Below are positions 1 to 35,910 of a DNA stretch of 35,910 bases, piece after piece (position 1 is the first letter of the stretch; each line of letters begins with the position of its first letter). Made by a program: the position numbers and the translations under genes. The DNA lies in contig JAUXFK010000003.1 in NCBI GenBank assembly GCA_030623035.1, positions 1 through 35,910 of the forward strand, given 5' to 3'. Below the pieces are notes generated by a model. It was not told the DNA's origin, did not search any database, and was given only the letters and a program-made list of their open reading frames with translations. The stretch comes from Deltaproteobacteria bacterium. GTDB lineage: Bacteria > Desulfobacterota > UBA8473.

Positions 1-94
1 AGAATTGGCAATCGCTCTTTTTCTTTGATTTTATTAAATCCTTTAATTTCAATTGGTTAGTGCTCAGAGATATCTTTTATAATCATTTAAAGTA

Positions 95-880
95 ATGAGT
101 AAAATAATGACTAAAACCCTTTGCATAGCGAACCAAAAAGGGGGGGTAGGAAAAACCACTACAGCCATTAACCTTTCCGCGTCTCTTGCAGTTGCCGAAA
201 AGAGGACTCTGCTTATTGACATAGATCCCCAGGGAAATGCCTGTAGTGGCGTAGGTTTGACCAGAGACCAGATCAAAGACAACATCTATCATGTTCTTAT
301 GGAAGAAAAAGGGATTGAGGATGTTATAAAAAATACAGAGCTTTCATTTCTAGATGTAGTCCCCTCAAGTTTCGATCTCATAGGGGCTGAAATAGAATTG
401 GTTAATGTTCCGTCAAGGGAGTTTAGGCTATTTAGGACATTACAAAAGATTAAAGATAAATATGATTACATCATAATTGATTGTCCGCCTTCCCTGGGTA
501 TATTAACGCTCAATTCCCTCGCCACCGCCGATTCAATCCTAATTCCTGTGCAGTGTGAGTATTATGCCCTTGAAGGACTAAGCAGTCTTTTAAAGACAAT
601 AAGATTGGTCAAAAAAGGGCTGAATCCCGGATTGAAAATAGAGGGGTTCTTGCTGACCATGTTCGATAGCCGAAACAATCTTTCACACCAAGTTTCTGAA
701 GAGGTCAAAAAACATTTCAAGGATAATGTCTTCAATGCCATAATACCCAGAAATGTCAGACTAGGGGAATGCCCTAGTTTCGGTAAACCAATCTTGCTTT
801 ATGATATAAGCTGTAAGGGCGCCAGGAGCTATTTACAATTGGCACAAGAAATAATGGGTCATGGAAGGAAAAAACAGTGA
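95..880 (+). CDS. parA: ParA/Soj chromosome partitioning ATPase
   Basis: Deviant Walker [19 protein letters not shown] and IIDCPPSLG motifs; overlaps parB. The start may be at 107. Confidence 0.97.
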
Positions 881-1731
881 GTAAGAGGAAGGCGTTAGGG
901 AAAGGATTAAACGCATTAATCCCGGATATTGAACCCAATAATGAAATAAAAAATGACTATATATTCTGTAATATAGAAAACATTCAATCCAATAAGTTCC
1001 AGCCAAGAAAGGAGTTTGACGAAGGCAAAATAGATGGTCTCGTTTCGTCTATAAAAGAAAAAGGTATTATCCAGCCATTAATCGTAAGAGAAACCCTATT
1101 TGGCTATGAACTAATCGCCGGGGAAAGAAGATGGCTCGCTGCGAAGAAGGCTGGTTTTAAAGAGGTTCCTGTTATTGTAAAGAAGGCTTCTGATGTTGAA
1201 GCCTTAGAGCTTTCCTTAATCGAGAATATCCAGAGGGAAGACCTCGGCACTTTAGAAGAGGCCGAAGCTTACAAAATGCTTATAGAGGAGTTCAATCTGA
1301 CCCAAGAAGAAATTGGGAAAAGAGTAGGAAGGGATAGATCTACCATCACAAATTCACTTCGGCTATTAAAGCTCCCACCTGAGATAAGGGATGGTCTTTC
1401 AAAAAATACGATTACGATGGGACACGCTAGAACATTGTTGAGCCTGGAAACCCTCCCGAAGCAAAGGGATGCTTACAGGAAAATAATGAGGGAGGGGCTT
1501 TCCGTTAGACAGACCGAGAAATTGATAAGTAGACTTAAAAGAGGAAAAGACAATAAGCCATCAGAAAAACAAGACGACATCTACTTGAATTCAATTAAGG
1601 ATAACCTTGTAAAACGTCTCGGCACACAGGTAAAGATAATTCGAAAAAAAGGGGGGGGTGGAAGTATAGAGATATCGTTTTATTCTAATGAAGATTTGGA
1701 TAGAATTATAGATACATTGAAGAAAATTTAA
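877..1731 (+). CDS. parB: ParB/Spo0J partitioning protein
   Basis: N-terminal [20 protein letters not shown] box, ENIQREDL and an HTH region. Confidence 0.97.
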
Positions 1732-1739
1732 TCAATTTC

Positions 1740-1825
1740 GTAATTTTTTGCCATCTAAAGGAGCTAACGAGATTTTATGATTTTAATTGTCTTTTTCTTA
1801 CGATTTGAATTGTTTTGTTAAAGAG
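1740..1825. repeat. Degenerate family E repeat remnant
   Basis: 1740-1771 gtaattttttgccatctaaaggagctaacgag matches the reverse complement of 22171-22203. 1778-1825 resembles 22072-22125. Confidence 0.6.
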
Positions 1826-1846
1826 TTACTGAATTTCACATTTTTT

Positions 1847-1896
1847 ACACAATATATAGTATTTTAATTGACTTTTACTACATTATATTGTATATT
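1847..1896 (+). promoter_or_regulatory. sigma70 promoter for gyrB (TTGACT-17-TATATT) with two NrdR-box-like sites
   Basis: -35 at 1868-1873 and -10 at 1891-1896. acacaatatatagtat (1847-1862) and ctacattatattgtat (1878-1893) are 31 bp apart and resemble the NrdR consensus acaCwAtATaTwGtg. Confidence 0.6.
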
Positions 1897-2153
1897 GTTA
1901 ATTGATTTCCCTCAGCAAAAAAATCGGTCACAGCAAGGGCAATCACATTATAAGCCCGTGCAAAACTCGCGCCTGTTATGAGCGTAAAAAAAGAACAGTA
2001 TTGATCTTTGTAATTGAACAGTTACTAATGTATCTGTTCATACGCGTAACCATCAAGCAACACTTCTGTTCTTTCTTAACGCTCTATACACCGCTCAAAC
2101 AGTTGCACGCGTTATAATGTGACCGCCCTTGCTATGTTAACTCAATAAGCATT
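1894..2153 (-). mobile_element. MITE-like palindromic element, family A1
   Basis: Inverted homolog of 27615-27870. TIR-like ends attgttaattga / tcaataagcatt. Perfect 8-bp direct repeat tattgtat at 1886-1893 and 2154-2161. Confidence 0.85.
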
Positions 2154-2175
2154 TATTGTATATTATTACAAGCAA

Positions 2176-2286
2176 TGATTTTAATCGTTTTTGACGAAAT
2201 TTCTTGAGTTATCTTATTCCAGGATTCAAAATGAAAAGTGAAAATATTAAATTGTTTGAGTGAGCTTGTGAGCGATTTTTATTTTC
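2176..2286 (+). repeat. Degenerate repeat remnant (E-like segment plus TGTTTGAG...GCGATTT hairpin motif)
   Basis: 2176-2232 is similar to 22072-22125. 2253-2278 tgtttgagtgagcttgtgagcgattt lies inside tgaaaata...tattttca arms. Confidence 0.5.
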
Positions 2287-2296
2287 AAATAGGTGA

Positions 2297-4711
<2,415 letters not shown>

Positions 4712-4713
4712 AC

Positions 4714-4988
4714 GTAACAGTTTAGCTTTTTTAAATGTTATTTGCTTCAATGGTGGTCAAATTTTAACGCGTGCAACTGTTTGAACATCTTAGTGAGCGT
4801 TAAGAAAGAACAGGGGAAAAGCCTCGTTTTTCTAGGATGTTAATCGTTCCAAAGCTTATCGGCTGAATTTAATAGCTGAATGCTGTTCTTTCTTTATGCT
4901 CTTTTAGATGCGAGTTCTGCACGGGTTAAAATTTGATTGCCGTTGAAGCTTGGCCAGTGCTTTCTGTTTCATAAGGCTAAAATAATAC
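4714..4988 (+). mobile_element. MITE-like palindromic element, family A2
   Basis: Ends gtaacagtttagc / gctaaaataatac. Flanks gtataaac / atataaac (7/8 duplication). Near-identical to 13672-13899; core homologous to A1. Confidence 0.85.
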
Positions 4989-5120
4989 ATATAAACATAT
5001 TACTGAAATCACTAAATACAATGCACCTTATCCTGCCCTTATGACCAACTAAACCTAACATCTTATTAACCTTACGGGTTTCTGTCTTCTTAAAAATATA
5101 AAGGAAAACTAAAGAGTATT

Positions 5121-7553
5121 ATGTATTTACAACAACATAAAATCCCGGTAAGCATCGAAGATGAAATGAAAAAATCCTATATGGATTATGCGATGAGTGT
5201 CATTGTAGGAAGAGCCTTGCCGGATGCCAGGGACGGACTGAAGCCGGTTCATCGCAGAATTCTCTATGCAATGAATACTATGAGCAATTATTGGAACAAG
5301 CCTTATAAAAAATCAGCCAGGATTATCGGGGATGTTATAGGGAAGTATCATCCTCATGGCGATGCAGCTGTATATGATTCCATAGTTCGTATGGCCCAGG
5401 ATTTTTCTATGCGCTATCCTCTTATAGATGGACAGGGAAATTTCGGTTCCATCGATGGAGACCCTCCAGCAGCCATGAGGTATACAGAGATAAGAATGTC
5501 CCGCCCGTCCTCTGAAATTCTTTCAGACATTGAAAAAGAGACTGTGGACTTTATCGCAAACTATGACGACTCCCTCTTTGAACCCACGGTTTTGCCGACT
5601 AAGTTCCCAAATCTCCTGGTCAACGGATCTTCGGGTATTGCCGTTGGAATGGCTACAAATATCCCCCCTCATAATTTAGTAGAAGTAATAGATGGAGTTA
5701 TCGCCACAATAGACAAGCCCGACATAAGCATTAACGACTTAATTGAGTTCATACCCGGGCCTGATTTTCCCACTGCCGGCTTCATATGTGGTAAAAGCGG
5801 TATTAAAACTGCCTATGAGACCGGGAGAGGAATAATCCAGGTAAGGGCAAGGGCGAATATTGAAAAAACAAAAAACAGCCCTAAAGAATCTATTGTAATC
5901 ACTGAGCTTCCCTACATGGTTAATAAAGCAAAGTTAATCGAAAAGATAGCTGAACTATCAAGAAAGAACAAGATAGAGGGAATCTCAGAACTCAGAGACG
6001 AGTCAGATAGAGAAGGAATGCGGATAGTTATTGATCTAAAAAGGAATGAAATTTCAAAGGTCATACTCAACCAGCTATACCAGCATACCCAGATGCAGGT
6101 ATCCTTTGGTATTATAATTCTGGCTATTGTTGGCGGTCAGCCAAAGGTTCTCAATCTAAAAGAATCTCTCAACCATTTCATAAATCACAGAAAAGAAATT
6201 GTCATTAGAAGGACTTCTTTTGAATTAAAGAAAGCAGAGGAAAAGGCACATATCCTTGAAGGCTTAAGGGTTGCCCTTTCGAACATTGATGAAATCATCT
6301 CCCTTATCAAGTCCTCGAAAGGCCCACAAGAAGCCAGGGAAGGCCTTATAAGCAGATTCTCGTTATCCGCTATTCAGGCTCAGGCAATTTTAGATATGAG
6401 GTTACAGAAGCTCACCGCATTGGAACAAGAAAAAATCATAGAAGATTATATGGAAATCATTAAATCAATAGAAAAATACAGGCTGATCCTTTCGAACGAA
6501 AGGCTTGTCCTTGATATTATTGTTGAAGAGCTAACCGCTTTAAAAAAGTCGTATGGTGATGAGAGGCGAACAGAGATAATAGAAGAGAATACGGACATCT
6601 CTTTAGAAGACATGATCGTTGAAGAAGATATGGTTGTAACGGTTACCCACAGCGGATATATAAAGAGAAGCCCTCTATCCCTTTATCGAAGCCAAAAGCG
6701 AGGAGGTAAAGGCAAGAAAGGTACAACTACAAACGAAACAGATTTTGTAGAACATCTATACGTTCCTTCAACCAGAGATTTTATTCTCTTCTTTACGGAT
6801 AAGGGTAAGGTTTTCTGGTTAAAAGTCTATGAAATACCTCAGGCAGGCAGGACATCCCGCGGCAAGCCTATTGTCAATCTGCTTAACCTTGGTCATGATG
6901 AAAATATTACAGCGATCCTTCCGGTTAAAGAATTTATAGATGACAAATTTATCATTATGGCAACAAAGAATGGAATAATAAAAAAGACCCCGCTTATCGC
7001 TTTTTGCAACCCTCGCGTCTCCGGGATAATCGCTATAAACATTGATGAAGGAGACAGGCTAATCGATGTGAGGCTGACCGATGGCAACCAGGACATCTTT
7101 CTTGGCACCAGATTCGGAAAGTCTATCCGTTTTAATGAAGCCCAGATAAGGAGTATGGGAAGAATATCCAGGGGGGTCAAAGGCATTAAATTAAATAAAG
7201 GTGATAAACTCGTTGGTATGGAAATTATAAATGATGGCACTACTATTCTCTGCGTCACTGAAAAAGGCTTAGGCAAAAGAACCAGGGGCTCGGATTACAG
7301 GCCTCAAAAGAGGGGCGGGTCCGGTAATATTACAATAAAGTCTACAGAAAAGAATGGCCCAGTCGTTGGCTTGAAGCATGTAAACGATGAAGATGATTTA
7401 ATGCTCATTTCTGATAGAGGAAAGATCATCAGGATTAATGCGAAGGGTATTCCAATAACAGGAAGAAACACCCAGGGAGTAAAATTAATCGTTATCTCTG
7501 CTGATGAGAAACTAGTAAGTATAGCCAGACTGGCGGATAATGGGAATGGCTGA
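5121..7553 (+). CDS. gyrA: DNA gyrase subunit A
   Basis: GKYHPHGD, catalytic AAMRYTE, GyrA-box QKRGGKG and beta-pinwheel repeats. Confidence 0.99.
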
Positions 7554-8367
7554 ATCAAAGCGGAAAATTCATAGATGGATTAAAACAGGTTTTTTATTGG
7601 CTATTATTATCCCCTTTTGCACTGCCATTAATTGTAGTAAACAAGACTCAGATCATCTTCAAAAGGCCGAAGACTTAAGGGATAAAGGCGCCTATGTACA
7701 AGCCTGCTTAGAATATAATAAAATTATAGACAAATACCCCGATAGCCCTTTTGTTGCAGAAGCCCTCTTTCAACTTGGCAACACTTATCGCCTCTATATC
7801 AAAGATTATAAAAATGCCATTAATAATTATAAAAGATTGACCTCTTGCTTTCCTGACTCAGGGTTTGCTCCTCTTGCCCAAAAAAACATTGCAGAAATCT
7901 ATATGGATAAATTTATTGACTATAAGGCTGCCATATTAGAATATCAGAGGGTTTTGGACAATTATCCGGAGTTAGAGGATGCCGACGAATTTCAGTACCA
8001 GATCGCCCAATGTTACTCACTCATCAATGACTTTGAACAGGCCAGGGTAGAGTATGGAATCCTCCTTGAAAACTTCCCGCAAACAAAACTGGCGGATGAT
8101 GCTTATTTACAGATTGCCGGCAGCTATTATCTTGAAGATCGTCTTGAAACTGCGATAGAATCCTATAAGGAAGTTATAAAAAAGCACCCAAAAACGATGA
8201 GTTCAATCTATGCAGAGTTCTACATTGGCAATTGCTATGAAGAGATGGAAAAACTCCAGGATGCCTTAAATATCTATGAAAATATTCTCAACAAATACAA
8301 TGACAAAGAAGTCGTACAGATAAGGATAGATAACATTAAGAAAAGATTAAAAAAAAGGACACGATGA
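7540..8367 (+). CDS. TPR-repeat exported protein (BamD/YfiO-like)
   Basis: Hydrophobic N-terminus with Cys and repeated YP-S/A...A TPR units. Confidence 0.8.
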
Positions 8368-9386
8368 TTAGAGAAATAGGTGTTTTGGGAGCTGGGAGCT
8401 GGGGAACTACCCTTGCAAACCTTTTAGCAGAGAAAGGATATACGGTTACCCTTTGGGTATATGAACCGGAGCTTTGCGAGATAATAAAAAGAAAACGAGA
8501 GAACACATTTTATCTTCCCAATTCAAGGTTGTCATATAATATTTATCCGACCACCTCTTTTGCTGAAGTCTGCAAAGACAAAGGAATGCTTGTATCTGTT
8601 ATGCCTTCTCATGTGGCAAGAAACGTAATCTCACAAACCATTCCTTTTCTTTCGGAGAAACCCATTGTAGTCAGTGCATCCAAAGGCATTGAGTCTGATA
8701 CCTTGATGAGTATGTCCCAGGTATTAAAAGAAGTTCTACCTGCTACATTACATGAAAATCTGGTCTACTTGTCAGGCCCCAGTTTTGCAAAAGAGGTCAT
8801 TAAGAAAACACCTACTGCAGTATCTGTTGCATCAGAAAACCCAGAGGCATGCAGCATTGCACAGAAGGTCTTTTCAACTAAATTTTTCAGAGTTTATACG
8901 AACTCAGATGTTACAGGAGTAGAACTGGGGGGAGCACTAAAGAACGTTATTGCCATTGCTGCCGGAACCTCCGATGGCCTGGGGTTTGGTCACAATACTC
9001 GAGCTGCCCTGATTACTCGAGGGTTAGCGGAAATCTCCCGCATGGGAGTTCTCATAGGGGCAAATCCTCTTACCTTTTCCGGTTTAACCGGTCTTGGAGA
9101 TCTCGTACTTACATGTACCAGCGACTTGAGTAGAAACAGGTCCGTGGGGCTACAGCTAGGCAAAGGAAAAAAACTAAAGGAGATATTAGATGGCATGAAT
9201 ATGGTAGCCGAAGGGATAAAGACTACAAAGGCTGCTTATTATTTTGCCAAAAAACTTAATGTTGAGATGCCTATTACAGAGCAGATTTATTATTTGCTTT
9301 ACGAAGACAAGCCAGCCAGAGATGTGGTGACTCAGCTTATGAGCAGAGACCTGAAAAGTGAATTGGAGTCTTACAATACCCTTTAG
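8364..9386 (+). CDS. gpsA: NAD(P)H-dependent glycerol-3-phosphate dehydrogenase
   Basis: GAGSWG, SGPSFA, GGALKNVIAIAAG and GDLVLTC..SRNR motifs. Confidence 0.97.
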   Translation: MIREIGVLGAGSWGTTLANLLAEKGYTVTLWVYEPELCEIIKRKRENTFYLPNSRLSYNIYPTTSFAEVCKDKGMLVSVMPSHVARNVISQTIPFLSEKPIVVSASKGIESDTLMSMSQVLKEVLPATLHENLVYLSGPSFAKEVIKKTPTAVSVASENPEACSIAQKVFSTKFFRVYTNSDVTGVELGGALKNVIAIAAGTSDGLGFGHNTRAALITRGLAEISRMGVLIGANPLTFSGLTGLGDLVLTCTSDLSRNRSVGLQLGKGKKLKEILDGMNMVAEGIKTTKAAYYFAKKLNVEMPITEQIYYLLYEDKPARDVVTQLMSRDLKSELESYNTL

Positions 9387-9443
9387 ATTTCCTTTTCTTT
9401 TCGGCTTTTGTAAACCTTCTCAATCCGTTTATGGAGTTTTCAA

Positions 9444-12400
9444 ATGATTGGTTCAGATCCTCTCTTTTTAGGTATCGATGTAGGTTCGGTTAGTGTCAAT
9501 ACAGTAATAATGAACCAAGAAAGGTCTGTTCTGGAAGAACACTATAACAGAACAATGGGGGATCCCATAGAAACTGTTAGAAGGGTTCTTACGGAAATAT
9601 TCTCTCGTATCAATAAAGATCAATTAAAAGCTGCCTCGATTACAGGAACAGCAGGTAAATTGGTAGCACAACTCATAGGGGCAACCCCTGTCAACGAAAT
9701 TATTGCACAGTCTAACTCTATAAACTATCTCTACCCCCAGGTAAGGACAGTTATTGAAATTGGAGGAGAAGACTCCAAGCTGATCTTACTTGAATCCGAT
9801 AATCTTCAAAACAAGGCGAAGATATTAGATTTTGCAATGAATACCATCTGCGCTGCCGGCACTGGATCCTTTCTCGATCAACAGGCCCATAGATTGGGTC
9901 TGAGCATTGTAGAGTTTAGCAAACTGGCATTAAAATCGAAAACCCCACCACGCATTGCCGGAAGGTGTAGTGTATTTGCTAAAACAGATATGATTCACTT
10001 ACAACAGTGTGCCACCCCCGACTTTGATATCGTTGCAGGGCTGTGTTATGCACTGGCAAGAAACTTTAAAGGTAATATTGGGAAAGGCAAGACTTTTACT
10101 CCTCCCATTTCATTTCAGGGTGGGGTAGCTGCCAATATCGGCATGAGAAAGGCATTCATCGACGTATTGGAATTGAGGGAACAGGACTTAATCATTCCAG
10201 AATATTTTGCATCAATGGGAGCAATTGGCTCTGTGATATCTACTATGGAAAATCCGGACACTCAAATAGTGTTCATTGGACCGGACAGGATCAATGGCTA
10301 TCTTGAATCCAACAAAGAAAAAGTTGTATTGCTCAGCCCTCTTTCACTTTCTTGTGAGCATAAAAGAAAAAACCCCCCACAAAACACCATTCATTCCATA
10401 TGTGAAAGAGTAGACAGGATTGACGCCTATTTAGGGATAGACGTAGGATCCATCAGTACAAACGTTGTGGTTATTGATAAAGACAAAAACCTTCTCTCAA
10501 AAAGATACCTGATGACTACAGGAAACCCCATAGAAGCAATAAGAAGGGGGCTGAAGGAGGTTGGCGAAGAGGTTGGCGACTTTGTAAACATACGAGGCGT
10601 AGGAACAACAGGCTCGGGCAGGTATTTGACAGGTGACTTTGCTGGTGCAGATATTGTAAGAAATGAGATAACTGCTCAAGCTACTGGGGCGATTCATTTG
10701 GATTCGAAAGTCGATACAATATTCGAAATCGGAGGTCAGGATTCAAAATATATTAGCATTAAAAACGGGGCAATCGTCGATTTTGAAATGAATAAGGTTT
10801 GTGCTGCCGGCACAGGATCTTTTTTGGAAGAACAGGCAGAAAAGTTAGGGATATCTATTAAGGATGAATTTGGAGAGTTAGCCTTAAACGCATCTTCGCC
10901 TGTTTCTCTTGGTGAACGCTGCACAGTATTTATGGAATCCGATCTGGTCCATCACCAACAGAGAGGAGCCGATAAAGACAACCTCGTTGCAGGGTTGAGT
11001 TATTCTATAGCGATTAACTATCTAAACAAGGTAGTAGGAGATAGAAAGGTAGGAAATCGTATATTCTTTCAAGGAGGAACGGCCTTCAACCTGAGTGTGG
11101 TAGCTTCCTTTGAAAAACTGCTAGGCAGACCCATTATAGTCCCTATGAACAATGAGGTTATGGGGGCTATAGGAGTGGCAATCCTTTCAATGGAGGCGGA
11201 CATAGAAGGTAAAAGTAATTTTAAAGGGTTCGATCTTAGCGAAAGAAGTTATGACCTTACTTCTTTTGAATGCAATGGTTGCCCAAATATGTGCGAGATT
11301 AGAAAACTCACCGTTAAAGGAGAAAGTCCCCTTTTCTATGGAAGCAGATGTGAAAAATATGAAGTAGATAAAAAGAAAAAGAAAGGGGATGATCTCCCGG
11401 ATCTTTTTGCCGAAAGGGAAGACCTTCTGCTCAATATTTGTCGAGAGGATAGCAAACAAGATGATAATGCCCCTGTAATAGGGATTCCCAGGATTCTCTT
11501 CTTCCATGAATTGCTTCCCCTATGGAAGTCGTTCTTCAATGGGTTGGGATTTAAGGTTGTCTTTACTGAAAACAGCAATAAAAAACTAATCCATCAGGGG
11601 GTTGAATGTTCTGTAGCTGAGACATGTTTCCCTATAAAGGTCTCTCACGGGCATATACTCGAACTGATAAACAGCGGTATTAAGAGGATATTCTTGCCAA
11701 GTATTATAAATATGAAAGAGACCAACCCTGATGTGGAACACAGTTTTAATTGCCCTTATGTACAATCCTTCCCATATACTGTCAAGTCTGCCATAAACTT
11801 TGAACAATACGGAGTGACGCTATTGCAACCCGTAATTCACCTTGGAAGAGGAAGGGACGGCATAAGGAAGGCGCTTTATAAGATGGCAAAGCAGCTACGG
11901 ATACCTTCTAAAGGTATCAAAGTTGCCCTTTCCAGGGCTTTTGAGATTCAGGATGTTTTTTATTCTAAACTAAAGATCCGTGGAGCAGAGGTTTTAGATA
12001 ATCTCAAAGAAGACCAGAAGGCTATGGTCATCGTAAGCAGGCCTTACAACGGTTTCGACACCGGCATCAATTTGAACCTGCCAAAGAAACTCAGAGATCT
12101 GGGGGTTCTTGCTATCCCATCAGATTATCTGCCTATAGAAGGCCCTGATATTAAAGATACCTGGGGACATATGTACTGGAAGTATGGACAGCGGATCTTA
12201 AGCGCAGCCCATATTATAAGAAACAGCCCTAATCTATATGCCATATACATCACCAATTTTGCATGCGGCCCCGATTCATTTATATTGCATTTCTTCAGGG
12301 AAAAACTAAAAGGAAAACCATACCTTCAAATAGAGATTGATGAGCACAGTGCAGATGTTGGAGCGATTACACGTCTTGAGGCCTTCCTCGATACATTGAA

Positions 12401-13664
12401 TAACGTCAAAAAAGATAGCACGATTAAAAAACAAAAAAAAGGATTGTTTACTTCTGTCGACAGTGCAAATAGCAGAAAGGTTTATATCCCTTATATGTCT
12501 GACCATGCAATTGTCCTCTCCGCTGCATTCGATGTCTGCGGAATACCCTCTGAACCAATGCCGGAATCCGACGAGATTACCCTGGAGCTGGGAAGGAAAT
12601 TTACTTCAGGTAGAGAGTGTTTTCCATGTATCCTTACTACCGGAAATATGGTAAGGCTATTAAAATCCCCTGACTTCGATCGTGAAAAAACCGCCTTCTT
12701 CATGCCGGCTGCCAATGGCCCATGTCGTTTTGGCCAGTATCACCGATTTCACCGTATGGTTCTCGACGAATTGGGTTTTGATGATATACCCATCTATGCC
12801 CTTAGCCAGGATGAGACCCTTTATCAAGAACTACAAAGCGCTGGTAAAAAGATAATCCGTCTGGCATGGCAGGGCATCATGGCTGTCGATATTATCGAGA
12901 AGAAACTGAGAGAGACAAGACCCTTTGAGAAAATTCCGGGAGAGACAGAAAGGGTATACCAGCATTGCTTACAAAGTTTTTCTGATGCGATCAGAAAAAA
13001 AGGAGGGCTACTTGAAACCTTAAAGGATGCACAGGCTGAATTCAACAAAATAGAACTAAATAACTCAATAAAGAAACCGATTATTGGTGTAGTGGGAGAG
13101 GTTTATGTCCGTTCAAATAAATTCAGCAATGAAAACATCATCTTAGAGATTGAAAGGCTTGGTGGAGAGGCATGGGTTCCTCCGTTTTCGGAATGGATAT
13201 TTTACGCAAACTTTACGTCCAAGATGAGGAGCATAAGAGATAAGAACTATAAGTGTTTATTCAGCACTTACTTTGCTGAATTCTTTCAAAAACTGGATGA
13301 ACATAGATTGGTAAAGGTATTTGACGGATCTCTTAAGAACCTTCGAGAGCCTTCTACCAGGCAATTACTGAAATACGCAAAACCCTATCTTGATCCTTCT
13401 TTTGAAGGCGAAACAATCGTTAGCATTGGAAAATCTGTGGACTTCTACAAAAAAGGAGTGAGCGGTCTTATAAATGTTATGCCATTTACCTGTATGCCAG
13501 GTACAATCGTAAGCGCTTTACTAAAGAGATATAGAGAGGATTATAACAATATCCCCGTTCTAAATATGGCCTTTGATGGACAAAAAACCACCAATACCCA
13601 GACTAGATTAGAGGCCTTCATCTATCAAGTCAGGCAGTATCAAGAACAGATGGAAAATAATTAA
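9444..13664 (+). CDS. Fused CoA-substrate-specific enzyme activase (2x BadF/BcrA ATPase, DUF2229 and dehydratase-like domains)
   Basis: Two GIDVGS / IGG.DSK / CAAGTGSF / RC.VF domains, CNGCPNMC, ETCFPIK, FACGPD, GPCRFGQY and PFTCMP. Confidence 0.88.
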   Translation: MIGSDPLFLGIDVGSVSVNTVIMNQERSVLEEHYNRTMGDPIETVRRVLTEIFSRINKDQLKAASITGTAGKLVAQLIGATPVNEIIAQSNSINYLYPQVRTVIEIGGEDSKLILLESDNLQNKAKILDFAMNTICAAGTGSFLDQQAHRLGLSIVEFSKLALKSKTPPRIAGRCSVFAKTDMIHLQQCATPDFDIVAGLCYALARNFKGNIGKGKTFTPPISFQGGVAANIGMRKAFIDVLELREQDLIIPEYFASMGAIGSVISTMENPDTQIVFIGPDRINGYLESNKEKVVLLSPLSLSCEHKRKNPPQNTIHSICERVDRIDAYLGIDVGSISTNVVVIDKDKNLLSKRYLMTTGNPIEAIRRGLKEVGEEVGDFVNIRGVGTTGSGRYLTGDFAGADIVRNEITAQATGAIHLDSKVDTIFEIGGQDSKYISIKNGAIVDFEMNKVCAAGTGSFLEEQAEKLGISIKDEFGELALNASSPVSLGERCTVFMESDLVHHQQRGADKDNLVAGLSYSIAINYLNKVVGDRKVGNRIFFQGGTAFNLSVVASFEKLLGRPIIVPMNNEVMGAIGVAILSMEADIEGKSNFKGFDLSERSYDLTSFECNGCPNMCEIRKLTVKGESPLFYGSRCEKYEVDKKKKKGDDLPDLFAEREDLLLNICREDSKQDDNAPVIGIPRILFFHELLPLWKSFFNGLGFKVVFTENSNKKLIHQGVECSVAETCFPIKVSHGHILELINSGIKRIFLPSIINMKETNPDVEHSFNCPYVQSFPYTVKSAINFEQYGVTLLQPVIHLGRGRDGIRKALYKMAKQLRIPSKGIKVALSRAFEIQDVFYSKLKIRGAEVLDNLKEDQKAMVIVSRPYNGFDTGINLNLPKKLRDLGVLAIPSDYLPIEGPDIKDTWGHMYWKYGQRILSAAHIIRNSPNLYAIYITNFACGPDSFILHFFREKLKGKPYLQIEIDEHSADVGAITRLEAFLDTLNNVKKDSTIKKQKKGLFTSVDSANSRKVYIPYMSDHAIVLSAAFDVCGIPSEPMPESDEITLELGRKFTSGRECFPCILTTGNMVRLLKSPDFDREKTAFFMPAANGPCRFGQYHRFHRMVLDELGFDDIPIYALSQDETLYQELQSAGKKIIRLAWQGIMAVDIIEKKLRETRPFEKIPGETERVYQHCLQSFSDAIRKKGGLLETLKDAQAEFNKIELNNSIKKPIIGVVGEVYVRSNKFSNENIILEIERLGGEAWVPPFSEWIFYANFTSKMRSIRDKNYKCLFSTYFAEFFQKLDEHRLVKVFDGSLKNLREPSTRQLLKYAKPYLDPSFEGETIVSIGKSVDFYKKGVSGLINVMPFTCMPGTIVSALLKRYREDYNNIPVLNMAFDGQKTTNTQTRLEAFIYQVRQYQEQMENN

Positions 13665-13671
13665 AATATGT

Positions 13672-13943
13672 GTAACAGTTTAGCTTTTTTAAATTTTAGT
13701 TGCTTCAACGGTGGTCAAATTTTAACGCGTGCAACTGTTTGAACATCTTAGTGAGCGTTAAAAAAAACAGGGGGAAAGCCTTGTTGTTCTAGGATGTTAA
13801 TCATTCCAAAGCTTATCGGCTGAATTTAATAGCTGAATGCTGTTCTTTCTTTATGCTCTCTTAGATGCGAGTTCTGCACGGGTTAAAATTTGATTGCCGC
13901 TTTAGTGACCGATTTTTTTTGCTGAGGGAACTCAATAGCCATT
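13672..13943 (+). mobile_element. Chimeric A2/A1 palindromic element
   Basis: 13672-13899 matches the A2 copy at 4714. The right end gtgaccgattttttttgctgagggaactcaatagccatt is an A1 end. No target duplication. Confidence 0.85.
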
Positions 13944-14019
13944 TAATGTAAAATTTACTGACATTTGAAAAACGAGTATACATCTTATCGATTTTAAAAG
14001 GAAAGGAGGTGATTGATAG

Positions 14020-15051
14020 GTGGGAACTACACTTTTGCGAGTTTTCCTGGTTTTATTCTGTTCCATTTGTGGTTATTATATTGTTTATGAATTTTTTGGC
14101 TCTTTATCCATGGCAATATTGGGAGCATTCGCAGGCCTGTTTATTTCTTCAACTGTAATTATTTTAGAGAAGAGCATTGTGAAATATCCGATGAGATCCA
14201 TAGTTGGGGGATGTATAGGGCTGATCATTGGTCTTATTATTGCAAATTTGTTTTCTTATGCATTTTTATTCGGATTACTCGGGGGACAGGTTCCCGGTCT
14301 TATAGTCCATATATTAACAAACTCCATTGTAGGTTATATCGGCCTGAGGGTGGGGAGCAAGAAAGGGGAGGAGCTCCAACTAGTTGATTTAACGACGTTT
14401 TATAAAAGGCATCCCGCTGCAGAGAGTATAAAAATCTTAGATACCAATGTTATTATAGATGGCAGAATAGCAGACATCTGTGAGACTGGATTCATTGAAG
14501 GGACATTTATCGTTCCCCATTTTATTCTCCATGAATTACAACTTATTGCCGATTCTTCTGATCCTATTAAGCGAACCAGAGGGAGGAGCGGCTTAGACAT
14601 ATTGGAAAGCATGCAAAAACAGGTTGATTTAGATGTGAGAATTATAGAGCAGGATTTTCCTAAGATAAAGGAGGTGGATGACAAGCTGGTAGCACTGGCT
14701 AAGGAAATGAAGGCAAAGGTCATTACAAATGATTTCAACCTCAACAAGGTAGCGCAGCTTCAAGGAGTATCCGTATTAAATATAAATCAATTGGCAAATG
14801 CCCTCAAGCCGGTCGTGCTTCCTGGAGAGGTTATGAATGTTCGGATACTGAAAGAAGGGAAGGAGTCGGGACAGGGGGTGGCATACCTCGATGACGGCAC
14901 AATGGTTGTGGTCGATAATGCGAAAAGATATGTAGGGAAAAAGGTCGAAGTATCTGTGACCAGTGTTCTACAAACTACTGCTGGAAGAATGATTTTTTCT
15001 GTCTTAAGAGAAGAAGCCTCCGATGGGATTGTACAGAATCTCGGTTATTAA
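14020..15051 (+). CDS. Membrane PIN/TRAM domain protein (YacL-like)
   Basis: Four TM helices, LDTNVIIDGRI PIN motif, QGVAYLDDGTMVVV TRAM region; RBS aggaggt with GTG start. Confidence 0.92.
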   Translation: MGTTLLRVFLVLFCSICGYYIVYEFFGSLSMAILGAFAGLFISSTVIILEKSIVKYPMRSIVGGCIGLIIGLIIANLFSYAFLFGLLGGQVPGLIVHILTNSIVGYIGLRVGSKKGEELQLVDLTTFYKRHPAAESIKILDTNVIIDGRIADICETGFIEGTFIVPHFILHELQLIADSSDPIKRTRGRSGLDILESMQKQVDLDVRIIEQDFPKIKEVDDKLVALAKEMKAKVITNDFNLNKVAQLQGVSVLNINQLANALKPVVLPGEVMNVRILKEGKESGQGVAYLDDGTMVVVDNAKRYVGKKVEVSVTSVLQTTAGRMIFSVLREEASDGIVQNLGY

Positions 15052-15100
15052 ATGTTTGCAAAAGAGACAGGGTTTTAAAAGGTTCCAAAATGAGGAGTCG

Positions 15101-15784
15101 ATGAGGGTTGTTGTCCTGGTCCCCGCTGCAGGAATGGGAAAGAGAATGAGGCGCTGCATCAGTAAGCCATTTCTTCATATAGGGGGTAAAGCGATATTAG
15201 CCAGGACCCTTTTACAGTTTGAAGACTCAGACAGTGTTAACGAGGTTTATGTTATTATCTCTAAAATGGAGGAGCGTCGCTGTAAAGAAGAGATCATAGA
15301 AAAATACAATCTGAAAAAGGTGACTAAAATCGTTATCGGTGGTAATGAAAGGCAGGTTTCTGTTAAAAACGGTCTCGATGCAATTGAACAGGGCTGTGAT
15401 GTGGTGATGATACATGATGGCAACCGTCCATTTATTACCTCCCAGCTTATAGATGAATCGATATCAAAAACCATAGGGTACGGTGCAACTGTAGTCTCAA
15501 TTCCAGTAAAGGACACGGTTAAGGCCGTCTCTTCTGATGGGGAGATTATAGACACATTGGATCGAAAGAAACTCTGGCTTGCCCAGACCCCTCAGACTTT
15601 TCAATATGATATTATAAAAAAGGCATACGAAAATGCCTTTTTAAATAATCTGTCTTCTTATGATGATTCCTCTTTAGTGGAGCTTTTAGGGATAAAGGTT
15701 AGAACCATAATGGGTTCTTATAAGAACATTAAGATTACAACACCCGAGGATCTGATTATAGCTGAGGCCTTTCTGAAGGATTGA
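15101..15784 (+). CDS. ispD: 2-C-methyl-D-erythritol 4-phosphate cytidylyltransferase
   Basis: PAAG.GKRM, HDG.RP, AQTPQ and NIKITTPED motifs. Start moved to ATG 15101 behind the RBS gaggag. Confidence 0.95.
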   Translation: MRVVVLVPAAGMGKRMRRCISKPFLHIGGKAILARTLLQFEDSDSVNEVYVIISKMEERRCKEEIIEKYNLKKVTKIVIGGNERQVSVKNGLDAIEQGCDVVMIHDGNRPFITSQLIDESISKTIGYGATVVSIPVKDTVKAVSSDGEIIDTLDRKKLWLAQTPQTFQYDIIKKAYENAFLNNLSSYDDSSLVELLGIKVRTIMGSYKNIKITTPEDLIIAEAFLKD

Positions 15785-15798
15785 GAAGTCAATCCCTT

Positions 15799-15879
15799 AG
15801 TGCTCTAACTCGTAAATTCGGTGTCGTATTTTAGGTCAGAGTTCCGATCGTTGACCCGTCGGATTCGGGGGACCCTAAA
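15799..15879 (+). repeat. Module C (81 bp), copy 1
   Basis: Reverse complement of 18681-18761 with 2 mismatches. Confidence 0.92.
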
Positions 15880-16230
15880 GTGTAAAGTGCCTAAAGTGAG
15901 CTAAAGTGCCTAAAGTTAAAATATTCTAAGTGACTATTGAGTTAACTCCGAATAAAAGAAATTTCATGTTAATTATTAAAGGGATAGCATTATTAGAAAT
16001 TTATTGGACGCTCTCGTCTCTTATTTTTTAGAATCGAGACGTTACCCATAATGTTTTCGGAGCGAATTCAATAACCATTATATTATATTTTGATTTCATT
16101 CTTAAAATCCGCTCTGATTCTTGTCCTGTTTGCTTTATGGCTGTTTGCTCTAATCGAAGTTCCGTAATACATGACTAATGCTCTGAAAGCGTATCCCTTA
16201 ACTTTAGTTCACTTTAGGCACTTTAAACTT
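15876..16230 (+). mobile_element. Family B element with tandem (c)taaagtg terminal arrays, interrupted by a nested insertion
   Basis: Left taaagtgcctaaagtgagctaaagtgcctaaagtt; right aactttagttcactttaggcacttta. Core nearly identical to 18546-18684. Confidence 0.88.
15929..16079. mobile_element. Nested 151-bp MITE with A1-type ends
   Basis: Ends tgactattgagttaactc / tcaataaccatt. Flanks atattcta / atattata. The empty site is visible at ~18539-18546. Confidence 0.85.
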
Positions 16231-16250
16231 TTAGGTATTAAGGCCGGTTT

Positions 16251-16730
16251 ATGAGAATAGGTTTTGGTTATGATGTCCATCAGTTGGTTGAAGGCAGGAA
16301 GCTTATATTAGGCGGAGTTGATATACCCTTTCATTTGGGGTTGCTGGGGCATTCTGATGGTGATGTTCTTCTTCATGCAATCTGTGATGCTATACTGGGG
16401 GCTATTGGAGCGGGGGATTTGGGGAAACATTTCCCTGAAAGCGATCTCAAGTTAAAAGGTATATGCAGCATGGAATTGCTCGGGGTGGTAAGAATCTTAA
16501 AAAAAGATAGAGGGTTCAGGATCAATAATATTGATTCTACAATCGTCGCCCAAAATCCTAAATTGGCGGATTATATTGACAGGATGGTTGAAAACATTGC
16601 CGGTGTTTTGGGTATGAATACCGGTAAAGTGAATGTGAAAGCCACAACTACAGAAGGGTTGGGGTTTGCTGGTAAGGGGGAGGGGATTGCTGCTTATGCA
16701 GTGGTTTTAGTAAGATCGATTGAAGATTAA
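16251..16730 (+). CDS. ispF: 2-C-methyl-D-erythritol 2,4-cyclodiphosphate synthase
   Basis: MRIG.GYDVH, GHSDGDV and KATTTEGLG motifs. Confidence 0.97.
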   Translation: MRIGFGYDVHQLVEGRKLILGGVDIPFHLGLLGHSDGDVLLHAICDAILGAIGAGDLGKHFPESDLKLKGICSMELLGVVRILKKDRGFRINNIDSTIVAQNPKLADYIDRMVENIAGVLGMNTGKVNVKATTTEGLGFAGKGEGIAAYAVVLVRSIED

Positions 16731-16764
16731 AAGGCCCCTCTTCGAAGTCTTTTGTTGTAATATC

Positions 16765-16843
16765 GTATTATTTTAGCCTTATGAAACAGAAAGCACTGGC
16801 CAAGCTTCAACTGCAATCAAATTTTAAAAAGCTAAACTGTTAC
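16765..16843 (-). mobile_element. Internally deleted A2 element (ends only)
   Basis: Reverse complement of about 4927-4988 joined to the reverse complement of about 4714-4732. Confidence 0.88.
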
Positions 16844-16876
16844 AAATTAATAAAGGGCATATAGTAGGTAACCGAT

Positions 16877-17581
16877 TTGCTTAGATCCATATACTTCTGG
16901 ATTGTTATTACCGTTATTACCATATTATACCTGCCTGTGGTAGCCTTGAGTCTCCCCTTCAACAAAAGGGGAAGGGTGACACGGTTTCATGTTAATACCT
17001 GGGGCGGGTTGTGTCTCTTTGCCAGTGGTGTGAAGCTTCGAGTAACCGGCATGGAGAACATTATTCAGGATAAACCTCAGATATTAATGTCAAACCACCA
17101 GAGTATGCATGATATTTTTGCATTATGTGCATTGCCGCTTTCCTATAAGTGGTTGGCAAAGAAGGAACTTTTTAAGGTTCCCATTTTCGGTTGCCTGTTG
17201 TACATGATAGGCTGTGTCAGTGTTGACAGGTTTAATCCCCAAAAGGCAAAAAAGGGCATGGATGCTGCTCAGGCTAAAATTCAAAGTGGGGCATCAATAA
17301 TGATCTTTCCCGAGGGAACGAGAAGTTATGATGGTAGACTGCAGCCTTTTAAAAAAGGTGGATTCCTGCTGGCCTTGAAGAAGAAAATCCCCATAGTCCC
17401 GATTACAATCAAAGGCAGCAATGAGATCATGAAGAAGGGGACTATGAAGGTTCATCCAGGAGATATAGATATTATAATTGATGAGCCGATAGAAACCAAA
17501 GATTTACGAGTTAGAGACAGGAGAGACCTTGTTCAAAAGGTTTATGATATAATCAGTAGAAATCTAGGTGAAGATGTCTGA
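16877..17581 (+). CDS. plsC: 1-acyl-sn-glycerol-3-phosphate acyltransferase
   Basis: NHQSMHD and FPEGTRS motifs; TTG start. Confidence 0.92.
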   Translation: MLRSIYFWIVITVITILYLPVVALSLPFNKRGRVTRFHVNTWGGLCLFASGVKLRVTGMENIIQDKPQILMSNHQSMHDIFALCALPLSYKWLAKKELFKVPIFGCLLYMIGCVSVDRFNPQKAKKGMDAAQAKIQSGASIMIFPEGTRSYDGRLQPFKKGGFLLALKKKIPIVPITIKGSNEIMKKGTMKVHPGDIDIIIDEPIETKDLRVRDRRDLVQKVYDIISRNLGEDV

Positions 17582-17634
17582 ATATTAAATCCCCTTAAAA
17601 GCGATGCTTGATATGGTTTTAAAAGGATGCTTTA

Positions 17635-18465
17635 ATGACGGTTCCCCATGCGATTATCTTAGGAATTCTTCAGGGGCTGACGGAATTTTTGCCTGTAAGT
17701 AGCTCAGGACATTTGGTTATTGCGCAGCATTATTTAACGGGATTTAATCAGCCGGGGATCCTATTCGATGTTATGTTTCATATGGGGACGCTATTCGCAG
17801 TTCTGATATACTACAAAAAGGATATCTTCCTTATTTTAAAGTCAATCTTCGATGGGTTTCATGTCCGGCGAGGGTATAAAGATAAAGACTGTGATATATA
17901 TAGATCACAGCGAAGATTTGCGTTATTGATTGTTGTGGGGACTCTTCCCACAATTGCAGTCGGGTTTTTATTTAGGGATCATGTTGGGATTTTATTCGAT
18001 TCTGTTAAGTTCACTGCGTCCATGTTAATTGTAACAGGCATACTTCTGGCTTTTGCGGATCGTATCAAGGTAAAAAAGCGAGATGTAAAAGCCTTAACCC
18101 TTAAGGATTCTCTTCTCATTGGCTTCGTTCAGGGGCTCTCGATTACACCCGGTATTTCTCGGTCAGGTTCTACAATCGCTACAGGCCTGTTCAGAGGGAT
18201 TGATGGTGAAGAAGCTGCAAGATTTTCTTTTTTGCTTTCAATCCCAGCCATTCTGGGAGCAACAGCACTGGAAATTCCGGAAATCTTACACATTAAGGCT
18301 GGTGATATCCTGGCCTGTACAATTGGTACTTTTACTGCTATGATAACAGGTATCCTGGCCATACGGTTTTTTATCAGGATATTAAAGCAGCAAAAGTTAA
18401 GATACTTTGCTTATTATTGTTGGGGTCTTGGATCAATGGTTATACTGCTTAATTTTTTATCATAG
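17635..18465 (+). CDS. uppP: Undecaprenyl-diphosphate phosphatase
   Basis: QGLTEFLPVSSSGH and PGISRSGST motifs. Confidence 0.96.
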   Translation: MTVPHAIILGILQGLTEFLPVSSSGHLVIAQHYLTGFNQPGILFDVMFHMGTLFAVLIYYKKDIFLILKSIFDGFHVRRGYKDKDCDIYRSQRRFALLIVVGTLPTIAVGFLFRDHVGILFDSVKFTASMLIVTGILLAFADRIKVKKRDVKALTLKDSLLIGFVQGLSITPGISRSGSTIATGLFRGIDGEEAARFSFLLSIPAILGATALEIPEILHIKAGDILACTIGTFTAMITGILAIRFFIRILKQQKLRYFAYYCWGLGSMVILLNFLS

Positions 18466-18495
18466 TACACGCATTCTTAAATATGATTACGTATT

Positions 18496-18684
18496 AAGTT
18501 TAAAGTGCCTAAAATGAGCTAAAGTGCCTAAAGTTAAAATATTCTATTTTGATTTCATTCTTAAAATCCGCTCTGATTCTTGCCATGTTTGCTTTATGGT
18601 AGTTTGCTCTAATGGAAGTTCCGTAATACATGACTAATGCTCTGAAAGCGTATTCCTTAACTTTAGTTCACTTTAGGCACTTTA
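18496..18684 (+). mobile_element. Family B element, uninterrupted copy
   Basis: Same terminal taaagtg arrays and core as 15876-16230, without the nested insert. Confidence 0.88.
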
Positions 18685-18761
18685 GGGTTCCCCGAATCCG
18701 ACGGGTCAACGATCGGAACTCTGACCTAAAATACGACACCGAATTTACGAGCTAGAGCACT
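18681..18761 (-). repeat. Module C (81 bp), copy 2, inverted
   Basis: Reverse complement of 15799-15879. Confidence 0.92.
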
Positions 18762-18818
18762 TAACCGGCAGTAAGGTTTCGGATAAAAGGATAAAGTGGC
18801 CGGAATAAAAGAGATAGG

Positions 18819-21092
18819 ATGGATTTAAAAAAGAATAGAGATATAAGACCTGGCAATAAGTACAAAGCGGGTAAAATGGCATCTTTTTCATTAAAAAACA
18901 GGATCGTTAGAGAGATTGTTGGATTGGTAATCTTTGGTCTGGCTGTTTTTATAACTTCCAGCCTGATCTCTTATGACCCTAAAGATCCATCCTTTAACAG
19001 CTATGTCTCTAATGTAGAAAAAGTCAATAACCTGTGGGGTATTACCGGGGCTTATCTGTCTGATGGTATCTTACAGGTTTTTGGTCTGGCTTCCTATCTT
19101 TTCTCGATCATTCTCTTTGTTGTATCTTTGCGATTATTCTTTATAAAAGAGTTCAGGTTTAATTATTACAAGTTAATCGCCTATGTCCTGTTGATTTTAG
19201 CAACAACCGGGATATTGAGCTTGAGGTTTAATAATCTAAGGATTTTTGATCAGCCGGTTATATCAGGTGGAGTTCTGGGCGGGGTATTGGTCAGTGAACT
19301 GGAGAGATACTTTAATCGAATGGGTGCATATACGCTCCTTGTGTTGGTCTTTGTTTCCTCCTTAATGGTCAGTGTGAATATATCATTATTGTGGGTTGGA
19401 AAGAAAACCAAGAACTTGTTTTTAACCGCATTGGGAGGGCTCAAAGTTTTTTATGTCAAATACAAAGAGAAGTTTAAACGTCCGAAAGAAAAACTTTCTA
19501 AAAAGAAGAAAAATAAGAGGACTTATAAGTCTAAGTCACCTGCTATCATAGATTCTTCGCAAAAGAGTCAGAGAGTTAAAGAAGATGTAGAATTGAAACA
19601 GGAAGAGTTTGATATCCCAAGGCCAAAAGGTACTTATCAATTTCCCCCCTTGTCGCTTTTGGACACTCAGGAGCAGAAGAGAACCAGAATAGATCGAGAG
19701 AGTCTGGTAATGAACTCAAAGATTCTTGAGAAGAAACTCCTTGATTTTGGAGTAGAGGGCAAGGTTACGGAGGTAAGGCCGGGGCCGGTCATAACCATGT
19801 ATGAATTTGAACCTGCACCAGGGGTTAAGATCAATCGAATCGTTAACCTTTCAGATGATCTGGCATTGGCACTCAGGGCGATTAGTATCCGGATTGTGGC
19901 TCCTATACCTGGTAAGTCTGTTGTAGGCATAGAAATACCAAATTCTGTCAGAGAGACAGTCTTTTTTAAGGATATAGTAGATAAAGATGTTTTCTACAAA
20001 GCCGGCTCTAACTTGACTGTAATTTTAGGGAAGGATATCTTTGGAAACCCGGTAGTCACTGACCTTGTAAAGATGCCACACCTGTTGATAGCCGGAGCAA
20101 CAGGAACTGGGAAGAGTATTTCAGTAAACTCTATGATTTGCAGTCTCCTGTTTAAGGCTGACCCGGATGAAGTGAAGATGATAATGATAGACCCAAAGAG
20201 ACTGGAACTATCCGTTTACGGAGGAATCCCCCATCTTTTATGCGAGGTGGTTACTGAGGCGAAACAAGCTGCAACAGTATTGAAATGGCTGGTTGAAGAG
20301 ATGGAGCGCAGGTATCGCCTGCTTGCAGAAAAAGGGGTGAGGAACATAGAGCGTTATAATCAGAAACTTGACAGTGAGTCAATAGATCCGGCCCGGGTAA
20401 TCGTAGATTTAAAGAAGGATGCTTCATCTGATGATGGATTAGAATCCGGGGAGAAGTTACCTTATATCGCTGTAATAATTGATGAACTGGCAGATCTGAT
20501 GATGGTTTCGTCAAAGGAAGTTGAAGAGTCAATTGCAAGATTAGCGCAGATGGCAAGAGCTGCTGGTATTCATCTGGTAGTCGCTACCCAACGTCCTTCC
20601 GTAGATGTGTTGACCGGCATAATTAAGGTTAATTTCCCTGCAAGGATTTCCTTCCAGGTTTCGTCCAAGGTTGACTCACGTACGATATTGGATACAAACG
20701 GTGCAGAGCACTTATTGGGATCAGGTGATATGCTTTTTATGCTGCCGGGCACGGCAAAGATTCAACGGATTCATGGGGCATACCTTTCGGAAAAAGAGAT
20801 AAAGAGAGTGGTCGATTTTATAAAGGAGCAGGGGATGCCGGTTTACAACCAATCTATGCTGGAACCCAAGGAAGATGTTCATGCAAAAAACAGTCTTGAG
20901 TATGACGAAAAGTATGATGAAGCTCTGGAACTGGTAGCCAATACAAAACAGGCTTCGATCTCAATGGTTCAGAGGCATCTAAGAATAGGTTATAATAGAG
21001 CGGCCAGGATAATTGAGAAGATGGAAGAAGAGGGAGTAGTTGGACCGTCCGATGGTGTGAAACCAAGGAAGGTCTTGATAAACAGGCTTTGA
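18819..21092 (+). CDS. ftsK: DNA translocase FtsK
   Basis: 4TM N-terminus, AGATGTGKS, DELADLMM, ATQRPSVDV and gamma domain IGYNRAAR. Confidence 0.97.
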   Translation: MDLKKNRDIRPGNKYKAGKMASFSLKNRIVREIVGLVIFGLAVFITSSLISYDPKDPSFNSYVSNVEKVNNLWGITGAYLSDGILQVFGLASYLFSIILFVVSLRLFFIKEFRFNYYKLIAYVLLILATTGILSLRFNNLRIFDQPVISGGVLGGVLVSELERYFNRMGAYTLLVLVFVSSLMVSVNISLLWVGKKTKNLFLTALGGLKVFYVKYKEKFKRPKEKLSKKKKNKRTYKSKSPAIIDSSQKSQRVKEDVELKQEEFDIPRPKGTYQFPPLSLLDTQEQKRTRIDRESLVMNSKILEKKLLDFGVEGKVTEVRPGPVITMYEFEPAPGVKINRIVNLSDDLALALRAISIRIVAPIPGKSVVGIEIPNSVRETVFFKDIVDKDVFYKAGSNLTVILGKDIFGNPVVTDLVKMPHLLIAGATGTGKSISVNSMICSLLFKADPDEVKMIMIDPKRLELSVYGGIPHLLCEVVTEAKQAATVLKWLVEEMERRYRLLAEKGVRNIERYNQKLDSESIDPARVIVDLKKDASSDDGLESGEKLPYIAVIIDELADLMMVSSKEVEESIARLAQMARAAGIHLVVATQRPSVDVLTGIIKVNFPARISFQVSSKVDSRTILDTNGAEHLLGSGDMLFMLPGTAKIQRIHGAYLSEKEIKRVVDFIKEQGMPVYNQSMLEPKEDVHAKNSLEYDEKYDEALELVANTKQASISMVQRHLRIGYNRAARIIEKMEEEGVVGPSDGVKPRKVLINRL

Positions 21093-21117
21093 ATTAAACA
21101 CACACCGGAGAAAAACA

Positions 21118-21804
21118 TTGAGAGTTTTTAGGATTATTTTGCTTTTTGGAGCGTTATTCGTTTTACCTGTTTTATTTCCAGAGTTGGCTTCAGGTATTGT
21201 GCTGGAAGAGATTATTGATAAAGTTCAGGGTGTTTATAAAGGGACAAAGGACTTTAAAGCAGAGTTTATTCAAGAATCTATCATCAAGTCGATAGATAAA
21301 ACCGAAGTCTCGAAGGGGAAGATATATTTTAAAAATCCAGGAAAACTCCGCTGGGATTATGATGTTCCTGACAGACAGGAGATTGTTACAGATGGGAAGA
21401 CCCTCTGGATGTATGTGCCTCAAGACAGACAGGTGATGATAAATAAACTCTCCGATGTATATCAATCCAACACCTCTACCTTCTTTCTGTTTGGAATGGG
21501 AGACCTAAAGAGAGATTTTTATATCCATTTGGTCAAACCTGATTCTAATGATGTAGAAAAAGGGTATATATTAAAACTCACCCCAAAAGAGTCACAGCCG
21601 AATATCAGCGAGTTGTTTCTTTTAATAGATAAGGCTACCTTCCAGGTTATAGAAACCTATTTTTACGATTTTTATGAAAATTTTATTCGAATCAAGTTTA
21701 AAAATGCCGTAATAAACAGAGGTTTATCAGATTCGTTATTTGTCTTTACCATCCCTAAAGGTGTAGAGGTTTTAGAGGCGCCCCAGATGTTCGAAGAGCA
21801 ATAA
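21118..21804 (+). CDS. lolA: Outer membrane lipoprotein carrier LolA family protein
   Basis: Signal peptide, F.Q...G..YF.NPGKLRWDY, DGKTLW and F.F..PKG motifs; follows ftsK. Confidence 0.88.
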   Translation: MRVFRIILLFGALFVLPVLFPELASGIVLEEIIDKVQGVYKGTKDFKAEFIQESIIKSIDKTEVSKGKIYFKNPGKLRWDYDVPDRQEIVTDGKTLWMYVPQDRQVMINKLSDVYQSNTSTFFLFGMGDLKRDFYIHLVKPDSNDVEKGYILKLTPKESQPNISELFLLIDKATFQVIETYFYDFYENFIRIKFKNAVINRGLSDSLFVFTIPKGVEVLEAPQMFEEQ

Positions 21805-21817
21805 AACCTTGATATAT

Positions 21818-21950
21818 CTTCCCTTCCTGCCCTCTATAGGGGGCAGGGCCCTGTACTGCGGGGATCGCGAACCTGTCCCCACAGTTCCGAATCATTTACT
21901 GACCGCCGGAGGCATAGTCATAGACAGGGCGCGCAGCCCGGAAGAGAAAG
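21818..21950 (-). ncRNA. Candidate structured ncRNA (family unassigned; 6S-like possible)
   Basis: GC-rich island. Minus-strand stems ctttctcttcc/ggaagggaag, gccctgt/acagggc, actgtggg/cccgcagt and ctgccc/gggcag; G-U pairs favour the minus strand. Confidence 0.5.
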
Positions 21951-22051
21951 CCTGGTCGATACTTAACCCTCCCCTTCAAATTGTCATTTTTTAATTGACA
22001 AAAACCAAATCTTTTGTATTGTTTCTTCGTTTAATCTGAATGAAAAACATC

Positions 22052-22203
22052 GTAACTGTTTAGCCGGATAGTGATTTGTATGGTCTTTGACGAGCATTTT
22101 TGAGTTATTTTGTTAAAGATTCAAATGCCTTCCTTGACCTTGAACAAAATTGCTCATTTCTGGATAGACACTCGTTAGCCCTTTAAAATGGCTAAACAAT
22201 TAC
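22052..22203. mobile_element. Family E MITE containing a family D end
   Basis: TIRs gtaactgtttagcc / ggctaaacaattac. Perfect 8-bp duplication aaaacatc at 22044-22051 and 22204-22211. 22127-22172 is the reverse complement of the D left arm. Confidence 0.85.
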
Positions 22204-22378
22204 AAAACATCAGGAAAAAGGAGTGGTTGTGTTTGAATCAGCAAAAGAGATATTGCTCAAGAAATATCTCTTGATTTTTTTGATAGATTTATTATAATTG
22301 AGAAAAGATTGTTGATTATGACGTTTTTTTAAAGAAATAAAACACAATGAGGTGTAATCTTTTTTGGGGAATAGGAGG

Positions 22379-22402
22379 CAGGGCTTCTTGCCCTGTTTTT
22401 TT
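22379..22402 (+). terminator. Intrinsic terminator-like hairpin just upstream of rfaE1
   Basis: cagggc-ttctt-gccctg followed by T7. Confidence 0.6.
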
Positions 22403-22423
22403 ATGGATTTAGGGCAGATGTAG

Positions 22424-23434
22424 ATGAAGAGGGTTTTGGATGCAAAAAGGGGAATGAAGGTTCTGTCAAGGTTTCAAGAATCAAATGTCCTTGTTCTCGG
22501 TGATATAATGCTAGATGAATTTATATGGGGAAAGGTGTCGAGGATCTCTCCTGAGGCCCCTGTCCCTGTAGTGAATGTTACCTCAGAGAGCTTCCGTTTA
22601 GGTGGAGCCACAAATGTAGTTAATAATATTTTCTCCTTAGGTGGAAATGTATATGTGTGTGGTGTAGTTGGAGATGATGAGAATGGAGAGAAACTGGTTA
22701 ACAGTTTAATGGATATGGGTATTGATACCACTGGAATCATTATTGAAAAGGGCAGGCCTACTTCAGTAAAGACAAGGGTAATCGCCAATAACCAGCAGGT
22801 AGTTCGATACGACCGTGAAGATATTTCTAATATTAACCTGAATAGTATGCAGAAGATCATTTCATACATAAGAACGAATCTGGACAGTATAGATGCAATT
22901 ATTATATCTGATTATGGAAAGGGAATTGTCTCTGAGCAATTGATTCGAGAAATCCGTATTCTGGTTGGAGACAATGATAAGATCATATCAGTAGATCCTA
23001 AAGTGAATCATTTTTCTTATTATAAAGGTGTCACAGTAATTACTCCGAATAACATTGAGGCCGGCGAGGCTACCGGTATTGAGATCGAAGATGAGGAGAC
23101 ATTGCTGCGAGTTGGGGAGGTTTTATTAGACAGATTGGCCTGCAAATTGCTTTTGATTACCCGTGGGGAAGAAGGTATGACGTTGTTTGAGAAAGGCGGA
23201 GATATAACACATATCCCTACATTGGCAAAAGAGGTCTATGATGTAACTGGGGCTGGTGATACTGTAATAAGTGCTTTAACACTTGCACTGACAGCCGGGG
23301 CATCTTTAAAGGAGGCTTCGGCTATTGCCAATTATGCGGCTGGGATTGTAGTAGGGGAGGTAGGGACAGCGACAGTGACCGTGGAAAACTTAAAAGATGC
23401 TATAAAGAGCAATAGAGTCATAAAAGATGAGTAA
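22424..23434 (+). CDS. rfaE1: D-glycero-beta-D-manno-heptose-7-phosphate kinase (HldE kinase domain)
   Basis: RISPEAPVPVV, SDYGKG and DVTGAGDT motifs. Confidence 0.94.
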   Translation: MKRVLDAKRGMKVLSRFQESNVLVLGDIMLDEFIWGKVSRISPEAPVPVVNVTSESFRLGGATNVVNNIFSLGGNVYVCGVVGDDENGEKLVNSLMDMGIDTTGIIIEKGRPTSVKTRVIANNQQVVRYDREDISNINLNSMQKIISYIRTNLDSIDAIIISDYGKGIVSEQLIREIRILVGDNDKIISVDPKVNHFSYYKGVTVITPNNIEAGEATGIEIEDEETLLRVGEVLLDRLACKLLLITRGEEGMTLFEKGGDITHIPTLAKEVYDVTGAGDTVISALTLALTAGASLKEASAIANYAAGIVVGEVGTATVTVENLKDAIKSNRVIKDE

Positions 23435-23960
23435 GCCCAATGTCCCGAAACCAGTAAAACTGATAGCCAGTGTATTTTCAAAGACCAATGAATTGATTGT
23501 AGCAGCAACAGAAGAGTTATCAAGGAAATTTGGCAGGATTGATTTTATTTCTGAGATATTCCCTTTCAACTCCACAACATACTATAATAAAGAGATGGGT
23601 AAAGATCTGATTCGGAGGTTTTTGTCGTTTAATAAAATGATTTTGCCCCATAGACTGCCCGATATAAAACTCTATACCAATAAGATTGAGAAGGATTTTT
23701 CAGATTGTCAGGGGGATAGAAGGTTGAACATAGATCCAGGTTATATTTCCTTAAGCCACTTAATCCTTGCAACAGGGAAAGGATATGCACACAGGCCGTG
23801 TCTGAGAAAAGGGATATATGCTGACTTGACTTTAATATACAAAGATAAGAGATTCCAGGCTTTGGATTGGACATATCCGGACTATAGGTCCAAAGAGATT
23901 ATAGAATTGATGAATACAGTGAGAAGAAACTATGTATTCCAACTTAAAGGGTTAAAATGA
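23427..23960 (+). CDS. DUF4416 family protein
   Basis: TTYY.KEMG, R.LNIDPGY, LAT.K..HR and WTYPDY motifs. Confidence 0.85.
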   Translation: MSKPNVPKPVKLIASVFSKTNELIVAATEELSRKFGRIDFISEIFPFNSTTYYNKEMGKDLIRRFLSFNKMILPHRLPDIKLYTNKIEKDFSDCQGDRRLNIDPGYISLSHLILATGKGYAHRPCLRKGIYADLTLIYKDKRFQALDWTYPDYRSKEIIELMNTVRRNYVFQLKGLK

Positions 23961-23967
23961 GAGAACG

Positions 23968-24846
23968 ATGTTAAAGAGTATGACTGGTTATGGATGGGGA
24001 GAGAGTCTTTTGGAAGATGGCGGTATCGTTGTTGAGGTAAAGTCGGTTAACCACAGATACCTTGATTTTACTTCGAGAGTGCCAAAGAGGTTTCTCTCCT
24101 ATGAGAGTGAGATAAGAAAGGATATATATAAAAGATTTTCCAGAGGGCGTTTTGAGGTTACTATTCAATCAAATTATACGAAAGAAGGGGAACAAAAGGC
24201 AGAGTTAAATATTGAGTTAGCAAAAGAGTATTATTCAGCCTTAAGAGAATTAAAGGACAGGTTACAACTCGATGACGAGATAGGTTTGGGTTTGCTTGCC
24301 GGGTTAAAAGATGTAATTATTGTTAAGGAGATAGATTCCGAGCATAAAGGGGAACAAGATGCATTTAAAGAAGCTTTTGAGAGTGCATTAGATTCTTTAG
24401 AAAGAATGAGAGTATTTGAGGGCGAAGTTATTTATAAGGATTTTTTAGAGAAATTGGGTACTGTCAGGAGGTTAATTGATGAAATTAGAATAAAATCCCC
24501 CCAGGTTTTGATCTATTATAGAGACAGGCTTGCAAAAAGAGTAAAGGAGCTAAGCGGTGCCTTTGAACTTGATATTCAAAGGCTTAATCAAGAAGTCGCT
24601 TTATTTGCAGAAAAAAGTGACATTACAGAAGAGCTTGTTCGCATTGGAAGCCATCTTGAACAGTTCGGTATGATTATAGACATGGATGAGCCCGTTGGAA
24701 GGAAGTTGGATTTTCTACTTCAAGAGATAAATCGTGAAGCCAATACCATAGCGTCCAAGGCGAATGACTCGGAGATTTCACAGAAGGTTGTAAAGATTAA
24801 AAGTGAACTGGAGAAGATCAGGGAACAGGTTCAAAACATAGAATAA
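23968..24846 (+). CDS. yicC: YicC/YloC family endoribonuclease
   Basis: [31 protein letters not shown] and REQVQNIE motifs. Confidence 0.95.
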
Positions 24847-24881
24847 CAATAATTAGATCTTATATGAGTTGGAGGTTATTG

Positions 24882-25139
24882 ATGAGTTTGTTATTGAATA
24901 TCGGATTTGGAAATGTAGTTGTATCATCAAGAGTAGTAGCGATTGTTTCTCCTAGCTCTGCCCCTATGAAGAGGTTAAAGGATGAGGCGAAAAAGGACAG
25001 GAAGCTGATAGATGCTTCTCAAGGGAGGAAGACCCGATCTATTATAATAACGGACAGTAATCATGTTATCCTATCCGCAGTTCAGGCGGAGACTGTGGCG
25101 CAGAGATTCGATTCTGAAGATGGTTCAAAAACGTATTAA
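24882..25139 (+). CDS. remA: DUF370 / RemA family protein
   Basis: NIGFGN, SAPMKRL and [16 protein letters not shown] motifs. Start placed behind ggagg at 24871. Confidence 0.9.
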
Positions 25140-25167
25140 TTAAACAGGATTTAACAGACCAAAGCAA

Positions 25168-25782
25168 ATGGATAAAGAGGGATTATTGTTTGTATTATCA
25201 GCCCCATCTGGTGCTGGGAAAACATCATTATGTAAAGAGGTCGTTAGTTTTTTTCCTGATCTATGGCACTCTGTATCATACACTACGAGGCCTTGTAGGC
25301 CAGGGGAGAACGATAGAGTTGATTATCATTTTGTCTCCAAAGAGAAGTTCAAAGAGATGGTTGATACCAGGAAATTTGCAGAATGGTCTGAGATTTATGG
25401 GGATAGATATGGCACTCCAATAAACGCCTTGAAAGAGCATAAAAGCAATGGAATTGACATGATTCTCGATATAGATGGAAAAGGGGCCAGACAGCTCAGG
25501 GATAGCTTTCCAAAAGGTATCTATATATTCGTACTTCCTCCATCGTGGGAAGATCTGGAGGAGAGACTAAGGGCTAGAATGACGAATACGGATAAGGAGA
25601 TTAAAAAACGTTTGAAAAATACAAAAAAAGAGCTTCAGTATATTTTTGACTACGATTATATAGTTATAAATAATAACTTCGAAACGGCAGTATTCGAACT
25701 CATTTCAATAATAATTGCAGAAAGATGCCGCAGAGAGAGGGTCTTTCATAAGGTTGATGAACTATTAAAACCGGGCCTTTGA
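25168..25782 (+). CDS. gmk: Guanylate kinase
   Basis: SAPSGAGKT, SYTTR..RPGE and YGT motifs. Confidence 0.97.
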   Translation: MDKEGLLFVLSAPSGAGKTSLCKEVVSFFPDLWHSVSYTTRPCRPGENDRVDYHFVSKEKFKEMVDTRKFAEWSEIYGDRYGTPINALKEHKSNGIDMILDIDGKGARQLRDSFPKGIYIFVLPPSWEDLEERLRARMTNTDKEIKKRLKNTKKELQYIFDYDYIVINNNFETAVFELISIIIAERCRRERVFHKVDELLKPGL

Positions 25783-25801
25783 ACCGCTTTAAACTTAAAT
25801 A

Positions 25802-25943
25802 GTGTCCATCCAGAAATGAGCGATTTTGTTCAAGGTCAAGGAAGGCGAAGCTTTTAACCACAGGAATATATTGAGATATTTCGAGGATTAAAATCTGAGC
25901 CTGACACAGAGATTGGGCAAAAGGGCCATTTATGGATGGACAC
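25802..25943. mobile_element. Family D MITE, full length
   Basis: TIRs gtgtccatccagaaatg / catttatggatggacac. Perfect 6-bp duplication taaata at 25796-25801 and 25944-25949. Confidence 0.88.
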
Positions 25944-26413
25944 TAAATATTTGCCCGTTCATCTATGAGATCGTGTTCTTTTGTATCTTGAAGTAAACTC
26001 TTTAACTCTTCTATATTTAAACTCCCCATAGTCTCTATATAAAAATTTCCGCTCCAAAGCTTTTTTATCCTGTACTTCTTCTGTATCTCCCTATGCCTAT
26101 TTAAGATTGAAAATGATGTCCTTTCTATTATATCCTTAACAATGCCGGGTATGTAATGGGTGGGTTTGGCACATAAAATCAGATGGGCATGGTCTGGATG
26201 AAGAACCAGCCCAAATAACTCGTATCCCTTATAAAGAGTAATTTCTTTAAAGATTATTTCCAGTTCTGTTGCTGTTTTACTGGTAATTATAGGCTGTTTC
26301 TTGGGTGTAAAGAGTATCAGATGATAACTGATCCTATATGCAAGGTCTGAATATCTATTATAATTTGTTTCCTTAAGGGGTTTGAAATAGGAGCAAAGGA
26401 TAATATGGGGCAT
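25943..26413 (-). CDS. IS200/IS605 TnpA (Y1 HUH)-like protein, catalytic Tyr absent
   Basis: YHLILFTPK, PDHAHL (HUH) and LWSGNFYIETMG are present, but the YIxxQ helix reads LKSLLQDT. Confidence 0.8.
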   Translation of the reverse strand: MPHIILCSYFKPLKETNYNRYSDLAYRISYHLILFTPKKQPIITSKTATELEIIFKEITLYKGYELFGLVLHPDHAHLILCAKPTHYIPGIVKDIIERTSFSILNRHREIQKKYRIKKLWSGNFYIETMGSLNIEELKSLLQDTKEHDLIDERANI

Positions 26414-26469
26414 ATTTTTTTGTGAAATTTTAAATCCCTCTTTTTAAACTGACCTTTAAGTATGATTGA

Positions 26470-27519
26470 TCAGGGAAAGAGGGGCAGGTTCTTTATCCCT
26501 GAGTCCTCAGGGAATCCATACATAATGTTCATATCTTGAATTGCTTGCCCTGAAGCGCCTTTAACCAGATTGTCTATTGCAGATATTACGACTATCCTTT
26601 TTGTCCTTGGATCGAATCGCATTCCTATATCACAGAAATTGCTCCCTTTAACCAAAGAGATATTGGGAAGACTGTCTTCAGGGTGTATTCTTACAAATCT
26701 CTCTTTACTATAGAAATCGGTGTAAATCCCTATTAACTCTGATGTTGAAATGTCTTGAAGGGAGTTTGAATATATAGTGGTCAGTATACCTCTATTTACG
26801 GGTATTAAATGTGGAGTAAAAGAGATGATGACATTTTTATGGGCAAGCAGGCTTAACTCTTGCTCTATCTCAGGTGTATGCCTGTGTTCTCCTATCTTAT
26901 AAGCATTAAGCCCTTCATTAACCTCACAGAAAAGATATTCCGTTGCCACTGTTCGACCGGCCCCAGAGACACCTGATTTGGAGTCCACAACTATATTTTT
27001 TATGTCTATTAAATTGTTCTTCAGTAAAGGGGCGAGTCCGAGTATCGCACTGGTTGGGTAACAACCCGGATTGGCAATAAGTTTCGCCTTTTTTATTTTA
27101 TCCCTGTGCAACTCAGGAAGGCCATAGACAGACTCCTTTAAAAGGTCTGGGGAGGTGTGGCTGCTATACCATTTTTCATAGACCTCAGGATTATTAAAGC
27201 GAAAATCCGCACTGAGGTCTACGACCTTTTTACCCCTCTTCATCAACTCGGGAACGATATTCATTGCTACCTTATGCGGTAAAGCACAGATTATGAAATC
27301 AGAGAGATTACAGATATGATCTGGCGATGGGCTTGTAAATTTAAGGTTTATTTCTGAAGCAAAGGCAGGAAAGACTTCCGACACCTTCATTCCATCAAAC
27401 TTTCTTGATGTCAATGCGGTTATCTTTGCATCCGGATGTCTAAGCATAAGTCTGATCAGTTCTTGACCTGTATACCCACTTGCACCAATTATTGCAACTT
27501 TTAGCATCTTTTTTCTCAC
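26470..27519 (-). CDS. argC: N-acetyl-gamma-glutamyl-phosphate reductase
   Basis: [23 protein letters not shown] and [11 protein letters not shown] motifs. Confidence 0.98.
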
Positions 27520-27525
27520 TGATCT

Positions 27526-27602
27526 CCACAGAAATGCCCCTTTTGCCCAATCTCTTCACTTTCTTTGATCTGAAACAGGATTACTCATTTCTGGATGGAC
27601 AC
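27526..27602 (-). mobile_element. Internally deleted, degenerate family D element
   Basis: aaatgccccttttgcccaatctct ... ctcatttctggatggacac match both ends of D in reverse orientation. Confidence 0.8.
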
Positions 27603-27614
27603 ATAATAATAAAT

Positions 27615-27870
27615 AATGGCTATTGAGTTAACTCAGCAAAGGCGGTCACATTATAACGCGTGCAACTGTTTGAGCAGTGTAGTGAGCGTTAAGAAAGAAC
27701 AGGAGATTGTTTCTTGGTTGTGAGTCGTAACATATTTATTTGTGACTGTCTAATTCAAATGATCAATACTGTTCTTTCTTTATGCTCACTAAATCGCGAG
27801 TTTTGCACGGGTTATAATGTGATTGCCTTTGCTGTGACCGATTTTTTGAAAAGAGAAGTCAATAACCATT
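27615..27870 (+). mobile_element. MITE-like palindromic element, family A1
   Basis: TIRs aatggctattga / tcaataaccatt. Flanks taataaat / taataaaa. Long internal inverted repeat. Confidence 0.88.
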
Positions 27871-27874
27871 TAAT

Positions 27875-27902
27875 AAAAAAAAGGCCAAAGAGGCCTTCTT
27901 TT
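27875..27902 (-). terminator. Intrinsic terminator of rplM-rpsI
   Basis: aaggcc/ggcctt hairpin followed by U8 on the minus strand. Confidence 0.7.
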
Positions 27903-27917
27903 AGATATATAGAAGTT

Positions 27918-28310
27918 TTACCTCTTGGAGTATTGAAATCTTGCCCTTGCCCCTTTTTGTCCGTATTTCTTTCGTTCTTTGATTCTTGAATCCCTGGTTA
28001 TAAACCCAGCCTTCTTTAAAATCGGTCTAAAATTGTCGTTTACCTCTAATAGTGCCTTTGTTATACCGTGTTTTATCGCTCCAGCCTGACCGGATGTGCC
28101 TCCACCTCGGACAGTCGCAAACACGTCGTAATTCTCAGATGTGGCAGTTAATCCAAACGGTTGCCTGATTACCATCTTTAAGGTTTCACGTTTGAAATAT
28201 TCATCGATGGATTGGTTGTTAATCTTAAATTTACCACTGCCGGGTTTTAACCATACCCTCGCTATGGATGACTTTCTCTTTCCTGTTGCATAAAAACTCT
28301 CTTCTGCCAT
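27918..28310 (-). CDS. rpsI: 30S ribosomal protein S9
   Basis: [17 protein letters not shown] and C-terminal [16 protein letters not shown]. Start MAEES follows ggagg. Confidence 0.98.
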
Positions 28311-28376
28311 TAAAAACTCCTCCATTTTCAAACAAAATAGATCACTGGAGAGGGGATAAAGGGGTCATTGTCCTTA

Positions 28377-28805
28377 TTAAATATCCAGGATTTCAGGATT
28401 TTGAGCCTCGTGTGGATGTTCATCTCCAGCATATATCTTTAATTTTGTAATCATTTTTCTGCCAAGTCTGTTTTTGGGTAACATGCCTTTTACAGCCAGC
28501 CTTATAAGCTCCCTGGGGTCTTTTTGCTGTAACTTCTCTGCAACAATCGATTTGAGACCTCCAGGATAACCACTATGGTGATAATAAACCTTCTGTTGTA
28601 GCTTTTTCCCTGTTAGAATAATCTTCTTTGCATTTATAATAACTATAAAATCTCCTGTATCTACATGGGGTGTATAGATAGGTTTATGCTTCCCCCTCAG
28701 TATTATAGCACTCTTGCTGGCCAGCCTTCCAAGGGCTTCCCCCTTTGCGTCTATTAAATACCACTTTCTTTCAAATTCACCCGCTTTGGCACTGAAAGTC
28801 TTCAT
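28377..28805 (-). CDS. rplM: 50S ribosomal protein L13
   Basis: [24 protein letters not shown] and HPHEAQ motifs. True start MKTF at 28805. Confidence 0.98.
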
Positions 28806-28845
28806 TGTCTTCTCCAAACTCCGCTCGTTGTTTATAAACTTTGAT

Positions 28846-28874
28846 ATATTAGTGGTTTTCTTTTTTTTTGTCAA
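28846..28874 (-). promoter_or_regulatory. sigma70 promoter of rplM (TTGACA-17-TAATAT)
   Basis: Perfect -35 with a 17-bp spacer on the minus strand. Confidence 0.7.
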
Positions 28875-28982
28875 GCAAAATGTGGGCTTGCATAGGGGTG
28901 CTTCAAAATAAACTGTACCATTTTTCAGATTGCAGTAGGATTCCTTATAAGCAGTTGCAAGGTATGATTTTACAACCCTTTT

Positions 28983-29003
28983 TGAGTTAACCCAATAGCC
29001 ATT
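28983..29003. repeat. Solo A1-type terminal repeat
   Basis: tgagttaacccaatagccatt is the reverse complement of the A1 end at 27615 with 1 mismatch. Confidence 0.7.
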
Positions 29004-29021
29004 CACAACTTATGAACTCAT

Positions 29022-30449
29022 TTAGAGGAGAAACTCAGCAGACTGAATTCCGTAGGCCGAGGGATGAATGCTTTTTTTAATATTTCGTAGATATGAGCCT
29101 TTTTGAGTATCCAATTCTTCCAGACTGACAGTCTTTCCTTTTCTAAAACGGCCTTGATCATCAGACAACAATAAAACGACCCGAGGTCGAGCTTTATCGC
29201 TATCTTCAGGGGATTCGATTACTAGACCCAATTCATCTGTGTCCAGTTTCAAAAGTGTTCCCACCGGATAGATCCCTAACATATTGATAAATAATTTTAG
29301 CAGGATTGGATCATAATCTTCCCCTATCTTTTCAAGCATAGTTTCAAGAGCACGGTCTGGGCTAAATGGAGCAGGTCGATATACCCGAGCAGATGTAAGG
29401 GCGTCGAAGACATCTGCTATGGTTATGATTCTTCCGAACAGGCTTTGGCTTTTCTTTCTATTCAGCCGAGGATAACCTGAAAGATTGAATTTCAGATGAT
29501 GCTCGAAAGGAGGAAGAAAGCTTTCGACCTTAAAGTCATTTGAAGCATTTAATTGGATGATATATTTCACGCTTCTCAAAGGGTGTTTCTCTATCTCCTC
29601 AAACTCTTCATCGCTCAATCGACCGGGCTTATTAAGGATATCCAGGGGTATGTCCAACTTTCCCAAATCGTGAAGAAGCCCACAGATGCCGAGTTTTCTT
29701 AAAGACATTTTCGATAGCCCAATTTGTTTCCCAAGACACAGGGAGAGTAACGCAACATTGACCGAGTGGGTATATGTGTAGTCATGATAATCCCGAATCG
29801 TGCTTAAACTGAGGAGTATGGGCTTATCCTCGGTATGCATGTCCATCATATCTTGAATAATCCGTTTTATCTTCCGAACTCCCACCTTTTTTTGTGAGCC
29901 TAATTTATCGGTCAATTCTTTTAACGAGGTCAAGGCATTAAAGTAACCTTTTAGGGCCAATTCCTTTCGTTCGAGATCGTGTTCCTGAAGGTCTGTCTCT
30001 TCTCCCTTCTCGATCTGTATCCATGAAAACTCCTTCCTCTTACTGAGTTGCATTACGAGCCAATCTATGGGATCCTCTTGACCTTCAGCTTTGTTTAGGA
30101 TGCGTATAAAACTCAGGATATTATCATAAGAGGCATCCTTGATGGCTGCAAAGAAGCGAAGCCCTCGAAGCTTTCGATTTTTGAAGTAATCGAGCATCTC
30201 TTGGACGAGACTTAAGTTATCACGTCGGTAGGGAAGCTTCTCTTCCTCCAGGTAGAACCTATCACGGGACATAGAAATCATCAAAGATCTCTCGTGCACC
30301 CACCAAGGAGCCAGGACTTCGTTGAACTCTTTCGCACAGTCTAAAAGTAACTGATTGTTATCCTGGTGGATCTTGACGGACTGAACGAGCCTATACAGGA
30401 GTCTAAGAAAATTCTCTCCTAAAAGGGTTTTTTGTTTTTCTAAATCCAT
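29022..30449 (-). CDS. HD-GYP domain protein (cyclic dinucleotide phosphodiesterase-like)
   Basis: YTYTHSVNV, LHDLGK, EHH..SGYP and ADVFDALTSARVYR motifs. Confidence 0.9.
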   Translation of the reverse strand: MDLEKQKTLLGENFLRLLYRLVQSVKIHQDNNQLLLDCAKEFNEVLAPWWVHERSLMISMSRDRFYLEEEKLPYRRDNLSLVQEMLDYFKNRKLRGLRFFAAIKDASYDNILSFIRILNKAEGQEDPIDWLVMQLSKRKEFSWIQIEKGEETDLQEHDLERKELALKGYFNALTSLKELTDKLGSQKKVGVRKIKRIIQDMMDMHTEDKPILLSLSTIRDYHDYTYTHSVNVALLSLCLGKQIGLSKMSLRKLGICGLLHDLGKLDIPLDILNKPGRLSDEEFEEIEKHPLRSVKYIIQLNASNDFKVESFLPPFEHHLKFNLSGYPRLNRKKSQSLFGRIITIADVFDALTSARVYRPAPFSPDRALETMLEKIGEDYDPILLKLFINMLGIYPVGTLLKLDTDELGLVIESPEDSDKARPRVVLLLSDDQGRFRKGKTVSLEELDTQKGSYLRNIKKSIHPSAYGIQSAEFLL

Positions 30450-30460
30450 TTTTTATCCAG

Positions 30461-32155
30461 TCAACTGTATGCCTTCATGGCCTTTCGGTAGGCAATTCGC
30501 ACACTTGGAAACAGGCTTCTGGAAGCCTTTTTCAGGATATCTTTTGCTTCCTCTGTCTCCAATAAGATCAAAGCGATTGCTGCGCCATTCCGATGTGATG
30601 ATCTGGTATTACTGGGTATCCAAGCTTTTGTTAAAAGATGTTTTTTTAAAAACGGGGCTGAAACAGAGGAGCCACATTTCCCCAGGATTCTATAACAGGC
30701 CAGTAGGTGCTCGCGATCTGTGTTTTGCCCCACCTTTTTTTCAATATAGTCTAGTAACAGACTTTCTGCCAGCTCACTTTTTTGGCTGCCCATATAGTTC
30801 AACAATAATTGTCGAATCTCCTTGTTATCATCTTCGATTAATGGGAAAAGCTTCTTGAGCAACTGCGCATCTCTTTTGAGCAAATGTTTGAGTGCCTGTT
30901 TGCGTACCCCATAAGAAGAATGGTGGGTCATGCTTAGAAGTATCTGAGTAGGTTTTTCCCCCTCAAGCTGCCCCAGTACATAGACAAGCTTTTGGGCTGT
31001 AGAATCGTCTGATTGATTCATCAATAGCTCTAAGGGACGGATATCTTTCCTTGCCAAGACCTTGATGACTTCCATGACTTCTCTTTGTATACCTGGGGAT
31101 TGAATCTGAGGTAACATAGGACCAATTGTAAGAATCGCCCTTGAGGGAAGGAGTATGAGCAGCTGCTTTAAAGGCTTCATTTGGTTTTGATCAAGCATGT
31201 CCAAAGTGGACCAAAACCGTAAAAGAACGCCTAGGACATCGGGGGTTGTGGTTTTAACAAAAAAACTGTCTATTAAAGCAGACGCCCATGGGTTATTGGA
31301 TTTGTATGTTTTTTGGATTTTATATAATTCGTTAGTGAGTTTGAGCGCAAATTGAAATTCGGCTTGCTCAAGAGAATGTTGAAACTCATTTTTCAGAAAT
31401 TCTAAAACAATGATAAAGTCGGTTTTGGAACTTTGATCAGTGAGGAGAATTGTCAGCAATTCCAAAAGGTCTTGCCTAGTGTTATAATTCTCCTGAACCG
31501 CGATCATCTTTCGAAGTTTACTGACTTCTTCGGGTGTCAATTTCCAGAAGTTTTCTTCTTTGCTTTCTGGCGGTATCGCCATTGGAATGTCTTGTATCTC
31601 TTCCTGCTGGGCTGTGTTATTGCTTTCAGACTCACTTGCATGGAAAAGGGACAAATCGAGTGATAGTTCAGCCTCCCAATAAACATCTGTGGCTTGGTAC
31701 CGTATATGAGGAAAATCTGATTCCCAAAGCGCTGTTACCAAATCCCCTTCAGCCTCGTCTTGCGGATCCTTGTAATGGTCTATCGTCTTGATAAAGTCGT
31801 TGATTTCATCTTGGGATAGGCCTTCTCTTATCTCAAGCCATTGAATACCATCTCGAAAAAAGATGAAGGCCAATCCCTCTTTTTCAGGTGGGTCTTGATG
31901 CAAAACTTGGTTTTTATAGAGAAGCTGTTTCTTATTCACATCGATTTTTATGACATGGAAATTCTTCAATAAGTCATCGATATGGGCATTGACTTTGGCG
32001 ATAGAATTTTGACAAATGGTATGATTCTCAGGATAAAGCGAATAGTTTTTTAGGGCTATCAATACGAGCTGTATTACATCTCTGATTGCCCTAAGTTCTT
32101 TGCTTGTTGGAAAATTATCTAAAAGGTCTAAACCTCTACCCGCTGTTTTATCCAT
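30461..32155 (-). CDS. HEAT-repeat protein partnered with the HD-GYP gene
   Basis: N-terminal LYP.NH and DLVTALWE motifs with C-terminal HEAT-like repeats. Confidence 0.75.
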   Translation of the reverse strand: MDKTAGRGLDLLDNFPTSKELRAIRDVIQLVLIALKNYSLYPENHTICQNSIAKVNAHIDDLLKNFHVIKIDVNKKQLLYKNQVLHQDPPEKEGLAFIFFRDGIQWLEIREGLSQDEINDFIKTIDHYKDPQDEAEGDLVTALWESDFPHIRYQATDVYWEAELSLDLSLFHASESESNNTAQQEEIQDIPMAIPPESKEENFWKLTPEEVSKLRKMIAVQENYNTRQDLLELLTILLTDQSSKTDFIIVLEFLKNEFQHSLEQAEFQFALKLTNELYKIQKTYKSNNPWASALIDSFFVKTTTPDVLGVLLRFWSTLDMLDQNQMKPLKQLLILLPSRAILTIGPMLPQIQSPGIQREVMEVIKVLARKDIRPLELLMNQSDDSTAQKLVYVLGQLEGEKPTQILLSMTHHSSYGVRKQALKHLLKRDAQLLKKLFPLIEDDNKEIRQLLLNYMGSQKSELAESLLLDYIEKKVGQNTDREHLLACYRILGKCGSSVSAPFLKKHLLTKAWIPSNTRSSHRNGAAIALILLETEEAKDILKKASRSLFPSVRIAYRKAMKAYS

Positions 32156-32258
32156 TCGCCTATTTTTCCTTACTGGCTAAAATGACGGATTTGATTAAAC
32201 ACCCGTTCTACTTTTTTCTTAGACATCTTAAAGTTCTATTATGAAATTATTTCTATGC

Positions 32259-33059
32259 CTATCCTACCATGCTGTATCCGCCGCTTACGCTGAGGACCTG
32301 GCCGGTAATATGACCTGCTGCTTTATTTGAGCCAAGAAATACGACTGCATTGGCTATGTCCTGGGGCTTCCCAATCTTGCGAAGGGGGTATGCCTTTGAG
32401 ATCTTCTCCAGTTGTTCAGGGGTAAAGAAGTCTTTGGACTGCTTCCACATGCTTTTATCTCCAATCTCCACGTCTTCTGATGGCACTGTTACTCCAGGAC
32501 ATACAATATTTGCCCTTATCCCGTTACGACCGTTTTCCCTGCCGATGGTCTTCATAAAACTGTTAACAGCAGCTTTGACCCCACCATAGACTGCCTCTTT
32601 GAATTCACCCTGCCGACTGGCATCTGAACTAATGCTGACAATTGCCCCGCTTTTCTTTTCTATCATATAATCAAGGGCTGTTTTGGTACAGTTCAATACC
32701 CCCACGTAATTGATAGTTATGACTTTGTTCCAAAAATCTGGAGTTGTATCGACAAAAAGCATGAGGTTATCCCAGCCAACATTGTTGACCAAGACATCGA
32801 TCTGCCCGAACTCTTCGAAACCTTTCTTAAACATAGCCTGTACATTGTCCAGACTCGTTACATCACATTTGACTGTTATGGTCTTACCACCGGCATTTAA
32901 AGCATTGGCCTCTTTTACAACCTTTTCAGCCTGTTCTGTATCGACATCTCCGATCACCACATTTGCACCTTCTCTTGCAAAGGTTAAAGATATAGCCCGA
33001 CCAATATTGGATCCTCCTCCAGTAACGACTACGGTCTTTCCCTTATAATCTAAGTCCAT
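32259..33059 (-). CDS. SDR oxidoreductase (BadH-like hydroxyacyl-CoA dehydrogenase type)
   Basis: TGGGSNIG, NNVGWD, SSDA and YGGVK motifs. Start MDLDY follows aggagg. Confidence 0.88.
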   Translation of the reverse strand: MDLDYKGKTVVVTGGGSNIGRAISLTFAREGANVVIGDVDTEQAEKVVKEANALNAGGKTITVKCDVTSLDNVQAMFKKGFEEFGQIDVLVNNVGWDNLMLFVDTTPDFWNKVITINYVGVLNCTKTALDYMIEKKSGAIVSISSDASRQGEFKEAVYGGVKAAVNSFMKTIGRENGRNGIRANIVCPGVTVPSEDVEIGDKSMWKQSKDFFTPEQLEKISKAYPLRKIGKPQDIANAVVFLGSNKAAGHITGQVLSVSGGYSMVG

Positions 33060-33193
33060 TTTAAATCCTCCTTTTGATATGATTTTAGTAATAAATGCCT
33101 GTGCCTTTTTTATCAAGATAGGAGATGTGTGTCAATAAAATTATAGAAGAAAATTTTTGTAAATAAGCCTGTAATACTCCAAACCCCTTTTAC

Positions 33194-33222
33194 TTGACAA
33201 TGTGAGTCTATTTGGCTATATT
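33194..33222 (+). promoter_or_regulatory. sigma70 promoter (TTGACA-17-TATATT) toward otsA
   Basis: Near-consensus -35 and -10 boxes. Confidence 0.6.
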
Positions 33223-33341
33223 CCCTTTCATTGAACAGGTGTTCATCCAGCCGTCCCAACAGATTACTCTGTCTGGAAAGCTAAGCCCTGCCCAACTTGT
33301 CTTGACTTTCTTTTTTCTTTATAATAGTCTTTCAATTATTA

Positions 33342-33578
33342 CTACAGCGGCAGTTTTTACAAGCTGTTTGAGAGACCTCTTGACGAACATATATTGATTT
33401 TTTTGTCAATCGTTCTTAGTTCTGTGGAGCACAAAAATCTTAAGTTGTTTGAGGGCGATAGCCCGAGTTCTTAAGATTTTGCGCAGAGAACTTAGAACGA
33501 TTAAAAAACTCAATCCGAGTGAGGAAAGAGGCCTCTCGAACAGGCTGTTAGCGGGATTATCCGAAAGTGTCGCTGTAG
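33342..33578. mobile_element. Family F long palindromic MITE-like element
   Basis: Nested inverted arms ctacagcg/cgctgtag, tgtttgagag/ctctcgaaca, aatcgttct/agaacgatt, aaaatcttaag/cttaagatttt and apical gggc-gata-gccc. Flanked by tatta direct repeats. Confidence 0.82.
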
Positions 33579-33622
33579 TATTATAGTTCCTATTTTAAGT
33601 AACCCATGTTGGAGGCTGTATC

Positions 33623-34791
33623 ATGGATAGGTTGTTGATCATTTCCAATAGGTTGCCGGTCAGTATTGAAAAAAGAAAGGGTGCTTTGCACTTTCATCCG
33701 AGTGTTGGAGGTTTAGCAACTGGCTTAAGTGCGTTATATAAATCATACAGTAGCATATGGATAGGTTGGCCTGGGATAGCGCTGGATAATATCAAAGAAG
33801 GAGCGGAAGAGATCGAGACAAAATTGATGTCCGAGCTTGACTGCAAACCTATTTTCCTCTCACAAACCGATATTGAAAAGTACTATCATGGTTTTAGTAA
33901 TCGGACACTATGGCCGCTCTTCCATTACTTTCCCCAATATGTAGTCAATGATAGAAGTTTCTGGGAGGCCTATAAAAGGGTAAATAAGCTTTTCAGTGAT
34001 TCTGTCCTGGAGATTGCAAGAAAAGGGGATACAATATGGATACACGATTTTCACTTAATGTTACTCCCAAGTCTAATAAGGGAGAAATTGCCTGATGCAG
34101 CGATAGGCTTTTTTCAGCATATACCCTTTCCATCTTTTGAGATCTTTCGCTTGCTTCCATGGCGTGAGGAAATCCTGGAAGGTTTATTAGGGGCTGATTT
34201 GATAGGTTTCCATACGTATGATTATGCAAGACATTTTCTATTAAGTGTGCACCGGTTGTTAGGTTACGAATATAGTATGGGTCAAATCAATGCCCATGAT
34301 CGCATAATTCGAGTAGATACATTCCCAATGGGGATAGATTATGCACGATTTTCAAATGCTGTTTATAATCCAGAAGTAAAAAAAGAGATTGCCAATTTAC
34401 AAGACAAGCTACATGACCGTAAAATAATAATATCAATAGATCGGTTAGACTACACAAAAGGAATTCCACAGCGCCTGGAAGCTTTTTCAGCCTTTTTGAA
34501 TAGAAACCCGGAGTATAAAGAGAAGGTGAGTTTTATCCTGGTTGCTGTTCCTTCCCGTACACAGGTAGAACATTATCGGTTACTGAAGAAGGAGGTAGAC
34601 GAACTTACCGGTAAGATTAATGGGGAGCATGGAAGGATTGGTTGGGTACCTGTTTGTTATCTTTACCGCTTTTTAGATTTTCCTGCACTTGTTGCTTTAT
34701 ATATTGTCGCTGATGTTGCTGTTGTTACCCCCCCCCCATTAGGGACGGCATGAATCTCATAGCATTGCACCAATGTGGAGGCCTTGTATGA
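33623..34791 (+). pseudogene. otsA: Trehalose-6-phosphate synthase (GT20), frameshifted and 3'-truncated
   Basis: SNRLP, GGLA, WIHDFHL, HIPFP and DRLDYTKGI motifs. IRDGMNLIA is out of frame after a C10 tract (34728-34737), and homology then stops. Confidence 0.85.
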
Positions 34792-35671
34792 TCTTTGAAG
34801 GTATAGCTATAGGAATTTTAACAAATTTATTCTCTCCAGAAAACATTCAGAAAATATACGATAGGCTGAGAAAGAAAAAAAGAACGCAAAAAATTGAAAT
34901 AAAGGATATCAGAAAATTCTGGAAGATATATAGGACAAGCGAGCTTGAACTGAAAGATGGTATGCTTATAAAGATAAAAGGGACTCTTTCAAAGTACGCA
35001 CCAATGATTATTGGCGATCCTAAGGAGAAGAGGGAACTTCATGAACAATATCGAAAAAAGTTGGACAAAGAAAAGGTAAAGGAGACCAGCGTAATTGATC
35101 CTATACTTAGTTTGACTTCAGGGAATACTGTGTGGCGTATAAACCCAATTGGTGATTTTATATACTTTGGATTATACCAAGGTATAGCAAGAAATTCAAT
35201 TCCGGTTTTTGTTAGAAACGACTATTATAGTTCAATAGAGGGGATTTTTTTAAAGATGATAATCCGTACTGTGTAGATGTAGTTCTAACTGGAATTTTGG
35301 GGGAATTTCCTTCCGAAACTATCAAGAAAGTCGAGGTTATTGGGGAGGGGCCAGTTCATGGATTATTTGTAGGTGATGATAATACAAAAATAGAATATCT
35401 GAAAGAAGCAAGCTATTTAGATGGAGACATTTGGATTGCTCTGAAATATGAAGAAGGAGAACATATGATTAGTAGATTTCTTGATCTTGGAGATATCGAG
35501 GACTTTGAAGACGAATGTGAAAAATTGAAAGAAGATATCAAAAATATTTGTTCAAAGTTATCAAATTCAAAAGTAATTTTACAATTTGACCAAATCCATC
35601 GACTTTTGTCTGTAAAACAGACAATTGAAATTGGGGATTGCTGGAAAAAGCTTTACAATAAATCCAAATAA
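34788..35671 (+). CDS. Hypothetical protein split into two ORFs by a -1 frameshift near 35245-35255
   Basis: RBS ggagg precedes ATG 34788. The second frame is open from 35231 to 35671 and overlaps the first across T7-AAAG. Confidence 0.6.
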
Positions 35672-35858
35672 TTTACAGTTTTTATCGTTTATTAATAATA
35701 TGGAGATTTACGAAATAGATGTCATAGAATGTCTCAAAAAGTTTGGTATATAGACAGATAAGCTACTTGTAACCCAGATGTCAAGGTTTGATAAGTGGGA
35801 AGCCCCAGAAGGTGTAATAAAAGTACTTAGGCTTGTTGAGCGAGATGTTGGAGAACAG

Positions 35859-35910
35859 ATGAGAATGACCCGTATCAGCATTATTTCCATTCTTACATTA
35901 ACGATTCTGC
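35859..35910 (+). CDS. Possible start of a signal-peptide-bearing protein running off the window
   Basis: ggag RBS followed by MRMTRISIISILTLTIL. Confidence 0.3.
   Translation, partial: MRMTRISIISILTLTIL

Follow-up and report, generated by a model that had tools for sequence, protein, structure and literature searches.

A single-copy Y1 transposase homologue with an invariant HUH motif and a variable catalytic-tyrosine position in one clade of Thermodesulfobacteriota

Introduction

The domesticated Y1 transposases known so far are, to our knowledge, the RAYTs (TnpA-REP proteins), which have kept the full catalytic apparatus, and RAYTs cleave REPs. The main phylogenomic survey of these proteins states that RAYTs keep the HUH motif together with the tyrosine, the latter in a Y...NP context, and that the glutamine of the YxxxQ motif is the third metal ligand; according to the same source, sequences lacking the HuH and Y motifs were excluded as probably non-functional (PMC6006769).

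The gene described here lies at 25943..26413 on the minus strand of a 35,910-nt stretch of DNA from Deltaproteobacteria bacterium (GCA_030623035.1, contig JAUXFK010000003.1; GTDB Desulfobacterota, UBA8473), which is called the window; TnpA-L is the label used for the 156-aa product. With the IS200/IS605 TnpA proteins of ISDra2 (2xma, 2xm3 and 2xo6), IS608 (2vju and 2a6m), IS200 (2f4f) and Sulfolobus (2ec2) it has in common the Pfam and NCBIfam families, the fold (TM 0.6-0.79 at Foldseek E values of 2e-10 to 4e-7), the HUH motif and the order of strands and helices, and it is predicted to dimerise via the same edge strands. Unlike these proteins, it has no catalytic tyrosine (Leu140, at a position variable in its family), the glutamine of YxxxQ is missing family-wide, and the gene is single-copy at a fixed site, without tnpB or conserved flanking hairpins. 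TnpA-L is further set apart from IS200/IS605 TnpA by a conserved extra strand at the N terminus (ILSSYF) and by the motif EH..DEW at the C terminus.

Like the RAYTs, represented by Escherichia coli RayT (4er8), TnpA-L is a Y1 derivative that the host has retained in a single copy, in a genome with many palindromic repeats between genes. It differs from them in having neither tyrosine nor NP after the last strand, in scoring 26.2 bits on the RAYT model NF047646 (cut-off 80) and in matching 4er8 weakly (E 3.6e-4, TM 0.47), and the repeats beside it are MITEs with target duplications, not REPs as in a RAYT REPtron. Its nearest sequence relatives (119 and 84 bits) are single-domain YxxxQxxHH Y1 proteins (P0013, P0014 and P0028) and tandem two-domain Y1 proteins, of which P0012, P0015, P0021, P0031, P0035, P0070 and P0115 were compared. 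ETLG, KP.H.I and a histidine seven residues past the tyrosine position are common to TnpA-L and these relatives. The single-domain proteins keep both tyrosine and glutamine, unlike TnpA-L, and domain 2 of the tandem proteins is like TnpA-L in that HUH is kept and the tyrosine position varies. In the tandem proteins, however, a second domain provides the tyrosine, whereas TnpA-L has just the one domain, and the tree does not join it to tandem domain 2. Descent from that domain, an idea prompted by the 119-bit match, was unsupported by the tree, which was built by a quick method and has many open forks.

Results

Family assignment and predicted structure

The open reading frame is intact and begins with ATG. 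Direct reading of 25943..26413 on the minus strand recovered all the motifs that a preliminary description, made from the letters of the DNA, had listed: YHLILFTPK (residues 30-38), PDHAHL (73-78), IERTS (96-100), LWSGNFY (119-125) and ELKSLLQDT (136-144). That description had called the product IS200-like TnpA and had proposed an alignment to Pfam Y1_Tnp and a structure prediction as checks, both of which agree with its assignment. Y1_Tnp (PF01797) matched TnpA-L at E 2.7e-19 with 69.9 bits (cut-off 23), the NCBIfam IS200 model (NF033573) gave 74.3 bits (cut-off 55), and phmmer matched solved TnpA structures at E values of about 1e-11. The family assignment is thus far beyond chance expectation. 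The AF2 model (pLDDT 85, pTM 0.83) had the TnpA proteins of ISDra2, IS608 and IS200 as its best Foldseek matches, at E values of 2e-10 to 7e-7. Searches of the ESM Atlas returned generic Y1_Tnp clusters only, and PADLOC assigned TnpA-L, P0012 and P0013 to no defence-system family. The calculated pI lies between 8.8 and 9.9 in 16 of 16 family members.

A homodimer model of TnpA-L scored 0.66, against 0.04 for the best control, with at least 81% of contacts shared between runs and a partner pLDDT of at least 72. Of proteins solved as pairs, 20 of 30 reach the mark for this score, as does 1 of 23 of those solved as single chains. The modelled interface comprises residues 25-30, 84-92 and 123-130 and includes the invariant P84, P89, E127 and T128. 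TnpA-L is accordingly modelled as a dimer, and because TnpA dimers are among the solved structures, this score may mirror likeness to these.

Active-site residues

The HUH motif is encoded by the codons for H75-A76-H77 at 26183..26191 (minus strand). A total of 17 TnpA-L sequences are known, all from metagenome-assembled genomes or metagenomes, and column statistics were calculated on 16 of them, the seventeenth being L037. Both histidines of the HUH motif are invariant in 16/16 family sequences and in all four outgroups. Alignment to 2ec2 and to four tyrosine-bearing outgroups places Leu140 (codon TTA, 25994..25996, minus strand) at the catalytic tyrosine, and the same alignments place Thr144 (codon ACA, 25982..25984, minus strand) at the metal-ligand glutamine of YxxxQ. 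No tyrosine follows Y125 in TnpA-L.

The earlier claim that the catalytic tyrosine has been lost therefore holds for the copy in the window but not for the family, in which 4 of 17 members keep it. Across the 16 sequences the residues at this position are L S Y D D Y C Y S S Y C H S Q Q, and L037 has a further C. These are seven residue types (L, S, Y, D, C, H and Q), and the entropy of the column is the third highest among 128 core columns. The codons found are TAC/TAT, TGT, GAC, TCC and TTA, and the replacement codons are mostly one base away from TAY. In the column of the metal-ligand glutamine, which ranks sixth in entropy among the same 128 columns, Q occurs in none of the 17 family sequences and in 4/4 outgroups. 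The tyrosine column of the family is unconstrained, not uniformly lost, and since it is nearly free to vary, the tyrosine is dispensable for the function under selection.

The C-terminal part of the protein, residues 134-155 (25949..26014, minus strand), forms two helices (134-142 and 144-155) in the AF2 secondary structure. In this part L141, H147 and D151 are invariant in the family, and D143 (14 of 16) and W153 are nearly so. The window copy has arginine at W153. This is its sole private departure from a column that is invariant in the rest, and the other members show 0-4 such departures; the family alignment contains 35 invariant columns. Column statistics revealed no family-specific conserved serine, threonine or tyrosine on the C-terminal helices. 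Judged from the alignments, from which the active-site geometry is argued, a family-specific conserved tyrosine is absent from TnpA-L.

Distribution and copy number

Among 1.84 billion representatives, the TnpA-L family forms one isolated cluster at 50% identity: of 1266 matches, a single representative was found at E<=1e-30 (289 bits), and the next match had 119 bits. In the tree the family is monophyletic (support 97/96), and its stem has a length of 1.25 changes per site. Its range is one class-level clade of Thermodesulfobacteriota (sediment bacteria), where the gene is intact in 8 of 13 genomes; among 388 other Thermodesulfobacteriota genomes sampled, none had a match at E<=1e-20. The eight genomes represent four genera and, together with nine further metagenomic sequences, the intact members have 53-80% identity. 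The gene is single-copy in each genome, including the tyrosine-bearing G005, G009 and G010. It is also dispensable, being absent in two genomes and a pseudogene in one: in G008 and G011 it is cleanly missing between argC and pyrF, which are separated there by a 43-nt spacer, and in G004 it is present only as a stop-riddled remnant. DNA contigs from four studies had 0-1 differences over the body of the gene. The stretch itself occurs in cold-seep and sediment habitats.

Locus and selection

As had been described, TnpA-L lies co-oriented with argC (26470..27519, minus strand; TIGR01850, 457 bits) and 56 bp downstream of it (spacer 26414-26469). On the other side is the convergent gmk (25168..25782, plus strand; TIGR03263, 218 bits). 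The synteny with argC, which it had been proposed to check in relatives, was found in part of the clade, but argC is not the conserved anchor, as the upstream neighbour differs between genera and may be argC, a small MazG-domain gene, fbp or an HD-domain gene. The anchor is gmk: at every locus of sufficient reach, gmk or pyrF-gmk is convergent with TnpA-L, and the order yicC-remA-gmk followed by TnpA-L on the opposite strand is found at all loci. Spacers between the orthologues and their neighbours are as short as 18-20 nt. In four lineages (L004, L008, L037 and the remnant in G004) the gene immediately upstream is the small MazG-domain gene (Pfam 1.2e-08); its role as an obligate partner was rejected, there being no homologue in the genome of the window.

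The neighbours of TnpA-L being argC and gmk, there is no tnpB beside it, and a comparison of 10 orthologous loci showed no flanking hairpin at a conserved position, which agrees with the earlier reading that both tnpB and hairpins of IS ends are missing. Near TnpA-L, neither the window nor any of six orthologous loci had a match to an Rfam model; the sole Rfam match in the loci scanned was a tRNA in L007. No terminator-like site was found on the minus strand between argC and TnpA-L, and promoter-like sites were not above shuffled sequences (9 found, 6.6 expected).

Neutral decay, for which dN/dS in relatives had been suggested as a check, is not what was observed. NG86 dN/dS of TnpA-L ranges from 0.08 to 0.34. 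For the unsaturated pairs the values are 0.34, 0.22, 0.30 and 0.17, and those of gmk in the same pairs are 0.27, 0.14, 0.22 and 0.12. TnpA-L is clearly under purifying selection, with dN/dS like that of its housekeeping neighbours, and its synteny outlasts divergences at which dS is saturated. The domestication suggested in the preliminary description is borne out by the single copy, the fixed chromosomal site, the divergence alongside the neighbours and the purifying selection; TnpA-L is not an IS.

The flanking repeats

Repeats of the D type had been reported on both sides of the gene, and both were found. The first is a MITE copy at 25796..25949. Its core, at 25802-25943, has terminal inverted repeats, with the 6-bp duplication TAAATA on either side (25796-25801 and 25944-25949). 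The insertion interrupted the stop codon of TnpA-L, so that the present stop TAG (25943-25945) consists of the last base of the MITE core and the TA of the duplication; when the MITE and one copy of the duplication are removed, the sequence reads ...AAT ATT TAA and the protein is unchanged. The second copy, inverted and internally shortened, lies upstream of argC at 27529..27608 (inverted matches I8 and I22, direct family D12). The repeat forms a long, imperfect palindrome with a self-complementarity of 68-70%.

Exact 6-bp duplications, which fit TANNTA, flank 17 of 36 full MITE copies, compared with 40 of 1260 non-cognate flank pairs. With 97 blastn matches at E<=1e-20 on 76 contigs, the genome has about a hundred copies, and the adjacency of one of them to TnpA-L is not special, because so many are dispersed. 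The repeat is absent at orthologous loci of other genera that have TnpA-L, for example L003, where the spacer is 20 nt. In the same DNA contigs that cover the gene body, depth was very high over the MITE, and no contig spanned an empty site. Terminal inverted repeats with target duplications are the signature of cut-and-paste DDE transposition and not of HUH enzymes. The D-type repeat is an abundant MITE with terminal inverted repeats, unrelated to HUH chemistry. TnpA-L does not mobilise the local repeats, a role that the preliminary description had judged unlikely; the suggestion that it interacts with the local palindromes is not sustained, in view of the dispersal of the repeat and of the orthologous loci that have none.

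Discussion

The following history may be proposed. In an ancestor of the class-level clade in which TnpA-L occurs, a tnpA gene would have been captured next to gmk, would have ceased to move and would from then on have been passed down vertically as a host gene in one copy. The family would have lost the metal-ligand glutamine at its base, and drifting of the nucleophilic tyrosine, free of constraint, would have followed. The TnpA fold, a TnpA-type dimer, a basic surface, the HUH metal site and a conserved face of the C-terminal helix (D143, H147 and D151) would all have been retained. Loss of the glutamine and drift of the tyrosine would thereby preclude covalent cleavage through a 5'-phosphotyrosine and the strand transfer by which peel-and-paste transposition proceeds. 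TnpA-L is, in our judgement, probably an exapted IS200/IS605-type Y1 transposase that serves as a dimeric, non-cleaving, metal-assisted and structure-specific binder of ssDNA or hairpins. Nucleic-acid binding and the absence of catalysis are what we infer for the protein, and the fold suggests hairpins as a ligand. Binding without the tyrosine is feasible by analogy with ISDra2 Y132F, which, according to the title of PDB entry 2xo6, was crystallised with an uncleaved hairpin and cleavage site. It counts against a non-cleaving binder that 4 of 17 members carry the tyrosine, and residual chemistry could persist in those lineages. Further points against this reading are that neither a positionally conserved hairpin nor an Rfam family came to light near the gene as a target, that the gene is dispensable, and that the sequences number 17 and all derive from metagenomes or metagenome-assembled genomes.

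The strict conservation of HUH, H147, D151 and D143 would also fit a catalytic centre that is retained or altered. TnpA-L would then still be an enzyme with changed chemistry, in which HUH together with D143, H147 and D151 activates water or another nucleophile, making it a hydrolytic nuclease of ssDNA or RNA. The columns neighbouring these residues vary freely, and positions 140, 143/144, 147 and 151, with their spacing of i, i+3/4, i+7 and i+11, would lie on one face of a helix. However, H147 derives from the YxxxQxxHH motif that the tyrosine-bearing outgroups have and is no new catalytic invention, the C-terminal helices offer no family-specific conserved serine, threonine or tyrosine, and a Y-to-F mutant of TnpA keeps its substrate uncleaved, as the title of 2xo6 has it; a nuclease is therefore considered unlikely. 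A partner that supplies the tyrosine has also to be considered, since the active sites of TnpA are assembled in trans, HUH coming from one subunit and the tyrosine from the other (PMC3597680). TnpA-L would either complete the site of such a Y1 protein or act as a dominant-negative brake on IS200/IS605 transposition. Natural tandem Y1 proteins show such a division, domain 1 keeping the tyrosine without HUH and domain 2 keeping HUH with A, Y, F or H at the tyrosine position, and the genome has one canonical IS200 TnpA (C229:147-587). That TnpA, however, is only 17-18% identical to TnpA-L, and queries with PF01797 and a tandem protein found no HUH-less, tyrosine-bearing gene in the 85%-complete genome. 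The locus has no syntenic partner gene, and the tree groups TnpA-L with the single-domain YxxxQxxHH proteins and not with tandem domain 2. Taken together, these points make a partner improbable.

A dying IS200 remnant that drifts towards loss and has no host function would account for the lost tyrosine and glutamine and for the deletion or pseudogenisation in 3 of 13 genomes, and transposase is what PGAP-type models and the source name of P0003 say. It is strongly disfavoured, and in our view very improbable, by the frame kept intact across four genera and the metagenomic sequences at 53-80% identity, by dN/dS far below 1 and near that of gmk, by the 35 invariant columns and by synteny kept despite saturated dS. 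Binding or mobilisation of the flanking D-type palindromes, after the manner of RAYTs and REPs, is suggested by the inverted copies on either side of the argC/TnpA-L pair and by the self-complementarity of the repeat. We find this scarcely credible, given terminal inverted repeats and TANNTA duplications that are DDE-like and not HUH-like, some hundred copies on 76 contigs, orthologous loci in other genera without the repeat, a RAYT-model score of 26 bits against a cut-off of 80, and separate RAYT-type genes elsewhere in the genome (on C183, C260 and C116).

More tentatively, and with somewhat more doubt than confidence on our part, the family may represent a new functional class within the HUH fold: a converted transposase that reads ssDNA structure with the help of metal and without covalent attachment, or even a hydrolytic nuclease, employed in host DNA or RNA transactions. 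The family would then record the order of disarmament, with the glutamine lost first and the tyrosine afterwards, independently in several lineages, and half-site HUH proteins, comparable to the tandem proteins with one tyrosine and one HUH, would be a recurrent outcome of Y1 transposase domestication that has so far gone unclassified.

A tyrosine-free member of the superfamily under purifying selection, with HUH kept throughout the divergence of its housekeeping neighbours, suggests that strand-transfer chemistry is not a prerequisite for reuse of the HUH fold. Tyrosine-bearing and tyrosine-less orthologues at the same locus constitute a natural series for the role of the HUH site alone. The annotation of TnpA-L genes as "IS200/IS605 family transposase" inflates the apparent mobile-element load of such genomes.

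Identity and fold of TnpA-L

The gene for TnpA-L, a protein of the Y1/HUH type resembling IS200 TnpA (25943–26413, minus strand), is an intact open reading frame of 156 amino acids with an ATG start, and all the motifs quoted in the preliminary description were found in it. The Pfam model Y1_Tnp matches residues 26–139 over model positions 3–116 of 121 (E = 2.7e-19; 69.9 bits, cut-off 23), and phmmer matches the solved TnpA proteins 2fyx, 2ec2 and 2xo6 with E-values of about 1e-11. An AlphaFold2 model built from an input of 11 family sequences (pLDDT 85.3, pTM 0.83) retrieved with Foldseek the TnpA proteins of ISDra2, IS608, Sulfolobus and IS200 as best matches (E 2.4e-10 to 4e-7), the E. coli RayT (4er8) being much weaker (E = 3.6e-4). 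The alignment and the structure prediction proposed earlier as checks thus both place the protein among IS200/IS605 TnpA.

Substitutions in the catalytic positions

Alignment to 2ec2 and to four Tyr-bearing relatives places Leu140 at the position of the catalytic tyrosine and Thr144 at that of the glutamine of the YxxxQ motif, the HUH motif being H75-A-H77. There is no tyrosine beyond Y125, and the copy in the window lacks the catalytic tyrosine, as previously proposed. Across the family the residue 140 column reads L S Y D D Y C Y S S Y C H S Q Q, with C in the 17th sequence (locus L037); it ranks third of 128 core columns by entropy and requires eight state changes by parsimony on the family tree. 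The codons found there (TAC/TAT, TGT, GAC, TCC and TTA) are mostly one step off a Tyr codon. Glutamine is found at residue 144 in none of the 17 family sequences (sixth of the 128 core columns by entropy), whereas all four outgroup relatives have Tyr and Gln at the respective columns. The HUH histidines H75 and H77 are invariant in the family, as are L141, H147 and D151, with D143 kept in 14/16 and W153 in 15/16 sequences; H147 corresponds to an HH position of YxxxQxxHH, the motif of the nearest Tyr-bearing relatives and of tandem Y1 proteins. The family alignment shows no Tyr, Ser or Thr on the C-terminal helices that is both conserved and specific to the family, and the conserved Y30 and Y64 are also present in canonical TnpA motifs.

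The glutamine would have been lost first, on the long stem branch of the family (1.25 changes per site); transposition chemistry may then have become irrelevant, and drift of the tyrosine would have followed, separately in several lineages. The gene is single-copy and syntenic also in the four family members that have Tyr, which thus give no sign of mobility.

Distribution, synteny and selection

The genome harbouring the window is metagenome-assembled (268 contigs, 85% complete). A search of it with TnpA-L returned only the protein itself and one distant TnpA (17% identity) on contig C229 (147–587), with a normal QKYIEEQ helix and intact HUH. The latter, adjoining era at the contig start, is the sole canonical IS200-type TnpA of this genome. 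Searching 5.8 billion protein clusters with a word index returned 11 clusters at 53–100% identity to TnpA-L. Among 1.84 billion 50%-identity representatives, one was found by HMM search at E ≤ 1e-30 (289 bits), followed by matches of 119 and 84 bits, with 1266 matches at E ≤ 0.001. In GTDB, the organism's class, order and family coincide, each holding an identical set of 13 species genomes. A single strong match (E 1e-78 to 1e-89) was found in each of eight of these, which span four genera; an even sample of 388 other genomes of the phylum yielded none at E ≤ 1e-20. All 17 known sequences come from uncultured bacteria. TnpA-L is a fixed host gene and not an insertion sequence.

In all loci long enough, the order orf336-orf177-yicC-remA-gmk is followed by TnpA-L on the opposite strand, pyrF being interposed in some genera. 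In the window, gmk (TIGR03263) is downstream of TnpA-L and convergent with it, and argC (TIGR01850, 457 bits) precedes TnpA-L by 56 bp in the same orientation, on the minus strand. The upstream neighbours differ between lineages: argC-rpsI-rplM is found in the genus to which the window belongs and in some of genus g5, four lineages have a small MazG-domain gene there, genus g2 has fbp and one genome has an HD-domain gene. The conserved anchor is therefore gmk, and the link to argC drawn in the preliminary description does not hold. In two genomes (G008 and G011) argC and pyrF are 43 nt apart with no trace of TnpA-L between them, and in a third (G004) a remnant with five stop codons lies beside the MazG-domain gene; presence was not scored in G006 and G007, whose contigs end at the site. 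TnpA-L is dispensable.

The small MazG-domain gene (Pfam 1.2e-08), with a CxxC...CxC tail, was found at L004:1103–1441, L008:5660–5962, L037:1–177 and L026:2591–2869, one of the four lineages being the genome with the TnpA-L pseudogene; it is absent from the window's genome. In two g5 genomes (loci L007 and L012), a well-conserved sigma-70-like TTGACT-N17-TATAGT, seen by eye about 60–90 nt 5' of the start codon, suggests that TnpA-L may have its own promoter there.

Values of dN/dS were calculated by the Nei–Gojobori method for 21 pairs, several of which yielded no value owing to saturation of their synonymous sites. Where dS is defined, TnpA-L ranges from 0.08 to 0.34; for the unsaturated pairs L001–L003, L005–L006, L007–L008 and L004–L007 it reaches 0.34, 0.22, 0.30 and 0.17, respectively, beside 0.27, 0.14, 0.22 and 0.12 for gmk. 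Its dN increases in parallel with the dN of adjacent genes, which fits vertical descent. Moreover, 35 columns are invariant in 16 sequences. W153R is the one change private to the window copy at a column that is invariant elsewhere, and the other members have 0–4 such changes. Contrary to the refuting condition set in the preliminary description, orthologues are therefore present and the family as a whole is not decaying neutrally.

Repeats adjacent to the TnpA-L gene

The "D-type" repeat flanking TnpA-L, roughly 142 bp long with its core at 25802–25943, bears terminal inverted repeats and is bordered by a 6-bp TANNTA duplication, here TAAATA at 25796–25801 and 25944–25949. Of 39 full-length copies in the genome, 36 had enough flank to be tested: the duplication is exact in 17 and differs by one base in seven more, against 40 exact matches in 1260 non-cognate flank pairs. 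The repeat bears the signature of a cut-and-paste (DDE-type) MITE and not that of HUH chemistry, so that TnpA-L is not its mobiliser, as the preliminary description had anticipated. The MITE was inserted across the TnpA-L stop codon, TAG being made up of its terminal base and the TA of the duplication; its removal gives ...ATT TAA, leaving the protein unaltered, and in the nearest relative (L003), where the spacer is 20 nt, the protein is likewise 156 amino acids long. The adjacency is therefore incidental, and the suggested interaction of TnpA-L with the local palindromes loses its ground.

Further stretches of the MITE lie at 27529–27608 and 22127–22177. Its 97 blastn matches (E ≤ 1e-20) fall on 76 of the 268 contigs, many at contig ends, and it probably fragments the assembly; coverage of it runs into the thousands in four metagenome runs from sediment and cold seeps. 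A second family, of composite intergenic repeats about 250 bp long that contain inverted repeats of 32 nt, is found at 1918–2153, 4714–4988, 13668–13945, 16765–16847 and 27603–27870; for this family, the stretch 27520–27917 has 459 blastn matches in the genome (E ≤ 1e-3). A third family lies at 15799–16236 and 18496–18761. Three RAYT-type Y1 genes (C183:4674–4997, C260:22439–22612 and C116:3602–3772) have HUH intact and a YI(R/H)xNP-type helix, that on C183 belonging to a 340-aa frame with a long C-terminal extension. Their products would be better candidate partners than TnpA-L for REP-like hairpins.

Probable mode of action and comparison with known Y1 proteins

TnpA-L is basic in every member (pI 8.8–9.9). 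Dimerisation in the manner of TnpA is predicted: the homodimer model scored 0.66 (best control 0.04), with at least 81% of contacts common between runs and a partner pLDDT of at least 72, and its interface is formed by strands 25–30 and 123–130 and segment 84–92. Of the proteins solved as pairs, 20 of 30 attained this mark, as did 1 of 23 among those solved as single chains, although the pass may mirror the likeness to TnpA dimers already solved. According to the title of PDB entry 2xo6, ISDra2 TnpA with the Y132F substitution was crystallised with uncleaved hairpin and cleavage site; a Tyr-less TnpA can thus be a stable DNA binder. We lean towards TnpA-L being a domesticated protein that binds single-stranded or hairpin nucleic acid with the assistance of metal and does not cleave it. 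Domestication with loss of transposition is very probable, and the proposed binding mechanism has about an even chance of being correct. No conserved cis hairpin was found in 10 orthologous loci, no Rfam element in the window and six orthologous loci, no defence-system signature with PADLOC, and no constant operon partner among the loci compared. Of the earlier interpretation, then, domestication and the dispensability of the tyrosine stand, but the links to argC and the palindromes fall away.

TnpA-L resembles IS200/IS605 transposases in sequence and fold as a Y1_Tnp superfamily member (74.3 bits with the NCBIfam IS200/IS605 transposase model, cut-off 55), but it is without three of their defining features, namely the tyrosine, the glutamine and the mobile-element context. 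It differs from RAYTs in falling below the cut-off of the NCBIfam RAYT model (26.2 against 80 bits) and in having no REP context. TnpA-L is a domesticated Y1 transposase. A phylogenomic survey of the superfamily (PMC6006769) regarded sequences without the core motifs as non-functional and excluded them. The full-text literature searched, with subscription journals outside its scope, yielded no description of a conserved Tyr-less IS200-type protein, nor of a tandem architecture with one Tyr and one HUH. The evolutionary case is solid, and the family, with orthologues that bear the tyrosine and others that lack it, provides a useful natural series.

Among the HMM matches, tandem two-domain Y1_Tnp proteins of 278–295 amino acids were observed (P0012, P0015, P0021, P0031, P0035, P0070 and P0115), both domains being matched by PF01797. 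Domain 1 has kept YxxxQxxHH without the HUH histidines, and domain 2 has HUH, with A, Y, F or H at the Tyr position; judged from these motifs, the proteins look like single-chain pseudo-dimers with one composite active site.

Follow-up and report, generated by a model that had tools for sequence, protein, structure and literature searches.

An IS1595-type MITE family with a covarying, strand-asymmetric hairpin in a deltaproteobacterium of sulfate-reducer type

We found that the 256-nt sequence at positions 27615–27870 of the analysed DNA is a copy of a non-autonomous DDE-type element, an IS1595-type MITE, and that it represents a new family of an ordinary kind, here called family A. The window, i.e., the whole stretch of DNA that was analysed, comprises 35,910 nt from a Deltaproteobacteria bacterium and carries several copies of the family. 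The element folds end to end into a long hairpin whose paired positions covary and which tolerates G·U pairs on one strand much more than on the other. The best explanation of these observations as a whole, which we consider on balance probable, is an IS1595-type MITE whose one-strand fold is selected during propagation, with folded single-stranded DNA as the favoured form of the selected molecule.

Ends, target sites and mobility

The ends of the element are exact at 27615 (AATGG...) and 27870 (...CCATT), which are the boundaries given in the original prediction, and the length of 256 nt leaves no room for a transposase gene. The copy is located between argC (26470–27519, − strand) and rpsI (27918–28331, − strand), with the rpsI terminator (27881–27897) adjoining it, and a 91-aa ORF (27714–27989) extends beyond it. 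Its terminal inverted repeats (TIRs) are about 23 nt long: the left one (27615–27636, + strand, AATGGCTATTGAGTTAACTCAG) pairs in the fold with the right one (27848–27870, + strand), which ends in ...AGTCAATAACCATT and is an imperfect complement of AATGGCTATTGAGTTAACTCAG. Target site duplications were found immediately outside, at 27607–27614 (TAATAAAT) and 27871–27878 (TAATAAAA), and agree at 7 of 8 positions. Target duplications were also scored in elements with both ends fitting strict end patterns, by comparing the 8 nt outside each end. At least 7 of 8 positions matched in 76 of 100 elements (27 of 36 long copies, 26 of 34 short copies and 23 of 30 elements of at most 100 nt), and in 0 of 100 when the right window was shifted by 10 nt.

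Family A has two types of ends. A1 ends have the sequence AATGGYTATTGAGTT, and the same 23–30 nt end a gene at three loci (L005, L012 and L018) of a distant genome, G040, where the final transposase codons extend into the A1-type inverted repeat. The product of this gene (ORF at L018) matches PF12762 (IS1595 DDE, 84.8 bits) and PF12760 (zinc ribbon, 60.9 bits). The left TIR sequence of the 27615 copy is found both at these three loci and at L031 of G001, a congener of the bacterium studied here, where a shortened transposase remnant has an A1-type end. The usual target duplication of the IS1595 family is 8 bp. Thus A1 copies share the terminal 23 nt and 8-bp target duplications with IS1595-family insertion sequences (ISs), whereas the interior of family A is unrelated to theirs and lacks a transposase. 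A2 copies, with GTAACAGTTTAGC on one side and GTATYATTTTAGC on the other, have ends that differ from the IS1595-like A1 ends, and derivation from IS1595 was found for A1 ends only.

No parent IS for the A2 ends was detected among the orphan end motifs of the genome from which the window derives (G000); these motifs were core-less derivatives, other small elements or chance in-gene matches (e.g., C63:2560). A matching transposase was not found in the same genome either: PF12762 gave 0 matches in G000, which at 85% completeness of the assembly does not demonstrate absence, and 3 matches in G001, all with internal stops. A separate 59-nt micro-element with GTAACAGTTTAGC at both ends was also observed in G000 (e.g., C110:1516–1574, C154:1422–1480 and C163:4342–4400). 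Most of the 17 small elements (56–92 nt) with GTAACAGTTTAGC at both ends were 59 nt long with perfect 8-bp target duplications, and a longer relative of this micro-element (GTAACAGTTTAGCCAAATAATGATTTGGATGG...) adjoins several family A copies. One transposase seems to serve several MITE families.

TIRs (also present on other copies), target duplications, small size, multiple copies and both filled and empty sites characterize family A as a MITE, which is moved in trans by a transposase that recognizes the TIRs and makes 8-bp target duplications. The original prediction had set selection on the fold against a passive MITE filler; this contrast fails, since TIRs, 8-bp target duplications and empty sites make the element a MITE itself. 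MITEs are common, and family A is an ordinary one as regards ends, target duplications and insertion between genes; the one-strand preference of its hairpin is the unusual feature.

Three other copies with a core occur in the window. The second A1-type copy (1894–2153, − strand) lies upstream of gyrB and has ATACAATA flanking both sides. An A2-type copy (4714–4988, + strand; ends GTAACAGTTTAGC and GCTAAAATAATAC) is located between gyrB and gyrA with the target duplication GTATAAAC/ATATAAAC. The copy at 13672–13943 (+ strand) is a hybrid: its left end and core are of the A2 type and its right end (…GACCGATTTTTTTTTGCTGAGGGAACTCAATAGCCATT) is of the A1 type. Its flanks differ (AAATATGT vs TAATGTAA), and it was probably made by recombination of two copies. 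More A1/A2 chimeras occur elsewhere in G000. The hybrid nature of the 13.7 kb copy had escaped the original prediction, which gave the orientation of all four copies to their flanking genes correctly (sense at 4.7 and 13.7 kb, antisense at 1.9 and 27.6 kb). In addition, a 79-nt core-less derivative at 16765–16843 has both A2 ends and 17 nt of one arm, with 3 of 8 flanking positions matching.

Empty sites were seen for two of the window copies. In G001 the gyrB–gyrA site is empty: the gyrB and gyrA matches abut, and the junction GTATAGAC is present once, where G000 has GTATAAAC, the element and ATATAAAC between genes that are 88% identical in DNA to those of G001. An 11.4-kb contig from a public run of unrecorded kind (X1), at ~92% identity, skips 27513–27875 and has 11 other letters instead. 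The element has been active since the split of the two congeneric species. Core-less derivatives were mobile as well. The 13 such derivatives of G000 (62–80 nt), from which nearly all of the core is gone, have both A2 ends, 17 nt of one arm and one common deletion junction, and 12 of the 13 have target duplications of at least 7 of 8. The common junction together with these target duplications indicates that they spread after the core was lost and, because they transposed, that the fold is dispensable for mobility.

The genome G000 is a draft of 2.57 Mb in 268 contigs (85% complete) of a bacterium of sulfate-reducer type. BLAST with two window copies yielded 228 merged loci, 43 of them touching contig ends, with a total of 32,768 nt or 1.27% of the bases. 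An alignment of 112 whole elements with flanks by MAFFT was too gappy, and an arm HMM was used instead; this one-arm profile detected 337 arms. They form 134 convergent pairs, and most of the 69 arms left single lie at contig ends. We estimate about 200 copies of family A in G000. Such a number (~1.3% of bases) helps to account for the hundreds of contigs in assemblies of this genome and its relatives. Elements range from 56 to 321 nt. The element inserts only between genes: 0 of 99 ORF-flanked elements in G000 lay inside an ORF. With 22 further elements at contig edges left unclassed and ORF calls being crude, the 99 comprised 70 between co-directional, 17 between divergent and 12 between convergent ORFs, against 1607, 206 and 255 in the genome background.

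A query with the A1 copy had matches in 7 of 41 genomes searched. Whole elements or cores were found in G000, in G001 (same genus) and in G002 and G005 (same family); G018, G019 and G040 matched the terminal 25–35 nt only, and no matches were found in seven genomes of genus g4. A pattern scan with one genome per species revealed arms, among the matches listed, in MAGs labelled Desulfobacterales, Desulfobacteraceae, Desulfobacteria, Deltaproteobacteria and Thermodesulfobacteriota. Paired arms came from at least 14 labels, the genomes named above counted in, and pattern matches in other phyla, also among the matches listed, contained no arms and were chance 17-mer matches.

Several other repeats were observed in the window. 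An IS200-type Y1 transposase gene (25943–26413, within 25790–26413, − strand; NF033573, 74 bits) is followed by a palindromic unit of ~150 nt, GTGTCCATCCA...TGGATGGACAC, pieces of which are also found at 22130–22171 and 27520–27602, the latter abutting the A1 copy on its left. This unit is a second repeat family with no relation to family A; the X1 contig, which lacks the A1 copy, lacks the 27520–27602 fragment as well. Two pairs of direct repeats, 15878–15928/18496–18546 (51 nt, 96% identity) and 16080–16225/18539–18684 (146 nt, 95% identity), are ~2.5 kb apart, lie upstream of ORFs, contain reiterated AAAGTGCCTAAAGT-like words and are unrelated to family A. Elsewhere in G000, at L036 (C229, 147–587 and 617–778), an intact IS200-type gene (145 bits) with small flanking hairpins of its own adjoins a truncated short copy of family A, next to or into which it seems to have been inserted.

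Architecture and covariation of the core

The whole 256 nt of the 27615–27870 copy folds end to end, and the ~250-nt hairpin of the original prediction is real: the RNA fold of the + strand has −106 kcal/mol, against −58.1±4.6 in 200 shuffles (z −10.4; 0 of 200 as good). The + strand folds more strongly than the − strand with both RNA (−106 vs −88.9 kcal/mol) and DNA (−57.9 vs −48.5) parameters. The conserved core begins with the L arm (27637–27702, + strand; delimited by the register of the arm HMM and the 45-row alignment described below), which contains stem P1, the G of a G·G mismatch, the bulged ACTGTTTGAG, stem P2 and stem P3 (GTGAGCGTTAAGAAAGAACAG). The variable apex (27703–27766, + strand) follows, and then the R arm (27767–27831, + strand), which is complementary to L except where G·T, G·G and T·T are conserved and in its internal loop, which is shorter (GAGTTTT). 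A right-side-only extra segment (27832–27847, + strand, TGTGACCGATTTTTTG) includes a second GTGACC, a possible pairing partner for GGTCAC in the L arm, with a T run after it. The apex had been predicted to differ completely between A1 and A2 copies. It is indeed much more divergent, with identity in 28 of 68 aligned columns compared with 58 of 66 and 53 of 63 (84–88%) in the arms, but this was overstated, as a small AATT.AA patch is common to both.

Arms were compared in one register, L against the reverse complement of R, and 128 of the 134 pairs in G000 were oriented by means of the asymmetric internal loop, the remaining 6 being set aside. The outermost stem, P1, has ~28 pairs. It contains the G·G mismatch in 95 of 126 G000 copies with letters at that position, and this mismatch is kept in G001, in G002 and in lineages whose neighboring pairs have changed. 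Two or three G·T wobbles lie near the base of P1, two of them present in 89 and 92 of 121 copies. As had been proposed, these imperfections are common to both subfamilies, and they also occur in other genomes. Inside P1 is the asymmetric internal loop, with ACTGTYTGAG as its 5′ and GAGTTYT as its 3′ strand, followed by P2 (5–6 pairs), a T·T and P3. In P3, GTGAGCGTTAAGAAAGAACAG lies opposite CTGTTCTTTCTTTAYGCTCAC; the stem is almost invariant in every genome, with T·T in 70 of 70 long copies and a single position that is G·T or G-C (31 and 33 copies). A protein may recognize the invariant P3 together with the G·G, U·U and bulge positions that are conserved. Long copies have a core of ~195 nt. 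Short copies have lost the apex along with the inner half of the R arm, leaving a core of ~112 nt.

The same core is found within IS1595-like A1 ends and the different A2 ends, in both orientations and in several genera; relative to A2 ends, long copies were oriented a,b in 13 cases, b,a in 8 and a,a in 3. We conclude that the interior is a long imperfect palindrome older than its present ends. Three G001 copies (L025 2737–2932, L097 253–448 and L085 253–448) have the L-type loop on both arms with the T·T of P3 kept, which directly attests to partial conversion between the arms or to inversion within the element.

Covariation was analyzed in a 45-row alignment of distinct long cores, 4 from the window and 41 from G000, G001, G002, G005 and named MAGs. 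Cores with a divergent outer P1 were left out; 11 cores could not be oriented by the motif rule, 7 of which were oriented by the arm profile, and 5 of these were used, the other 2 being dropped because their arm strings duplicated existing rows. RNAalifold returned 47 pairs, and standard pairs occupied 96.4% of 2111 cells, against 86.6±0.4% in shuffles. Both sides had changed in 23 of the 47 pairs, compared with 14.7±1.8 in shuffles (0 of 500 as high) and 4–10 when partners were slid by 1–3 columns, and the covariation score was 0.333, compared with 0.145 in shuffles and at most 0.063 for slid partners; these controls are somewhat flattering, since the structure came from the same alignment and its rows are kin, but the margin is still large. 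The double-sided changes were mostly in P1 (17 of 25 pairs), and P3 hardly varied. The claim of compensatory changes was therefore borne out by significant covariation over several genomes. It had been based on the pairing of tcacattataa with ttataatgtga in A1 and of tcaaattttaa with ttaaaatttga in A2, which is correct, and the corresponding column states vary on both sides within G000: among 128 oriented copies, arm column 12 was A/A in 85 and C/C in 27, and arm column 16 was T/T in 82 and A/A in 32.

Strand asymmetry of the hairpin

Non-Watson-Crick cells of the 45-row alignment were strongly asymmetric, with 155 G·U on the + strand and 31 A·C, i.e., G·U on the − strand. The consensus fold energy was −45.5 for the + strand and −30.7 for the − strand, and the + strand was more stable in 44 of 45 rows from several genomes. 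It was also more stable in all 67 long and all 54 short G000 copies, for which mean energies of the + and − strands were −82.2 vs −65.5 (long) and −39.6 vs −29.8 (short). Because a static wobble excess is largely inherited, we counted events on a tree, using FastTree on 107 distinct long copies and Fitch parsimony per pair in 48 columns with a Watson-Crick majority. Changes to G·U numbered 87 on the + strand and 44 on the − strand (p 2e-4); this and the other event counts and p-values are approximate, as copies are kin, the tree was built from the scored columns and chimeric copies are present. The asymmetry was found on internal branches (22 vs 6) and at tips, both in G000 (34 vs 18) and in other genomes (31 vs 20). 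Columns favoring the + strand outnumbered those favoring the − strand by 25 to 9 (p 0.009), with a bootstrap share over columns of 0.57–0.75. The signal is weaker for any single stem, with counts of 38:23 in P1 (p 0.07), 20:4 in P2 and 29:17 in P3 (p 0.10). In contrast, unpaired and mismatch columns were balanced (24 C>T plus A>G, 30 G>A plus T>C), and stems differed from them with a Fisher p of 0.008.

Rare variants provided an independent but cruder count. In Watson-Crick consensus pairs of four G000 subfamilies, variants present in at most 2 copies were distributed 41 vs 23 (p 0.033), and singletons alone 29 vs 17 (p 0.10), while unpaired positions gave 17 vs 20. A count over all MFE-paired positions (66 vs 83) was set aside, because it includes wobble-restoring changes and unconserved apex stems. 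Both covariation above controls and a strand-specific pairing bias, the two features of a structured single-strand element, were thus found.

With moderate confidence, the strand asymmetry exceeds inherited wobbles. In lineages that spread, the hairpin stays pairable on one strand, namely that with ACTGTYTGAG in its 5′ arm, and changes giving G·U or G·T on this favored strand were kept about twice as often as mirror changes, or about 4:1 on internal branches; we regard both statements as being of moderate strength. Among long copies between co-directional genes, the favored strand was sense in 18 and antisense in 18, and hairpin stability did not differ between sense and antisense copies (long, −81.0 vs −84.6; short, −40.9 vs −41.0). 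From the equal stability and the stronger ratio on internal branches, we take selection to act while the element propagates, not on copies already in place. Selection on the fold of one specific strand, as the original prediction had it, therefore has moderate support from the 87 vs 44 changes and the balanced control, which together allow for descent and mutation bias; it is qualified by a fold that is dispensable for mobility and by the even orientation of long copies to genes. For short copies between co-directional genes, we observed an antisense excess of the favored strand (9 sense, 25 antisense; 25/34, p 0.009), which counts against the propagation model, as that model leaves the excess unaccounted for.

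Competing explanations and known systems

An unlikely, but not negligible, alternative is a passive MITE, whose palindrome would be a by-product of how it arose and of conversion between arms or recombination between copies. The founder would already have had the G·T, G·G and T·T positions, and the G·U excess would be an artefact of kinship, chimeras and small numbers. Conversion and recombination are real, given the G001 copies with two L arms, the A1/A2 chimeras including the hybrid at 13672–13943, and flipped cores. Moreover, 56 double changes from Watson-Crick to Watson-Crick fell on one branch, private doubles were compensatory in 6 cases and non-compensatory in 1, the singleton asymmetry alone is not significant and core-less forms are mobile. 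However, conversion should remove mismatches, and the G·G, both T·T and the asymmetric loop have been kept across genera beside changing P1 pairs. Conversion and descent are also strand-neutral and do not predict the excess of events and of columns on one strand together with a balanced control. Arm-to-arm conversion, which might have explained away the compensatory changes, occurs in this family but accounts for neither the fixed mismatches nor the strand bias.

A second alternative places selection at the level of the host: the co-transcribed + strand hairpin would act as RNA, either as a cis terminator, a 3′ stabilizer, a target of double-strand RNase or a small RNA. G·U tolerance and covariation suit RNA, all copies are intergenic, A1 copies have a T run 3′ of the hairpin on the favored strand (27841–27846 in the 27615–27870 copy, ~9 nt past the base of the main stem), and ERIC, Correia and bcr1 elements offer precedents in the parts of the literature consulted (PMC3184786, PMC3049150). 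We nevertheless consider this possibility quite unlikely. Long copies are evenly divided between sense and antisense and short ones are mostly antisense, stability is the same in both, and internal branches show a stronger asymmetry than tips. Scans of two copies for promoters and terminators found nothing inside the elements above shuffled expectation; no intrinsic terminator was detected within 27615–27870 by a scan that recovered the rpsI terminator. Rfam 15 gave 0 matches over the window at gathering score, and a permissive search returned only sub-threshold models of long-hairpin miRNA precursors (best 33 bits vs 211). No RNA source was listed for 26400–29100, and in three cold-seep metatranscriptome runs searched at 80% likeness a single 60-nt contig matched, on 27665–27700, which weighs neither for nor against an RNA. 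Finally, it is very improbable that family A is a single-strand transposon like REPIN/RAYT or IS200/IS605 elements and relies on a resident Y1 transposase to move: strand-specific hairpins are a hallmark of such elements, 8 PF01797 matches occur in the genome (one of them in the window) and an IS200-type gene adjoins the short copy on C229, but Y1 elements make neither TIRs nor 8-bp target duplications, the window Y1 gene is flanked by a different repeat, and both Y1 proteins score as IS200 (74 and 145 bits) and below the cut-off for REP-associated transposases (26 vs 80 bits), so that family A does not belong to REPIN/RAYT.

Among documented systems, the closest analogue is the Chunjie MITE of Geobacter uraniireducens Rf4 (Chen et al. 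2008, as summarized in PMC3184786), compared here by that description only. It is an AT-rich, recently active element of 178–235 bp with ~21-bp TIRs, 9-bp direct repeats and many copies, and it forms a very stable hairpin of about −98 to −130 kcal/mol as RNA. Its direct repeats are 9 bp as opposed to 8 bp in family A, and the description in PMC3184786, as far as consulted, mentions neither a core common to different ends nor a one-strand bias. The bcr1 repeats of the Bacillus cereus group, for which the consulted part of PMC3184786 reports compensatory base changes in RNA, and ERIC and Correia elements, for which that of PMC3049150 reports orientation-dependent RNA effects, are, like family A, interspersed intergenic palindromic repeats. 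Unlike family A, they are ~100–160 bp long, have other target duplications and have been shown experimentally to be transcribed; family A is longer, is known from DNA alone and shows random orientation of long copies. REPINs are mobile hairpins with compensatory change (PMC3116915); in the portion of that source consulted they lack both TIRs and target duplications and are linked to a Y1 transposase that is present in single copy between REPs. Family A shows neither feature. A literature search, within sources other than subscription journals, retrieved no description of family A or of a G·U strand test on MITEs. Papers on IS1595-linked MITEs, judged by title and start of abstract, did not describe such a family, and nothing was found on MITEs of sulfate-reducing bacteria or Desulfobacter.

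If, as we favor, the one-strand fold of this IS1595-type MITE is selected during propagation, the selected molecule may be a folded single DNA strand, for example when the element is single-stranded at the replication fork. In such a strand, P1 would zip the two distant ends together for the transposase. End-zipping would explain why P1 covaries freely, why short forms keep P1 and P2 and not P3, and why the 62–80 nt derivatives need no core, their ends being already adjacent. Against this reading, no DDE transposase is known to use one folded strand. A more specific reading, which we offer tentatively and regard as rather unlikely, is that the core works as a structured, strand-specific module carried by DDE MITEs whose ends are interchangeable, and that it is recognized as folded single-stranded DNA, by a transposase or a host protein, or acts in cis as RNA. 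Its parts would be the covarying P1, the fixed G·G, two fixed U·U, the conserved 5′-side bulge (ACUGUYUGAG) and the invariant P3. If such a module is true in either form, success of the element would depend on it and not on the ends alone; if it acts as single-stranded DNA, IS1595-type transposition would include a single-strand step.

The large number of copies makes it possible to read single-strand selection cleanly with a mirror-image test, in which changes to G·U are compared with changes to A·C and unpaired columns serve as a control for mutation. For family A, its outcome suggests a filter on the fold of one strand that acts on a DDE-type MITE as it spreads. Confirmation at the bench would point to an unrecognized single-stranded step or cofactor in the mobilization of such elements.

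Follow-up and report, generated by a model that had tools for sequence, protein, structure and literature searches.

Motif-bearing repeats in the window

The window analyzed here, a stretch of 35,910 nucleotides from a Deltaproteobacteria bacterium (contig JAUXFK010000003.1), contains palindromic repeats of families A, F, H and R, together with an IS200-like Y1 gene (Table 1). The F repeat holds a hairpin at 33440-33475 with the sequence cttaag-t-TGTTTGAG-GGC-GATA-GCC-CGAGTT-cttaag, and the motif within it reads exactly as in the initial annotation of this DNA. The same motif had been ascribed to all four full-length A copies, and we found it at each of these loci as tgcaacTGTTTGA...gCGAGTT(c/t)tgca, spanning 4778-4916, 13736-13873 and 27667-27802 on the plus strand and 1964-2101 on the minus strand. 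A remnant at 2253-2278, within gaaaata/tattttc arms, likewise proved to be as described. The characterization of the motif as non-complementary, however, held only in part: TGTTT is unpaired, but the AC that precedes TGTTTGA forms pairs with the GT in CGAGTT, the T and A of the motif are also able to pair, and GA lies opposite GA.

A search for TGTYTGA-N4-170-CGAGTT returned six matches in the window against one for a backwards-read control, and 131 in the whole assembly (2.57 Mb in 268 contigs, 85% complete) against 18 for the backwards-read control and 30 with the halves swapped. Each half taken alone was mildly enriched in the window (TGTYTGA, 18 against 11.0 expected; CGAGTT, 16 against 10.2). 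Among the 131 matches were 13 of 23-24 nt, which are F-type, 37 of 45 nt or 51-54 nt, which are A forms with an internal deletion, four of 81 nt, and 59 of 134-140 nt, which are full-length A. The motif is therefore real, statistically solid and far broader than the window. A coding reading was rejected, as the inner hairpin changes in length by non-multiples of three and its frame, judged by eye, depends on the family.

The window also holds a further repeat family of TAAAGTGCCTAAAGT-like units (15799-16236 and 18496-18761), with two arms (15799-15882 and 18678-18761) that are complementary at 98% and lie on either side of ispF, bacA and a gene for an acyltransferase; metagenome contigs reached summed depths of 892-11596 in this bin, against about 10 for unique DNA. 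In the AT-rich spacer from lolA to a pfkB-family kinase gene, a GC-rich island (21830-21960 and 22375-22400) contains the short palindromes ggggcagggccctg and gcagggcttcttgccctg.

Table 1. Features of the palindromic repeats and the Y1 gene (positions are those of the window)
Feature	Position	Strand	Description
F motif	33446..33469	+	TGTTTGA, G-GGC/GCC-C inner hairpin with GATA loop, GAGTT; sequence inspection
F-full	33340..33580	+	241 bp nested hairpin; terminal inverted repeats TACTACAGCG / CGCTGTAGTA
A copy 1 (A1-full)	4714..4988	+	275 bp; terminal repeats begin GTAACAG; motif halves 4778-4784, 4911-4916
A copy 2	13672..13943	+	motif halves 13736-13742, 13868-13873; right end of the other A subfamily
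A copy 3 (A2 subfamily)	27603..27847	+	motif halves 27667-27673, 27797-27802
A copy 4 (A2 subfamily)	1917..2153	-	motif halves 2095-2101, 1964-1969
H family, diverged copy	2215..2290	+	motif-like TGTTTGAG...CGATTT at 2253-2278; by-eye comparison with ~10 H copies (model R1)
G-full			~235 bp; begins AGTTCA; 4-nt flanking repeat perfect at 8/10 loci (by eye)
R	25801-25944 (partial copies 22127-22177, 27529-27602)		144 bp; begins AGTGTCC; identical 4-nt flanks at 27/48 full copies, all of A..T form
Y1 (IS200-like) gene	25943-26413	-	IS200 model 74 bits (cut-off 55); RAYT model 26 bits (cut-off 80)

A common layout across the families

The motif occupies the same place in a layout common to all families. 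From the outside in, an outer helix is followed by a bulge of 2-3 nt (CT or TT) on the 3' strand, a clamp of 2-3 bp (AAC/GTT, AGT/GTT or AC/GT), an unpaired 5' TGTTT, a 5' GA opposite the GA of the 3' CGAG, and an inner helix, which is a GC hairpin of 4-5 bp in F, G and H and an arm of ~125 nt in A. Every family has the head (C/T)TGTTT and a 5' loop of 5 nt (TGTTT). In F, G and H this module is central or nearly so; in A it is far off centre. The whole F element folds at -85 kcal/mol (z -6.9 against shuffles), and the whole A element folds with a z of -7.2 against shuffles. An origin of the inner hairpin by nested insertion was rejected because the repeats on either side of it are inverted and not direct.

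Model R1, derived from 11 F-type hairpins, gave 36 matches at E ≤1 in this genome, with the F motif class scoring highest (70.2 bits), and revealed family G (~12 copies) in addition to H (~10 copies). Further blocks are common to F, G and H outside the motif, such as AGCGA...TTAGA...CAAAAA on the 3' side. F, G, H and the remnant at 2253 are therefore homologous along their length, with covarying stems. The motif had been placed in otherwise unrelated hairpins, and this does not apply to F and the remnant. It does apply to A and F, whose flanks gave local-alignment z values of 2.1 and 0.4 (18 and 173 of 500 shuffles scored as high) against ~11 for two A subfamilies. With no similarity detectable in their flanks, A and F do not behave as diverged homologs along their whole length, a possibility that the initial annotation had raised against its own proposal.

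Invariant loop letters between covarying helices

A elements were present in four of the 13 family genomes at 72-87% identity to the window copy. RNAalifold on 36 aligned A copies from these four genomes gave 51 pairs, 22 of them with compensatory change, including GTGCA/TGCAC to GTGTA/TACAC directly beside the motif. The strict motif was kept in 24 of 32 A copies fetched from relatives and missing from the other eight, and several other A blocks were as conserved as the motif. Among 36 distinct hairpins of the F/G/H type from 15 genomes, the inner helix was 90% paired, with compensatory change at three of its four pairs (for example CG in 14 against GC in 13), and the outer helix was 68% paired in the model-fitted alignment. 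The covariation score was reached by none of 500 shuffles. When the partners were slid by one column, 67% still paired, because the length of the bulge varies.

The motif columns of the F/G/H-type hairpins were almost invariant, and about 14 loop letters remained constant while the adjoining stems were wholly replaced between families and phyla. The earlier claim that the motif is conserved where the stems differ thus extends, with compensatory substitutions in the helices, to the whole genome, the 13 family genomes and other phyla. A recognition determinant would be expected to show just this, fixed loop letters between covarying helices.

Miniature transposon-like palindromes as carriers

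The elements that carry the motif are miniature transposon-like palindromes of several families, 144-276 bp in length, with terminal inverted repeats and target duplications. F-full is flanked by TTAT at 33336-33339 and 33581-33584, and 4-nt direct repeats (TTAA or TTAT) were found at four of six full F copies; a second TGTTTGA in F-full, at 33365, lies in the paired outer stem. The 8-nt repeats flanking A copy 1 (4706-4713 and 4989-4996) are identical at seven of eight positions, and over 15 full A1 copies the duplication was perfect at 10, matched at seven of eight positions at two and was absent at three. A copy 3 adjoins the partial R element at 27529-27602. In sister genera, G-full is the most frequent carrier of the motif. 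The positions of the carriers are mostly intergenic, and many directly follow stop codons. A same-genus genome (G001) lacks F at the orthologous site between dehydrogenase and glycosyltransferase genes and lacks A at the orthologous site between gyrB and gyrA, and these empty sites fix the ends of the elements. Metagenome contigs over 15000-34900 end at repeats, with joints that only mirror other repeat copies, and none of them bridges an empty site. The repeats break this and related assemblies into hundreds of contigs.

Target duplications of fixed length indicate DDE transposases, and the module is therefore not needed to explain the mobility of its carriers. No autonomous partner with the same ends was found in this or the related assemblies, which are fragmented. 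A pair of half-elements in genome G010 brackets a gene for a CBS-domain protein, not a transposase, and in Butyrivibrio the end pattern occurred only as pairs 176-190 nt apart.

The R family, for which BLAST gave at least 125 matches here (93-98% identity), has ends like those of G. It comprises at least 48 full copies, and where F and G carry the motif, the centre of R shows no more than a degenerate form of it. In one chimeric repeat (C209:2778-2835) the 5' half is from R and the 3' half from F, with the joint at the apex, and on contigs C184 and C110 an H element is directly followed by R. Such chimeras suggest recombination or nested insertion among the families.

Spread of the motif beyond the genome

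Related genomes had been proposed as the place to search for the pattern, and there model R1 found hairpins of the F/G/H type in 11 of 12 other family genomes (2-46 each), with single matches in four of 28 genomes elsewhere in the phylum. In an exact scan for TGTTTGAG-SSS-N3-6-SSS-CGAGTT with one genome per species, which gave at least 125 matches, the motif-hairpin appeared in Betaproteobacteria, Firmicutes, Myxococcota, Bacteroidota and others. Among the 125 matches listed, 68 had at least seven of eight flank positions paired, for which ~3% was computed for random sequence, and 52 of these 68 strict matches had the same 2-nt bulge; about 11 of the matches listed look like chance, with no flanking repeat. 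The matches listed include MAGs of Desulfobacterales, Syntrophaceae and Desulfuromonadales; Gallionella, Rhodoferax, Polaromonas, Aquabacterium, Acidithiobacillus, Zoogloea, Dechloromonas and Silvimonas; Polyangium and Nitrospirae; Butyrivibrio, Eubacterium, Lachnospiraceae, [Clostridium] fimetarium, Desulfotomaculum and Selenomonadales; and Bacteroidota, Cyclobacterium, Campylobacterales and Phycisphaeraceae.

A looser pattern gave 34 matches against four for the reversed control in Acidithiobacillus, Butyrivibrio, Rhodoferax, Gallionellaceae and Syntrophus (8, 8, 5, 5 and 8 matches against 0, 0, 0, 3 and 1). In distant genomes the motif lies inside long hairpins of ~200-250 nt, and the GC content of the carriers ranges from AT-rich to GC-rich with the loop letters unchanged. 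None of 150 candidates from these same five distant genomes matched model R1; as its helices are AT-rich and only these 150 were scored, the result is no evidence in either direction. An alignment of 51 cross-phylum sequences (MAFFT/RNAalifold) recovered the inner helix alone, because the lengths of the outer helices vary too widely. At loci of Gallionellaceae (L263, L273, L278 and L283) and Rhodoferax (L262-L282), a GC hairpin and a T run precede the motif hairpin, and a second conserved hairpin with a AAGAAAAAGT-type stem follows it, along with more GC mini-palindromes; the unit in Betaproteobacteria is larger and not a simple palindrome.

The Y1 gene and the search for a reader protein

The Y1 gene of the window is single-copy in eight of 13 family genomes (54-78% identity) and adjoins gmk at six of seven ortholog loci, and thus behaves as a domesticated gene would. 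Its HUH histidines are intact. At the position of the catalytic tyrosine, placed by comparison with solved transposases, the window protein has L and four orthologs have S, D, D and C, so that the residue is kept in three of eight orthologs and absent from five, the window's own included. The R element directly downstream has its own 4-nt duplication, and the Y1 stop codon lies at the junction with it.

With model R1, a motif hairpin was found near only one of the eight Y1 ortholog loci, and a search for TGTNNGAG...CGAR within 1.5 kb of Y1 genes gave nothing at seven Y1 loci in four distant carriers; the Syntrophus MAG that carries the motif had no Y1 match. The initial annotation had suggested looking for co-occurrence with a protein family, and here matches to the RAYT model (E ≤1e-5) occurred in 11 of the 13 genomes of the family, but 18 of 28 genomes from elsewhere had them too. 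RAYT-like genes being common both with and without the motif, their co-occurrence with it is uninformative. A link to RAYT was accordingly rejected on the one in eight and zero in seven loci together with this uninformative co-occurrence. The proposal of a recognition determinant bound by a protein therefore fared unevenly, being backed by the fixed loop between covarying helices but left without a partner among the Y1 and RAYT proteins that we checked.

Elsewhere in the assembly, contig C229 (147-587 and 625-745) carries a canonical IS200 copy (143 bits) with ordinary end hairpins and a short A element directly downstream. We rejected this IS200 as a partner of the motif, as its end hairpins are unrelated to it, and the adjacent A copy is probably a coincidence.

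A candidate single-strand docking site

We tentatively read the module as a REP-like hairpin of single-stranded DNA and a putative docking site for a structure-specific protein, the likeliest of the readings considered though somewhat short of probable. The analogy with REP motifs had been drawn in the initial annotation, and the layout of TGTxxGAG, GC stem and CGA is indeed that of the Pseudomonas and Xanthomonas REPs tabulated in PMC2817692. The motif would then be the invariant core of a structural module riding in miniature palindromes (A, F, G and H) that move as DNA and leave target duplications of 4 or 8 bp. The module may work once one DNA strand folds, either as single-stranded DNA in replication or transposition or as an extruded cruciform, and the folded form could then dock the protein. 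RAYT proteins read REPs as folded single strands, which together with the same order of parts makes the REP analogy the best available lead. An HUH/Y1 protein of the RAYT or IS200 type would be the leading candidate for the reader, with a host nucleoid or repair protein as the alternative. The carriers, however, have target-site duplications, which Y1 enzymes are not known to make.

The motif and its architecture are shown, as are the covariation, the mobility of the carriers and the reach across phyla; that the module acts as DNA rather than RNA we infer, as we do the class of protein. If the elements were instead transcribed with their neighbours, a protein or RNase could bind or cut the tandem-GA loop in the RNA, which resembles a kink-turn or the CUGANGA...GAAA core of hammerheads, and affect the stability or processing of mRNA, which we consider unlikely. 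Such an RNA motif would accord with the strong folds of both F and A, with the covariation, with the intergenic positions of the elements, many of them directly after stop codons, and with a GA opposite GA beside a helix, which is the signature of kink-turns and hammerheads. Tandem GA/GA is stable in DNA too. The motif strand of A has many G-U columns, a strand asymmetry that counts for a folded DNA strand as well: in a mirror alignment of 49 A copies, mismatches of the G.T type outnumbered those of the A.C type by 321 to 81 on this strand, and departures from consensus pairs in 47 copies by 199 to 93, many of these mismatches being inherited and hence not independent events. In the cross-phylum outer helix (12 flank positions, 48 elements) there was no G.T excess (34 G.T against 54 A.C), which speaks against a general strand rule.

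Orientation speaks against the RNA reading. Scored relative to neighbouring co-directional genes, 20 elements were sense and 36 antisense in this genome, six and four in sister genomes, and four and three in distant genomes, giving 30 against 43 over all sets, without a sense preference. The 5' loop has 5 nt where kink-turns have 3, the third stem that a hammerhead needs is lacking, and no gene of the L7Ae family (PF01248) was matched in this 85%-complete assembly. Rfam gave no match at the gathering threshold in the window, and 11 element loci gave three miRNA-like matches below it, at 23-24 bits (thresholds 70-98). RNA hairpins favour tetraloops, and apical GNA triloops are unusual in them; among the cross-phylum apical loops 76 of 114 were triloops, 57 of them GNA closed by C-G (GCA 26, GAA 18, GTA 12 and GGA 1). 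The GCGNAGC-type DNA mini-hairpin treated in PMC13037366 is of the same type as these GNA tips.

We regard it as rather improbable that the module is an architectural aid to transposition, a stable distortion at the centre or midway along an arm, or a site for a bending protein of the host such as IHF or HU, that brings the ends of a short stiff element together and so helps any DDE transposase. This would explain why one module is common to families whose ends differ and whose duplications measure 8 bp in A but 4 bp in F, G and R, as well as its central or near-central place in F, G and H, and the complementary strand in A, TCAA-N4-TTG, is the core of the IHF consensus. However, the IHF-like reading needs AAC before the motif, which only 22 of the 68 strict cases among the matches listed have, and IHF is not known from the Firmicutes carriers. 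Moreover, a covarying GC hairpin would be needless in a duplex-binding site, the module of A is far off centre, and R thrives without the exact motif. Least probable of all, at long odds in our estimate, is that the letters have no function of their own and are shared by descent or recombination of selfish repeats, seeming conserved because the copies arose recently or passed from one lineage to another. Homology of F, G and H does reach beyond the motif, chimeras such as the R 5' half with the F 3' half exist, many other A blocks are equally conserved and decayed copies lose the motif, as did eight of the 32 copies from relatives, but the stems have turned over fully across families and phyla around the same ~14 loop letters, the flanks of A and F are not alignable, and these letters are the same in AT-rich and GC-rich carriers.

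Returning to the folded single-strand docking site, the module has a bearing beyond this genome. Small palindromic repeats fill the intergenic DNA of bacteria, and a reader protein is known only for REPs. Here the loop letters and a fixed layout persist in AT-rich sediment bacteria, GC-rich Betaproteobacteria and rumen Firmicutes while their surroundings are replaced, and such conservation argues for a common molecular reader. It is conceivable, if doubtful, that CTGTTTGAG-(GC mini-hairpin)-CGAGTT, together with the AC/GT clamp and the 2-nt bulge, marks a new pan-bacterial class of DNA elements that fold as single strands, related to REPs but more widespread, with members in at least eight phyla, served by one reader protein family and repeatedly captured by, or capturing, different transposons; its reader would then define a new interface between host and mobile elements. 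The motif is a simple searchable handle, and the cultured carriers include Butyrivibrio hungatei, Rhodoferax ferrireducens and Acidithiobacillus sulfurivorans.

Comparison with known systems

We found no description of the motif in the literature searched, subscription journals and ISfinder lying outside that search. Among known systems, REPs are the natural point of reference. In Table 1 of Nunvar et al. (2010, PMC2817692), REPs of Pseudomonas and Xanthomonas such as TGTGGGAGCGGGCgTGCCCGCGAA, TGTAGGAGCGGATTCATCCGCGAT and GTAGGAGCGCGCTCGCGCGCGA share with the motif the order TGT-xx-GAG, a GC-rich stem with a short loop, and CGA. Both are also multicopy and extragenic, with a signature on one strand and GCGNAGC-like tips, as far as the REPs of that study go (PMC2817692). 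In our genome a GC-rich palindrome lies 3' of the head, there are 131 matches, and most copies are intergenic. Within that order only the two letters before GAG differ, the motif having the head GTTT and the REPs in that table GT[AG]G, as GTAG or GTGG (PMC2817692). Moreover, the motif hairpin lies inside larger palindromes (144-276 bp) that bear terminal repeats and target duplications, its range is far wider and includes Firmicutes, Bacteroidota and Myxococcota, and no single-copy cognate RAYT flanked by motif repeats was found at the loci examined. The module thus departs from REP systems in two features that define them, the GT[AG]G head and a RAYT gene with its own repeats beside it.

Integron attC sites resemble the module in having an unpaired spacer between AAC...GTT pairs and, beyond it, a GC-rich terminal hairpin of variable sequence, and in that they function in one folded strand. 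Here, however, AAC/GTT lies within a longer helix and not at its base, an L box is lacking, and the elements lie between housekeeping genes, not in cassette arrays. Kink-turns and hammerheads are alike in the GA on each strand that abuts a helix and in the asymmetric, pyrimidine-rich 5' loop. They differ in the length of that loop and, for the module, in the lack of a third stem, an L7Ae gene, an Rfam match and an orientation bias; the kink-turn combination of a 3-nt bulge, tandem G.A/A.G pairs and an L7Ae protein is not present here.

The carriers, finally, are much like bacterial MITEs such as ERIC/IRU and Correia/NEMIS, being short, non-coding, near-palindromic and intergenic, with terminal inverted repeats, target duplications of fixed length and internal deletion derivatives; the terminal repeats and fixed-length duplications by which MITEs are recognized are both present. 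Ordinary MITE families, however, conserve their ends, whereas here the ends are specific to each family, starting GTAACAG, TACTACAG, AGTTCA or AGTGTCC, and it is the internal module that is conserved across families and phyla.
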